Assembly (NCBI RefSeq): GCF_036365525.1
Contig: NC_090404.1
Span: 6,758,001-6,822,000 of the forward strand
DNA from: Heterodontus francisci
Lineage: Eukaryota
DNA length: 64,000 bases
Reading direction: 5' to 3'
Part shown: positions 1-64,000 of the stretch, piece by piece
Position numbering within the stretch: the first letter of the stretch is position 1
How the letters are laid out: each line of letters begins with the position of its first letter
Made by a program: the position numbers and the translations under genes
The notes under the pieces: model-generated
Database searches by the model: none
Seen by the model: only the letters and a program-made list of their open reading frames with translations
What the model was told of the DNA's origin: nothing

Positions 1-398
1 ATGAACAACTTGCGAAGTGTCATCACTTCTGTAATGTAGGAAATACAGCAACCAATTTGCACACAAGCAGACGAACACGCGAATTAGGAGCAGGAGTAGG
101 CCACTTGGCCCCTCCACAAATAGCAATGTGATAATGACCAGATAATCTGTTTTTGTGATGTTGGTTGAGGAATGAATATTGGGGATACCTCCACTGCACT
201 GTTTCGAAATAGTACAATGGGATCTTTTACACCTGAGAGGGCAGACAGCCTCGGTTTCATGCCCCATCCGAAAAACGGTATCTCTGACAGTGCAGCACGC
301 TACTGGAGTGCCAGTGAAATTTTTATTTTCATGTCCTGGAGTAGGACTTGAAACTGGAACCTGAGAGGTGAGAGTACTACCAACTGAGCTATGGCTGA
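1..398 (-). mobile_element. Decayed tRNA-derived SINE (Deu-domain/SacSINE1-like)
   Basis: Reverse strand begins TCAGCCATAGCTCAGTTGGTAG (A-box-like), has a GTTTCAAGTCC B-box-like motif, and continues into a body resembling shark DeuSINEs from memory. A similar decayed copy lies near 37010-37340 (+). Confidence 0.5.
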
Positions 399-712
399 TG
401 ATCAAAAGTTGATACTAATTAAAATATAGATCAAGAAGGAATAGGTAAGTGGAACTCCAGGCATTCAACAGTTCAACTTTTGATTTAGATACAGTGTTAA
501 ATCAGACTGAGTCCAGACCTCTCAGGTATTCCCCCGTAATGTACAGTGTGGCCGGTAGTACAGACACTGGCTGTGGGTTTGACCTTGAATCCAACACCAG
601 AATCGCTCTGCCATTCTGGTATTGTACTGTATCAATCAATCATTTAGCAGGCAATCCAGAATTTAACAATAATCCAAAGGCTATATGGACAAAGTCGGTC
701 TTTTTCTACAAA

Positions 713-965
713 AGAAACTTCAGTGGACTGTGAATCGTTAAATATGTGGTGATCCTTAATAGATTGAGAAACATCAATCGACTGAGAGTGGTGAAAGGAT
801 TGGGATTCATCGATGGATAGAGAGACATCAGTTGGTTGCAAACTATCAATTGTTTGAGAAAATTCATGGTTGTGGATCTATCAATAGTTTGGAACCATCA
901 ATGGATTGAGAAACATCTCATGTTTGGGAAACTCGATGAAGAACAAAAATATTGAGAAATATCAT
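713..965. repeat. Degenerate ~18-bp tandem repeat (AAACATCAATGGATTGAG-like)
   Basis: Recurrent GAGAAACATCAATCGACT / GAACCATCAATGGATTGAGAAACATC units. The minus ORF 644-841 shows SQSIDV-like hexapeptide periodicity. Confidence 0.55.
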
Positions 966-1599
966 TTGTTTTGAATCTGAAACCCGATTGACCCCTCCCC
1001 CTTATGTAAGAGGGAAATCCCTATTGATCCAGAAATGTCTCTCCGTCTATCTGTTTCTGTCAGTTGACGCAGAGACTGTTGTTTCTCTTGATTGCGGGGT
1101 AACGAGCGGGAATGGGAACTGTTCACAAACAAAATTAATAACCCTAGGTTATGGGGGACAGCCACTTATACAAGGGCGAGGGGTTAATCAGGAATGATAA
1201 ACTCAGCGCCATTCCCCTAAAAACACATCACTAATTATACCTCAATATTAATAATTAATTTTGCAGGGGCTCAGAACATTAGGAAAGGGTTTCAAGGTAT
1301 AAATGCGGAGCAGAAATTTGTGAGGAAAGCTAATTACTGAATATTCCCAAACTGGTATCTTATCGGAGGCTTTATATCCGTACTGCTGTTTTCCCGACAG
1401 TAAACAAGCCTAACACATAAGTGCAGCTGGATGAGAAGCAGGATTTTGCATTAACCTCATGCTATAAAGCACTGGCCTGAGAATCATCTTCAAAACTGTG
1501 ATTGAAATCACCATATTCAGCAACGTCACCAACTCAGCTCTGTCCGGCTGAAATACCATATCGACTCTAACCACATGTCTCCATCCTGCTCCTATTATT

Positions 1600-1752
1600 T
1601 CTCTTATTAAAGAGTTGGAGGGAATCAAGCGTTATGGGGGACAGGCAGGAAAGTGGAGTTAAGGCCACAGCCAGATCTTATGATCTTATTGAATGGCGGA
1701 GCAGGCTCGAAGGGCTGAATGGCCTACTCCTGTTCCTATTTCTTCGGTTCTT
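1600..1752 (+). mobile_element. CR1-like LINE 3' end fragment
   Basis: GGGAATCAAG...GAATGGCGGAGCAGGCTCGAAGGGCTGAATGGCCTACTCCTGTTCCTATTTCTT matches the 3' tails of the CR1 copies elsewhere in the window (e.g. 31115-31245). Confidence 0.75.
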
Positions 1753-2582
1753 ATCACAGTGACCCTATAACATCAACCTGAGTAAATCTCACTGAAATAC
1801 TGAACTCGTGAACAGTTCATTCAGTGTATTCAAAGGCTGAATAGAGAGGCTCTGGCGAATGTGGTTAAAGGAATTAAGGACATTTGAATTTGTGACCACA
1901 GTGTGTAATACCCACAGGATATATTTCACTGTGGCAATGAGTTACAATAAATATATGGCGGTAAAGAAAGTTACAATTCATATACCTTTGATCCGTGCTG
2001 TTTAGAATGGTGTGACTGGAACAGTCTCAGAGAAATAAGTGTTTATTTTGGGAAGTGGAAAACATGTGTCCAATGGTTTGCGATATTTCTGCGTTGACTG
2101 AAGTAATTCGGGTGAGGATATATTGAGAGCTTTGTTGTACATGAAAGTACCACATGTTCAGAAATATTACAATCGTCTCCTCAGAACACAGCCATATTCT
2201 CCCTTTATATGTTTGAGACGAAAATTTACCAGCAGCTGAGAAGGATCATCAGTCCCGCAGTGACATCACCAGAATTCTCTTGGTGAATTGATCTTATTAG
2301 ATCTGGGTACCCTCGGGGTAGAAATGATCCCGAAAATCGGGAAGGACTGAAGGCTTCAGACTGATGCAAATGAAATAAATGTGCTGCTTCATGTTAGGAA
2401 TAGTAAACCACAAAGATGTGAATGTAGAACAGCACCTTTCCTGCCCAGCTATCCATATGTCCAATCTGTTCATCAGCCCTTTAAACATAACAATCAGACA
2501 TCCAACTATCCATCCATTCCTACATCACTGCAGCTGTCCCTCCATCCACATAAACAAGCATATTTATCTATTTCAGAATACA

Positions 2583-2621
2583 TCCTCTCTCTCTCTCTCT
2601 GAGCCCGTCTCCATCTGCCTA

Positions 2622-2656
<35 letters not shown>

Positions 2657-2657
2657 G
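2583..2657. repeat. (CT)n/(TCTG)n/(TCTA)n microsatellite
   Basis: Read directly from the sequence. Confidence 0.85.
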
Positions 2658-4350
2658 TTGCAATGTTATGATGTGCTGGACAGATTCTCCAGTGGACTTT
2701 TGCTACTAACAGGGTGTCTGAGACACTGGATATATTTTCTTTTCTGAGATGGGAGCAGTTCACATAGTTTCACAACTGAAAAAATAAAATTAAATCCAGT
2801 GTTGTTGCTGGATAGATTTGTTTATGAATAGGGCTCATTGACTATGTTAAGGATTTGAAGTTGGCTTGAAGCCAAGCGGTCAGTAATGAGGAAACAGATC
2901 TTTGATTTACTGCACAGAACCCCAAGATGCTTCCGGTAAATAACATTGGGTGTTCGAGCATCCCTGACTGCAGTCGGTGAATTGCTGCCAAATACTGTGA
3001 GGGCAGATTAGTGTGAACATAAATGGGAAAAGATGTGATTTAACCATTTAAACATTAACTTATTCAGCGGCGCTCTTGCACAAAAAAGCATTTTACGTGG
3101 CCTCCCATCAAAAGAATGATTTTCTGTAAATTCAATGCTCAGATCATGATAAAATGGGAGTTCAAAATAATACATTGACCCACGCGACAATTAAATATAA
3201 TTCGAGATAATTAAGACCATTTATTCCGTACCGTATGAAGTTCTAGAGAGAGATTTTAATGACCCTTACATTCCATATTGAGATATTGGGAATCGCAAAG
3301 TAAATAAATAAATAGCTGGAATTGCCTTGAATCCGCTGCATTTCCTTGAATTTTCTCACAGAGCTGTCAATCACAAACAAATAAAGACTCCTCTCTGCCT
3401 GATAACAATTGCGTACTGTACAGTTTAATTTCTGATGATTTGGATTGTTTAACAAGCCCTCTCATAGCCAGAATACCAATGGGTAGAGAAATGTTCAGTT
3501 TGCGATTCGTTTCCACCGTAGATAAAACGTTTATTTCTTGTGATATTTTGTAGTATAGCATTAATTCCTGATATACTGTGTTCCTGAAGCCAGTGCATGC
3601 TGCACTGTTTCGATTAAAGTTAGCTGCAATGATTTGGGTGCCGGATAGTAGATTTGTTGATCGCCATTTCGGTTCTGATTCACTGGATTCCCTTTTTCGA
3701 AAAATAATCTGAATTTTACTTCTGACTCCTTAATTATCAGGCAAGTGGACTTCTTTTACAGCCAATTTTCAAAGGGCTGGCTTCGCGTCACAGAGTCAGC
3801 AGCAATTCGAGAAATACAGAGAGAGAGAGATACTTTTATAATGTTAGGCGTTTCTAATCACTCTGGTCTTAAATCGTGTAACTACAGTTACACTGCAAAT
3901 AGAATCACTTTACTAATATCCCGCATTCAGTTGCATAAATTGCTAACAAATTATTGGTATAGACTGAAGGGATAGATATAGAGAGATGGATTGACACACA
4001 TTAACAGTCACTTTAACCCTGGTAATGTAATTTAGCCTGAGAGATTCACATCCCCTGTGAAGAGTTGAGGAAATAAAGAGATTTAATTTACAGTCCACAA
4101 TGCAATTATTTATTACTGAACACATACTCAACTGCAATATCTCCATTTACTACCAAGTAATATAGCATTAAAACCATAAAGTCAAATAACTATCTATGGA
4201 TGCAGATAAAAAGTTCACATTTAATAATATCCCAGTGTAATGATATGAGTCCATTCTGTTAGTGATGTGGAAGGTGGGACGTGGATCCAGTAACCGCCTC
4301 TATCAGGGAATCAATAGGCAGTGCCTGTAACCTCACCCCCTTCTGCTGGG

Positions 4351-4359
4351 TATTTAAAT
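4351..4359 (+). promoter_or_regulatory. TATA-like box of the IgM VH promoter
   Basis: TATTTAAAT about 95 bp upstream of the leader ATG. No proximal ATGCAAAT octamer is seen. A TCRB-decamer-like AGTGATGTGG sits at 4261-4270. Confidence 0.55.
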
Positions 4360-4449
4360 GCTGGTCACTGGGACCGCAATACAACAGTCCGGGAGCAGGT
4401 TTGCTCAGTGCGTTCTTACCAGAAACATTTCCCCCGAATTACCAAAAGA

Positions 4450-4495
4450 ATGAGGTCGGCGATTTCTCTCTGTCTGTTACTGGCTTTCTTATCCC
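4450..4495 (+). CDS. IGHV: IgM VH leader exon (MRSAISLCLLLAFLS, phase 1)
   Basis: ATG at 4450, hydrophobic signal peptide, GTGAG donor at 4496, in frame with the V exon. Confidence 0.95.
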
Positions 4496-4624
4496 GTGAG
4501 TAGTTTTTGCTGTCCGAGTCTCTCACTGTTACCGTCTCAGTGTTAGTCTCTCTCTCTGGAATGTGACAGAGTCAGGAATCATTTCACCACGATTAGTCCT
4601 CGGGTTTTTTGATATTTTTGACAG

Positions 4625-4942
4625 GTGTCCATTCGGATGTCGTGTTGACTCAGCCAGAGGCAGAGACCGGGAAACCCGGAGGCTCCCTGAAATTGACCTG
4701 TAAAACCAGCGGGTTCGATCTTGGCAGCTACAGCATGCACTGGGTCCGACAGGTTACCGGACAGGGGCTGGAGTGGATAGTTTACTACTATACTTCATCC
4801 AGCAACAACTATGCCCCAGAGATTAAAGATCGATTTGCTGCGTCCAAAGACACTTCAAACAATATCTTCGCTTTGGACATGAAGAAACTGAAGACCGAGG
4901 ACACCGCCATCTATTACTGTGCCAGAGTACTACGTGGGTTGG
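4625..4942 (+). CDS. IGHV: IgM VH exon with germline-joined D sequence (VD/VDD)
   Basis: AG acceptor at 4623-4624. Encodes [22 protein letters not shown]...WVRQ...DTAIYYCAR, then GTACTACGTGGGTTGG with no V-type 23-RSS, then a 12-RSS. Open frame, with both Cys and the Trp present. Confidence 0.93.
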
Positions 4943-4970
4943 CACAGCAGTTACAGTCAATACAAAAACT
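4943..4970 (+). other. 12-bp-spacer RSS (D 3' type)
   Basis: CACAGCA + GTTACAGTCAAT (12 nt) + ACAAAAACT. Confidence 0.92.
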
Positions 4971-5296
4971 CCCTCAGCACTAATTAATGAGTCTGGGTCA
5001 GTGCTCGCTTTTACAATCCAACTGTATATGCAGTGAAGTACTATTTGTGTGCAGCACTGTCCACCTAGCACAGTTTATTATGGATAAACTGATTAATTAT
5101 TCATTCATCAGTTGGTGATTTCAATAATTGCTGATATGTTACTGTGTGAAATATAAAACATCAGGGAAATTAATAAAGAGTGAAAAGAATCATTAACACA
5201 ATTATAATTTTACAAAGAACCATCATGATTTTATTTTGCCACTGGAGTGTGGATATTTAAAATAATGATGGATTTCTCTCTATTCTGTGCAGAGTC

Positions 5297-5335
5297 GGTT
5301 ATTGTGTGACCCAGCCCAGGGAATGTAACAATGTG
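5297..5335 (-). other. 23-bp-spacer RSS of JH
   Basis: Plus strand GGTTATTGT + 23 nt + CAATGTG, immediately 5' of the J coding sequence. Confidence 0.9.
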
Positions 5336-5383
5336 ACGCCATGGACTACTGGGGACAAGGGACCATGGTGACTGTGACTGCAG
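5336..5383 (+). CDS. IGHJ: IgM JH segment (AMDYWGQGTMVTVTA)
   Basis: WGQG motif and phase-1 GTAAG donor at 5384. Confidence 0.95.
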
Positions 5384-8267
5384 GTAAGAAACATTCATTT
5401 ATTCAGTAACTGTTTTATTTGTGTTTTTATTTATATTGCTGTTTATTTTAATGATAACTTACTTCACTGAAATGTGGACTCGGTGGATTCCGTATTGAGA
5501 TTTGTTGCGATGTTTCATGTGATTTGGCTGCAAAGGGATTATAGAATTTAATGTGATTTGGTGTTTATTTGTTGATGGGACTGTGTCTGGGCTACTTTAA
5601 ATACCGAACTGTTATTAAACTGTTTGACATTTCTGTAATGATTTATCTTGCTGACATTTAGTCGCTGCAGGTTTTCTAGTCTAGCGCAAACAATAAGTAT
5701 TTAAATATGTTTGAAATAAAATTATAGGCAGAAAGCTTCAACGGTTAAAAATAGTCTTACAATATTTTGATCTATCTTTATTTGTGGGACTTAAATTGCA
5801 ATCTATCAATCTACTGCTCAGGAATGCAATGTAATACAATGAATTTTGATGTAATTAAAAGCTACATAAAGAACAAACTTGCAGCTTTGGTCAGATTTAA
5901 ATTAATATATTCTTAATTATTATAATGCTGTGATATCAGGCAATATCAATGGACTATGCTATAGTCTCATATTAATTTATTAAACATGTTCTGTCCACCA
6001 ATAGTTCTGCGACCATTGTTTTATATATATGATCATTTTAATAATTAGTTAGGTCAGGTATAGGCGAGCTCGGTGGATTCTGCATTGAGATTTTTTTTGC
6101 AATATTACATTTCATTCTGCAGAAAGTATTTGTAGAATTAAGCTGCTTTCCATGAAATGTACTGTGGCGGGAATCAGTTCCTCAGTGATGTGATTTGGTG
6201 TTTATCTGCTGAAGAGAGTGTGTTAATTTGAATCAGTAAAATTTGTGAAACAGTTTGATGTTTCTACATTGTTTAATCTCGAGCGAGCGGCTGCAGATTT
6301 TCTGATCGAATTGAAACGTTCTACGTGTTTAAAACTGTTTGAAAGAAATGAGAAATAATATTTTAAGATATTTCATGGCATTTTAAAAATTTAAGTGATA
6401 ATTATAGGTTAAACGATAAAACCATGGTTTGTGACGTGAAAGTACGTGAAATGTTACTGCAATTACAAGCTGCATAATTGGCAGGTTTGCAGATTGGAGA
6501 GTAAAGTTAATGTAATTCAAACAGTTTTACTGCGGCAATATCTCATCATATAAACCAAATATGCTTTAATATTAACATCGATTCATTATTCATTAATCGA
6601 CTTTCACCGTTCTGGTGATCAGAAATGTTATGGGCTGGAGACAATTTTAATTTATGCTTGAAATTATTTCAATAAGAGTGTACTTATTCTCGTGCTGTGT
6701 TTAGTTTGATGAACGATTTTGAATTAATTGTTATATTTCTGATTATAACAGGTGAATTATAGCTTGTATTTACTTATAACTTCAATAGGAGTTGTAAATT
6801 GCAGTTCGTCAGTGCAATATATCTGTCCGGTTATTACATTCTTTGCGTGCAGCCCAAACCATGTTGTTCCTGAAATGTCATTTGTTGTTGGATAGTGAGA
6901 TAATTATCACTAATCTCATATTAACCATTTTCCCGGGACAGGAAGTTGTTGCCAGTCAAAGAATTGTTCATATGATTTTATTTAAATTGAAGAAACTTGC
7001 AAACTGCGTAAGGCTAGAGACAAACAAATAACACCTTGAAATTCAAGCAGATTCAATTAATTACAAAAGGTTAATGTTAGTTTTGAATTCAGTAACAAAA
7101 TCCTGTCTCCCACAGTTATGCTGCACACAGGATAGAATTATAGACAAAGAACAGATTATACCTGAGTGTTATGCTTAATTCTTATCAAATATTAAATTGA
7201 TCAGCAAAATCTCGGCCATATTTACTCATTAAGTTTGAAATGTCGCTGGATGATGTGAAAGAATTATTCTCGTCCAATTTTGCAGTGATCATTTTGGAGC
7301 TTCTTTCAATAAAAAATACAATATATTTACCAATTAATTTACGGGGATTGTGTGCATTACGAGAGTAAAATATAAAAACATTGTCTGATTAAATAGATGC
7401 ATGCCCAGTTACTGATCGCAAACTGACCGTATGTTTTTGATTTTTTTCTTAAATGGTTAAGATTTATGACAATATTTAAACACCAAAGTCCTGCTTTCAC
7501 AAACAGACAATGTTACAGCCCATGAACAGTTAGTGAGATGTGACCCTGGCCGGGCTTGAAACTATTTAAAATATTCCACTCCTAAATCCATCGTGTGAAA
7601 TACTCGCTGAGACTAGACGGAGTTTATGATAGATCAACACATTCAGAGACATGTGCAGTTTACAAGTTTGTGGATTGAAAGCAGGGCGGGAGTAGAAATT
7701 ATTGTTAATTTCAAATTATTGAACTGTGATTCGATTTAAGTTAAAGTAATATATTTTTCTGAAAATTTTCATCTATTAATATGACGTCTATTTTTTAATA
7801 TTGATTAAGTGTCATCATAATTAAATTAAACCCGATAATTTCACAGAAACTGGTCTTGAATTAACATCAACTAATGTTCAAAATTACAGTGTAAAATCAG
7901 GTAACCTAAATATTAACCTGGAATATAATAGCGCTAATTCAGTAAACATAAATGACCTCCTCGGATTCCAATGAGTGCAATATCGCAAGGGCCGGAGAGA
8001 ATTTTGAATTATGTCTAAAAATAATTTAGAGAACAATATATTTCTTACTCAACTGTTCTCAGCTGATTTTAATTAACTTTGTGTATTGCTTCAATTAGTT
8101 TTTGGTAACATTTAGTTATGAAATTGTATCAAACCAGTGGGTAATCGGTTTGCAATTTAATGTTTCCTGATTTTCTAAATTCTTACTCTGTCACTGAATT
8201 GCTGTCACGGACATCAAAGTTTCCTGAATGTGGACTGTTTTGATGTACTCATTTTTACGGAAACTAC

Positions 8268-9608
8268 ATCACAGAATCACAGAAGAATACAGTGCAGAAG
8301 AGGCCATTCGGCCCATCGAGTCTGCACCGATGCATTAAAGACACCTGACCTGTCTACCTAATCCCATTTGCCAGCACTTGTCCCATCGCCTTGAATGTTA
8401 TGACGTGCCAAATGCTCATCCAGGTACATTTTGAAGGATGTGAGGCAACCCGCCTCGACCACCCTCCCAGGCAGTGGCATTCCAGACCGTCACGATCCTC
8501 TGGGTAAAAAAGTTCTTCCTCAAATCGCCCTTATACCTCCCGCCCCTCACCTTAAACTACCGTCCCCTCGTAACTGACCCTTCAACTAAGGGGAACAGCT
8601 GCTCCCTATCCACCCTGTCCATGCCCCTCATAATCTTGTACACCTCGATCAGGTCACCCCTCAGTCTTCTCCGCTCCCGTGAAAACAACCCAAGCCTATC
8701 CAACTTCTCTTCACAGCTTAAATGTTCTATCCCAGGCACCATGCTGTTGAATCGCCTCTGCACCCCCTCCAGTGCAAACACATCCTTCCTATAATGTGGC
8801 GACCAGGATTGCACACAGTACTCCAGCTGTGGCCTTACCAAAATTCTGTACAACTCTAACATGACCTCCCTGCTTTTGTAATCTATGCCTCGATTGATAA
8901 AGGCAAGTGTCCCATATGCCTTTTTCACCACGTTATTAACCTGCCCTTCTTCCTTCAGAGATCTATGGACAAACACGCCAAGGTCCCTTTGTTTCTCAGA
9001 ACTTCCCAGTGTCAGGCCATTCACTGAATACATCCTTGTCACATTACTCGTTCCAATGTGTATCACCTCACACTTTTCAGCGTTAAATTCCATCTGCCAC
9101 TTTTCTGCCCATTTAACCATCCTGCCTATATCTTCCTGTAACCCAAGACTCTCAACCTCACTGTTAACCACTCGGCCAAACTTTGTGTCATCCGCGAGCT
9201 TACTGATCCTACCCCCCACATAGTCATCGATGTCGTTTATATAAATGACAAACAATAGGGGACCCAACACAGATTCCTGTGGTACGCCAGTCACTAAAAC
9301 AACCGTCTGACATCACTCTCTGTCTCCGACATCTAAGCCAATTTTTAATCCACCTTATCAAGTTACCTGTATCCCATGTGCATTTGCTTTCTTGATAAGT
9401 CTCCCATGTGGGACCTTGACAAAGGCTTTGCTGAAATCCATGTAAACTACATCAACTGCACTACCCTCATCTACACACCTGGTCACATGCTCAAAAAATT
9501 CAATCAAGTTTGTTAGGCATGACCTCCCTCTGACAAAGCCATGCTGACTATCACCTAATCACATTTTGCCTCTCCAAGTGGAGATAGATTCTCTCATTCA
9601 GAATTTTC
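8268..9608 (-). mobile_element. 5'-truncated CR1-like (HER1-type) LINE, RT fragment, in the J-CH1 intron
   Basis: ORF 8557-9294 GVPQESVLGPLLFVIYIND...SKLADDTK...RPQLEYC, with a short tandem-repeat 3' tail. Confidence 0.9.
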
Positions 9609-11019
9609 GTACACGTCTTTAAGATTGCAAACAGACAGGGAGAAACATTTGGAGGTTGAAGGGATTTTGGAAATGACTATCAGTTTAATTTCAAAGAGCG
9701 TACAGACTTGGAGTGGTCACAATTTGTCAATTGATAAATTAGAATCAAACAGCTTCATTGAAATTGACAGATTGAACAGATCTAACTGCTGAGAGCTCGA
9801 TTGTTGCACCGTTTGTGCCTGTTCAGTTTTTGTGCGCCTGCTTACTGTGTCGGGACGAGGAGCCCTCCCTACAGGCTGTAAACAGTCTGATTCGTTCTCC
9901 TACAACTTGATCTATTTATTTAAGAAGCTTGTATCTGTGAGAAACCTAAAATGTTGACTTTACGTTTGATGAGGCGCCTCAGCAATGAGATCAGTATTCC
10001 AGTCTGTGACAACAGTTCAAAATCATGACAGACAAACTGTAGAAGGAGATTTGGTCAGTTTGATTCGGCAATGCAGGGGAAGCTTTGCTGCATGCTTAAT
10101 GCATACTGTAAATGTCCTGGATCCGTTTGATGAGGCAAGCGTAGAGGGAGAAATTACTCTGTACGTAAACCTGGTTCAACCTGTCCTGGATGTATTTGAT
10201 GGGACAGCGTAGAGGGAACTATTTTTTTAAATATTAAACTAGTGCTGCACCTGACCCAGAGTGAACGTGTAGTGTGGAGGCAGCTTTCCTCCGAATATAA
10301 CACTTGCGATATCTGACCTTACAGCTCATGGCAGGGCCGGACAAGGGGGTCTTTACTCTTTCGCTTAACTTTCCTGTACCTGACCTGAGAGTGTTTTCCC
10401 AACAGTGTTGAAGGATCCTTTGTCTGCATCTAACTTAGAACTTGTGAGTTCTTGACCCAGATACATGAAAATAAATTGTTCCATTGCCCAGATAAAACAA
10501 TGCACATTAATTGGTATTAATATTCTTTCATGGCCAAATTTTAATAAGTTAAAAATATTTAAAAATGTTAAGCATCAGATAATAATTGAATGAAATTGGT
10601 CTGATTTTGAGAGCACTTTCAGAACAAACAGTTGCAGGAAGTGACTGTAACGGTCCAGAGAACAGCACCTGTTCTGATCTGATGAGAGGCTGAAAGACCT
10701 TTTGACGATTTAAATGGAGAAACGCGAAGAGTCCTGCTCCAAATAACCATCATGATAATCTCATGTTGAAAGCCAGCATTTCGTTCAAGTATTTTCAAAA
10801 GGTAACAGGCAGTGATAAACTCTGATGAGATGCTGTTATTGGATTGGGTCACAGCAGAGGGCACAAAGCCACTGAAGTAAGCTTCTGTGTAACTTTTGAA
10901 GTGATACAGTTAGCCTGCAATCAATGTCAATCACAATAAACTTTAAATCTCTGACAGTATCTGATTGACTCATTTGTATTAAATCCCTCAGATCCTCTTA
11001 TTTTAAAAATCCTCTTACA

Positions 11020-11349
11020 TTAGATTAGGAATACAGAACTGAAACAGGCCCACCGAGTCTGTGCCGAACATCAACCACCCATTTATACTAATCCCACATT
11101 TCTACCAAACATCCCCACCTGTCCCTATATTTCCCTACCACCTACCTATACTAGTGACAATTTATAATGGCCAATTTACCTATCAACCTGCAAGTCTTCT
11201 GGCTTGTGGGAGGAAACCGGAGCACCCGGAGAAAACCCACACAGACACAAGGAGAACTTGCAAGCTCCACACAGGCAGTACCCGGAATCGAACCCGGGTC
11301 CCTGGAGCTGTGAGGCTGCGGTGCTAACCACTGCGCCACTGTGCCGCCC
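11020..11349 (-). mobile_element. HE1-type tRNA-derived V-SINE
   Basis: GGGCGGCACAGTGGCGCAGTGG (A box), GGTTCGATTCC (B box), V-SINE core and CR1-like tail. Absent at the paralogous site near 63695. Confidence 0.88.
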
Positions 11350-11759
11350 ATTACAACAAGCAATAAAAACATATGCCACAGAGATGTTCAAATTTATGAA
11401 GCCTTTCCTCCCATTGAATTTGGAAGAGCTAACTCTACTAAGTCGGTTAGGATCACAGAATCTTCTCGTACGTAATGTGGCCATTCAGCCCGCCATGCCT
11501 GTGTTAGTTCTTAAAGAGCTCTCCAATTTAATCCGACAAGCCATTTCCCCTCTCATAACCATGCAAATTAGTCTCCTTCTAGGACATGTCCTGTTGCCTT
11601 GTGCATTCCAGATGCACTTACAGGGCCTGCACAGACACGACGGGTTGAATGGTCTCTCTTTGTGCTGTAACCGTTCTATGCTTCTTTGAAAATCACCCTC
11701 TGCAAGAAAAGAGACTTCCTTCTGCAGCCACCACCCCGCCCACACTCCGTTTTGTTGCC

Positions 11760-12380
11760 AATTATTTATTTTGCCACTGAACCACTTGCCATAGGAAACC
11801 GTTTGTACTTATCTGCTATATCAGAACATCCCATAATTTTGAATATGCCTATTCGGTATCCAGCAAAGGAGAACATTTCGACTTGTATAATCACTCTATG
11901 TAACTGAACTCCCTCATTCCTGACATCATCCTGGTAAACTCCCTCTGCACTCTCCCCAAAGCCTTGACCTCCTTCCAAAAGTGTGATGGCCAGAATTGTG
12001 CAAAAAATGCTTGAGCCTAATCAGTGATTTGTAAAGCTTTAATATGACTTCCTTGTTCTTTGTATTCAATAATCCATTTTACAAGACCAAGTGTTCCATT
12101 TGCTTTCTTAACCGTCTTCAAAACATTGTGAATATGCACCTCATGCCCCTCGACTGTTTTACCCCCTTCAAAATAGTACCACTTACATTGCATTTGCTTT
12201 CTATGTTGTTCCTCAAAAACTCCAGCACTTCACATTTAACCGAATTAAATTGCATCTGCTCTGTCTCTGAATATTTCACCAGTCTGTCTATGTCCTCCTG
12301 AACTCTGTTGCTATCCTGCTCACTATTTGTTTCGTATCATTAACGAACTTCGAAATTCTACTCCCCAAACCCATATCCAC
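11760..12380 (-). mobile_element. Old decayed CR1-like fragment shared with cluster 2 (62670-63260)
   Basis: Degenerate CR1 RT C-terminal sequence present in both paralogous introns. Boundaries approximate. Confidence 0.6.
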
Positions 12381-13273
12381 ATCATTATATGAAACAAAAA
12401 AAACAATAACACTACGACCAACCAAGGGGGATCACAATGCTTAATTCTTTCCAGACAGTTCACTCTCTGCTTCCTGTACCGTCGCAGGTTAACACCATCT
12501 CTTTAACCCATGCAGTTCTATTTTCTGAATGTCCTCTTATGTGGTATGTTATCTAATGTCATTTGAAAGCCCATATGTCCAACCTTGATGCTACCAACAT
12601 CGACAATCTCTTTTCCATACTGTTGGTGAGCGAGCTTTCAATATCTGACCAATAAGCCTCAAGTGTTTGAATTGTCCACACAAAACAGAAGTGAGAGTTG
12701 ACCATGTCATCAATAACACTTCAGGAACTTGTGTCCTTCCTTGCCTGGAACCTACTGATATTCACTCGAAGTATAATGTGTAAGTAATGTCAATATCAGA
12801 TATCTATAGAAGAAACCTGTCCTGACGTTCACGTTATGGTCGGTGCAAGCAACAAGAAGATGTGTCCGTAACGACACAGTCAGCAGCACCAGTTCTCACT
12901 GGTGAGGGGTGGGAAGATACTTTGGAAAATTAAATGGACCATTTCAAGAACAACATTTCAAGAGACGGATTTTTAGGAATCGGATTTAATTCGTATTATT
13001 AATTGAGCTGGAGGGAGAAGCAAACTCGGGAGAGATCCATTCAGTAGAATAAGATAGAACACAAATCACAATCTTCAAGTACTCAGAAGGAAAGTGATAT
13101 TCAATGCCGAGTCATCTAAAACTTTAATTCCAGAAAGGAGGTTGTGAAAGATTCCCTCTGAAATCTGTGTACTAAATGATTCAGTCCATGTTTCAAAGTA
13201 GACTTCAACTATTTATTGAAAAAGTTCTTTATTGTTGTGGGAATATAGAAGATTAAAATGAAGTCTGGTAGAG

Positions 13274-13610
13274 TTTAGTTTAGATATACAGCACTGAAAC
13301 AGGCCCTTCGGCCCACCGAGTCTGTGCCGACCATCAACCACCCATTTATAATAATCCCATATTCCTGCCATATCCTCACCTGTCCCTCTATTTCCCTACC
13401 ACCTACCTATACTAGGGGCAATTTATAATAGCCAATTTACCTATCAACCTGCAAGTCTTTTGGCTTGTGGGAGGAAACCGGAGCACCCGGAGAAAACCCA
13501 CGCAGACACAGGGAGAACTTGCAAACTCCGCACAGTCCGTACCCAGAATCAAACCCGGGTCCCTGGAGCTGTGAGGCTGCGGTGCTAACCACTGCGCCAC
13601 TGTGCCGCCC
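13274..13610 (-). mobile_element. HE1-type V-SINE
   Basis: Same A/B boxes, core and tail as the other copies. Absent at the paralogous site near 61762. Confidence 0.88.
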
Positions 13611-13857
13611 AGGCGTGATGTGAATCACGAATGTTTACCCAGAAATTCAGAAACCAATTTGCCCAGATCAGTGAGTTGGACTGCAGAGGGCACTGATTTA
13701 AAATCAGCGTGAAAGGAATGAAGGAAGAGGGTATGAATCTACTTTTCTACACAGGGGTTGTTAGGATCTGGGATGTCCTATCAGAAAGAGAGCTGTAAAC
13801 AGAATCCAAAACAGCTGGATAAAATGGAGCTTCAGAAAAGAAGATTAGGAATTGGAA

Positions 13858-14069
13858 TAAAAACAAGAAATGTTGGAAATACTCAGCAGGTCTGGCAGCA
13901 TCTGTGGAGAGAGAAGCTGAATTAACGTTTAAGGTCAGTTCTGATGAAGGGTCTGACCTGAAACGTTAACTCGGTTTCTGTCTCCACAGATGCTGCCAGA
14001 CCTGCTGAGAATTTCCTGTATTTCTTGTTTTTATTTCCGATTTCCTGCATCCGCAGTATATTGCTTTGA
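13858..14069. mobile_element. Penelope-derived inverted-repeat (hairpin) insert with hammerhead-like core
   Basis: Arms AAAAACAAGAAATG...AACGTTT / AAACGTTAAC...TTCTTGTTTTT. Flanked by ATTAGGAATTGGAA (13844-13857) and ATTAGTAATTGGAA (14070-14083). Empty site in the paralog near 61540. Confidence 0.8.
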
Positions 14070-14794
14070 ATTAGTAATTGGAAGGTCAGCGGGATCGCTG
14101 GAGTGATCTTTCACAGGCTTGATGGACCGAATGGCCTCTTTCTCTGCTATCATTTCTATTATTTTATAATCCTGGGTCATGTACATGCTCGGATTTGTTG
14201 TAGGTTTTTTATGGGAAAATAATGAAATGACTTTGCCTGGGAGTCAAGTTTCGAGTTATGAACTCTGTTTATAAGCACACAATGCGATGCCTCTTTTTAA
14301 GAGTAGTCGCAATTTGACGGTGGGGAAAGGTGGGGGTGGGCGTGGGTTGGAGGGGGTGGGGGTGTTTGGAGAGATGGGGGAACCCAGTATTCAATTTGCA
14401 GAGAGTAAATTTCCCAAAACTGCAATTAATAAATGCCGAGTGCTTTTTTTTTTTTTTGGCAAAGTGCTGTTGGTTTGGAAATAATTACTGGTGGAATAGC
14501 GGGGAAACTCCTCTTCCAGATTAGTCCAATGGAAGGTACTTTATTGCGAGGACTTCTAAAGGCTCTTACTTTTGTAATGTGACAGGTCCTGAAAGAGAGG
14601 TGTTTTCCTGACCAGGGCACCGACATGCGATTATCATTAAATGATGGAACTGATAGAAGCACAAATGCGGATGAAGGTTTTAATCGGAAAATATTAGAAT
14701 CAGTTTCTAGCTGGAGTGAAATTCCGAGTTGTCTGGTTACTTAATAAGCAAAAATCACAGAGTCTAACTTGTTCAATCTGCCATTCTTTCCCAG

Positions 14795-15091
14795 CGACAC
14801 CGTCTCCCCCAACCCTTTACGGCCTGTGCTCCTGTGAACAACCCAACACCGGTGGCTCCGTGGCCTACGGCTGTTTGGCGATAGACTACATCCCCCAAAT
14901 CACCAGCGTTTCCTGGAAGAAAGATAAACAGACGATCACCACTGGACTGAAGACTTACCCATCAGTGATGAACAAGAAGGGAACCTACACCTTGAGCAGC
15001 CAGTTAACCATCACCGAGTCAGAGGTGGGAAGCAGCAAAATCTACTGCGAGGTTCAACGTGGAGAGTCACTCTGGATCAAAGAAATTCCAG
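14795..15091 (+). CDS. IGHM: IgM CH1 exon
   Basis: AG/GT flanks. [14 protein letters not shown]...YGCLAIDY...SWKKD...IYCEV...KEIP. 297 nt, open. Confidence 0.95.
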
Positions 15092-15302
15092 GTTAGTGTT
15101 GTGGAAACTGTGAAAGACAGAAAAGCCATAATGATCTTTTGTTAAGCTTTGGCTATATCACATTTAGAGCATTGTGCACAGTTCTAATTCCTGGAGATTC
15201 CAGTTAGTGTCTGCTTGACATCAAATAATCTGTTAAAATGTAAGAACAGTTTGCAATAGTTATTAATTTCAACGAGAAATGTCTAACATGTTTTTCTTGA
15301 AG

Positions 15303-15620
15303 ATTGTCAAGGTGACATCATCCATCCAACTGTTATCCTCACCCAGAGTTCCAGTGAAGAAATCACAAGCAGCAGATTTGCAACTGTCGTGTGTTCAATC
15401 ATCGATTTCCATCCAGAGTCAATAACCGTGAGTTGGTTGAAGGATGGACAACCTATGGATTCGGGCTTCATCACCTCTCCTGCCTGTGAAGTGAACGGAA
15501 ACTTCTCAGCGACCAGTCGGCTGACAGTCCCCACTGGGGAATGGTTCACCAACACGGTCTATACCTGCCAGGTCTCTCATCAAGCGGTCACCCAAAGCCG
15601 AAACATCAGCGGATCTCAGG
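15303..15620 (+). CDS. IGHM: IgM CH2 exon
   Basis: AG/GT flanks. [11 protein letters not shown]...[20 protein letters not shown]...YTCQVSH. 318 nt, open. Confidence 0.95.
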
Positions 15621-15839
15621 GTAAGAGACACAAACCGAGAAAGCTCCAGATCATTCTGTTCCCTGATGAATATCAAAGGGAGGAATTTATTGGAATTAAT
15701 ACAAATCACAGAACAATTTCTAATTTACCATCATGTAGGGTTTTTTTTTGCTTTGTTGCACTGTGAGTGATGAATTAGATTTGCTCATGGTTCAACATGT
15801 TATTACATCACCAAATAATGGTTCCCTCTGCTTTGATGC

Positions 15840-17791
15840 AAGAACACAAGAAATAGGAGCAGAAGTAGACCATTCAGCCCATCGAGTCTGCTGCGCCATT
15901 CAATACGATAATGGATGAGCTTGAGCTTCAATTCCACTTTTCTACCCGCACCCCATGTCCCTTGATTCCCTTACAGACCAAAAATCTATCTCTCCCAGCC
16001 TGAAATGTATTAAATGATGGAGCATCCACAACCGTCGGTGGCAGAGAATTCCAAAGTTTCACAACCCTTTGAGTGCAGCAATTTCTTCTCATCTCAGTCC
16101 TGAATTATTGGCTCCTTATCATGAGGCTGTTTTCCCGTGTTTTAGAGTGCCTGACCAATGGGAACAAATTCTCAGCTTCTCTCTATCAAGCCATTTCAGA
16201 ATCTTGTATATCTCAATTAGATTGCCTCTCATTCTTCTGAACTCCAGAGAATGTAGGCCCAATTTACTCAGTCTGCCGTCACCGGACAAGCCCATCAACC
16301 AATGGGGCCAATTTAGTAAATCTTCGCAGCACTGCCTCAAGTACAAGTACATCCTTTCTTAAATGTGGAGGCCAAAACTGCACATAGTATTCCATTTGTG
16401 ATCTCACCAAAGCGCTGTGCAATTTTGGTAAGACTTCTTTATTCCTGTGCTCCAATCTCCTTGCAAAAAAGGCCAACATGCCATTTACCTTCCAATTAGC
16501 CGGATGCACTTGTATGTTGAATTTGTGCGTTCCTTGTTCGAGTACCCCCAAGTCTCTTTGAACATCAACACTAACCATTTTCACTCCTTCCAAACATATT
16601 TGCCTTTTCTATTTTTACGACCAAAGTGAACAATTTCAGAAATCCCTATATAATACTCAATTTGCCAACTTGTTGACCACTCACTTAACTTGGCTATATC
16701 TCTTTGCAGCCTCTCCATATCCTCCCCACAGCTTACCTTTCCACTGAACTTTGTATCATCAGCAAACTTAGATACATTACTCTCTGTCTTTTCTTCCAAG
16801 TCATTAATATAGAGTGTAAATAGCTGATTCTTGTGGCACCCCACTATTTACTGCCTTCCAACTTAAAAATGCCTCATTTATGCCCACTCTCTGCTTCCTG
16901 TCTGTTTACCAATCCTTTGTCGGGGCTGATATACTACCTCCAGCACCATGAGCCCTAACCTTGCCTATTATTCTTTTTTGTGGCACCTCACCGAATGCCT
17001 TTTGAAAATCCAGGAATACTACATCTGCTGGCTCCCCTTTATCTACCCGACTCGTTACATCCTCAGAAAACACTAACGCATTTGTCAAACAGCATCTCCC
17101 TTTAGTAACACCACGCTGACTTGTTCTAATCATACTATGCTTTTCCAAGTGTAATGTGAAGACTTCTTTAAAAATAGTTTCCAGCATCTTTCCAACGACT
17201 GACGTCAGGTTAACTGGCCTGTAGTTCCTTTTTTTTGCTCTACCTCCTTTCTTGAAAAGCGGCGTTACTTTTGCCAACATCCAAGCTGATGGGACCATTC
17301 CTGAATCTAAGGAATTCTGGAAAGTCATAACCATCACATCCACTATCTCTGCAGTTATCTCTTTTAGAATCCCAGGATGTAGGCCATCTGGTCCTGGGAA
17401 CTTGTCAGATTTTACTCTGCCAAGTTACTCCAATACCTTTTCTCAGCTGATATCAATATCCTTAATTTTCTCACTCTTTTTAGCCCCAAGGCTACTGCCT
17501 GTTTCTGGTATGGAACTTGTGTCTTCTACTGTGAAGACAGACACAAAATATTTGTTCAATGCCTCTGCCACTTCCTCATTCCCCATGATGATTTCTCCTG
17601 TCTCTGCCTCTAAGGGACCAACGTCTACTTTAGCTACTCTGTTCCTTTTTATGTACTTCTAAAAGATCTTCCAAACTATTTTTATATTGATGGCTAGTTT
17701 ACTCTCAAATTCTATTTTATTCCCCTTTTTATCAACTTTTTGGTGGCCCTTTGCTGTTTTCTAAAACTCCCAATCCTCAGTCTTACATCTA
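15840..17791 (-). mobile_element. CR1-like LINE fragment in the CH2-CH3 intron
   Basis: RT pieces NYRPVNLTSVVGK, DFQKAF, SKFADDTK, MEYYVQFW. TTGATG flanks both ends. Absent in the paralog near 59830. Confidence 0.88.
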
Positions 17792-17929
17792 ATTGATGTC
17801 ACATAGTGAGTGAGGTGGCCTTGATATCAGGTTTATCTTGAGTTGGCTGATCATATTCAGAGCGGCAATAAGTGGCAGGACGTTTCCTGGTTACAGCCTC
17901 GGGATCAAGCGCCAGAAAGAGTATCGATT

Positions 17930-18460
17930 TAGAAAACTGTGTTCAATTCAGAACTCCGGAGTTTAGGAGGAATCTATTGGCCGTGGGAGTGGTGCAACAG
18001 AAACTGACTTGAATTGTAGCGGGGCTGAACGGGTTAAATTAAGCGAACAGATTTAACAGGCCAATCTGGCATTGCTTTCAGGATTGAAGGGGGGTGTAAT
18101 TGAGGTGTTTAAGATGTTTACTGCAATTGATGGAGTCGATGGAGAAAAAAATATTTCCTCTGGTGAGGGACTCGAGAGCAAGGGGGCATAACTTTCAAAT
18201 TAGACCAAGGTTATTCAGGGATGATATCAGGAAGCTAACATTTACACGGTGGGTATCAGTGATCTGGAATTCTCTCCCTCAACTCGCTCTTTATGTTTGG
18301 CATCAATTGTAAATTTTAATGTTGAGATTGATAGATGTATGCCAGGCAAGGCTATGAAGGATTGCATATGGGGAGACGGGATTAAGATGCAGGTCAGCCA
18401 TTGCCTAATTGAATGGCGGAACAGGCTGGAGGGGCTGAATGTCCTACGCTTTTTCCTTTG
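17930..18460 (+). mobile_element. Old decayed CR1 3' fragment shared with cluster 2 (59160-59690)
   Basis: FPLV...SRARGH...WNSLP peptide remnants and a CR1 tail. Present in both paralogs. Confidence 0.6.
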
Positions 18461-19201
18461 TTTCTATTACTGCCCTCTTGTCAGATCGCCTTCTGACTGC
18501 AGACTGACATATGAGGCGTTCTGACTCATGACAGATATTCGGAAACTGCCTCACACTGTTCTTGAAAGTTATTCTGCACTTCAAAAAGATTCCTTAGAAG
18601 TGCATTTTCCCGATCTTTCACCCCTCCTCCGATTGGTTCCGACATATTTTCCTCTCCCCAAATATCGTGACATGGCGCCAGAAAATTAAAGTTGTTTCCT
18701 CTTGGGCCTAAAATTCAGGATATCATTTGACTCTCGTTATGAACCAGTGTGAATTAGATATTTAGCTCGTGGGTGTGAGAGCCATTATATTCAGAGGACA
18801 TGTCATCCGGGGCAAGGACTGTTAGACGGGCGGAAATACGAACAAACGAACATCCGAATTAGGAGCAGGAGTCGGCCCTTCGAGCTTGCTCCGAAGGGAT
18901 TTTGGGAAGAATTTTATTCAGTGCACAACACAGTTTCTCCCGCAATTATTCGATTTTTACGCCGGGTACTTGCTTCAAAGCCCCATTACAGGCTTCTTAG
19001 GGTGCAAGTGCACAGTGCATGTTATAGAATCACCCGGAAGCTTTTTCAGGTTGTTGTCCTTCCAATAAACGATATTATTTAAGCAACAGCTTGAGGTCGA
19101 TATCTCGAAGTTGATTTATTCTCCGAGAGACAGTGAAGGCTGAATATTGGTGTCTGATTCTGAAGATGAATCTTTGTTTTATTTCCATTTCTGTTTTACA
19201 G

Positions 19202-19510
19202 TTCCTTGTTCCTGCAATGATCCAGTAATTAAACTACTGCCACCATCAATAGAACAGGTCTTACTGGAGGCGACGGTGACCTTAACCTGCGTCGTGTCTA
19301 ATGCTCGTTATGGCATCAACGTGTCCTGGACACAAGAACAGAAGCCTTTGAAATCTGAGATTGCCGTGCAACCCGGAGAGGATCCCGACAGTGTGATCAG
19401 CACCGTAGACATCTCGACACAATCCTGGCTGAGTGGGGCTGAGTTCTACTGCGTGGTGAGCCATCAGGATCTGCCGACTCCTCTCAGAGATTCCATCCAC
19501 AAGGAAAAAG
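19202..19510 (+). CDS. IGHM: IgM CH3 exon
   Basis: AG/GT flanks. [20 protein letters not shown]...LTCVVS...[19 protein letters not shown]. 309 nt, open. Confidence 0.95.
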
Positions 19511-20012
19511 GTGAGCAGTGAGATTGAAGCAATAAGTGAGAGGTTGTGCTTATTTCCGGTGTTTGTTCAAGGAACAATTCGTCCTATTAAGTGTTCTCAT
19601 GGATTATTCTGATAATTCAATTGTAATTCCACAAACGAAACCCTCTGGAACCAGAGGTGATGCATTTAAGGGGAAGCTAGATAAGTAGATGAGGGAGAAT
19701 TGAATAGAAGGAGATGAAGTGAGGTGGGGGGAGGTTCGTGGGCGGCATAAACACCAGCAAAGGCTAGCTGGGCTGAATGGCCTATTCCTGTGCTTTTTAC
19801 TTCTATGTAATTTTCCAGTCTAATCCTTTAAGTTCCCTGCGAATGGGGTTGCATCCACCTCTGCTCCGGGCTGGAAAACAGGACCGGCTGCAGAGGGGAA
19901 AAGGAAAACCTTTAAAATTCAGCACAATGCACATTCCTCTCACAGCTAATCACCGGTTTCATTGTCTCTGGAATTCTCCAGTTTATTGACATTTATTTTA
20001 ATTTTTCTGCAG

Positions 20013-20404
20013 TAAAAGATTTGCGGGAACCGTTCTTGTCTGTCTTCCTGGCCCCGGCAGAAGATGTCGCCGCTCAGAGGTTCCTCTCCCTCACCTGCTT
20101 TGTGAGAGGTTTCTCCCCCCGACAGATCTTCGTCAAGTGGACCGTCAATGACAAGTCGGTGAATCCCGGCAACTACAAGAACACCGAGGTGATGGCGGCG
20201 AACGACAATAGCTCCTTCTTCATCTACAGCCTGTTATCCATTGCAGCGGAGGAGTGGGCCAGTGGCGCTTCTTACTCCTGTGTTGTGGGACATGAAGCGA
20301 TCCCCTTGAAGATCATCAACAGAACAGTTAATAAATCCAGCGGTAAACCGAGAATTGTGAACATTTCCCTTGCAGTGTTGGACACCGTTAATTCATGTCA
20401 ATGA
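20013..20404 (+). CDS. IGHM: IgM CH4 exon plus secretory tailpiece (membrane-form donor after 20342)
   Basis: KDLREP...[10 protein letters not shown]...WTVND...[11 protein letters not shown]...[23 protein letters not shown]-stop. Penultimate Cys and NIS sequon. Internal G|GTAAA donor. Confidence 0.95.
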
Positions 20405-20432
20405 GAATCTCTTGATTGCATTTTAATTCTTA

Positions 20433-20448
20433 AATAAAAATCAATAAA
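20433..20448 (+). terminator. Secretory-form polyadenylation signals
   Basis: AATAAA at 20433-20438 and 20443-20448, just after the stop codon. Confidence 0.75.
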
Positions 20449-21499
20449 TACCTTTTCCTCCAATCACGATTTAAATACACAAGCGCTCAATTAATTCTGC
20501 TTCCCACATTTGCTAAGGATAGGTCTATTCATCTAAAGTAGGATATTTGCAGATCTCGGGCCCAAGTCTTGTACAATCAGTACTCCCAGCTCAGATACCA
20601 CAGGTTAGTGACAGAGCAAAACTGATTCATTTCCAGGATTCCGTCAGGTACCATCAGCAACTTAGCTTTCCTCCTGCCTTGTCGGGGGGATATATGAAAA
20701 TTTCCCTTCTCCAACGAGCAAACAAAGCGCATTTATATATCGGTATTCCTGCTTCTCGTGTTGTCCACCCCTTCAGTATTGAGGTCAGTTTGCAGTTTCA
20801 GCATCAAATGCTCTGGGAACTGAACCGAGGGCCACACACAAGTACGATCTGTACTCACAATTCTCCATCAGAAAGAGGGGAAAGTACAATTTATTAACCT
20901 ACTGTAGATGCACTTACTAAACAGAGAGGGGGAATGGGTAATTGTTAGTCCACTGTTACTCCGTTTCACCAATAGAGAGCGAAGGCAATTGTGGACCTAC
21001 TGTAATAGGCCCCCCACCCCTCACCAATTCCTCGACAGAGAAAGGAGTAAGGGCATTTGTTAACCCACTATACTCCCACTACCCCTGCAGAGAGATTGGA
21101 AGCCAACTGCTCTTCATGATCGGATTCAATTGCCATCAGTTCAACGTCGGCTTCTGGTTCACTGGGCGAAGGTTTAAACGTTCCACTTGGGAAGCATATT
21201 GCAAAATATATCTTTATGCAACATGATATCTTAAAACTTTTCCCTGTTGGCCACGTTCCCTGACAGATTAAATTCCAATAGTCTAAATCTAACTGGTGAT
21301 TTAATCATCCACTATACCTGTTGTGCCGAGGCCCATCATTTTCATTGTTGCATTTATCCAGCTGATGTCGTATTGCATCTCGCACAGAATAGATTTACGC
21401 ACAGAACGATAAAGAATATTCTCTGCAGTGCACACCGTCGGTGCTAGACGCGATTATTTGTACTCTCTGAAACTTCGAATAATGATAAAAATGTGCAGG

Positions 21500-22760
21500 C
21501 ACACGGACATAAACACACACATAAACACACTCACATGCACAAACACACATATGCATGTGCACGCACAAACAAACCCAAACGCAGATATAAAGATTCCCAC
21601 AGTCACATACGCAAACACGAACATAAATGCACACGTTAGTACAGTCTCACGAAAGCAGAAACCTTGACATAAAATCAGACACTATCATACACATTAACAC
21701 ATAGATGGACACATAGGGCGGCACAGTGGCGCAGTGGTTAGCACCGCAGCCTCACAGCTCCAGGGACCCGGGTTCGATTCCAGGTACTGCCTGTGTGGAG
21801 TTTGCAAGTTCTCCCTGTGTCTGCGTGGGTTTTCTCCGGGTGCTCCGGTTTCCTCCCACAAGCCAAAAGACTTGCAGGTTGATAGGTAAATTGGCTATAA
21901 TAAATTGTCACTAGTGTAGGTAGGTGGTAGGGAAATATAGGGACAGGTGGGGATGTTTGGTAGGAATATGGGATTAGTGTAGGATTAGTATAAATGGGTG
22001 GTTGATGTTCGGCACAGACTCGGTGGGCCGAAGGGCCTGTTTCAGTGCTGTATCTCTAATCTAAATACACTCGCATATTAACAGACTCACGTATATATGC
22101 ACACACACAGATAAACAGATATCTTAACACATTAACACACTCGCTCACAAACAAATAGACACCAATATTAACATGGATACACAGGCACGCACATAAGCAC
22201 ATACATTAGCACACATGCACACATAAACACACATTAACATATGCATTGATACATAAACGTAGACATCAACAAAAACACACATTAGCACACTCATGGGGAC
22301 ACAAGCAGGCATAAATAACACATTATCACACACATGGACATATAAACACACATTGGCACACAGGGAAACATAAGCACATCCATCAACACAGAAACACACA
22401 CATTAACACACGCATAGGGACTCAGACACCCACATAAATAAACATTAACCGCTCATAAACAAAGATGGACAGAGACATACACACACACATCCACACACAC
22501 CACATACACACATACACACACACACACACATACCACACACACAGACGGCTCCTTTATTAGAAAGATCAATGCACATTGGCACATTAACTCAAATTAACAT
22601 ACATAGACAGGAATTAACATATAAACACGCGAATTGACACACACATGTGCACCTAAACAACTACATTGTCCCACACATTAACACTCACACACACACGTAC
22701 AGATGGAAACAGAGAGTGATGCAAAGGAAGATACTCGTACACATTTGCACAAACAATAAA
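21500..22760. repeat. CA-rich low-complexity tract (paralog about 54900-56150)
   Basis: Imperfect (CA)n/ACACATTA runs, interrupted by a SINE. Confidence 0.8.
21716..22064 (+). mobile_element. HE1-type V-SINE, full length
   Basis: A box TGGCGCAGTGG, B box GGTTCGATTCC, V-SINE core and TCTAA tail. Confidence 0.9.
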
Positions 22761-23356
22761 TGCACAGACAAAAAAGCCAGGCTGTTGACGAAAGTAGAAT
22801 TCAAATGCACTAATTGAATTAACACCATCTCCAACAATTTCCCGAATGCATGGTGGACCTAAAAAGATAATGAAGCACAATTCCCACTTCGAAACTGAGG
22901 AAAATAAATGATTTTCACGCGACATTCATCACATACAAACAAGAATGGAACTCACATCCGAGCTTTTACTCAGCACAATTGACAATCTACAAATAAGTAG
23001 ATATCCGAACCCATCTTCAAAATAATTGTTATTGATCAGCAAACCTCCCACGATATCTCATATCTCACCATAATAATCCCTTAAGAAAAACCGCAACTGG
23101 ATCTAAAATAAAAAAGCGCCTGAAACTGAAGAAAAACTGACACAGTTTCCAATAAGGCCTGGAGGACGATCATAAAGGAAGAACGATTGTGGAGTTGGCA
23201 ACAGAGATAGATTACTGAGCATGATTAACTTAATAGCCACACATTGAAAATTAAATTAGAGAACCAATAATAGCTTAAGGAAGAGACATTCGAATGCAAA
23301 ATATATGCTGGATTAATAAACTATTTGAATATATTTCCTCCTCTATATCCGCGTAG

Positions 23357-23484
23357 ATTCCTCAGACCACATCTGGATTGAAGACAATGAGGAAGAGAGC
23401 GGCAACATCTGGACAACCGCTTCCACATTCATCATCCTGTTCTTCCTGAGCATTTTCTACAGTGCTGCCCTCACTCTGGTGAAG
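23357..23484 (+). CDS. IGHM: IgM TM1 exon
   Basis: [43 protein letters not shown], with the conserved antigen-receptor TM motif and AG/GT flanks. Confidence 0.95.
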
Positions 23485-23623
23485 GTGAGAATATTCAATC
23501 CACTCACACTTCAATTTAACTGAAGTTGTTTCACATATCTCTAAAAGTTTCATAAATTTAACCTTGAGATGAATGTCCCGAACCACGAAATCTCTGCTTC
23601 ACTCCTTTATCCCTCTTTTACAG

Positions 23624-23632
23624 GTCAAGTGA
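23624..23632 (+). CDS. IGHM: IgM TM2 exon (VK-stop)
   Basis: Pyrimidine tract + CAG|GTC AAG TGA, giving the canonical KVK tail. Confidence 0.9.
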   Translation, partial: VK

Positions 23633-24752
23633 TCGATTGAATTGCGCTGCCCTGGAGTTTCCTCGTTTTTAAACATTTCTGCATAACGAAAATACTCTAA
23701 CAGTAAAATGCCTTCATTTTATGGTTGTGAATCTGTAGCTGAGAGAATCATAAATAGTATTTCCGTTTTCATCTTTAAAATATGTGGGATAATCGTGGCT
23801 CTAATGTAACTGCATCTTTGAGTTTCACCTTCATTTGAATTTCATGTGTAAATAAGTAACTATTCCTTATTCACATGTGGTCCCTTTTTATGTTGAGCCC
23901 CGTTTTCTCTTTCTGCTCTGTTTGTTTTACACAGAGCTGACAGCTCAGATCGTATGTGTTCTGTACTCAATGTGACGCAAATTTGTTATATTCATTTTGT
24001 ACCTTTTTTAAAATCCTCCCTGTAAAATGTTCTTTTTTAAAAAATTGTTTATAAATATTGAGTAACACATGGACTAACTTGGACTTGGCTGAATTCCTTG
24101 CCCGAAGAACCCTCGACACCGCTCCCTTTTCCCAATTACACGTTTCCTGACTTTCCTGACAGCTATTTTGCACCAGTCCTGTCCGGGTTGTGTTTAATCC
24201 CAAGTGTCTTGGGTGAAGGAGCTGCAGTGCCATCCAGAGTCCCTTCAGAGTAAAGACACCTTTCCTTCTGCCGTATTTTGCCAATCCCAGAGGCAGAATG
24301 ACCGGACAGTGACCAGGAGCACCTCACTGACTTCTCCCGTCTTATGGTCTGTCACAGTCATGTGCCAGGTTATATTAAAGAGCAGTGCTCTGCTCCATCG
24401 TAGTCTGATATATGGAGGAATACTGTCCCATCAAACTTTTCCAGGACAGGCACGGCAGAGGTTTGATAGATGAGCCTGGGGCACATCTGACACAAAAGAG
24501 AGCACAAATTGGAGGAATGATTCCAGGAGACTGAGGTCTATCAGATACAGAAACTCTGTCTTCACATTTTCTGTTATTCACACAACCCACACACTCCAGC
24601 TAATCTGCTTCACATGCACTTTCCACTTTTCTGTTATGCACACGCCAACTTTCTGCCTTCACCTTTTCTGCAATACCTGTAACCCCTGCCCCTCTGTCAC
24701 ATGTTTCTCTGATGACCTTTCTCTCTGTTCTACTCGATTCCGTCTGATACCA

Positions 24753-24847
24753 AAACAAGAAATGCTGGATTCACTCAGCAGGTCTGGCAGCATCTGTGGA
24801 AAGAGAAGCAGAGTTAACGTTTCGGGTCAGTGACCCTTCTTCAGAAC
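24753..24847 (-). mobile_element. ~95-bp Penelope-derived insert with 10-bp target-site duplication and hammerhead-like core
   Basis: TCTGATACCA at 24743-24752 and 24848-24857. The paralog near 52140 has a single copy and no insert. Confidence 0.8.
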
Positions 24848-26199
24848 TCTGATACCATCTCCCTGAACTCACTGAACATCACTCCAGGGATCCTCTCTCC
24901 CTGCTCAATTCCCTCTGATACCATCTGCCGAAAAGTCAGCCCCGGGATCCGCCAGTGAACTTCACACTTTCACAACCTGAAGTTTCTCTCCTCCTTCGTC
25001 ACTGTCTCATCAGATTCTTTCTGCACCTCCCGGACACGGGAACATCACCAGAGGTTTCTGTTCCGACCCCAGTATCTTCTGACATTGTCTTTTGAATGCT
25101 TTTTTCTCTGAACTCCTGATGTTCAAACGCGAGGTCTCCTGGGGTTGAATATCAAATCAGATTGAGGCAGAGAAGAATTAACGACCCTTCTTAAGGGCTC
25201 AGAATTATATTTGTGACGGGGTGGCGTTGATGCTTGAACTCGTTCTCTGTCCCAATATCTCTCCCCACTCCTCCCCCACCACTATCATTCCGGGCCATCC
25301 TGCCCTCTAAGCTGTACTTAGCTTTAGCCGCCCTCGCTGTGTCTCTCGGTCTTTCTGCCCTTTTCCAGGCAGGGGAAGTCTCATTGGTGACGCCCCCTTT
25401 AAGATGGAGAGACGAATCCCTTCGGGGTCACAGCTCTGAGTTCGGGGTCACAGGGGCTGGGAGGAGGATGGAGACGGCTCGTGACCCCGACCCTGAATCA
25501 ATGGGGGAAACAGCAAAGCACAGTACGGTGACGAGTGGGAAAGCATTGTGACGTCATCCACTGCAAGTCAAACCGATGTCCGCCATGTTTGTGAGATGTA
25601 ACATACTGCCAATATTTGCCGTTTATTTAAAAGAGCAACTGATTGAAACGAAAACCGACTTCACTTTCCATTAAAATGACCGCTCGATTTTAATCTATAA
25701 AAGTGAAAGTTTGGTCCACGCGGGGATATAAAAAGATTTGGTTAAACCTTTTGTGGATGTGCGCATTTGTTGCGGGTTGTCTCAGAATGCATCGCGGCCC
25801 GTGCCACAGATAGGGGCCTTTCTCAGCCACTGTCAATTATGGGACTCATTGCCCTCAATGGTCCAGTCATTACCAGAGTTAATATAAACCCAACTTCCTT
25901 CCAGCCAGTAACTGCTCGGGGTTTTAGTCCCCATAGACTTAAAAATGAGGTGCCAATCTGAGGATGCGATAACACAGAACTGCATACATGCTAAACAGCG
26001 GAAGCAGCATGCGATACACAGAGCTAAGTAGTCCCACAACCAATGGATCAGATTAAAGCTCCACAGTCCTGCCACATATAGTTATGAACGATGTTGGACA
26101 ATTAAACAGCTAACAGGGGAAAGAGGCTCCAAAAACACTCTCATCCTCAATGACGTGGGAGCCCAGCACGTCCGTACAAAAGACGGGGCTGAAGTGTCT

Positions 26200-26685
26200 G
26201 CAACCCGAGTGCATCTCACTCTCCAATCAGTATTCAGTTCTGAATACTAATAAAGGTTTTGGTTCATCTGGGGAGTGCAGCCAGATCCACGTCCACGGCA
26301 CCACGCTTGGCTCAGCTGGGCAGAGGGCGAAAAGAAGACTACAGGAGCCACAGGGATAGGAGATTCGATTGTTCGGGGAACAAACAGCGTTCTGTGGATA
26401 CAGATAAGAATCCAGGATGATGTGTTGCTTTCCTGGTGCCAGGGTCAAACATGTGACTGTATGTCTGCAGCGCACCCTGATAGGGAGATCGTAAACAGAC
26501 AGCAGTCGTGGTCCATATTGGTATCAATGACATTGGCAGAAAGGGGGATGTGGTCTTTTTAGTCTGAATTTAGGGAGATAGGTAGGAAATTAGCATGCAT
26601 GAGCTCAAAAGCAGTAATCTCCAGATTACTCTTAGTATCACGCGCAAGTAAGTATAGAAAGAGGAGGATAAAGCAGGTGAATATG
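26200..26685 (+). mobile_element. Decayed LINE ORF1 SGNH/GDSL esterase-like fragment
   Basis: Frameshifted peptides IGDSIVRGT, CFPGARV, VVVHIGINDIG. Confidence 0.65.
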
Positions 26686-26687
26686 TT

Positions 26688-29270
26688 TTTTATTTCATTG
26701 ATGGGATGTGGGCGTCGCTGGCTCGGCCATCATTTATTACCCATCACTAATGGCCCTTGAGAAGGTGGTAGTGAGTAGCCTTCTTGAACCGCTGCAGTCC
26801 ATGCAGGGTAGGGACACTCACAGTGCTTTTAGAAAGGGAGTCCCAGGATCTCCCCCCCAGCGACAGTAAAGGAACGGCGATATCGTTCCAAATCGGGATG
26901 GTGTGTGGCTTGGAGGGGAACTTGCAGGTGGTGGTGTTCCCAACAATTTGCTGCTCTTGTCTTTCAAGGTGGTAGAGGCCGCGGGTTTGGAAGGTGCTGT
27001 CAAAGGAGCCTTGGTGCGCTGCTGCAGTGCATCCTGTGGGTGGTACACACTGCTGCCACTGCGTGCAGTGGTGGAGGGAGCAAATGTTTGTGGATGTGGT
27101 GACAATCAAGCGGGCTGCTTTATCTTGGATGGTGTCGAGCAACTTGAGTCTTGTTGGAGCTGCACCCATCCAGGCAAGTGGAGAGTATTCCATCACACTC
27201 CTAATTTGTGCCTTGTAGGTAGCGGACAGGCTTTGGGGCGTCAAGAGGTGAGTTTCTTGCTGCAGGATTCCTCGCATCTGACCTGCTCTTGTAGTCACGG
27301 TATTTATATGGCTATTCCACTTCAGTTTCTGGTCAATGGCAACCCCCAGGATGTTGACAGTGGGGGATTCAGCGATGGTAACGTCATTGAATGTCAAGGG
27401 GAGATGGTTAGATTCTCTCTTGTTGGAGATGATCATTGCGTGGAACACCCTGCCTGCAACAGTAGTAGACTCGCCAACTTTAAGGGCATTAAAGTGGTCA
27501 TTGGATAGACATATGGATGAAAATGGAATAGTGTAGGTCAGATGGTCGGCGCAACATCGAGGGCCGAAGGGCCTGTACTGCGCTGTAATGCTCAAATTCT
27601 AATTCTAATTCTAATTGCCTGGTACTTGTGCGGCACGAAAGCTATTTGCTACTTATCAGCCCGAGCCTGGATATTGTCCAGGTCTTGCTGCATTTCTACA
27701 CGGACTGCGTCAGTACCTGAGGAGTCATGAATGGTGCTGCACATTGTGCAATCATCAGCAAACATCCCACTTCCGACCTTATGATTGAAGGAAGGTCATT
27801 GATGAAGCAGCTGAAAATGGTGGGGCCTAGGACATTAACCTGAGGAACTCCTGCAGTGATGTCCTGGAGCTGAAATAATTGACCTCCAACAACTACAACC
27901 ACAACCATCTTCCTTTGCGTTAGGTACGACTCCAACCAGCGGAGAGTTTCCCCCTGTTTCCCATTGACCTCAGTTTTGCTAGGGCTTCTTGATGCCATAC
28001 TCGGTCAAATGTTGCCTTGATGTAAAGGGCAGTCACTCTCACCTCACCTCTTGCATTCAACTCTTTTGTCCATGCTTGAACCAAGGCTGTAAAGATGTCA
28101 GCAGCTGAGTGGCCCCGGCGGAACCCAAACTGAGCGTCACTGAGCAGGTTATTGCTAAGTAAATGCTGCATTGTCGCACTTTCGACGGCACCTTCCATCA
28201 CTTTACTGATGATTGAGCGTGGACTTGTGGGGAGGTGGGGTGGGGGGGAGGTGGGGAGGCGCGGGTAATTGGCTGGGTTGGATTTGTCCTGCTTTTAGAG
28301 TACCAGACATACCTGGGCAACTTTCCACATTGCCGGGCAGATGCCAGTATTGTAGCTGTACTGGAACAGCTTGACGAGAGGAGCAGCAAGTTCTGGAGAA
28401 CAGGTCTTCAGTACAATTGCCGGGACGTTGTCAGGTCCCATACACTTTGCAGTATCCAGTGCCTTCAGTCTGGCATCTGTGATGCTGGGGACTTCAGGAG
28501 GAAGCTGAGATGGATCATTCACTTGGCACTTCTAGCTGAAGATTATTGCAACTGCTTCAGCCTTATCTTTTGCACTGATGTGCTGGGCTCCCCCATCATT
28601 GAGGATGGGGATATTTGTGGAGCCACCTCTTTCGGTTCGTTGTTTAATTGTTCACCACCATTCATGGCTGGATGTGGCAGGACTGCAGATCTTAGATCAT
28701 ATCCGTTGGTTATGGGATCGTTTAGCTCTGTATATCGCATGCTGCTTACGCAGGTTTGGCAAACAAGTAGTCATGTGTTGCAGCTTCAGCAGGTTGACAC
28801 CCCATTTTGAGGTATGCCTGGTGCTGCTTCTGGCTTGCCCTTTTGCACTCTTCATTGAGCCAGGGTTGGTTCCCTGAATTTCCTTCAATCATAAGATCAG
28901 AAGTGGGGATGTTCGCTGATGATTCACAATGATAGAGTGGGGAATACGCTGGGCCATGAGGTTACAGATTGCAGTTGTAAAATTCTGCTGCTGCTGATGG
29001 CCCACAGCACCTCAGGGATGCTCAGTTTTGCATTGCTAGGTCTGTTCGAAATCTATCTCATTTAACACGGTGGTCGTGCCACACAACGATGGAGGGTATC
29101 CTCATGATGAAGACGGGACTTTGTCTCCACAAGGACTGTGCAGTGGTCACTCGTACCAATATTGTCATGGACAGATGCATCTGCGGCAGACAGATTGCTT
29201 AGGACAAGGTCAAGTATATTTTTCCCTCCTATTGGTTCATTCACCGCCTGCCAAAGACCCAGACCTAACA
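26688..29270 (-). mobile_element. Second non-LTR LINE family (EN/RT remnants), with a nested CR1 3' tail at about 27436-27614 (+)
   Basis: ILDLVLSN, GPDNVPAIVLK, QFGFR, FDRVWH, GVPQ..VLGPTIFSCFINDLP, VMEYSPLAW. Confidence 0.85.
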
Positions 29271-29313
29271 GAACACGGTATCTGTACGAAGAATGCCGAG
29301 GTATTTTTCTGTG

Positions 29314-30045
29314 TAGGTTTCAAGAAACAGTAGTACAGGGCGCTGTCAGCGAGCTGCAGCCCAGTCAGGATGAGAACAGCTAGAATTGTGAACGTTTCCA
29401 GAATGACCGTTAACTTCGTACATTCCATAGGAATATGCCTGAATTCCGAAAGTGGAAGCCATGTTCTGGCTCTGACGATAAAGCTGCACAGAAGACCTCA
29501 CATTGGAGTTTGAATAGATACAATTAATGCTCATCGAAACTCCTTCCAAATATTGGGCTTCTGTTGGCCACTGCCTGACAGAGTGTCCATAACTCACTCC
29601 TGCAAAAAATATTCCTGGTTAACCATGGATGCAGAACNNNNNNNNNNNNNNNNNNNNNNNNNNNNNNNNNNNNNNNNNNNNNNNNNNNNNNNNNNNNNNN
29701 NNNNNNNNNNNNNNNNNNNNNNNNNNNNNNNNNNNNNNNNNNNNNNNNNNNNNNNNNNNNNNNNNNNNNNNNNNNNNGCTTCTCATTTTTAAGGAAACCT
29801 TGGTGCGGAGACAAATGAAGCAGCCGAAGATGAATTGATTGACTAACAGGGGAAGAGTGGGATAGTTGGAAATATAATAATACAGGCAGATAGGTAGACA
29901 GAGAAGCTAATAGAACTAGAGGTAGGTGAATGTACGTCAGTTCTATCAGTTGTGGAATGTGCAGAAAGACGCAGTAATAAACACAAATATAACAATCAAA
30001 CAACAATACCAGAGGAGCCCAAAAAGCGAAAAGCTCAAACTCCAT
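29314..30045 (-). pseudogene. TCR alpha/delta-type V pseudogene 1 (V exon 29314-29599; putative leader 29997-30045 across the gap)
   Basis: CAG|GVSYGHSVRQWP...SINCIYS...VQLYRQ, a frameshift, then LTGLQLADSALYYCFLK. RSS remnant CACAG(TG lost) + 23 + ACAGATACC at 29277-29313. Leader-like MEFELFAFWAPLVLLF has a non-GT donor. Confidence 0.8.
29638..29777. other. Assembly gap (140 N)
   Basis: Run of N. Confidence 1.
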
Positions 30046-30084
30046 AATGGCCACAGTATCCCCACACTGGGACCCCGCAGTTCA

Positions 30085-31245
30085 ATATTCAGATAAAAGG
30101 TTAATAGGCAAGTTAAGGGCTTATTGAGTTGAGGGTAATATATTAACATGGATAGAGGATTGATTTATGGACAGGAAACAAAGAGTGGCCATGAATAAGG
30201 CATTTTCAAGTTGGCAGGCAGTGAATAGTGGAGTGCCACAAGGATAAGCTCTGGGGCCTCAGCTATTTACAATCTATATTAATGACATAGATGAAGAAAC
30301 AGAGGGTAATGTATCTAAGTTTGCTGCTGCTACAAAAATGGATGGAAAGGTAATCTGTCGGGAGGATACAGAGAGGCTGCAAAGAGATATAGACGGGTTA
30401 AGTGAGTGGGCAACAAGATGGCAGATGCAATATAATGTAGGGAAGTGTGAAGTTATTCGCTTTGGCGGTGAGAATAGAAAAGCAGAATATTTTTTTCAAG
30501 GTGTGAGACTTGTCAGTGTTGATGTTCAAAGAGACTTGGGTGTACTTGTGCAAGGAACACATACAGTTAACATGCAGGTACAGCAAGCAATTAGGAAGGC
30601 AAATGGCATGTTGGCCTTCATTGCAAGGGGATTGGAGTACAGGAATAAAGAAGTCTTACTAAAATTGTACAGGGTTTGGTGAGACCGCACCTGGAATACT
30701 GGTTGCAGTTTTGGTCTCCAGATTTAAGAAAGGATATACTTGCACTGGAGGCGGTACAGCGAATGTTCACTAAATTGGTCCCTGGGTTGAGAGGATTTTC
30801 TAATGATGAGAGGTTGAGTACATTGGGCCTATATTCTCTGCAGTTTAGAAGAATGAAAGGCGATCTCATTGAAACATTCAAGATTCTGACGGGGCTGAAT
30901 AGGATAGGAACTGTGAGATTGTATTCGTGGATCGAGGAATCTAAAACACGGGGACACAGTCTCAGGATAAGGGAACGATCATTTAGGACTGAGATGAGGA
31001 GAAATTACTTCATTCAAAGGGTTGTTATTCTTTGGAATTCTCTACCCAAGAGGGTTGTGGATGCTCCATCGTTGAATCATTTTTAGACTGGGTAGGCAGT
31101 TTTTTCGTATCTCAGGGAATCAAGGGATATGGGGAGCGGACAGGAAAGTGGAGTTGAAGTCTAAGATCAACAATGATTGTATTGAATGGCGGAGAAGGCT
31201 CTATGGCCCATATGGTCTACTCCTGCTCCTATTTCTTGTATCCTT
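30085..31245 (+). mobile_element. CR1-like LINE 3' fragment
   Basis: WQMQYNVGKCEV, RPHLEYWLQFWSP, WNSLP and a CR1 tail. Confidence 0.88.
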
Positions 31246-31870
31246 GAATGTGAAGATCTGAGACAGAGGACCCGTAAGATCACCGAATTGGCACAATATT
31301 TGTGAAGAATCATACTTATTTCACCGACAATGTTGTATAACTTTGACCCGTTGATAGTGAAGGAAGGAGAACGGGTGCAATGATCAGTGAGATGATGTCA
31401 GTCAGGTGTTGACTTGGCTCATGTGCTTTTTTGTATTCATTCCCCGGACCTGGTTGGCGCCGTTAAGACCGGCATTTATTTTTCATTTTTACTTGCACTT
31501 TTACAATTGACCGTCCTGTGAGGCCACGACACAAAGCTGTTAAAGTGTACGACGATAGTTTTGGGGCTGGAGTCTTCATCTCAGGGCAATTGGAGACCGG
31601 AAATAAATGCGGCCTCATCAGCAAGAACCGCAGCCCAAGAATAAATTGACCCCCATTTCTGGTAACCAGTCAGAGGTAGTCTCCCTCTCTCATAGGTCAT
31701 ATTATCTCGAGGGCTGTGAGCTGATGGGCCCAATTGGTTTAACTTGGAGCACGTGATTTATCATTGAAGTGTATTGCTGTGAGCTGCCAATGCTTCACAG
31801 CAAAGGAGAGAGTTATGGAAGTCAGTTGTACCCGGAAAAAAATACACACTGGCTGGAACTTTCAGAGATC

Positions 31871-32324
31871 ATGTATTCCGAATTCATCCTTCTTATTACC
31901 CTCACCTGCATAACATTTGGTCAGTCTTGAAAGGTTGTCATAGTCCAAACCGTTCTTAAGCACAGGTTCTTAATCAACTCACAATTACTCGTAATCTATA
32001 CCTTCAATCTTTCCACCAGATCTGAGTCAGGGAGATTCTGTGGCTCAGGATTGTAGTCCTGAAAATGGGACAGACTTTGAGAATGTAATGTAGCTAGTCG
32101 CCAACAGCAGGCGTGCAATCTGTACTGGCACCGGAAGTATCCTGATACTCCCCCGGAGATGATCGTGTGGTGAAGTTCTCGTAACAGTCAGGGAAAAGCA
32201 AAAAAATATTGGGAAACATTTCATTTCTGAACTAAACCCATAGTCAAAAGTGTCTATTTTAACCAGTGACGTCCAGCTCAGTAACACGGCGCTGTACATT
32301 TATGGATTCGCCCCATCATTCCGA
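31871..32324 (+). pseudogene. TCR alpha/delta-type V pseudogene 2 (leader 31871-31919; V exon from 32020)
   Basis: MYSEFILLITLTCITF + G|GTCAGT. CAG|DLSQGDSVAQ..., LYWHRKYPDTPPEMIVW, ILTSDVQLSNTALY. Several stops and frameshifts. Only a nonamer-like TTAAAAACT (32355-32363) remains. Confidence 0.75.
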
Positions 32325-33054
32325 TACATTCCTATAACCCAGCCCTCCTCTTGTTTAAAAACTGTTGTGGTCTGTTGTGGCAGAGGCTGAGTTTCAGTTC
32401 GGTCAGATAGAGGTGCAGCACAGAGTGCAATTCCTGAGATCTGAATCGTGCTATCAAACAGCACAGCAAGAGGTCTTTGCCTATCTCTCTCTGTTGGTGT
32501 CTCTGTATCACTCAATGTGCTCAGTCTCACCTTTATCTCTCTCCCTCTGTTTGTGTCTCTCTGTATCACTGTGTACAGTTTCAATTTTATCTGTCTCCCA
32601 TTGTACTCAGTTTCACCATTATCTATATCCCTATGTAGGTGTTGCCATATCTCCATGTGACACTCTGCAGTCTACAGACTCTGTGAGGTACTGCCGGACA
32701 GATTTGAGGGACGTTTGAGTGTCAGAAACCTCTGATTGGAGCATTGAGTGTTGATTTTAATGGAATATACGGTAGCAGGAAGGATGGTTTCGCCGATCGA
32801 TCTGATTCTGTGCTGAATCTGTGTGTCCGATTGGATTCTGCAATTTTTTTCTCAGCCGCTCCTGGAAACAGTTGGGTGACAGTTTGATCCGTGGTTAATT
32901 TGGTTTCCTCTCGGTATGTATTTGAGCGCCTGACAGCATGCTGCACATTGTGGCTGCACCTGCCCGTGATTCTACACAATCCCCAGACAGGAGCACCCAC
33001 CCACAGTCCAAGGGCAGTTTTTGTACAGGGGTGAGACTGCTTTCCATCACTGTT

Positions 33055-33513
33055 AGTCTGAAGGCGCAGTAATACACGGCTAAGTCAGTCAGCTGCAGAC
33101 CCGAGATGGTTAAATTGGTGAATTTAGTCGCGGTCTGGAGCTCAGCAGAGAAACGAATTCCAACATTTTCTCCTTTCAGTTATCGTGTCCCAAAACCGTC
33201 TCCACACAACAAACTGAGGGTATTTTTCTGTTTGTTGCCGATACCAATATAACTAATACCTGTCTCTCACTGGTCCATTAGGTACATCTTCTAGTCACTG
33301 CTTCACCTTCTCTCGCTCTCTCTGAAGACTGGGACTGAGTAAAAGTATCACCATCACTTTGATCTGTAACATGTGTTCAGGAAGAAGACAAGATCGAGAA
33401 TTAAAAGGCGTTACTGAAATAATATTGACACAGTAGTTTGGAGGCAACATAATTGAAGTCATCCTTACCAAGAATAAACACCGCAACACAACCCAGGCAC
33501 TGAATATCCGCAT
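33055..33513 (-). pseudogene. TCR alpha/delta-type V pseudogene 3 (leader 33469-33513; V exon 33055-33363)
   Basis: DTFTQSQ...EGEAVTRRCT-stop, YWYRQQTEKYPQFVVW, RFSAELQ...LTISGLQLTDLAVYYCAFR. Frameshifts. RSS AACAGTG + 23 + ACAAAAACT at 33016-33054. Confidence 0.9.
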
Positions 33514-34339
33514 GGCCACTGACCAGACGGAACCTGTCGGTCTCTTTAAAAGGCCAATCCTGCACTGGAACAGTTCCATCAGAGACTCCTGTTGGTTAAC
33601 GTCACTTCCTGGTTCCATTGTTCCCCTCGGATGAAGCAATGAACAGTCCACCCACCATATATTGAAATGAGATTTTAATGAGGGTCAAAGCTCTTTTGGG
33701 CCACTGAAAGAAGTATCTCATGGTGGAGTCAGTGAGTCAGTGAGTGCAGTCTGTGATGTGAAGAAAGCATGTTCTTTCCTGAGGATTGGGTTTATTTAAC
33801 AGGCCTGAATCAGTCACACTGAGTGTTTGTTTATGTTCATCGAGAGCATCAGCTTCATTATCATACACTTTCCCTGTTTACACTGAACTACCCCCTTTGT
33901 GGGATGGACGTCCTCTGGTCGCTATCTCTAGCAAAACAGTGATCGCATTTAAAAGAATGAGCTTGCGTTTTCATTTAATCAGTTTTCACAAGAGATTTCC
34001 CCAGCGAGACCAGAGGAAATCTTCACCTTGTGTGTCCCCAACAGAAGGTTCATCAAACCAACCCCCCGGCACCCACCTTAGTCACATTAATCTACATTCA
34101 AACCCTGCCTTTATCTCTTTGAGATAGTATCTTCCCGCCATCATCTGACAGTGTTGCTAATTTCCCGAAGGATATTCAGCGCCTGGGTTGCATTTGCGGT
34201 GTTTAATCTTGAGTCCGTTCCCCAAATATCTACGGAGCCTGTGAGAATAATGTTCGAGTGTAACTAACAGGAGCGCCATCCAACTGTGCTGAAATTAATC
34301 AGGATTGGGATTATGGTGGTTAGTGACATAGAGAAAAGT

Positions 34340-35867
34340 TTTCTTTTATTCTTTCATGGAATGTGGGTGTCGCTGACAGTCCAGCATTTGTTACCCATCC
34401 CAAATTGCCCAGAAACTGAGTTCAGAGGGCAGTTAAAAGTCAACCACATAGCAGTGGGTCTGGAGTCACATGTAGGCCAGGCCAAGTAAAAATGACAGAA
34501 AAAAAGGAAAATACTGCTGATGCTGGAGTCTGTAATAAAAGTAAGAAATGCTGGAAATACTCAGCAGGTCTGGCAGCATCTGTGGAGAGAGAAGGAGAAT
34601 TAACCTTTCAGGTCAGTGACCCTTCATCAGACAAATATTAGAAATGTAAAAGGTTTTAAGCAAGTAAAGCGGGGTGGGACAAGAGGTAACAAAAGAGAAG
34701 GTGTTGATAGGAGAAGATCACAGAGAATAACCGGCCAGAAGGTCATGGATCAAAGGCAAACCGGATGTGAATAGTCTGCTGAAAGACAAAGCATTAGTAC
34801 AGAGGGGGTGTGAATTGACTGTCAAATGAAAAGCCCTGGCTGCAAGCACAAACATAACAAAATAATGGGTAGGCACAGTGGAAACAAACTAAATAAACTA
34901 AAATCAAATAAACAAAGAAAAAATAAAAAAAAATAAAAATTAAATTAAAAGGGGCGGGGGCGGGGGTAGGGGTGGGGGGGGGGGGGTGGGTGGTGGTGGT
35001 GGGGGGGCGGGAAGGGGCGTCATGTTCTGAAATTATTGAACTCAATGTTCAGTCCGGCAGGCTGTAATGTGCTTAATCGGTAAATGAGATGCTGTTCCTC
35101 GAGCTTGCATTGATGTTCACTGGAACACTGCAGCAATCCCAGGACAGAGATGTGAGCATGAGAGCGAGGGACGGGGTTGGGGTGTTGAAATGGTGAGCAA
35201 TCGGAAGCTCTGGGTCATGCTTACGGACTGAGCGGAGGCATTCAGCAAAGTGATCACCCAATCTGCATTTGGTCTCCCCAGTGTAGAGGAGACCGCATTG
35301 TGAGCAGCGAATACAATATACTACATTGAAAGAAGTGATTGGGGCCTTGGATAGTGAGGAGAGAGGAGGTCACAGGGCAGGTATTGCACCTCCTGTGATT
35401 GCAGGGGACGGTGCTGTGGGAAGAGGAAGAGGTGGTGAGGGGTAATGGAAGAGTGGACCAGGGTGTCGCGGAGGGAACAATCCCTTTGGAATGCTGACAG
35501 GGGAAGGGAGGGGAAGATGTGTTTGGTCGTGGCATCACGCTGGACGTGGCAGAAATGGCGGAGGATGACCCTTTGGATATGGAGGCTGGTGGGGTGGAAA
35601 GAGAGGACAAGGGGAACTCTTGGCAGGTTTCCTTCCCTGGAGGACATTCGTGAACCAGATGTGTTTTTACGACAATTGATGATAGTTTTTATGGCGCCAT
35701 TACTGAGACTAGCTTTCAATTAATGATTTCCAATTCATTTTGCATCAATTAATTGAATTTAAATTCCAACCGCTGCCTTGGTGGGATTTGAACTCAAGTC
35801 TCTAGGCCATTACCTTGAGCATCTGCACTACTAATGCAGTGATATTACCACTACATCACCGTCTCCT
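34340..35867 (-). mobile_element. Second tRNA-derived SINE family, split by the Penelope insertion
   Basis: tRNA-like head with GAGTTCAAATCCC near 35780-35865. The 3' tail at about 34340-34400 resembles the tail of the second LINE family (26688, 50958). Confidence 0.55.
34500..35620 (-). mobile_element. Penelope-like retroelement remnant (GIY-YIG region plus terminal repeat)
   Basis: PLVLSFHPTSLHIQRVILRHF...RDCSLRDTLVHS, CSQCGLLY.GETK, GDHFAECLRSVRK...HFN. The 3' end carries CTGATGA-AGGGTCACTGACCT-GAAA (34604-34630). Confidence 0.8.
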
Positions 35868-37509
35868 CCTTAAAGTCCTAACCCGGGTTACAGTCCTACC
35901 TCCATGGGTGTACCCTCCATTCCACATTTTCATATTTAAGGCATTTTTCGTTCAAGCGGTAGCTTTGCAAAACTACCAATTCCTTCAGTGGCTTTAGGTT
36001 TTCATTGCACTAGGGATGGACATAAAATGCTTGTCTTGCCAGCGACGCATACATCCCAGGAAAAAATTAAAATATTATCAGCAACTCATTCATCAGCGTG
36101 GTAGGGAGAGATTATGATGGTGAATATCAGAGAATAACCGACAAGGATGATGGTTTAATCGGCCTCACAGCACCGCCGGATGAGCTACTGCAAAGCCCGA
36201 ATGTCCACTCAAATCTCTTACTCTCATCTGCTTGATCGGAACAACTTTAAAGAACACACACAAACTGTTTGCTTTAGACATAATTTTTGCATATCAATTA
36301 TTTAACCAAATTCCCTTTAGCTTTTGAATATTACTATTAAATCTGCTTCTACTGGCCTATCAGGCGGTGCATTCCAGATCATAACAGAGCATGGCATAAA
36401 AATGTTGTTCCACATGTCTACAGCAACAACTTATATTTATATAAAACCGTTAATATAATGAAACGTCCAACCAGCAGGTAGCGTCAGTGATCCTGCTGAG
36501 GCCAATGTTGTTGAGCACAAAGGTCACCGACTGTTCGGTCAGAACCAGGAATATTACTTTTAATCAATATTAATTATACTCAGATCACTGCACAGCCCAA
36601 TAAAGTGGGAGAGGGGACGAGGCGATTTTTTTTTATACAGCGAGTTGTTATGAGCTGGAATGAATTCCCTGATTCAGATTCAATAGTAACTTCTAAATGC
36701 AGATAGGATAATTACTTGACAAGGGGAAATGTTCTGGGCTTCGAAGAAAGATCAGGAGAGTGGAACTGATTGGATAGCTCTTTCAAAGAGTCTTCACCGT
36801 GGGCCGAATAGCCTCCTTCTGTGCTGTCAGATTCCATGATTCAATGAATTTCAATTGCATCAGTTTTGTAATTGTGCTCCGGAAGTTGCTATTTGTGATA
36901 TTAGTATATGGAAGTTTAACAGCAATGACGTAATATAATGTTAATGTAAAATTATTGATAGAAAATGGCGGCTGAATATATTAAGCATTTTAATAGCAGC
37001 TTGAATAAAGTGATTTGACTCTGATTTCAGAATCAGTAGATTGCGGATTCCACCTCAAATTCAGAACCTGAGCATATTAACTAGTTTTCCAATTGGTGCA
37101 GTGCTGAAAGGGTACAAACGTTCCGGGGACAATGTGAAACAATAATCTTTCCACCACCCCTTTTCTGTTGAGGTGGGCATTAAAGCTCCCATGGTTCCAT
37201 GCTGTGTCCTGGTCAACATTCCTCCCTTTAATCGAGATCAACAAAATGCCATTAACGGGAATTGAAAACTATGCTCTATTGTTGATGTTTATGTGCACAA
37301 ATCGCCACGTTCATCTGTAATTAGTTACACTTCAAATACGTTGTTAACTCCCGCAGAGGATAATGAGCTGAGACATCAGTGCAAGTTGTATCACTGTCTC
37401 ACCTTTAAAAATTGCCCTCTGTTGGTGTCTCTCTTTATCACTGTGATTAGTCTCTCCTTTATCTGTGTTCCTCATTTGGCAGCTCTGTCACTGTGGTGTA
37501 CCTGAACTT

Positions 37510-38688
37510 CCACAAAACATTTGACAAAGTGCCGCACAACAGACTTGTGAGCAAAGTTATAGCTCATGGAATAAATGGGACAGCAGCAACATGGATACGA
37601 AATTAGCTGGTTGACAGAAAACAGACAGTAGTGGTTAATGGATGTTTTTGGACTGGCGGAAGGTTTATAGTGGAGTTCCCCAAGGGTCGGTGTTAAGACC
37701 TCTGCTGTTCCTGCTATATATCAATGACCTAGGCCTTGCTGTACGGGGCAAAGCGTCAAAAGTTGCGGATGATACAAAACTTGGAGACATTGTGAATTGC
37801 GAGGACGATAGTGTAGAACTTCAAAAGGAAATGGACAGGTTGGTGAAATGGGAAGACAAGTGAGAGACGAAATTTAAAGCAGAGAAGTGTGAAGTGATTC
37901 ATTTTGGTAGGAAGAACACGGAGAGACGATATAAAATAAAGGGTACAATTCTAAAGGGGGTGCAGGAGCAGTGGGACCTAGATGTATATGTGCATAAATT
38001 ATTGAAGGTGACAGGACAGGTTGAGAGTGCGGTTAATAGAACATACAGTATCCTGGGCTTTCTTAATATGGGCATAGAGTACAAAAGCCATGGAGTTATG
38101 TTAAGCTTATATAGAACACTAGTTCGGCCTCAGCTGGAGTATTGTACCAGTTGTGGGCGCGACACTTTAGGAATGATTTGGAGGCATTGGAGAGAGTGCA
38201 GAAAAGATTCACGAGAATAGTTCCAGGGATGAGGAACTTCAGTTGCGTGGATAGATTATAGAATTTGGGATTGTTTTCCTTGGAGAAGAGAAGGTTGAGA
38301 GGAGATTTGATAGAGGTATTCCAAATCATGAGCAGTCTGGCATAATAGATAGAGAGAAACTGCTCCCATTGGTGGAAGGATCGAGGACAGGAGGGCACTG
38401 ATTTAAGGTAATTGGCAAAAGAAGTAATGGCGACATGAGCAAAAACGTTTTCATCAGCGAGTGGTTCAGATGTGTAATGCACTGCCTGAGAGTGTGGTGG
38501 AGGCAGGTTCAATCGAGGCATTCAAAAGGGAATCAGACTGTTACATGAAAAGGAAAAATGTGCAGGTTTCGGGGGAGAAGGCGGGGCAGTGGCACGAGGT
38601 AAATGGCTATTTCGGAGAGCTTGCGCAGTCACCAATGGCTGAATGGTCTCCTTCTGTGCTGTAACATCTTTGTGATTCTGTGATTCTC
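37510..38688 (+). mobile_element. CR1-like LINE 3' fragment
   Basis: SGVPQGSVL, ADDTKLG, RPQLEYC and a (GATTCTGT)n tail. Confidence 0.88.
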
Positions 38689-39218
38689 TAACAGAATGGA
38701 TGTTAGAATTTGTACAAGTGACCAGATTATGTATATTTTTATCAACAGACTATCGAGTGTTACAGAGACAGGTTGGAGAATCCCCTCCACTCAGGACAGG
38801 TGAACTCACCAATTTAATGCGAATGGCTCTTGGAGCGCAATAAGACTTAAAAAACCGAGTTTCTGATAGACAAGTCCCAGATCCGCCAGTGGGTGAAGCT
38901 ATCTCCAGGAACCTGGGCTCAGCAATTAATGGCCGACTCTGTGTGTGACCTGTATAATGCTGGCAGAGATCAGCTTCTTCACACAGAGGCTGCAGGGTGA
39001 TTACTGCTGCTTTGCCGCCATCTGCTGCAATAAATCAGCATTTCACCACTGCAATTTTTCCTTCAATCGGAGAATTTTTGTTTAGGAGTTCATTTTGTAA
39101 GACATTGAAAAGGAGACTACACAAAATCCGTAGTGATAGTTATATAATTGGTACAGGACAATGCCCAGTACACAGACAGATTGTTAAGAATCAAACTTGA
39201 TAAGGCAATAGATACTGC

Positions 39219-39378
39219 AGCAAAAACAAGAAATGCTGGAAATCTGAAACAAAAACAAGAAATGCTGGAATCACTCAGCAGGTCTGGCAGCATCTGTGGA
39301 AAGAGAAGCAGAGTTAACGTTTCGGGTCAGTGACCCTTCTTGTTTCAGATTTCCAGCATCCGAAGTATTTTGCTTTTA
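39219..39378. mobile_element. Penelope-derived short insert with inverted ends
   Basis: TGCTGGAAATCTGAAACAA ... TTGTTTCAGATTTCCAGCA. Flanked by CAATAGATAC direct repeats. Confidence 0.7.
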
Positions 39379-40251
39379 CAATAGATACAGCAGTATTGAC
39401 ATGACCCGTTCCAATTGGGAGCAGAGTTGATCTCTTGTTCTGCACTTACTCAAACACCGACCTTTCATGGTATTTGAACTGTCATGTATTGTATATTTTA
39501 TAGTCTTAGTCACATCTTGCTAATGTGATAACATTTCACTGTATTCAATTTACTATTAATTAATACTAAACCCTTTAATTAAATCATACCAATCGCTTTA
39601 GTGAGTCTGCACATCCTTTTATGGTCGTTGTACAGTGTCCTTTTCAGGGTTCGTGCTTTACTATTGCAACCTTTCTGATGCTGCTTCTATCAACGTTTTG
39701 GATTCAGACCAACTGGCCCGGTGCCTAGAACACACCACGCCTGTCCTTACAGATTATTATTCCATTAATCATTGTTCATCAGCTTCTAATCCTGTCCTGA
39801 AAATGACCCCTTAGAACCTGATTAGATTGTAAATTCTTTGTTTTAATATGTATAAGTGCCTTTAACATTGAGAAGAAGTTACTGAATGTAATTTCTCCTT
39901 TCAGTTTATTTCCAGCCGACTGGAGTGTCAGGTCTGGTTGCGACTATGGCACAGAACCAGAAGTAGTTTTCTATTTGTTTCACTCAGGTTTAAGTTTAAG
40001 GATTAGAACAAACAATTCAACCAGACATCTTACTGTGAAATTAACTTAAAGATTGTTACATTAATCATAAATATTAATCTTGTGCTGTATTGTTAGTTGC
40101 ATAGCTGTTGATTTGGCTGCTTTTACACTCACACTCTCCTGTGATAAATACTGACTCTCCCCTTACACCCCACACAGCCCGCCATTCCGTTCACGTTGAC
40201 ACATTGCGGCTGTGTTTTTGTACGAGGCTCCCTCTGGGTCCTGTCACTGCG

Positions 40252-40745
40252 TCCCTCAGCCCGCAGTAATACATCGCGCTGTCAGACAGCCGCAGGCCGC
40301 GGATGGTGAAATTCCCCTCACTTTTCGAAGTGTCGAGAGATGCAGAAAATCGATTGCCCACGCCCTCTGCTCTGAAAACATCTCCGTAGTTATGCATGTA
40401 GATGAGGAACGAAGGGCCTTTATCCCGGTCCGAATGATACAGTTGCAGGGAATAGGAAGTACCAATGGTCGAATAGCTGTAATTAATGGTCACCGAGTCT
40501 CCTTCAAACTGCATCGCTGTAACCACTAACACCTGCAGAAATTTAGAAATACAGAACTTTAAGCTTTTATTGTCACTTTATTCTAACCAATATCATCAGC
40601 GGCCGGAACACATTGCAAATAGCGAAAAAAGCGCAATTAAAAGAACGTCAATGATGCCTTTAAGAAGAAGATTGTGTAAATTGTAAACTGTACCAGTTAT
40701 GAGACCTGCAGCTGTGAGGAATCCATACAAAGTAACAACCAACAT
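40252..40745 (-). pseudogene. TCR alpha/delta-type V pseudogene 4 (leader 40694-40745; V exon 40252-40532)
   Basis: MLVVTLYGFLTAAGLIT + G|GT. GVSG is followed by an FR1 deletion and frameshift, then EGDSVTINYSY (first Cys is Tyr), LQLYH, RFSASLD...IRGLRLSDSAMYYCGLR. RSS CGCAGTG + 23 + ACAAAAACA at 40213-40251. Confidence 0.9.
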
Positions 40746-41503
40746 GTTTGCAGAGAGTTGATGGCGGATTTGAACAGAACGGGTTGAATCTGTAATTGTT
40801 TCAGTCAAGAGTTGGGAAGATGTTAATTAACTTCCGGTCTCACTACCGATTTGGTTCGTTCCTGAAAGAGTCAGCAGGTGACAGCCAATCAGTTCAAACT
40901 CTTTTCTTCTCCAATCGATCCAATCAGCTCACAGGTCCATTATTCTCCAATTCATTACGTCATGGGAACCGGATGAGAATTAAATCCAATATTGACCTGT
41001 AACAGGTTCAATCTGTGAGGTGGAGCAGTGAGCGGAAATAGTTAATGTTGTTTTTATATTAAAAGAGCTGCTCATTGACCATGGGCACCATCCACATCAT
41101 GATATTAAGAGGAATATTACACAGAATGGCATAGAGTCTGCAACACAGAAATTCGGCCAACTAATCTTTAGTTTGGTTCCATTTCTATTATCTGTTAACA
41201 ATCCAGGTTTCAGATCTGATTCAGTGTGAGGAGGTGAGTCTTTTGCTGATCTTTGTACGGACTGACTGGGCCACTGTAACAGTGTGGAGCTCAGCGCACA
41301 GTGATACATTGCAGAATCAGAGACAAGAGCTCCGGCGACATTTGAAGGGAGCGTTTTCTTGACTTTGTCCAAATCAGCGGAGAATCGGTTCAGAAATCTA
41401 GAGATTTATCTCGCTGCCCAGTGCTGTAATTCTGCACTAAATATTTCGGAGCTTCCCCGGGATACTGGATGTACCAGAACAGAGTTGGGTTAGTTTTGGT
41501 TGT

Positions 41504-41580
41504 CATAGAGTCACAGAGAGATACAGCACTGAAACAGGCCCTTCGGCCCACAGAGTCTGTGCCCACCAACAACCACCCAT
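41504..41580 (-). mobile_element. Truncated HE1/CR1 3' tail inserted in CDR1 of V pseudogene 5
   Basis: GGGTGGTTGTTGGTGGGCACAGACTCTGTGGGCCGAAGGGCCTGTTTCAGTGCTGTATCTCT matches the SINE tails. Confidence 0.85.
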
Positions 41581-41770
41581 CGAGTAACTGCAGTTCAGTA
41601 TTATGCTCTGCCCTTCCGGAACCGTTAACTCAGACAGATCCTGGGTCACTGAGCCTGCACCACTCGTTTCTGTAACGAACACAGAAGTTTAAACTGGAAA
41701 ATATCAGACAAACGACTGTTTAAAATTCATATATAACCCATATTTGGAAAATGAGAGAAAAGATTATGTA

Positions 41771-41873
41771 CAATAAAAACAAGAAATGCTGGAACCACTC
41801 AGCAGGTCTGGCAGCATCTGTGAAAAGAGAAGCAGAGTTAACGTTTCGGGTCAGTGACCCTTCTTCGGAACTC
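41771..41873 (-). mobile_element. Penelope-derived short insert in the leader intron of V pseudogene 5
   Basis: Same unit as 24753-24847. ATTATGTA direct repeats at 41763-41770 and 41874-41881. Confidence 0.78.
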
Positions 41874-42621
41874 ATTATGTATGAAAGATTATGAAAGATT
41901 ATGTATATTTGGTCCACAATTACCTCTCAGAAATGCTCGCCACACAACCCAGATGCTGAGTAGCCGCATTGTCGCTGTCCACTCTGTAAAAGGGGAGTTG
42001 GATATTTGAAGACATCCATTCTAATCTCCACCCTCAATATCTGCTCTGTCTCAGGATGCTCTCACCTCACTTCCTTGTGTCCCCAGTGGTGCTGTGAGAC
42101 CAGTAGGTGGTGAGCCGACTGTCAGTGAATGGAAACACCCCAAGCTGGGCTACAGTCACTGTCCTTATAGGGGGAATGGTTGAAGATTTAGAGAGCGGGT
42201 GGGATTGAAACCCTCGTCTGGTGATTGTAAGGCGGAATAGTAACAGAAAATATTGAAACATTTCAAAAAAAACTTTTGCAAGGGCCGTCAACATTGAGGG
42301 AACTCTGTGTCCAGTCTTTGTTCTGAAGAGCGCAATCAGTACCTTGTGAAATTTCTGCATTTAGTACAAACTCTCTGAGAACCAGCAAAATACTCTGATA
42401 AAATAGATTATGTGGACCGGCTGTGATCAAAGAGGCTGAGAAACTAACAATGGGGATGGGGAAATTGCTGCAGAATAACTCAGGCCAGAGAGGTAAGAAC
42501 ATTAAAAGACAAAATGTGAGCTAACTCAACATAAATACATTTGTGAAGTTCATTTTAGTGTAGTTGAAATCAACTATTCTAACTTCGCAAGTAGTTCTCA
42601 CCTGTACTTGTTGAATGCTTT

Positions 42622-45412
42622 GTTTTGTTGTTGTTGCTATTACAGAGACTTGGTTGAGGGAAGGGCAGGATTGGCAGCTAAATGTTCCAGGCGTTAGAAG
42701 CTTCAGGCGGGATAGAGGGGGATGTAAAAGGGGTGGGGGAGTTGCAATACTGGTTAAGGTGAATATCACAGCTGTACTGCGGGAGGACACCTCAGAGAGG
42801 TCATGCAGCGAGGCAATATGGGTGGAGCTCAGGAACAGGAAGGGCGCAGTCACAATGTTGGCGGTTTACTACAGGCATCCTAACAGCCAGCGGGAGGTAG
42901 AGGAGCAGATATGTAGACAGATTTTGGAAAGATGTAAAGGTAACAGGGTTGTAGTGGTGGGTGATTTTAACTTCCCCAATATTGACTGGGGATCACTTAG
43001 TGCTAGGGGCTTGGATGGGGCAGAGTTTGTGAGGAGCATCCAGGAGGGCTTCTTGAAACAGTATCTAGATAGTGCAACTAGGGATGGGGCCATTCTGGAC
43101 CTGGTATTGTGGAATGAGCCCGGCCAGGTGGTAGAAGTTTCAGTGGGGGAGCATTTCGGGAGCAGTGACCATAATTCCATAAGTTTTAAGGTACTTGTGG
43201 ATAAGGATAAGAGTAGTCCTCGGGAGAAGGTGCTAAATTGGGGGAAGGCTAATTATAACAATATACGGCATGAACTGAAGAATTTAGATTGGGGGCGGAT
43301 GTTTGAGGGTAAATCAACATCTGACATGTGGGAGTCTTTCAAACGTCAGCTGATTATAATCCAGGACTAGCATGTTCCTGTGAGGAAGAAAGATAAGTTT
43401 GGCAAGTTTCGGGAAGCTTGGATAACACGGGATATTGTGAGCATAGTCAAAACAAAAAGGAAGCATTTGTAAGGGCTGGAAGGCTAGGAACAGATGAAGC
43501 ACCTGAGGAAAATAAAGACAGTAGGAAGGAACTTAAGCAAGGAGTTAGGAGGGCTAAAAGGGGTCAGGAAGCTTCATTGGGAAACAGGATTAAGGAAAGT
43601 CCCAAGGCTTCTTATACATATATAAAGAGCAAGAGGGTAACCAGGGAAAGGGTTGGCCCACTCAAGGACAGACATGGGAATCTATGTGTCGAGCCAGAGG
43701 AAATGGGTGAGGTGCGAAATGAGTACTATGCATCAGTATTCACCAAGGAGAAGGACCTGTTGGATGACGAGCCTAGGGAAGGGAGTGCAGATAGTCTCAG
43801 TCATCTGATTATCAAAAAGGAGGAGGTGTTGTGTGTCTTGCAAAGCATTAAGGTAGATAAGCCCCCAGGGCCTGATGGGATCTACCCAGAATACTGAGGG
43901 AGGCAAGGGAAGAAATTTCTGGGGCCTTGACAGAAATCTTTGCATGCTCATTGGCTACAGGTGAGGTCCCAGAGGACTGGAGAATAGCCAATGTTGTTCC
44001 TTTGTTTAAGAAAGGTGGTAAGGATAATCCAGGAAATTATAGGCTGGTGAGCCTTACGTCAGTGGTAGGGAAACTATTAGAGAGGATTTACTCCCATTTG
44101 GAAACAAACGAACTTATTAGCGAGAGACAGCATGGTTTTGTGAAGGGGAGGTCGTGTATCACTAATTTGATTGAGTTTTTTGAGGAAGTGACGAAGATGA
44201 TTGATGAGGGAAGGGCGGTGGATGTTGTCTACGTGGACTTTAGTAAAGCCTTTGACAAGGTCCCGCATGGCAGACTGGTGCAAAAGGTGTAGTCACACGG
44301 GATCAGAGGTGAGCTGGCAAGATGGATACAGAAATGGCTCAGTCACAGAAGACAGAGGGTAACAGTGGATGGGTGTTTTTCTGATTGGAGGGATGTGACT
44401 AGTGGTGTTCCGCAGGGATCAGTGCTGGGACCTTTGCTGTTTGTAGTATATATAAATGTTTCGGAGGAAAATGTAGCTGGTCTGATTAGTAAGTTTGCGG
44501 ATGACACAACGATTGGTGGAGTTGCGGATAATGATGAGGCTTGTCAGAGGATACAGCAGGATATAGATCGGTTGGAGATTTGGGCAGAGAAATGGCAGAT
44601 GGTGTTTAATCCGGACAAATGTGATTTAATGCATTTTGGAAGGTCTAATGCAGGTGGAGGTATACAGTAAATGGCAGAACCCTGAGGAGTATTGACAGGC
44701 AGAGAGATCTGGACGTACAGGTCCACAGGTCACTGAAAGTGGCAACGCAGGTGGATAAGTTAGTCAAGAAGGCATACGGCATGCTTGCCTTCATCGGTCG
44801 GGGCATAGAGTATAAAAATTGGCAAGTCATGTTGCAGCTGTACAGAGCCTTAGTTAGGCCACACTTAGAATATTGCGTGCAATTCTGGTCGCCACACTAC
44901 CAGAAAGAGGTGGAGGCTTTGGAGAGGTTACAGAGGAGGTTTACCAGGACGTTGCCTGGTTTGGAGGGCATTAGATATGAGGAGAGGTTAGAAAAACTCG
45001 GATTGTTTTCACTGGAACGACGGAGGTGGAGGGGCGACGTAGTAGAGGTTTACAAAGTTATGAGCAGCATGGACAGAGTGGATAGTCAGAAGCTTTTTCC
45101 CAGGGTGGAAGAGTCAGTTACAAGGGACATAGGTTTAAGGTGCGAGGGGAAATGTTTAGAGGGGATGTGCGAGGCAAGATTTTTACACTGGACGTGGTGA
45201 GTGCCTGGAACGTCCTGCCAGGGGATGTGGTGGAAGCAGATACGATAGCGACGTTTAAGAGACATCTTGACAAATATATGAATAGGAAGGGAATAGAGGG
45301 ATATGGGCCCCAGTAGTGCAGAAGGTGTTAATTTCGGCAGGCATCAAGATCAGCGCAGGCTTGGAGGGCTGAATGGCCGTTTCCTGTGCAGTGCTGTTCT
45401 TTGTTCTTTGTT
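42622..45412 (+). mobile_element. Long CR1-like LINE ORF2 (APE endonuclease + RT), disrupted
   Basis: VAITETWL...GGGVA...GDFNFP...ILDLV...SDHN, then PGPDGIYP, NYRLVSLTSV, DFSKAFDKV, FADDT, RPHLEYC. Stops and frameshifts. Confidence 0.93.
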
Positions 45413-45696
45413 ATGATCTTCTAGGAAGGTCCCTGTGTTTCTCACTGGGGGACTGAATTATTGCTTCTGTTTATCGGTGTGAGAGCGCCCTCTGATGAAC
45501 AATGGCGGGAACTCTCAGTGTGGGTCTTTGTCCGGGTTTCGCTTCATGTCTGCAGCAGTGTGGCCTCCATGGCACAGAAATACACGGCCGTGTCGCAGAC
45601 AGGAACCCTGGTGATACTGCACGGATCCGTTTTGTTTCCTTTGGGTAAAACTAAAGGGAACCTGTCTGGGAAATTTAGTATCGTTTTTCCATATCA

Positions 45697-46130
45697 CAAG
45701 AACACAAGAAATAGGAACAGAAGTAGACCATATGGCCCATCGAGCTTCCTCCGCCATGCAAGACGATCATGGCTGATCTGGGGTTCAATTCCACTTTCCT
45801 GCCTGCTCCCCATATCCTTTGAGTCCCTGCGAGACCAGAACTCTGTCTATCCCAGCCTTAAATGTATTCAATGGTGGAGCATCCACAATCCTCTGGGACT
45901 GAGAATTCCAAAGATTCATAACTTTTTGAGTGTAGTGCTGTCTCCTCATCTCAGTCCTGAATGATCGGCCCCTAATCCTGAGATTGTGACCCCGCGTTCC
46001 AGATTCCCGTTCCAGTGGAAATAAACTCTCAGCTTCTACCCTATCAAGCCCTTTCAGTGTCTTGTATGTCTCAATTAGATCGCCTCTTATCTTCTAAACT
46101 CCAGAGAATTAGGCCTAACTTACTCAGCAA
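45697..46130 (-). mobile_element. CR1-like LINE 3' end
   Basis: Closely matches 15840-16270. Confidence 0.8.
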
Positions 46131-47371
46131 TTTACTCACCGTGTCATAAATCTTCTGTAAATATCTCAGAGCTTCCCTTAGATCCTGGATGCACCAGACA
46201 GAATTTAGGTTGTCGAGTAAGTGCAGTTCAGTTTTGTGCTCTGTCCTTAAACCAAGGCTGTAATGAGGTCTGAAACTGAGTGTCCCAAACTGAGCATCGG
46301 TGAACAGGTTATTGCTGAGTAGCTGCCACTTGATAGCATTGTCAATGAAACCGCCATCAGTTTGCTGATGATCGAGATTGGACTGATGGGGCGGTGATTG
46401 GCTGTATTGGACTTGTTGTAGCTTCACGAGGTTGACACCTCATTTTTAAATCTGTCGCGATTAACAACCCAGGCAGCTCCCGTTGGAAGAAGGTAGGGTT
46501 TTGCTTAACTCTGTAAATGACTGGGCCACGGAGGGCTGCGGCTCCCACAAGTCACAGCTACTAGGAAAGGTTCCCTATCTATGGCACGGGCCGCGCTGCC
46601 GTCTGTGAGACCAGACAACACATACACACATCTACAATCGCCTTTTATATTCTCGCAGTCAAGATCACTCCACGGTAAAATTAATAGAGAAACTACAATT
46701 GATTTCGGGAGCGAATAGATTGTTCGCTCCATTTGGCAAACACGCAGTTACCCGAAGCCACCACCAAGTCGCGCACCTGTCTGGTGTCGAGTTTCCACGT
46801 TGATGTCGGATTTAAAGAACAATCAGAAATTGCCGTTTGTGATTGTTTCGTACCATAAATCCATAGTGACCAGAGAACATAGGGATATCACGTTACATAT
46901 AAAGTGAGAAAACAAGGGAAAGAGATATGAAAATTCTTTTAAGGGAGTCAGTAAGCAGAAAGATTGAGGGGCTCAGATAAATAAGGTTTGAAACAAGCCT
47001 GTAAAATTCTATGATTCCAGACGCGCTGAACATTTGGGATCGAAATAGACAAAGATTGAATCTTCCTGAACCATTTAATTGGTCACTACTCAGAGCAAGA
47101 AGAGAAATTCCTTCCCAGTGAAGGATCAAGATTTTTTTTTTGTCTTGAGAAACTGTCAATCGCCGAGAGGCTTAGCGAATGACGTCTGGTGGCAGCATCC
47201 CATAATAGACTGATTGGTGAATGTTGCCCATCAGTCTCACACTGTACAAGGAGAATGTAAAGCTCTCCCCTCTCCTCCCCCTCCTCACCATTGAGAGTCT
47301 GGGACTCGGCAGCAAGTCATAGTCTCGAAATCAGACCCTGATTGATCCGCTTTTAGTCCATCTTCACCATC

Positions 47372-47777
47372 ATGAACAGAAACCTCCACAAAAACCTGTC
47401 TCCAGTTGGAGTTCTGGTGCTGTTAATGTGTGAGTTTATTTATCTGATCAGGCACCTTGTTTCACCAATCTCTAAATACCTTATGGTTGTTGAGTGATTT
47501 TGTTTTGTTCACAGCCGTTCAGTGTTAGGATCAGAGCTCACACCCTGAGCAGGTGGTGTCTCGGGAAGGGGAACGGGTTGAACTGGACAGTCTGCTCTCC
47601 ATTGCTGCTGGGGATAGAGTCTGACAGGGGCACCGACATTTATCGGCTCCATATACCAGGGGACTGAGACTACAGGATGCTACACACTATCTTTGGACCC
47701 AGTTCAGAAGTCCAACACCATTTCTATAGATCGCACCGAGGCCCAGGACGCCGGTCTGTATCACTGTGCCATGGGGA
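47372..47777 (+). pseudogene. TCR alpha/delta-type V pseudogene 6 (leader 47372-47429; V exon 47515-47777)
   Basis: Leader ...VGVLVLLM + T|GTGAGT. CAG|VQC-stop...SREGERVELD..., GAPTFIG...IDRTEAQDAGLYHCAMG. Perfect CACAGTG (47778-47784), a 29-nt spacer with a CAGCTG duplication, then ACAATATCT. Confidence 0.72.
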
Positions 47778-47904
47778 CACAGTGAGGCAAAGAGCAGCTG
47801 CAGCTCCAGCTGCACAATATCTTGTTTAGTGCCGTGTCTCCGCTGCACCGTTAACCTTTTCCCCAAACCAAGCCCTTTGGAAGTGTTGGTGATGTTCAGC
47901 ATTG

Positions 47905-50070
47905 GCCGTCCATCCATAAACGTACTTGATAAGGTTGTGGTGAGCAGATTTCTTGAACCTCTGCAGCCCATTGGGTATAGTAACACCCACAGTGCTGTTA
48001 CAGACGGTGTTCCAGGTTTTTGACCCGGCAAGAGTGAAGGAACGGCAATGTAGATCCACGTCAGGATGATGTGTGTCTTGAAAGGGAACTTGCAGGTGAA
48101 GGTGTTCCGCTGCGTTTGCTGCCCTTGCAGTTCTCGGTAGGTAGAGGTCACGGATTTGGAAACTCCAGGCGAAGGAGCCGAGATGAGTTGCTGCAGTGCA
48201 CCTTGTAGATGGTACACACTACTGCCACTCTGCGCCAGTGGTGGAGGGAATGATTGTTTAATGTGATGTATGGTGTGCTGATGGACAGGTTGCTTTGTCC
48301 TGGATGGTGTCGAGCTTCTTGAGCGTTGTTAGAGCTGCAGTAATTCTGGAATGCGGACAGTATTCCATCACACTCCTGACATGTACCTTCGAAATGGTGG
48401 ACAGGCTTTGGGAAGTCAAGAGGTGAGTTACTCACCCCAGGATTCCTAGCCTCCGACCTGCTCTTGTAGCCACAGTATTTATATGTCTTGTCCAGTTAAG
48501 TTTCCTGTTAGTATTAACTCCCAGGATGTTGATGGTGGGGAATGCAGTGATAGTCATGTCATTGAACGTGAAGGGGAGATGGTCAGATACTCTCTTGTTG
48601 GGGATGCTCCTTGCTGGGCACCTGGGTGGCGTAAATGTTATTTGCCATTTAACAACCTAAGCCTGAATGCTGTCTAGATATTGCTGCATGCAGGCGCAGA
48701 ATGCTTCATATCTGGAGGAGACATGAATGATGGCGGCACAGTGGTGCAGTGGCTAGCACCGCAGCCTCACAGCTCCAGAGACACAGGTTCAATTCTGGGT
48801 ACTGCCTGTGCGGAGTTTGCAAGTTCTCCCTGTGAACGCGTGGGTTTTCGTTGGGTGCTCTGGTTTCCTCCCACAGCCAAAGACTTGCAGGTGGTAGGTA
48901 AATTGGCCGTTGTAAATTGTCCCTAGTATAGGTAGGTGTTAGGGAATATGGGATTACTGTAGGGTTAGTATAAATGCGTGGTTGTTGGTTGGCACAGACT
49001 CGGTGGGCAGAAGGGCCTGTTTCAGTGCTGTATCTCTAACTAAAAAAAAATAAGATACTGAGTACTGCAATCATTAACGAACATCCCAACCTCTGACCTC
49101 ATTATGGAGAGAATATCATTGATGAAACAGCTGAAGATGGTTGGGCCGAGGACACTACCTTGAGAAACTCCTGCAATGATTTCCTGGGGCAGTGGTGAGT
49201 GACCTCTCACAACCACAATCATTTCTTCTAGGTTTGATGACAACCAGTGCAGTATTTTCCCCCGATTCCCATTGACTTCAATTTTGCTGGAGTTCTTTGA
49301 TACCACACTCGGTCAAATGCTGCCTTGATGTCAAAGGCAGTCACTCCCACCTCACCCCTGGAAGTCAGCTACTAGATCCATGCTTATACCAAGGCTGTAA
49401 TGAAGTCTGGAGTCAAGTGGCCCTGGCTGAACCCCTGCTGAGCATTGGTGAGCTGGTTATTGCTGATAAACTACCAGTAGATATCACTGCCAAAGAAACC
49501 TTCCGTTACTTTGTTGATGTTTGAAAATGGACTGATGGAGCAGTAATTAGCCGGGCTGAATTGTCTTAATTTTAGTGGACAAGACATAGCTGGACAATTT
49601 TCCACGTTGCCGGGTAGATGCAACTGTTGTAGCTGTACTGGAACAACTTGGCCCGCGGTAAAGCCAATTCTGGAGCATAGATCGTCTATACTGCAATTGG
49701 GATATCAGTGCCATCAGCCGTTTTGTTGATTTCACGTGGAGTGATTTGAATTAGCTAAAGAGTGGCATGCTCGATGCTGGGGACCTCAGGAGGAGACTGA
49801 GATCAATCATCCACTCAGCATTTCTGGCTGAAGATGGTTGTAAATTGTATTATATTTTGCAATGACGTGCTGGTCTTCCCCATCATTGAGGATGAGGACG
49901 TTTTTGGAGCCTCCTCCTCCGGTTATTTGCTTAATGTTCATGTCGCAGGTCTGCAGAGCTTTGATCTGATCCATTGGTTGTGGGATCACTTACCTCTGCC
50001 TCTCGCATGCTGCTGTCACTGTTTACCATGAATTTGTTGTTTTGTTGTTGCTTCACCAGCTTGCCACCTC
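47905..50070 (-). mobile_element. Second LINE family, decayed
   Basis: Homologous to 26688-28810. GVSQGSVLGPTIFSCFIND. Confidence 0.8.
48732..49050 (+). mobile_element. HE1-type V-SINE nested in a LINE
   Basis: A/B boxes, core and tail, ending in an A-run. Confidence 0.88.
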
Positions 50071-50957
50071 ATTTTTAAGTCTGTCCGGGACAACAACCCC
50101 GGCAGTACCCGGCTGGAAGGTGGTTGGGTTTCGATTCACTCAGTCAATAACAGGGCCATGGAGGGCTGCCGCTCCCACAATTCAGTGCAGCTATGAAAGG
50201 ATGGGGTCGCGCTGCAGTCTGGGGGACCGGACCGCACATGCGCCCAACGACAACTGTTTATCCACATCTTTATGTATTGTGATGCGGACGAAACCTTCAC
50301 TTTTATAGGTGAATATGGATCAACAATTTTGATAGAAACTTAATTCAGTCTTCCTTTCAATCGAGTTGTTCTTTTTAATAAACGCCAAACACCGTGTGAC
50401 GTAACTGAAACATGGCCGACCGTACGACACACAAAGATATCAGAGTGCACGTCATGCAAAAATGGTGGAGCTTCAGTCTCAGAACCACGGCGGACGCAAG
50501 TTGGACCAGCTGTGGATGACGGAACAATGGTTTCACCACGTCACCGCCCTATGATTGGTTGTTTCCCCTATTTATTGAGGGTCAGTGGGCCACGGCCGTC
50601 TCCAGCCTCCACGCAGCCCCTCTGATCTCTGACGCATGGTTGTGACCCAAGACAAGTTTGTCCAGCATCTTAAAAGGGCCGTGCACCAATGAGACTGACT
50701 TAGTCTGGGGGAAGGTCAGAGGGACAGCGAGAGAGAGACAATTCACGATAAATGTAGCTTCGAGGACAGGACGGCCCCAAATGATAGTGGTGGGGGATGA
50801 GGGAGCAGAGAGATTGGGACAGAGGAAGAGTTCAAGCATCATCATCACCCATTCCCAGATATCATTCCGAGCCCTTCAAAAGGGCCGTTCATTCTTCCCT
50901 CCCTTAACCTGATGTCATATTCACCCACAGGAGACCTGGCACATGAACATCAGTTGT

Positions 50958-51890
50958 TTTGTAATTCCTTCATGGGATGTGGGCGTAGCTGGCCAGGCCA
51001 GTGCTTATTGCCCATGCCTTATTGCCCTTGAGGTGCTGGTGATGAGCTGCCTTATTGAACTGCTGCAGTCCTTCTGGTGTAGGTATATCCAACGTGCTGT
51101 TAGGAAGCGAGTTCCAGGATTTCTATCCAGCGACAGTGAAGGAACGACGATATAGTTCCAAGACAGGATGGATTTGGCTTGGAGGGAAAACCTGCAGCTG
51201 GTGGTGGCCCCATGCATCTGTTGCTCTTGTCCTTTGAGTTGGTATAGATCGCGAGTTTGGAACATGCTGTCCAAGGAGGCTTGGTGAGTTGCTGCAGTCC
51301 ATCTTGTAGATGATACACATTGCTGTCACTATGCGTCGGCGGTAGAGGGAGTGAATGTTTGTGGATGGGGTGACAATCCATGCGGGTTGCTTTATCCTGG
51401 ATGGTGTCGAGTTTTTTACATGTTGTTGGAGCTGCACCCATCCAGGCAACTGGAGAATATTCCATCACACACATGAATTATTCCTTGTAGATTGTGGATA
51501 GGCTTTGGTGAGTCAAGAGGTGAGTTACTCGCCGCATACATTCCTTGGTATTTATTTGGCTACTCCACTTCATTTTCTGGTCAATCGTAACTGCATGATG
51601 TTGATAGTGGAGAATTCAGCGACCATAGTGCCCTTGAATGTCAAGGGGAGACGGTTAGATTCTCTCTTGTTGGAGATCTTCATTGAAAGGCACTTGTGTG
51701 GCGCGGGTGTGACTTGCTATCTATCTGCCCAGGCCAAAATATTGTTCATTTCTTGTTGCATTTCTACACGGACTGCATCAGTATCTGAGGAGTCGCTAAT
51801 GGTGCTGAACATTGTGCCATCATCAGCGAACATCCCCACTTCTGACCATATTATTGTAGGAAGGTCATTGATGAAGCAGCTGAAGATGGA
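50958..51890 (-). mobile_element. Second LINE family 3' fragment
   Basis: VMEYSPVAWMGAAPT...LDTIQDKA. Confidence 0.8.
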
Positions 51891-52737
51891 GGAAAAGCGG
51901 CTCCATATTAGAAGGAAAATTTTGGAAGATCCTCGGATATGATCAGAAATCTCTGAGGATGTTCCCGTGGTTGGGAGGCGCCAAAAGAATCCAATGAGAC
52001 TGTGAAGGAGGTGGAGAACAATTCAGCTTCTGAATGGCGGATCCCTAGGGTGATGTTCAGCGTGTTCAGGAAGATGGTATCAGAAGGAAAGGAGCAGGGA
52101 GAGTGGATCCTTGGCGTCATGATCAGTGACTCAGGGAGATGGTATCAGAGGTAATGTAGCGGAGCAGAGGTAAAGGTCATCAGGAAAACATGTGACAGAG
52201 GAGCAGGGGTCACGGGTACAGTAGAAAAGTCGGAAGCAGAGAGTCGTCATGTGCATACCAGAAACGTGGAGCATGTGTGTGCGTCTAACTTAACAGGTAG
52301 AGAGCGTGCATTGCGTATATAATGGAAAATGCAAAGATAGAGTCACTGTATCAGATAGGCCTCAGACTCCGGGAGTCATTCCTGCACTTTGTGCTCTCTC
52401 TTGTGAAAGACAGGACTTCGGCTCTTTGAGTCAACCCAGGAATTCTGCTTCCTTGTTTTTCACATAGACGCCAGGCTTTGGAAATCATTCCCTGGGGTTG
52501 CCCTCTCCGGTGTACTAGTCAGGCCCCAGGCTGTAGGATCATTCTTAGGCTTTGTGCTCTCTGTTGTGTCAGATGGACCCCAGACCCTTGGATTACCATC
52601 CGCATTTGCGCTCAGTGGTTTATTGTGTCAGATATTCACCAGTCTCTAGAAATTATTCGTAGGGTTTGTGCTCCCTCATGTGTCTGTGTTATATCTGACC
52701 TCTGCTGTACCTGTCCTGGAGTGTTTGATGGGACAGT

Positions 52738-53016
52738 GTACTGAGATGAGGAGAAATTTCTTCAACCAGAGAGTGGTGAGCCTGTGGAATTCGCTACCAC
52801 AGAAAGCATTTGAGGCCAAAACATTGTGTGTTTTCAAAAATGAGTTAGATATAGCTCTTGGGTCTAAAGGGGTCAAACGGTATGGGGCGAAAGCCGGAAC
52901 AGGCTACTGAGTTGGATGATCAGCCATGAGCATAATGAATGGTGGAGCTGGCTCGAAGGGCCAAATGGCCTACTCCTGCTCCTATTTTCTATATTTCTAT
53001 GTCTATGTTTCTATGT
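52738..53016 (+). mobile_element. CR1-like LINE 3' end
   Basis: TEMRRNFFNQRVVSLWNSLP and a (TTTCTATG)n tail. Confidence 0.8.
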
Positions 53017-54013
53017 AGAAGGAGTTTTACTCAGTATCTAAACCGAGCTGTGCCTGCCCTGTTTGATGACACAGTGTAGAGGAAGCTTTACTCTGTATCT
53101 AGCCTGTGCTGTACCGGCCTTGGGAGTGTTTGATGGGGCAGTGAAGAGGGAGATTTACTCTCTATCTGAGCTGTGCCATGTCTGCCCTGAAAAATATTGA
53201 TGGAACAGCATTCTTCCATACTGTACATATCAGGCTGTGTGGGAGCAGAGCGCTGCTCTTTAATATAACCTGGCATGTGACTGTGGCAGACCATAAGATG
53301 GGAGAAGTCAGCAAGCTGCTGCTGGTCACTGTGCAGTCATTCTGTCTCTGGGGATTGACATAATGAGGCAGGGAGAAAGGTGTCTTTAATCTAATGGGGC
53401 TATGGATGGCGCAGCGGCTCCTTCACCGAAGGGCATTGGGTTCAGACACAACCCAGACAGAACTGGTGAAAAATAGCTGTCAAGGAAATGGGAAACCGTG
53501 TAATAGGGAGCATGGAACAGTGTGGACATTGGCAGCAGTAATTCAGCAAGTCCAAGTTAGTCCATTTGTTCTTCAAGATTTATTAACAATTTCAAAAGGA
53601 ACATTTTACAGAGAAGGCTTTAAAAAAAACCCAGGTCGAAACTGAATGTAACAACTGTGCGATAAACTGAGAACAGAACACATGTGGTCTGAGCTGCCAG
53701 CTGTCTGTAAAACTGTAACAAGACCAGAGAGACAAAAAAGGGCTCATCGTCAAGGGAAGAAAACGATTGTGAAAAATGAATATCTACTTATTTACACATG
53801 TAGTTCAAACAAAGGTGAAATTCGAAGACACATTTACATTACAGCCACGATTATCTCAAACATTTCAAAGAGAAAAACGGAAATAATGTTTCTGATTTTC
53901 TCAGTTACAGATTCGGAACTATCAAACTGAAGGAAGTTTACTTTTACAGTTTGTTTGGTAATGCAGAGATGTTAGAAAATGAGGAAAATCCAGGGCGGCC
54001 GAAATTCAATCGA

Positions 54014-54022
54014 TCACTTGAC
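54014..54022 (-). pseudogene. IGHM: Cluster 2 IgM TM2 exon (intact VK-stop)
   Basis: CAG|GTCAAGTGA on the minus strand. Confidence 0.85.
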
Positions 54023-54166
54023 CTGTAAAAGAGGGATAAGATAATGAAGCAGAGGTTTCGTGGTCTGGACATTTATCTCAGACTATTTTTTAAATCTATG
54101 AAACTTTTCGAGATTTGTTAAACAGCTTCGGGCGAATTGAAGTGTGAGTGGATTGAATATTCTCAC

Positions 54167-54294
54167 CTTCATCAGAGTGACGGCAGCACTGTAGAAAATA
54201 CTCAGGAAGAACAGGATGATAAATGTGGAAGCGGTTGTCCAGATGTTTCCGCTCTCTTCCTTATTGTCTTCAATCCAGATGTGGTATGAGAAAT
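54167..54294 (-). pseudogene. IGHM: Cluster 2 IgM TM1 exon (open frame)
   Basis: [43 protein letters not shown] with AG/GT intact. Confidence 0.9.
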
Positions 54295-55485
54295 CTACGC
54301 AGATGTAGAGGAGAAAATAGTTTTACATCATTTATTACTCCAGGATCTAAAATTGTTACTTTGCATTCGGAGTTCTCTTCCTTCAGCAATTATTTTGCTC
54401 TTTAATTTAATTTTCAATGCTTATTTATTGTTAGGTTTTTCACGCTCAGCAATCTATCTCTGTTATTAAATCCACAGCCGTTCTTCCTTTATCATCTTCG
54501 TCCAGGCCGTGTTGGAAAATATGTCAGGTTTTTTTTTCTTTAGTGTCAGGCGCTATTTTATTTTGCATCAATTTCGTTCCATCATTAGGGAATACGAGAA
54601 GATAACGAGGGAGGTTTACTGATCGATAACAATTATTTTGAAGATAGGGATCAGACAGTTACTTACTTGGAGATTGTCAGTGGTGTTGAGTAAGTGATCG
54701 GTTGTGAATTCCAATCTTGTCTGTTTATTTCTGATGAAAGTAGTTGGTAAATCATCAATTTATCGCAGTTTCTAAATGAGAACATGGCTTCATTGTGATT
54801 GCAGGTCCAAAATGTATGAGGGAAATTGTGGGAGACGGTGTCTGTTGAAATAGTGCATTTGAATAATGCTTTTGTCTATAATCTGGCCTTTTTATTTGTG
54901 CACTTTAGTGTTTGTGTATCTGTGCATGAGTATCCCTTGCTTTGCATTACTCTGTGTTTGCGTATCCATGAGTGCGTTTGTGTGAGTATTAATGAAAGTG
55001 TTTATTTGTTTGTTTGTGTACACAAGTGTGAGTGTATTAATGAGATTGTTTATATGTTGATGCTGTGTCTATGTGTGCATGTATGTTAATGTATGTTAAT
55101 GTGCCAATGTGCATTGAAGTGTGTATTCAAGTGACAGTTTGTGTGTGTTGTGTCGACCTGTCTATATGTGTCTGAGCATGTTAATCTTTGTTTATGTGTG
55201 TGGTTGTGTCCCGATGAGTCTGTTAATCCGTGTTTCTGTGTTGATGGTTGCGTTTATGTGTCCCTGTAAGTTAATGTGTGTTTATGTGTCAATATATGTG
55301 TATGAGTAGTTAATGTGTTTGTTTATGTGTGTGTGTGTCCCTATAATTGTAACAATTTGTAAATTTATGTGTTGATATCGACATTTATGTATTAATGTGT
55401 GTGTGTTAATGTGTAAGTATGTGCACATCTGTGCTCTTGTATGTGTTTATGTGTGTGTTTGTGTATCCATGTGTGTCAGTATATT

Positions 55486-55846
55486 TTTTAGATTAGATTA
55501 GATTAGAGATACAGCACTGAAACAGGCCCTTCGGCCCACCGAGTCTATGCCGAACATCAACCACCCATTTATACTAATCCTACACTAATCCCATATTCCT
55601 ACCAAACATCCCCACCTGTCCCTATATTTCCCTACCACCTACCTACACTAGTGACAATTTATAATGGCCAATTTACCTATCAACCTGCAAGTCTTTTGGC
55701 TTGTGGGAGGAAACCGGAGGACCCGGAGAAAACCCACGCAGACACAGGGAGAACTTGCAAACTCCACACAGGCAGTACCTGGAATCGAACCCGGGTCCCT
55801 GGAGCTGTGAGGCTGCGGTGCTAACCACTGCGCCACTGTGCCGCCC
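55486..55846 (-). mobile_element. HE1-type V-SINE, full length
   Basis: Nearly identical to 21716-22064. Confidence 0.9.
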
Positions 55847-57233
55847 TGCACAGTGATTATGTGTGTATGTGTGAATGTGTGAATGTGTCTATTTATCTAA
55901 GTGTTTATGTGTGTGTGAGTGTGAGTCTGTTAATCTGCGAGTATGTGTGTCCATGTATATGTATTAATGTGTATCCTAGTGTGTGCTATATTTCTGTGTA
56001 CATGAGACTGTACTAACGTGTGTGCTTATGTTTATGTTTGTGTGTATGACTGTGGGAGCATTTATATCAGCGTTTGGGTCTGTTCACGTGTGTCAGTGCA
56101 TGTGTGTGTTTCTGCATGTGAGTGCGTTTATGTGGGTGCTTGTGTCCGTGTGCCTGTGCATTTTTATTATTTTTCAAAGTTCCACGGAGAACCAATATCC
56201 TGGCATGGCCTTTACAGTGTATATTGTAAAGAATATTCTTCACTGTTCTGTGTATAAATGTATTCTGTGCAAGGTACAATATGACATCAGCTGAGTGCAC
56301 GCAGCAAAACAACTGATCGGGCCCACAAACATCAGGAATACAAGTGTGACAATAACAGAGGAGGATTCAATCAACAATCAGATTTGGACTATTAGAATTC
56401 AATCTGGTCGCATAAGATTAACAGGGAAGAGTTTAAAGTTATTATATTGCATGCATATATATTTTACAATATGATTCTCATGTGGAACGTTTAAACATGC
56501 GCACAATGAGCTAAAAGCAGACTTTGTACTGATGGCTGCTGAGTCCATTTAATAGAGAGCAGTTGGCTTCTCATCTCTCTATCCGGAGAGTGGGAGTATA
56601 GTGGGTTAACAGATGGCCTTGCTCCTTTCTCTGATGTAGAAATTGTGGAGAGGGGCAACAACTGCCTTTCCCTTCTCTCTATTGGAGACGTGGAGCTACA
56701 GTGGAGAAACAATTGTTCTTTTCCTTTCTTTATGTTTAGAAAGTAGGGATCCAGTGAGTTAATAAATCGCCCTTTTTCCTCTTTCTAATGGAAGATTTTG
56801 TTATACTTGGTGCTGCAGCGTGGCCCTCCCTTCAGTTCCCAGTGCTTCTCATGCTGCAATTTAAAACTGACCCCAATTCTCAAGGGGCTAACAACACGGG
56901 AAACAGAGATACTGTGATCTAAATGCCTGGGTTTGTTTGTTGGAGAAGGGAAAATTTCAGACCTCCCCCAGCAGGGGAAACGTTGCTGAAGTTACTCAAC
57001 GGAATCCTCTAATGAATTAACGTTCCTCTGTAGCTAACCTGTGATGAATCTGAGAGCACTGGATCTAAAAGACTTGAGCCCGAGATCTACAAATATCCTA
57101 CTTTAGATGAATTGACCAACACTCACCAAATGTGGCAAGCAAAAATAGTTCAGCAGTTGTGTAGTTAAATCGCGCTTGCAAGAACAGGTCTTTATTCATT
57201 TGTATTTAAGATTGAAATGCAATCGAGAGATTC

Positions 57234-57614
57234 TCATTGACATGAACTGACAGTGTCCAACAGTGCAAGGGAAATGTTCACAAACCTCGGTTTACCGCTG
57301 GATTTATTAACTGTTCTGTTGATTTTCTTCAAGGGGATCGCTTCATGTCCCACCACACAGGACTAAGAAGCGCCGCTGACCCACTCCTCCGCTGCAATGG
57401 ATAACAGGCTATAGATGAAGAAGGAGCTGTTCTCGTTCTCCACCATTACCTCGGTGTTCTTGTAGTTACTGGGATTCACCGACGGTCCACTTGACGAAGA
57501 TCTCTCGGGGGGAGAAACCTCTCACGAAGCAGGTGAGGGAGAGGAACCTCTGAGCGGAGACTTCGTCTGCTGGGGGCAGGAGGACAGACACGGACGGTTC
57601 CTGCAGATCTTTAT
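57234..57614 (-). pseudogene. IGHM: Cluster 2 IgM CH4 plus secretory tail, disrupted
   Basis: 11-nt deletion at 57480/57481 (frameshift) and a TAG at 57363-57365 in the original frame. 381 nt versus 392 nt in cluster 1. Confidence 0.92.
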
Positions 57615-58095
57615 CTGCAGAAAAATTAAAATAAATGTCAATAAACCGGAGAATTCCAGAGAGAATAAAACTGGTGGGTAGATGTGAAAGGGATAGTGCT
57701 TTGTGCGAGATTTTAAAGCTTTTCATTTTTCCCCTCTGGGGCCTGTCCTGTTTTCCACTCTGGAGCAATCCCTCTCGCTGAGAACTTAAGGTATTAGACT
57801 GGGAAATTGCATAGAATTTACAGAACAGGAACAGGCCATTCTGCCCAACTAGTCTGTACAATTCCTTATGCTGCACACAAAACTCCTACCTTCTCCTCCT
57901 TCTAACATTTCTCCCTCATCTGCGATTTAACTTCCCCTGATATGCATCACCTCTGGTTCCAGACGATTCCGTTAGTGGAATTACAATTAAATTATTGGGG
58001 TTGTTCATTAGAGCACTTTTTAAGAAAATTTTCCCTTTCACATTCACAAGAAATAGGGGCAACCTCTCACTTATTGCTTCAATCTCACCGCTCAC

Positions 58096-58404
58096 CTGCT
58101 TCCTTGTGGATAGAATCTCTGAGAGGAGTCAGCAGATCCTGATGGCTCACCACGCAGTAGAACTCAGCCCCACTCAGTCAGGCTTGTGTCGAGATGTTTA
58201 CGGTGCTGATCACACTGTCGGGATCCTCTCTGGGTTGGACGGCAATCTCTGATTTCAAAGGCTTCTGTTCTTGTGTCCAGGACACGTTGACGCCATAAGG
58301 AGCATGAGACACGACGCAGGTTAAGGTCACCGTCGCCTCCAGTAAGACCTGTTCTATTGATGGTGGCTGTAGTTTAATTACTGGATCATTGCAGGAGCAA
58401 GGAA
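58096..58404 (-). pseudogene. IGHM: Cluster 2 IgM CH3, disrupted
   Basis: Trp codon changed to TGA at 58178-58180. Confidence 0.92.
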
Positions 58405-60040
58405 CTGTAAAACAGAAATGAAAATCAAACAAAGATTCATCTTCAGAATCAGACACCAGTGTTCAGCCTTCACTGTCTCTCGGAAACTAAATCAACTTCG
58501 AGATATCAACTTCAAGCTTTTAGTTAAATAATATCATTTATTGGAATGACAGCAACCGGAGAAAGCTTCCGGGAGATTCTATAACATATACTGTGTACTT
58601 GCACCCTCAGAAGCCTGTAATGGGCTTTGAAGCAAGTACCCGGCATAAAAATCGAATAATTGCGAGAGAAATTGCGTTGCACAATGAATAAAGTTCTTCC
58701 CGAATTCCCTGGCGGAGAAGGCATGAAGGGCCTAGTGGCCTACTCCTGCTAATTCGTAAGTTCGCATGTTTGGATTTCTGCCCGTCTTTCGATCCTTGCA
58801 CCAGATCACATCTCCGCTGAATATAACGGACCTGTCACCCAAGGACACGAGCTGTACATAGAATTCACACTGGCTCAAAACGAGTGTCAAATGGAATTCC
58901 GGATTTTAGGCCCAACAGGGAAGAACGTTAATTTTCCAGCGCCTTGTCACGATATTTGGGGAGATGGAAATATGCAGCAACGAAACGGAGGAGGGGCGAA
59001 AAGTCGGGAAAATGCAATCTATGGAATCTTTTTGAGGTGGAGAATAATTTGCAATAACGGTGTAAGGCAGTTTTCTAATATATATCATGAGTGAGAACTC
59101 CTCATGTGTCAGTCTGGAGTCAGAAGACCATCTGACCAGAGGGCAGTAATAGAAACATACGAAAAGGAATAGGCCACTTAACTCCTCGAGCCTGCTCTGC
59201 CATCCAATTAGACACTGGCTGATCTGTATCTTAATACCAGCTACCCATAAGTAACCCTTTATACCATTGCCTAACTTCAAACTATCAATCTCAACATGAA
59301 AATTTTGAATCGATGACAAACTTCAAGAGCGAGTTGAGGGAGAGAATTCCAGATTTCCGCTACCCATTGTGTGAATAGCTTTCTTGATATCATCCCTGAA
59401 TGACCTTGGTCTAATTTGAAGGTGATGCACCCTTGTTCTGGAGTCGCCCGCCAGATGAATTATTTTTCTCCATCGACTCCATAAATTCCAGTTAACATCT
59501 TAAACACCTCAAATAGATCACCCTTTAATCTTCTATACACAAAGGAATACCAGTTTTGTCAATGAAACCTGTGCTCTTATTTAACCCGTTGAGCCCCACT
59601 ATCATTCCGGTCAATTTGTGTTGCATCACTCCGAATGACAATATATTCTTCCTGAGCTCATGAGTCCAGAATTGAACGCAGATTTCTAAACAGGGAAGAT
59701 GCTTTTTCTGACAATTGATCCCGAGGTTGCGAAAAGTAAAGAGTTCCAGACACCTGTTGCTGCTTCGAATATGATCGGCCAAATCACGATAAACCTGAAA
59801 TCAAGACCCCCTCACTCTCTGTATGACATCAAAACAGAGGGAGCCATTCTTTGGTGATGTGATGACATGTTGAACCGTGAGCAATTCTAATTCAGCACTC
59901 ACAGCGGATTGAGGCATACAACTGCACGATGGCGAATTGGAAAACTATTCAGTGCTTTGTACTAACTCCAATAAATTGTTGAATTTGATTATCATTGGAG
60001 CACAGAATGATCTGGAGCTTCCTGGGATTGTGTCTCTTAC

Positions 60041-60358
60041 CCTGAGATCCGGTGATGTTTCGGCTTTGGGTGACCTCTTGATGGGAGACCAGGCAGGGTT
60101 AGACCGTGTTGGTGAACAATTCCCCAGCGGGGCCTGTTAGCTGACTGGTCGCCGAGAAGTTCCCGTTCGCGTCACAGGCGGCAGAGGTGACGAAGCCCGA
60201 ATCCATGGGTTGTCCATCCTTCAACCAACTCACGGTTATTGACTCTGGATGGAAATCGATGATTGAACACACGACAGTTGCAAATCTGCTGCTTGTGGTT
60301 TCTTCACTGGAACTCTGGGTGAGGATAACAGTTGGATGGACGATGTCACCTTTACAAT
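60041..60358 (-). pseudogene. IGHM: Cluster 2 IgM CH2, disrupted
   Basis: Tyr codon changed to TAA at 60099-60101. Confidence 0.92.
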
Positions 60359-60571
60359 CTTCACAAAAACATGTTAGACATTTCTCGAAGACATTAATAA
60401 CTTATACAAACTGGTCTTTTTCATTTTAACAGGTTATTTGTTGTCAAGCCGATACTAACTGGAGTTTCCAGGGATCAGAACAGTGCACAATACTCTTAAT
60501 GTGACATCGCCAAAGTTCTACACAAGATCATGATAGCTTTTCTGTTTTTACACAGTTTCCACAACTCTAAC

Positions 60572-60868
60572 CTGGAATTTCCTTGATCCAGAGCGACTCT
60601 CCGCGTCGAATCTCGCAGTAGATTTTGTTGCTTCCCACCTCTGACTCGGTGATGGTTAACTGGTTGCTCAGGCTGTAAGTTCCCTTCTTGTTTAGCACTG
60701 ACGGGTATGTCTTCAATCCAGTGGTGATCGGCTCTTTATCTTTCTTCCAGGAAACGCTGGTGATTTCGGGGATGTAGTCCATCGCCAAACAGCCGTAGGC
60801 CACGGAGCCTCTAGTGTTGGGTTGTTCACAGGAGCACAGGCCGGAAAGGGTTGGGGGAGACGGTGTCG
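60572..60868 (-). pseudogene. IGHM: Cluster 2 IgM CH1 exon (open frame)
   Basis: [14 protein letters not shown]...[17 protein letters not shown]. 297 nt, with splice sites intact. Confidence 0.92.
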
Positions 60869-63800
60869 CTAGGAAAGAATGGCAGATTGAACAAGTTAGA
60901 CTCTGTGATTTTTGCTTATTAAGTAACCAGACAACTCGGAATTTCACTCCAGCTAGAAACTGATTCTAATATTTTCCGATTAAAACCTTCATCCGCATTT
61001 TAGCTTCTATTAGTTCCATCATTTGGTGCTAATCGCCTGTCGGTCCCCTGGTCAGGAAAACACCTTTCTTTCAGGACCTGTCACTTAACAAAAGTAAGAG
61101 CCTTTTGAAGTCTTCTCTATAAAGTAACTTTCATTGGATTAAACTGGAAGATGAGTTTCCCCACTATTTCAGACAGTATTTATTTCTAAACATACAGGAC
61201 TTTGTCAAAAAATAATTGCAGTTTTTGAAAATTTGCTCTCTGAAAATTGACTGCTGGGTTCTCCCACCCTTCCACACCCTCCCAACCCCAAGCAACTTCC
61301 CCGCCCCCACAAAATAGCAACTACTCTTAAAAAGTGCCATTGCAATGCGTGCTTATAAAATAAGCTTAAGACATGAAACTTGACTACCAGGCAAAGTAAT
61401 TCCATGATTTTCCCATAAAATCCTGCAGTGACAATAGAGTTTCTTTAGGCTGTTCATGACCCAGGATTATAAAATAATAGAAATTATAGCAGAGAAGGAC
61501 GCCATTCTGTCCATCACTCCAGCGATCCTGCTCACCTGCCAATTCCTAATCTTCTTTTCAAAAGTTCCATTTTATCCGACTATTTTGGATTCTGTTTACA
61601 GCTCTCTTTCTGATAGGTCATCCCAGAACCTAACAACCCCCTGTGTAGAAAAGTAGATTAATGCCCTCTTCCTTCATTCTTTTGACGGTGACCAAATCAC
61701 TGAGCTGGGGAAATTGGTTTCTGAATTTCTGTATAAAACCATTCATTATTCAAAACACCTCCACCAGACTTCATTTTAATGTTCTATGTTCCCATGACAA
61801 TAAAGGACTTTTACAATAAATAGTTAAAGTCTCTTTTAAAATATTGACTGAATCATTTAGTGCAGAGATTTCAAAGGGGAGTTTTAACACAACCTAGTTT
61901 CTGGAATTAAAGCTTCATAGGACTCGGCATTGACTCCAGGCTATTACTTTCCTTCTCAGGACTTGTGGATTGTGATTTGTGTTCTATCTTATTCTGCTGA
62001 ATGATTCCCTCCCGAATTTGCTTCTCCCTGCAACTCAATTAATAATTCGAATTAAATTTAATTTCTAAAATCAGTCATTTGGAATGATGTTCTTTAAATG
62101 GTCCATTTAATTTTCCAAGGTATCTTCCCACCCCTCACCAGTGAGAACTGGTGTTGCTGACTGTGTCGTTACAGACACCTCTTCTTGCTGCTTGCACCGA
62201 CCATAATGTGAACATCAGGACAGGTTTCTTCAATAAATATCTGATATTGATAAAACCTAAACATTACACAAATATCAATCGGTTCCAAGCAAGGAAGGAC
62301 GAAAAATACTGAAGTGTAATTGCTGTCATGGTCAACTCTCACTTCTGGTTGTGTTGGTAATTCAAACACCTGACCCCTATTGGTCAGATATTGAAAGATC
62401 GCTCACCAATATGTTGGAAAAGAAATTGTCGATGTTGTTGGCGCAAAAGTTGGACATATGGGCTTTCAAATGGCATTAGATAACATACCACTTCAGAGAA
62501 CATTCGGGCAATAGAAGCGCGTGGATTGAAAGCAGGTGGTAACCTGCTTTATAAAAAGCAGAGAGAGACGGTGAACCAATGCTTTTCTGACTGGAAAGAA
62601 TTAAGCATTATGATCCCCCTTGGGTCGGTCGGAGGATCATTGCATTTTTTGTTCTGTACAATGACGTGGACTTGGTTAGGGGGAGTAGAATTTCGTAATT
62701 AGAGGATGATACAAAACAAATAGTGAGCAGGATTGTAACAGAGTTCAGGAAGACATAAACACACTGGTGAAATGTTCAGGGACAGAACAGATGCAATGTA
62801 ATGCGGATAAATGTAAAGTGCTGCACTGTTTGAGGAACAACATGGAAAGTTAATGTAACCTAAATGGTACTAATTTGATAGGGGTAAAATATTAAAGGGA
62901 CCTGAGATGCATATTCACACAGTTATGAAGGTGGTGAAGAAAGCGAATGGAATACTTGGTCTTGTAAAATGGAATATAGAATACAAAAAACAATGTAGAC
63001 TTATGAAATCTTGACAAATCACTGAGTGGGATGGAATATTTTTGCACATTTCTAGCCACCACACTTCAAGAAGGATGTTGGGGAGAATGCAGAGGGGGTT
63101 TTCCAGGACGATATCAGAAATGATGGTGTTCAGTTATGTGGAGAGATAATACAAGCTGAATTGTTCTCCTTCGGTGGTTATCTAATAAGTGTATTTAAAA
63201 TTATGGGATGTTTTGATATAGCAGTTAAGGAGAAACTGTTTCCTCTGGCAAGTGGGTCAGTAACAAAATAAATAATTGGCTAAACAAAATGGAGTGTTGG
63301 CAGTGGGCAGGGTAGTGGCTGCAGAAGGAGGTTTCTTTCTGGACAGAGGGTGTTTTTCTTCGAACCATAGAATGGCTACAGAAGTAAAGGAGGCCATTCG
63401 ATCCGTCGTGTCCGTGCAGGCTCTCTGCAAGCTCATCTGGAGTGCACAAGGGAACCAGACATATCCTCGAAGGAGTCTAACTTGCATGGTTATGACGAAA
63501 AAGCTGGCTTGTAAGATTAAATTGGAGAGCTTTTTGAGAGTGAACACAGGCATGACGGGCTGAATGGTCACATTACATGTGAGAAGATTCTATGATTCTA
63601 CCTGATTCAGTAGAATTAGTTCTTCCCAATTTAATGGGAGGCAAGGCTTCATAAATTTGAAGTTCTCTGTGACATATATTTTACTGCTTGTTGCAATGAA
63701 AGAGGACTTTGAAAATAAGAGGATCTGAGGGATTTAATACAAATGAGTCAATCAGATATTGTCAGAGACATAAATCTTATTGTGCTTGACATTGATTGCA

Positions 63801-64000
63801 GGCTAACTGTATTGCTTCAAAAGTTTCACGGAAGCTAACATCAGCTGCTTTGTACCCTCTGCTGTCACCCAGTCCAGTAATGACATCTCACCAGAGTTTA
63901 TCACTGCCTGTTACCTTTTGAAAATACTTGAACGAAATACTGGTTTAAACAAGAGAGTATCATGATGGTTATTTGGAACTGGAGTCTCGACTGTCTCCAT

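What the first reader, a model, noticed from the sequence alone, without database searches (positions are those of the whole stretch)
4625..5383. Germline half-rearranged IgM (VD[D]-J) that still looks recombination- and expression-competent
Seen: YYCAR runs directly into GTACTACGTGGGTTGG and a 12-spacer RSS. There is no V 23-RSS and no V-D or D-D intervening DNA. JH with a 23-RSS lies about 390 bp downstream, and all C/TM exons, splice sites and poly(A) signals are intact. Established: shark IgM clusters are V-D1-D2-J, and germline-joined versions, attributed to RAG activity in germ cells, exist. Inference: this is a fixed coding joint (D1 remnant GTACTAC plus D2 remnant TGGGTTGG, or similar) that needs only one RAG event. 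It would give a semi-invariant CDR3 beginning CARVLRG.
Basis: partly seen in the sequence, partly recalled or inferred. Interest (0 to 1): 0.7.

Follow-up and report, generated by a model that had tools for sequence, protein, structure and literature searches.

The report
Half-assembled shark antibody gene, in use
This shark IgM gene has its V and two D pieces already fused in the genome, likely by the antibody recombinase acting in an ancestor's germ cells; such genes have been known since 1988, but RNA from one animal carries this fusion joined in frame to J, so this copy is likely finished and used in B cells, which earlier work did not detect.

Summary
Confirmed. V runs into a 16-nt joint (4927-4942: nearly whole D1 plus 3 nt of D2), then a 12-RSS, 393 nt, a 23-RSS and JH. 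All Cmu and TM exons are open. The genome is horn-shark-like. Germline VDD-J IgM clusters are a class described in 1988. Nine of 47 IgM loci examined are VDD-J, and the scan noted dead ones before. This is the only one of the nine with no disabling lesion found. The new part is use. In 2 of 3 spliced-RNA runs laid on the joint, contigs carry it joined in frame to JH (CDR3 [12 protein letters not shown]), with no RNA over the RSS. A DNA run holds the unfinished form with no difference. Lee et al. 2000 state that expression of horn shark joined heavy-chain genes was not detected. Limits: one animal, one or two junctions, contigs only; a fully joined allele on the other haplotype is not excluded. 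A known kind of gene, with new evidence that it works.

The parts
4351..4359 (+). TATA-like element of the VH promoter
   Evidence: same in 6 of 6 aligned promoters, 93% mean column identity
4450..4495 (+). Leader exon
   Evidence: open, GT donor
4625..4926 (+). VH coding region up to YYCAR
   Evidence: open frame; 81% to H. francisci VH; nearest paralog 92.8% over promoter+V
4927..4939 (+). D1-derived part of the germline joint (one internal base missing against the nearest allele)
   Evidence: nearest allele in 4 of 24 D1 read; 15 of 20,000 shuffles reach the score
4940..4942 (+). D2 3' remnant (TGG)
   Evidence: all D2 alleles read end in TGG before CACAGCA; only 3 nt, so assigned by position
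4943..4970 (+). D2 3' 12-spacer RSS
   Evidence: heptamer and nonamer as in most split clusters
5297..5335 (-). JH 23-spacer RSS
   Evidence: used in vivo as inferred from RNA joints
5336..5383 (+). JH
   Evidence: open, GT donor
14795..15091 (+). Cmu1
   Evidence: open; 90% to H. francisci Cmu
15303..15620 (+). Cmu2
   Evidence: open
19202..19510 (+). Cmu3
   Evidence: open
20013..20404 (+). Cmu4 and secretory tail; internal TM splice donor after 20342
   Evidence: open; closest hit H. francisci Ig heavy C, 90%
20433..20448 (+). Two AATAAA signals, secretory form
23357..23484 (+). TM1 exon
   Evidence: open
23624..23632 (+). TM2 exon with stop
24050..24055 (+). Membrane-form poly(A) site, variant TATAAA
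   Evidence: AATAAA at this position in 4 of 4 other clusters

Best explanation
This is an IgM minilocus whose V, D1 and D2 are fused in the assembled genome, likely by RAG acting in an ancestor's germ line, and RNA contigs carry that fusion joined in frame to JH, so B cells likely finish it with one 12/23 D-to-J cut and express it. Shown: the anatomy, the open reading frames, the unfinished form in a DNA run and the finished form in RNA contigs. Inferred: RAG made the germline joint; the D-J step is somatic; protein is made. The result would be a heavy chain with a fixed CDR3 stem (ARVLRG, usually L next) and diversity only at the D-J join and from hypermutation. It most likely acts as an ordinary low-diversity member of the repertoire; no special role is shown.
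For: Joint ends lie at or within 3 nt of where heptamers sit in split clusters (V end, both D1 ends, D2 3' end), with the RSSs cleanly gone and the leader intron kept. Germline status: no unjoined twin among 45 V regions compared (nearest 92.8%); the joint is single-copy; DNA run X1 has a 234-nt contig, depth 3, over 4910-5102 with 0 differences; another VDD joint sits in 4 duplicated copies with a shared stop codon (L006-L009). Two nearby germline products keep head-to-head signal joints, a RAG hallmark (L023; L024-L027). Use: joint 4943->5337 in X3 (depth 544.7) and X8 (2.45), and 4940->(1 nt)->5335 in X8 (2.5); both are in frame for any inserted letter. These runs show leader-V and J-Cmu1 spliced ends and zero depth at 4944-5062, so they behave as RNA. 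X3 has exact 59-, 68- and 72-nt contigs (depth 478-531) over V stretches that differ from every one of 46 other loci by at least 2, 5 and 5 nt. None of the four split clusters with the matching D1 allele has this J sequence, so a convergent somatic junction is unlikely.
Against: All runs are one sample, likely the one assembled, so they are not independent. They are contigs, their RNA status is the tool's guess, and no single contig links this junction to Cmu. Only one or two junctions were seen, and each is one substitution from a blunt VD-to-J join, so they may be one clone. The X8 contig leading into the joint has 3 differences in 4854-4910, equal to the distance to several paralogs; hypermutation, an allele or a chimeric contig cannot be told apart. 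The DNA contig has depth 3 only. The gene carries three framework changes absent from 15 of 15 split V genes compared (9 of 24 dropped by my motif filter) and a variant membrane poly(A) site, which may mean early decay. Eight of nine VDD-J clusters have lesions.
Confidence: 0.85

Rival explanations
1. The transcripts come from a fully germline-joined VDJ allele on the unassembled homologous chromosome, and the VDD-J copy here is idle.
For: Only one haplotype is held. The same junction occurs in X3 and X8, and both forms are one substitution from a single blunt join. Three fully joined VDJ clusters exist in this genome (L022, L031, L046).
Against: No such copy in the assembly. X8 shows two junction forms after the same VD joint. 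The RSS pair is intact and a clone shared between tissues of one animal explains the repeat.
Confidence: 0.08
2. The assembled VDD-J is a somatic intermediate from a lymphocyte; VDD-J is a common partial product in nurse shark thymocytes (PMC2435157, passages).
For: Shark blood or spleen DNA holds lymphocytes (general knowledge), and the supporting DNA contig has depth 3 from the same sample.
Against: Somatic joints differ cell by cell and would not form a consensus. No unjoined twin exists. The same joint is unfinished in DNA and finished in RNA of two runs. Other VDD joints here are duplicated and decayed, so germline.
Confidence: 0.03
3. The joint arose by RAG-independent deletions or by copying of rearranged DNA back into the germ line.
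For: One base of microhomology at V-D1 and one internal base missing from D1. Reinsertion of somatic products was proposed for catfish TCR (PMC6170632, passages).
Against: Two separate deletions end at RSS borders. The leader intron, D-J spacer and whole C region are in place. Precise signal joints in neighbouring clusters point to RAG.
Confidence: 0.04

Closest known systems
Partly germline-joined IgM clusters (VDD-J / VD-J) of horned shark and little skate (Kokubu et al. 1988, not readable here; described in PMC2193153 parts 1-2 of 3, and PMC5192425 passages)
   Same: Same V-D1-D2 fusion with free JH and its own Cmu, among split, VDJ and V-DDJ clusters. This genome also has a divergent-VH cluster with an inverted D1-D2 interval (L044), like the one those authors describe.
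   Different: [quoted passage not shown] Here RNA contigs show this copy completed in frame.
Nurse shark IgM1gj and germline-joined NS4 light chains (PMC2193156; PMC4279169 passages)
   Same: Germline RAG product that is expressed with restricted CDR3.
   Different: Those are fully joined and need no RAG; IgM1gj lacks Cmu2 and dominates in neonates. This gene keeps four Cmu domains and still needs D-J joining. The animal's age is unknown.
Somatic 2R intermediate VDD-J of nurse shark IgM miniloci (PMC2435157, passages)
   Same: Identical configuration, showing VDD-J is a normal step on the way to VDJ.
   Different: There it is cell-specific and mainly in thymocytes without transcripts; here it is fixed in the genome.
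IgNAR type 3 locus with germline-joined D segments (recalled, no call)
   Same: Partly pre-joined heavy-chain locus that is finished somatically and expressed with a narrow CDR3.
   Different: Different isotype, D-D rather than V-D-D join; not checked here.

Membership tests
Cartilaginous-fish IgM minilocus | One VH, D material, one JH and own Cmu1-4 with secretory tail and TM exons in one cluster | tested here: met
   90% identity to H. francisci Cmu
Germline VDD-J cluster | V fused to D1 and D2 with V, D1 and D2 5' RSSs removed | tested here: met
Germline VDD-J cluster | D2 3' 12-RSS and JH 23-RSS retained, J unjoined | tested here: met
Germline VDD-J cluster | Present in non-lymphoid or germ-cell DNA of several animals | tested here: inconclusive
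   One DNA run of the same sample, depth 3; strong indirect support; tissue unknown, no second animal
Germline VDD-J cluster | RAG origin (trimmed coding ends, P or N bases) | tested here: inconclusive
   Ends at RSS borders with trimming, no clear P or N bases in the germline joint; signal joints in neighbours
Functional (expressed) IgM gene | In-frame VDJ transcript | tested here: met
   Joints 4943->5337 (X3, X8) and 4940->5335 (X8); frames
Functional (expressed) IgM gene | Surface or serum protein | not testable with these tools
   no proteomic data
IgM1gj-type neonatal germline antibody | Fully joined VDJ and loss of Cmu2 | tested here: not met
   J is free and four Cmu exons are present
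IgM1gj-type neonatal germline antibody | Preferential expression early in life | not testable with these tools
   age and tissue of the runs are not on record

The most novel reading that the evidence does not exclude
This locus is kept by selection as a one-cut, semi-invariant IgM: needing a single RAG event, it wins the race among about fifty clusters in early B cells and gives a shared natural antibody with a 12-residue CDR3 starting ARVLRG, an intermediate between fully joined neonatal IgM and the open repertoire.
Probability: 0.15. Interest if true: 0.7.

Novelty: new member of a known kind. Interest (0 to 1): 0.42.

Why it matters
Since 1988 it has been unclear whether partly joined shark heavy-chain genes are fossils or working genes; Lee et al. 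2000 (PMC2193156) wrote that the lack of detected expression cast doubt on their significance. This locus gives a named, single-copy test case with a unique 16-nt tag and first evidence, in one animal, that it completes D-J joining and is transcribed in frame. It allows a direct test of whether needing one cut instead of three raises a cluster's share of the repertoire under heavy-chain exclusion, and whether a fixed CDR3 stem yields shared antibodies. I did not find earlier proof of VDD-J expression in nine literature searches, but key primary papers and reviews were not readable, so it may exist.

Tried and rejected
No RNA holder was on record in the run search; RNA status was the tool's guess. 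X7 showed no joint beyond 4933 in the listed rows (24 rows of table 5c hidden); X9 was laid only, whose joint table was cut and filled by paralogs. Neither is evidence either way. Contig depth was not used to rank this gene against other clusters. Promoter CpG decay was suspected and rejected: 6 CpG against 6-13 in 15 split promoters. The V tree left the finding in an unresolved fork, so no parent cluster or date can be given (45 rows, L037 and L044 not included). A PDB search did not tell whether the non-IgH V genes in the window are TCR, and the Atlas gave no answer. The protein search found no record with this CDR3. Kokubu 1988 (two ids), a guessed id for the IgM1gj paper and Hsu 2016 were not held; of Hinds-Frey 1993 only abstract and references were visible. 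No supplements were read. One search used exon ends off by one; one search corrected them.

Full report
Observation. The window lies at G000:C34:6758001-6822000 in a 6.0-Gb genome. Bases 4450-23632 hold a complete IgM heavy-chain minilocus. The V exon is open through YYCAR and continues into 16 nt (4927-4942), a 12-spacer RSS (4943-4970), a spacer, a 23-spacer RSS (5297-5335) and JH (5336-5383). Leader, Cmu1-4, secretory tail and both TM exons are open with GT/AG ends. The closest named C region is that of Heterodontus francisci at 90%, so I read the genome as horn-shark-like. The secretory poly(A) signals are canonical. The membrane-form site reads TATAAA where 4 of 4 other clusters checked read AATAAA.

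Parsing the joint. Split clusters read V-23, 12-D1-22, 12-D2-12, 23-J. Twenty-four D1 segments were read; four are GGTACTACAGTGGGT. The joint matches that allele from its second base to its end with one internal A missing, then TGG, the end of D2. V has lost 2-3 nt and one G is shared. No N bases are needed. D1 alleles of 14 nt exist in four split clusters, so the missing base may predate joining. Fifteen of 20,000 shuffles reach the same alignment score.

Census. From 41 V matches (40 of 84 candidates scored) and 40 J matches I examined 47 loci, a lower bound. They are: 24 split; 1 divergent-VH cluster with an inverted D1-D2 interval; 9 VDD-J; 3 VDJ; 1 each of V-DD-J, VD-D-J, V-DDJ and V-D2J; 1 inversional D1-J product; 4 orphan V copies ending in a signal joint; 1 unresolved. 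Of the nine VDD-J, L006-L009 share a stop in FR2, L015 has stops in V and C, L011 has a Cmu1 frameshift, L047 a TM1 frameshift, and L030 has no leader in the 330 nt searched upstream. Only the present gene shows no disabling lesion.

Is it germline? The joint occurs once in the assembly. No unjoined twin exists; the nearest promoter+V is 92.8% identical and the tree leaves its parent unresolved. A DNA run of the same sample has a contig over 4910-5102 with no difference at depth 3. VDD-J is also a somatic intermediate in nurse shark thymocytes (PMC2435157, passages), but such joints differ between cells and would not appear unfinished in bulk DNA and finished in RNA. Duplicated, decayed joints and precise signal joints nearby show germline recombination at this locus. 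A test in sperm or a second animal was not possible.

Is it used? Four runs guessed to be RNA show spliced leader-V and J-Cmu1 ends and almost no intron depth. Laying three of them on 4910-5400, which hides paralog joints, gave joint 4943->5337 in X3 (depth 544.7) and X8 (2.45) and joint 4940->(1 nt)->5335 in X8 (2.5), with no RNA depth over 4944-5062. Both are in frame: CDR3 [12 protein letters not shown], and ARVLRG(L/F)DAMDY. In the first, the extra C fits a P or N base with J trimmed by one. X3 also has exact 59-72-nt contigs on V stretches private to this gene at depth 478-531, which fits one expanded, little-mutated clone. X7 lists no such joint. Limits: one animal; contigs, not reads; both junctions are one substitution from a blunt join and may be one lineage; the X8 contig upstream has 3 unexplained differences; no contig links the junction to Cmu.

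Mechanism. Inferred step 1: RAG in an ancestral germ line joined V to D1 and D1 to D2. Shown: the product keeps a 12/23 pair. Inferred step 2: in a B-cell precursor one RAG event deletes 393 nt and joins JH. Shown: in-frame finished sequences in RNA. Predicted: an IgM heavy chain with a fixed CDR3 stem. I give this 0.85. The main rival (0.08) is a fully joined allele on the other haplotype. Three private framework changes and the variant poly(A) site suggest relaxed rather than special selection, so a dedicated innate-like role gets 0.15.

Comparison with the literature. Lewis and Wu 2000 (PMC2193153, parts 1-2 of 3 read) describe V DD-J, VDJ and V D1-D2J clusters in horned shark and skate, first reported in 1988. 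Reviews repeat this (PMC5192425, PMC4279169, PMC6170632; passages). Lee et al. [quoted passage not shown] Fully joined IgM1gj and NS4 genes are expressed in pups. Linkage of IgH clusters to TCR alpha/delta is published (PMC12227049, passages). Kokubu 1988 and Hsu 2016 were not held, and only the abstract of Hinds-Frey 1993 was seen; the IgNAR type 3 parallel is recalled, not checked. Earlier notes of this scan cover dead or differently joined copies in the same genome; none was listed for this place.

Verdict. The structure is a new member of a long-known kind. Its value lies in being the one intact VDD-J among nine and in the RNA evidence that it is completed and transcribed, which makes an old doubt directly testable. 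Interest 0.42.

Noticed in passing
L023 = G000:C34:4250963-4254265: Inversional germline rearrangement: the D1 5' 12-RSS is fused head-to-head to the JH 23-RSS (signal joint kept), the D1-J interval is inverted, and inverted D1 is joined to JH with 2 extra bases. Signal and coding joint both remain on the chromosome.
   Followed up: partly
L024-L027 = G000:C34:6699790-6730908, 27-58 kb before the window: Four near-identical orphan VH copies whose D1 5' 12-RSS is fused head-to-head to a foreign 23-RSS. Its flank is 84% like that of a degenerate non-IgH V remnant at window 32346-32462, suggesting a germline signal joint between an IgM cluster and a TCR-type V (label inferred). The reciprocal coding joint was not found. 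The copies lie in 99.9% identical repeats, so some may be assembly duplicates.
   Followed up: partly
window 29300-47800: Several non-IgH V-set genes and remnants (33040-33360 -, 40240-40540 -, 41280-41700 -, 45550-45650 -, 47600-47790 +), most with stops or repeat insertions and 3' 23-type RSSs, lie between two IgM clusters; TCR alpha/delta-like by inference only.
   Followed up: partly
window 54100-60870 (-) and L015 (G000:C34:6830135-6830881): A second IgM cluster, tail-to-tail with the finding, is also VDD-J but dead: stops in V, Cmu2, Cmu3 and Cmu4 and a Cmu4 frameshift.
   Followed up: yes
L044 = G000:C34:12957000-12960000: Divergent VH family member with the D1-D2 interval inverted (D1 flanked 12/12, D2 22/12), matching the hybrid-joint cluster described in PMC2193153.
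   Followed up: partly
L022, L031, L046: Three fully germline-joined VDJ exons with open frames and leaders. Their C regions and expression were not checked.
   Followed up: no
L016; L035: A V-[D1D2]-J cluster with open V (L016) and a 5'-truncated VD1-D2-J pseudogene (L035), so the joining steps occurred in the germ line in no fixed order.
   Followed up: partly
window 5064-5334: Low RNA depth over the D2-J spacer and J RSS in X3 and X7, partly with mismatches, likely unrearranged transcripts from paralogs.
   Followed up: no
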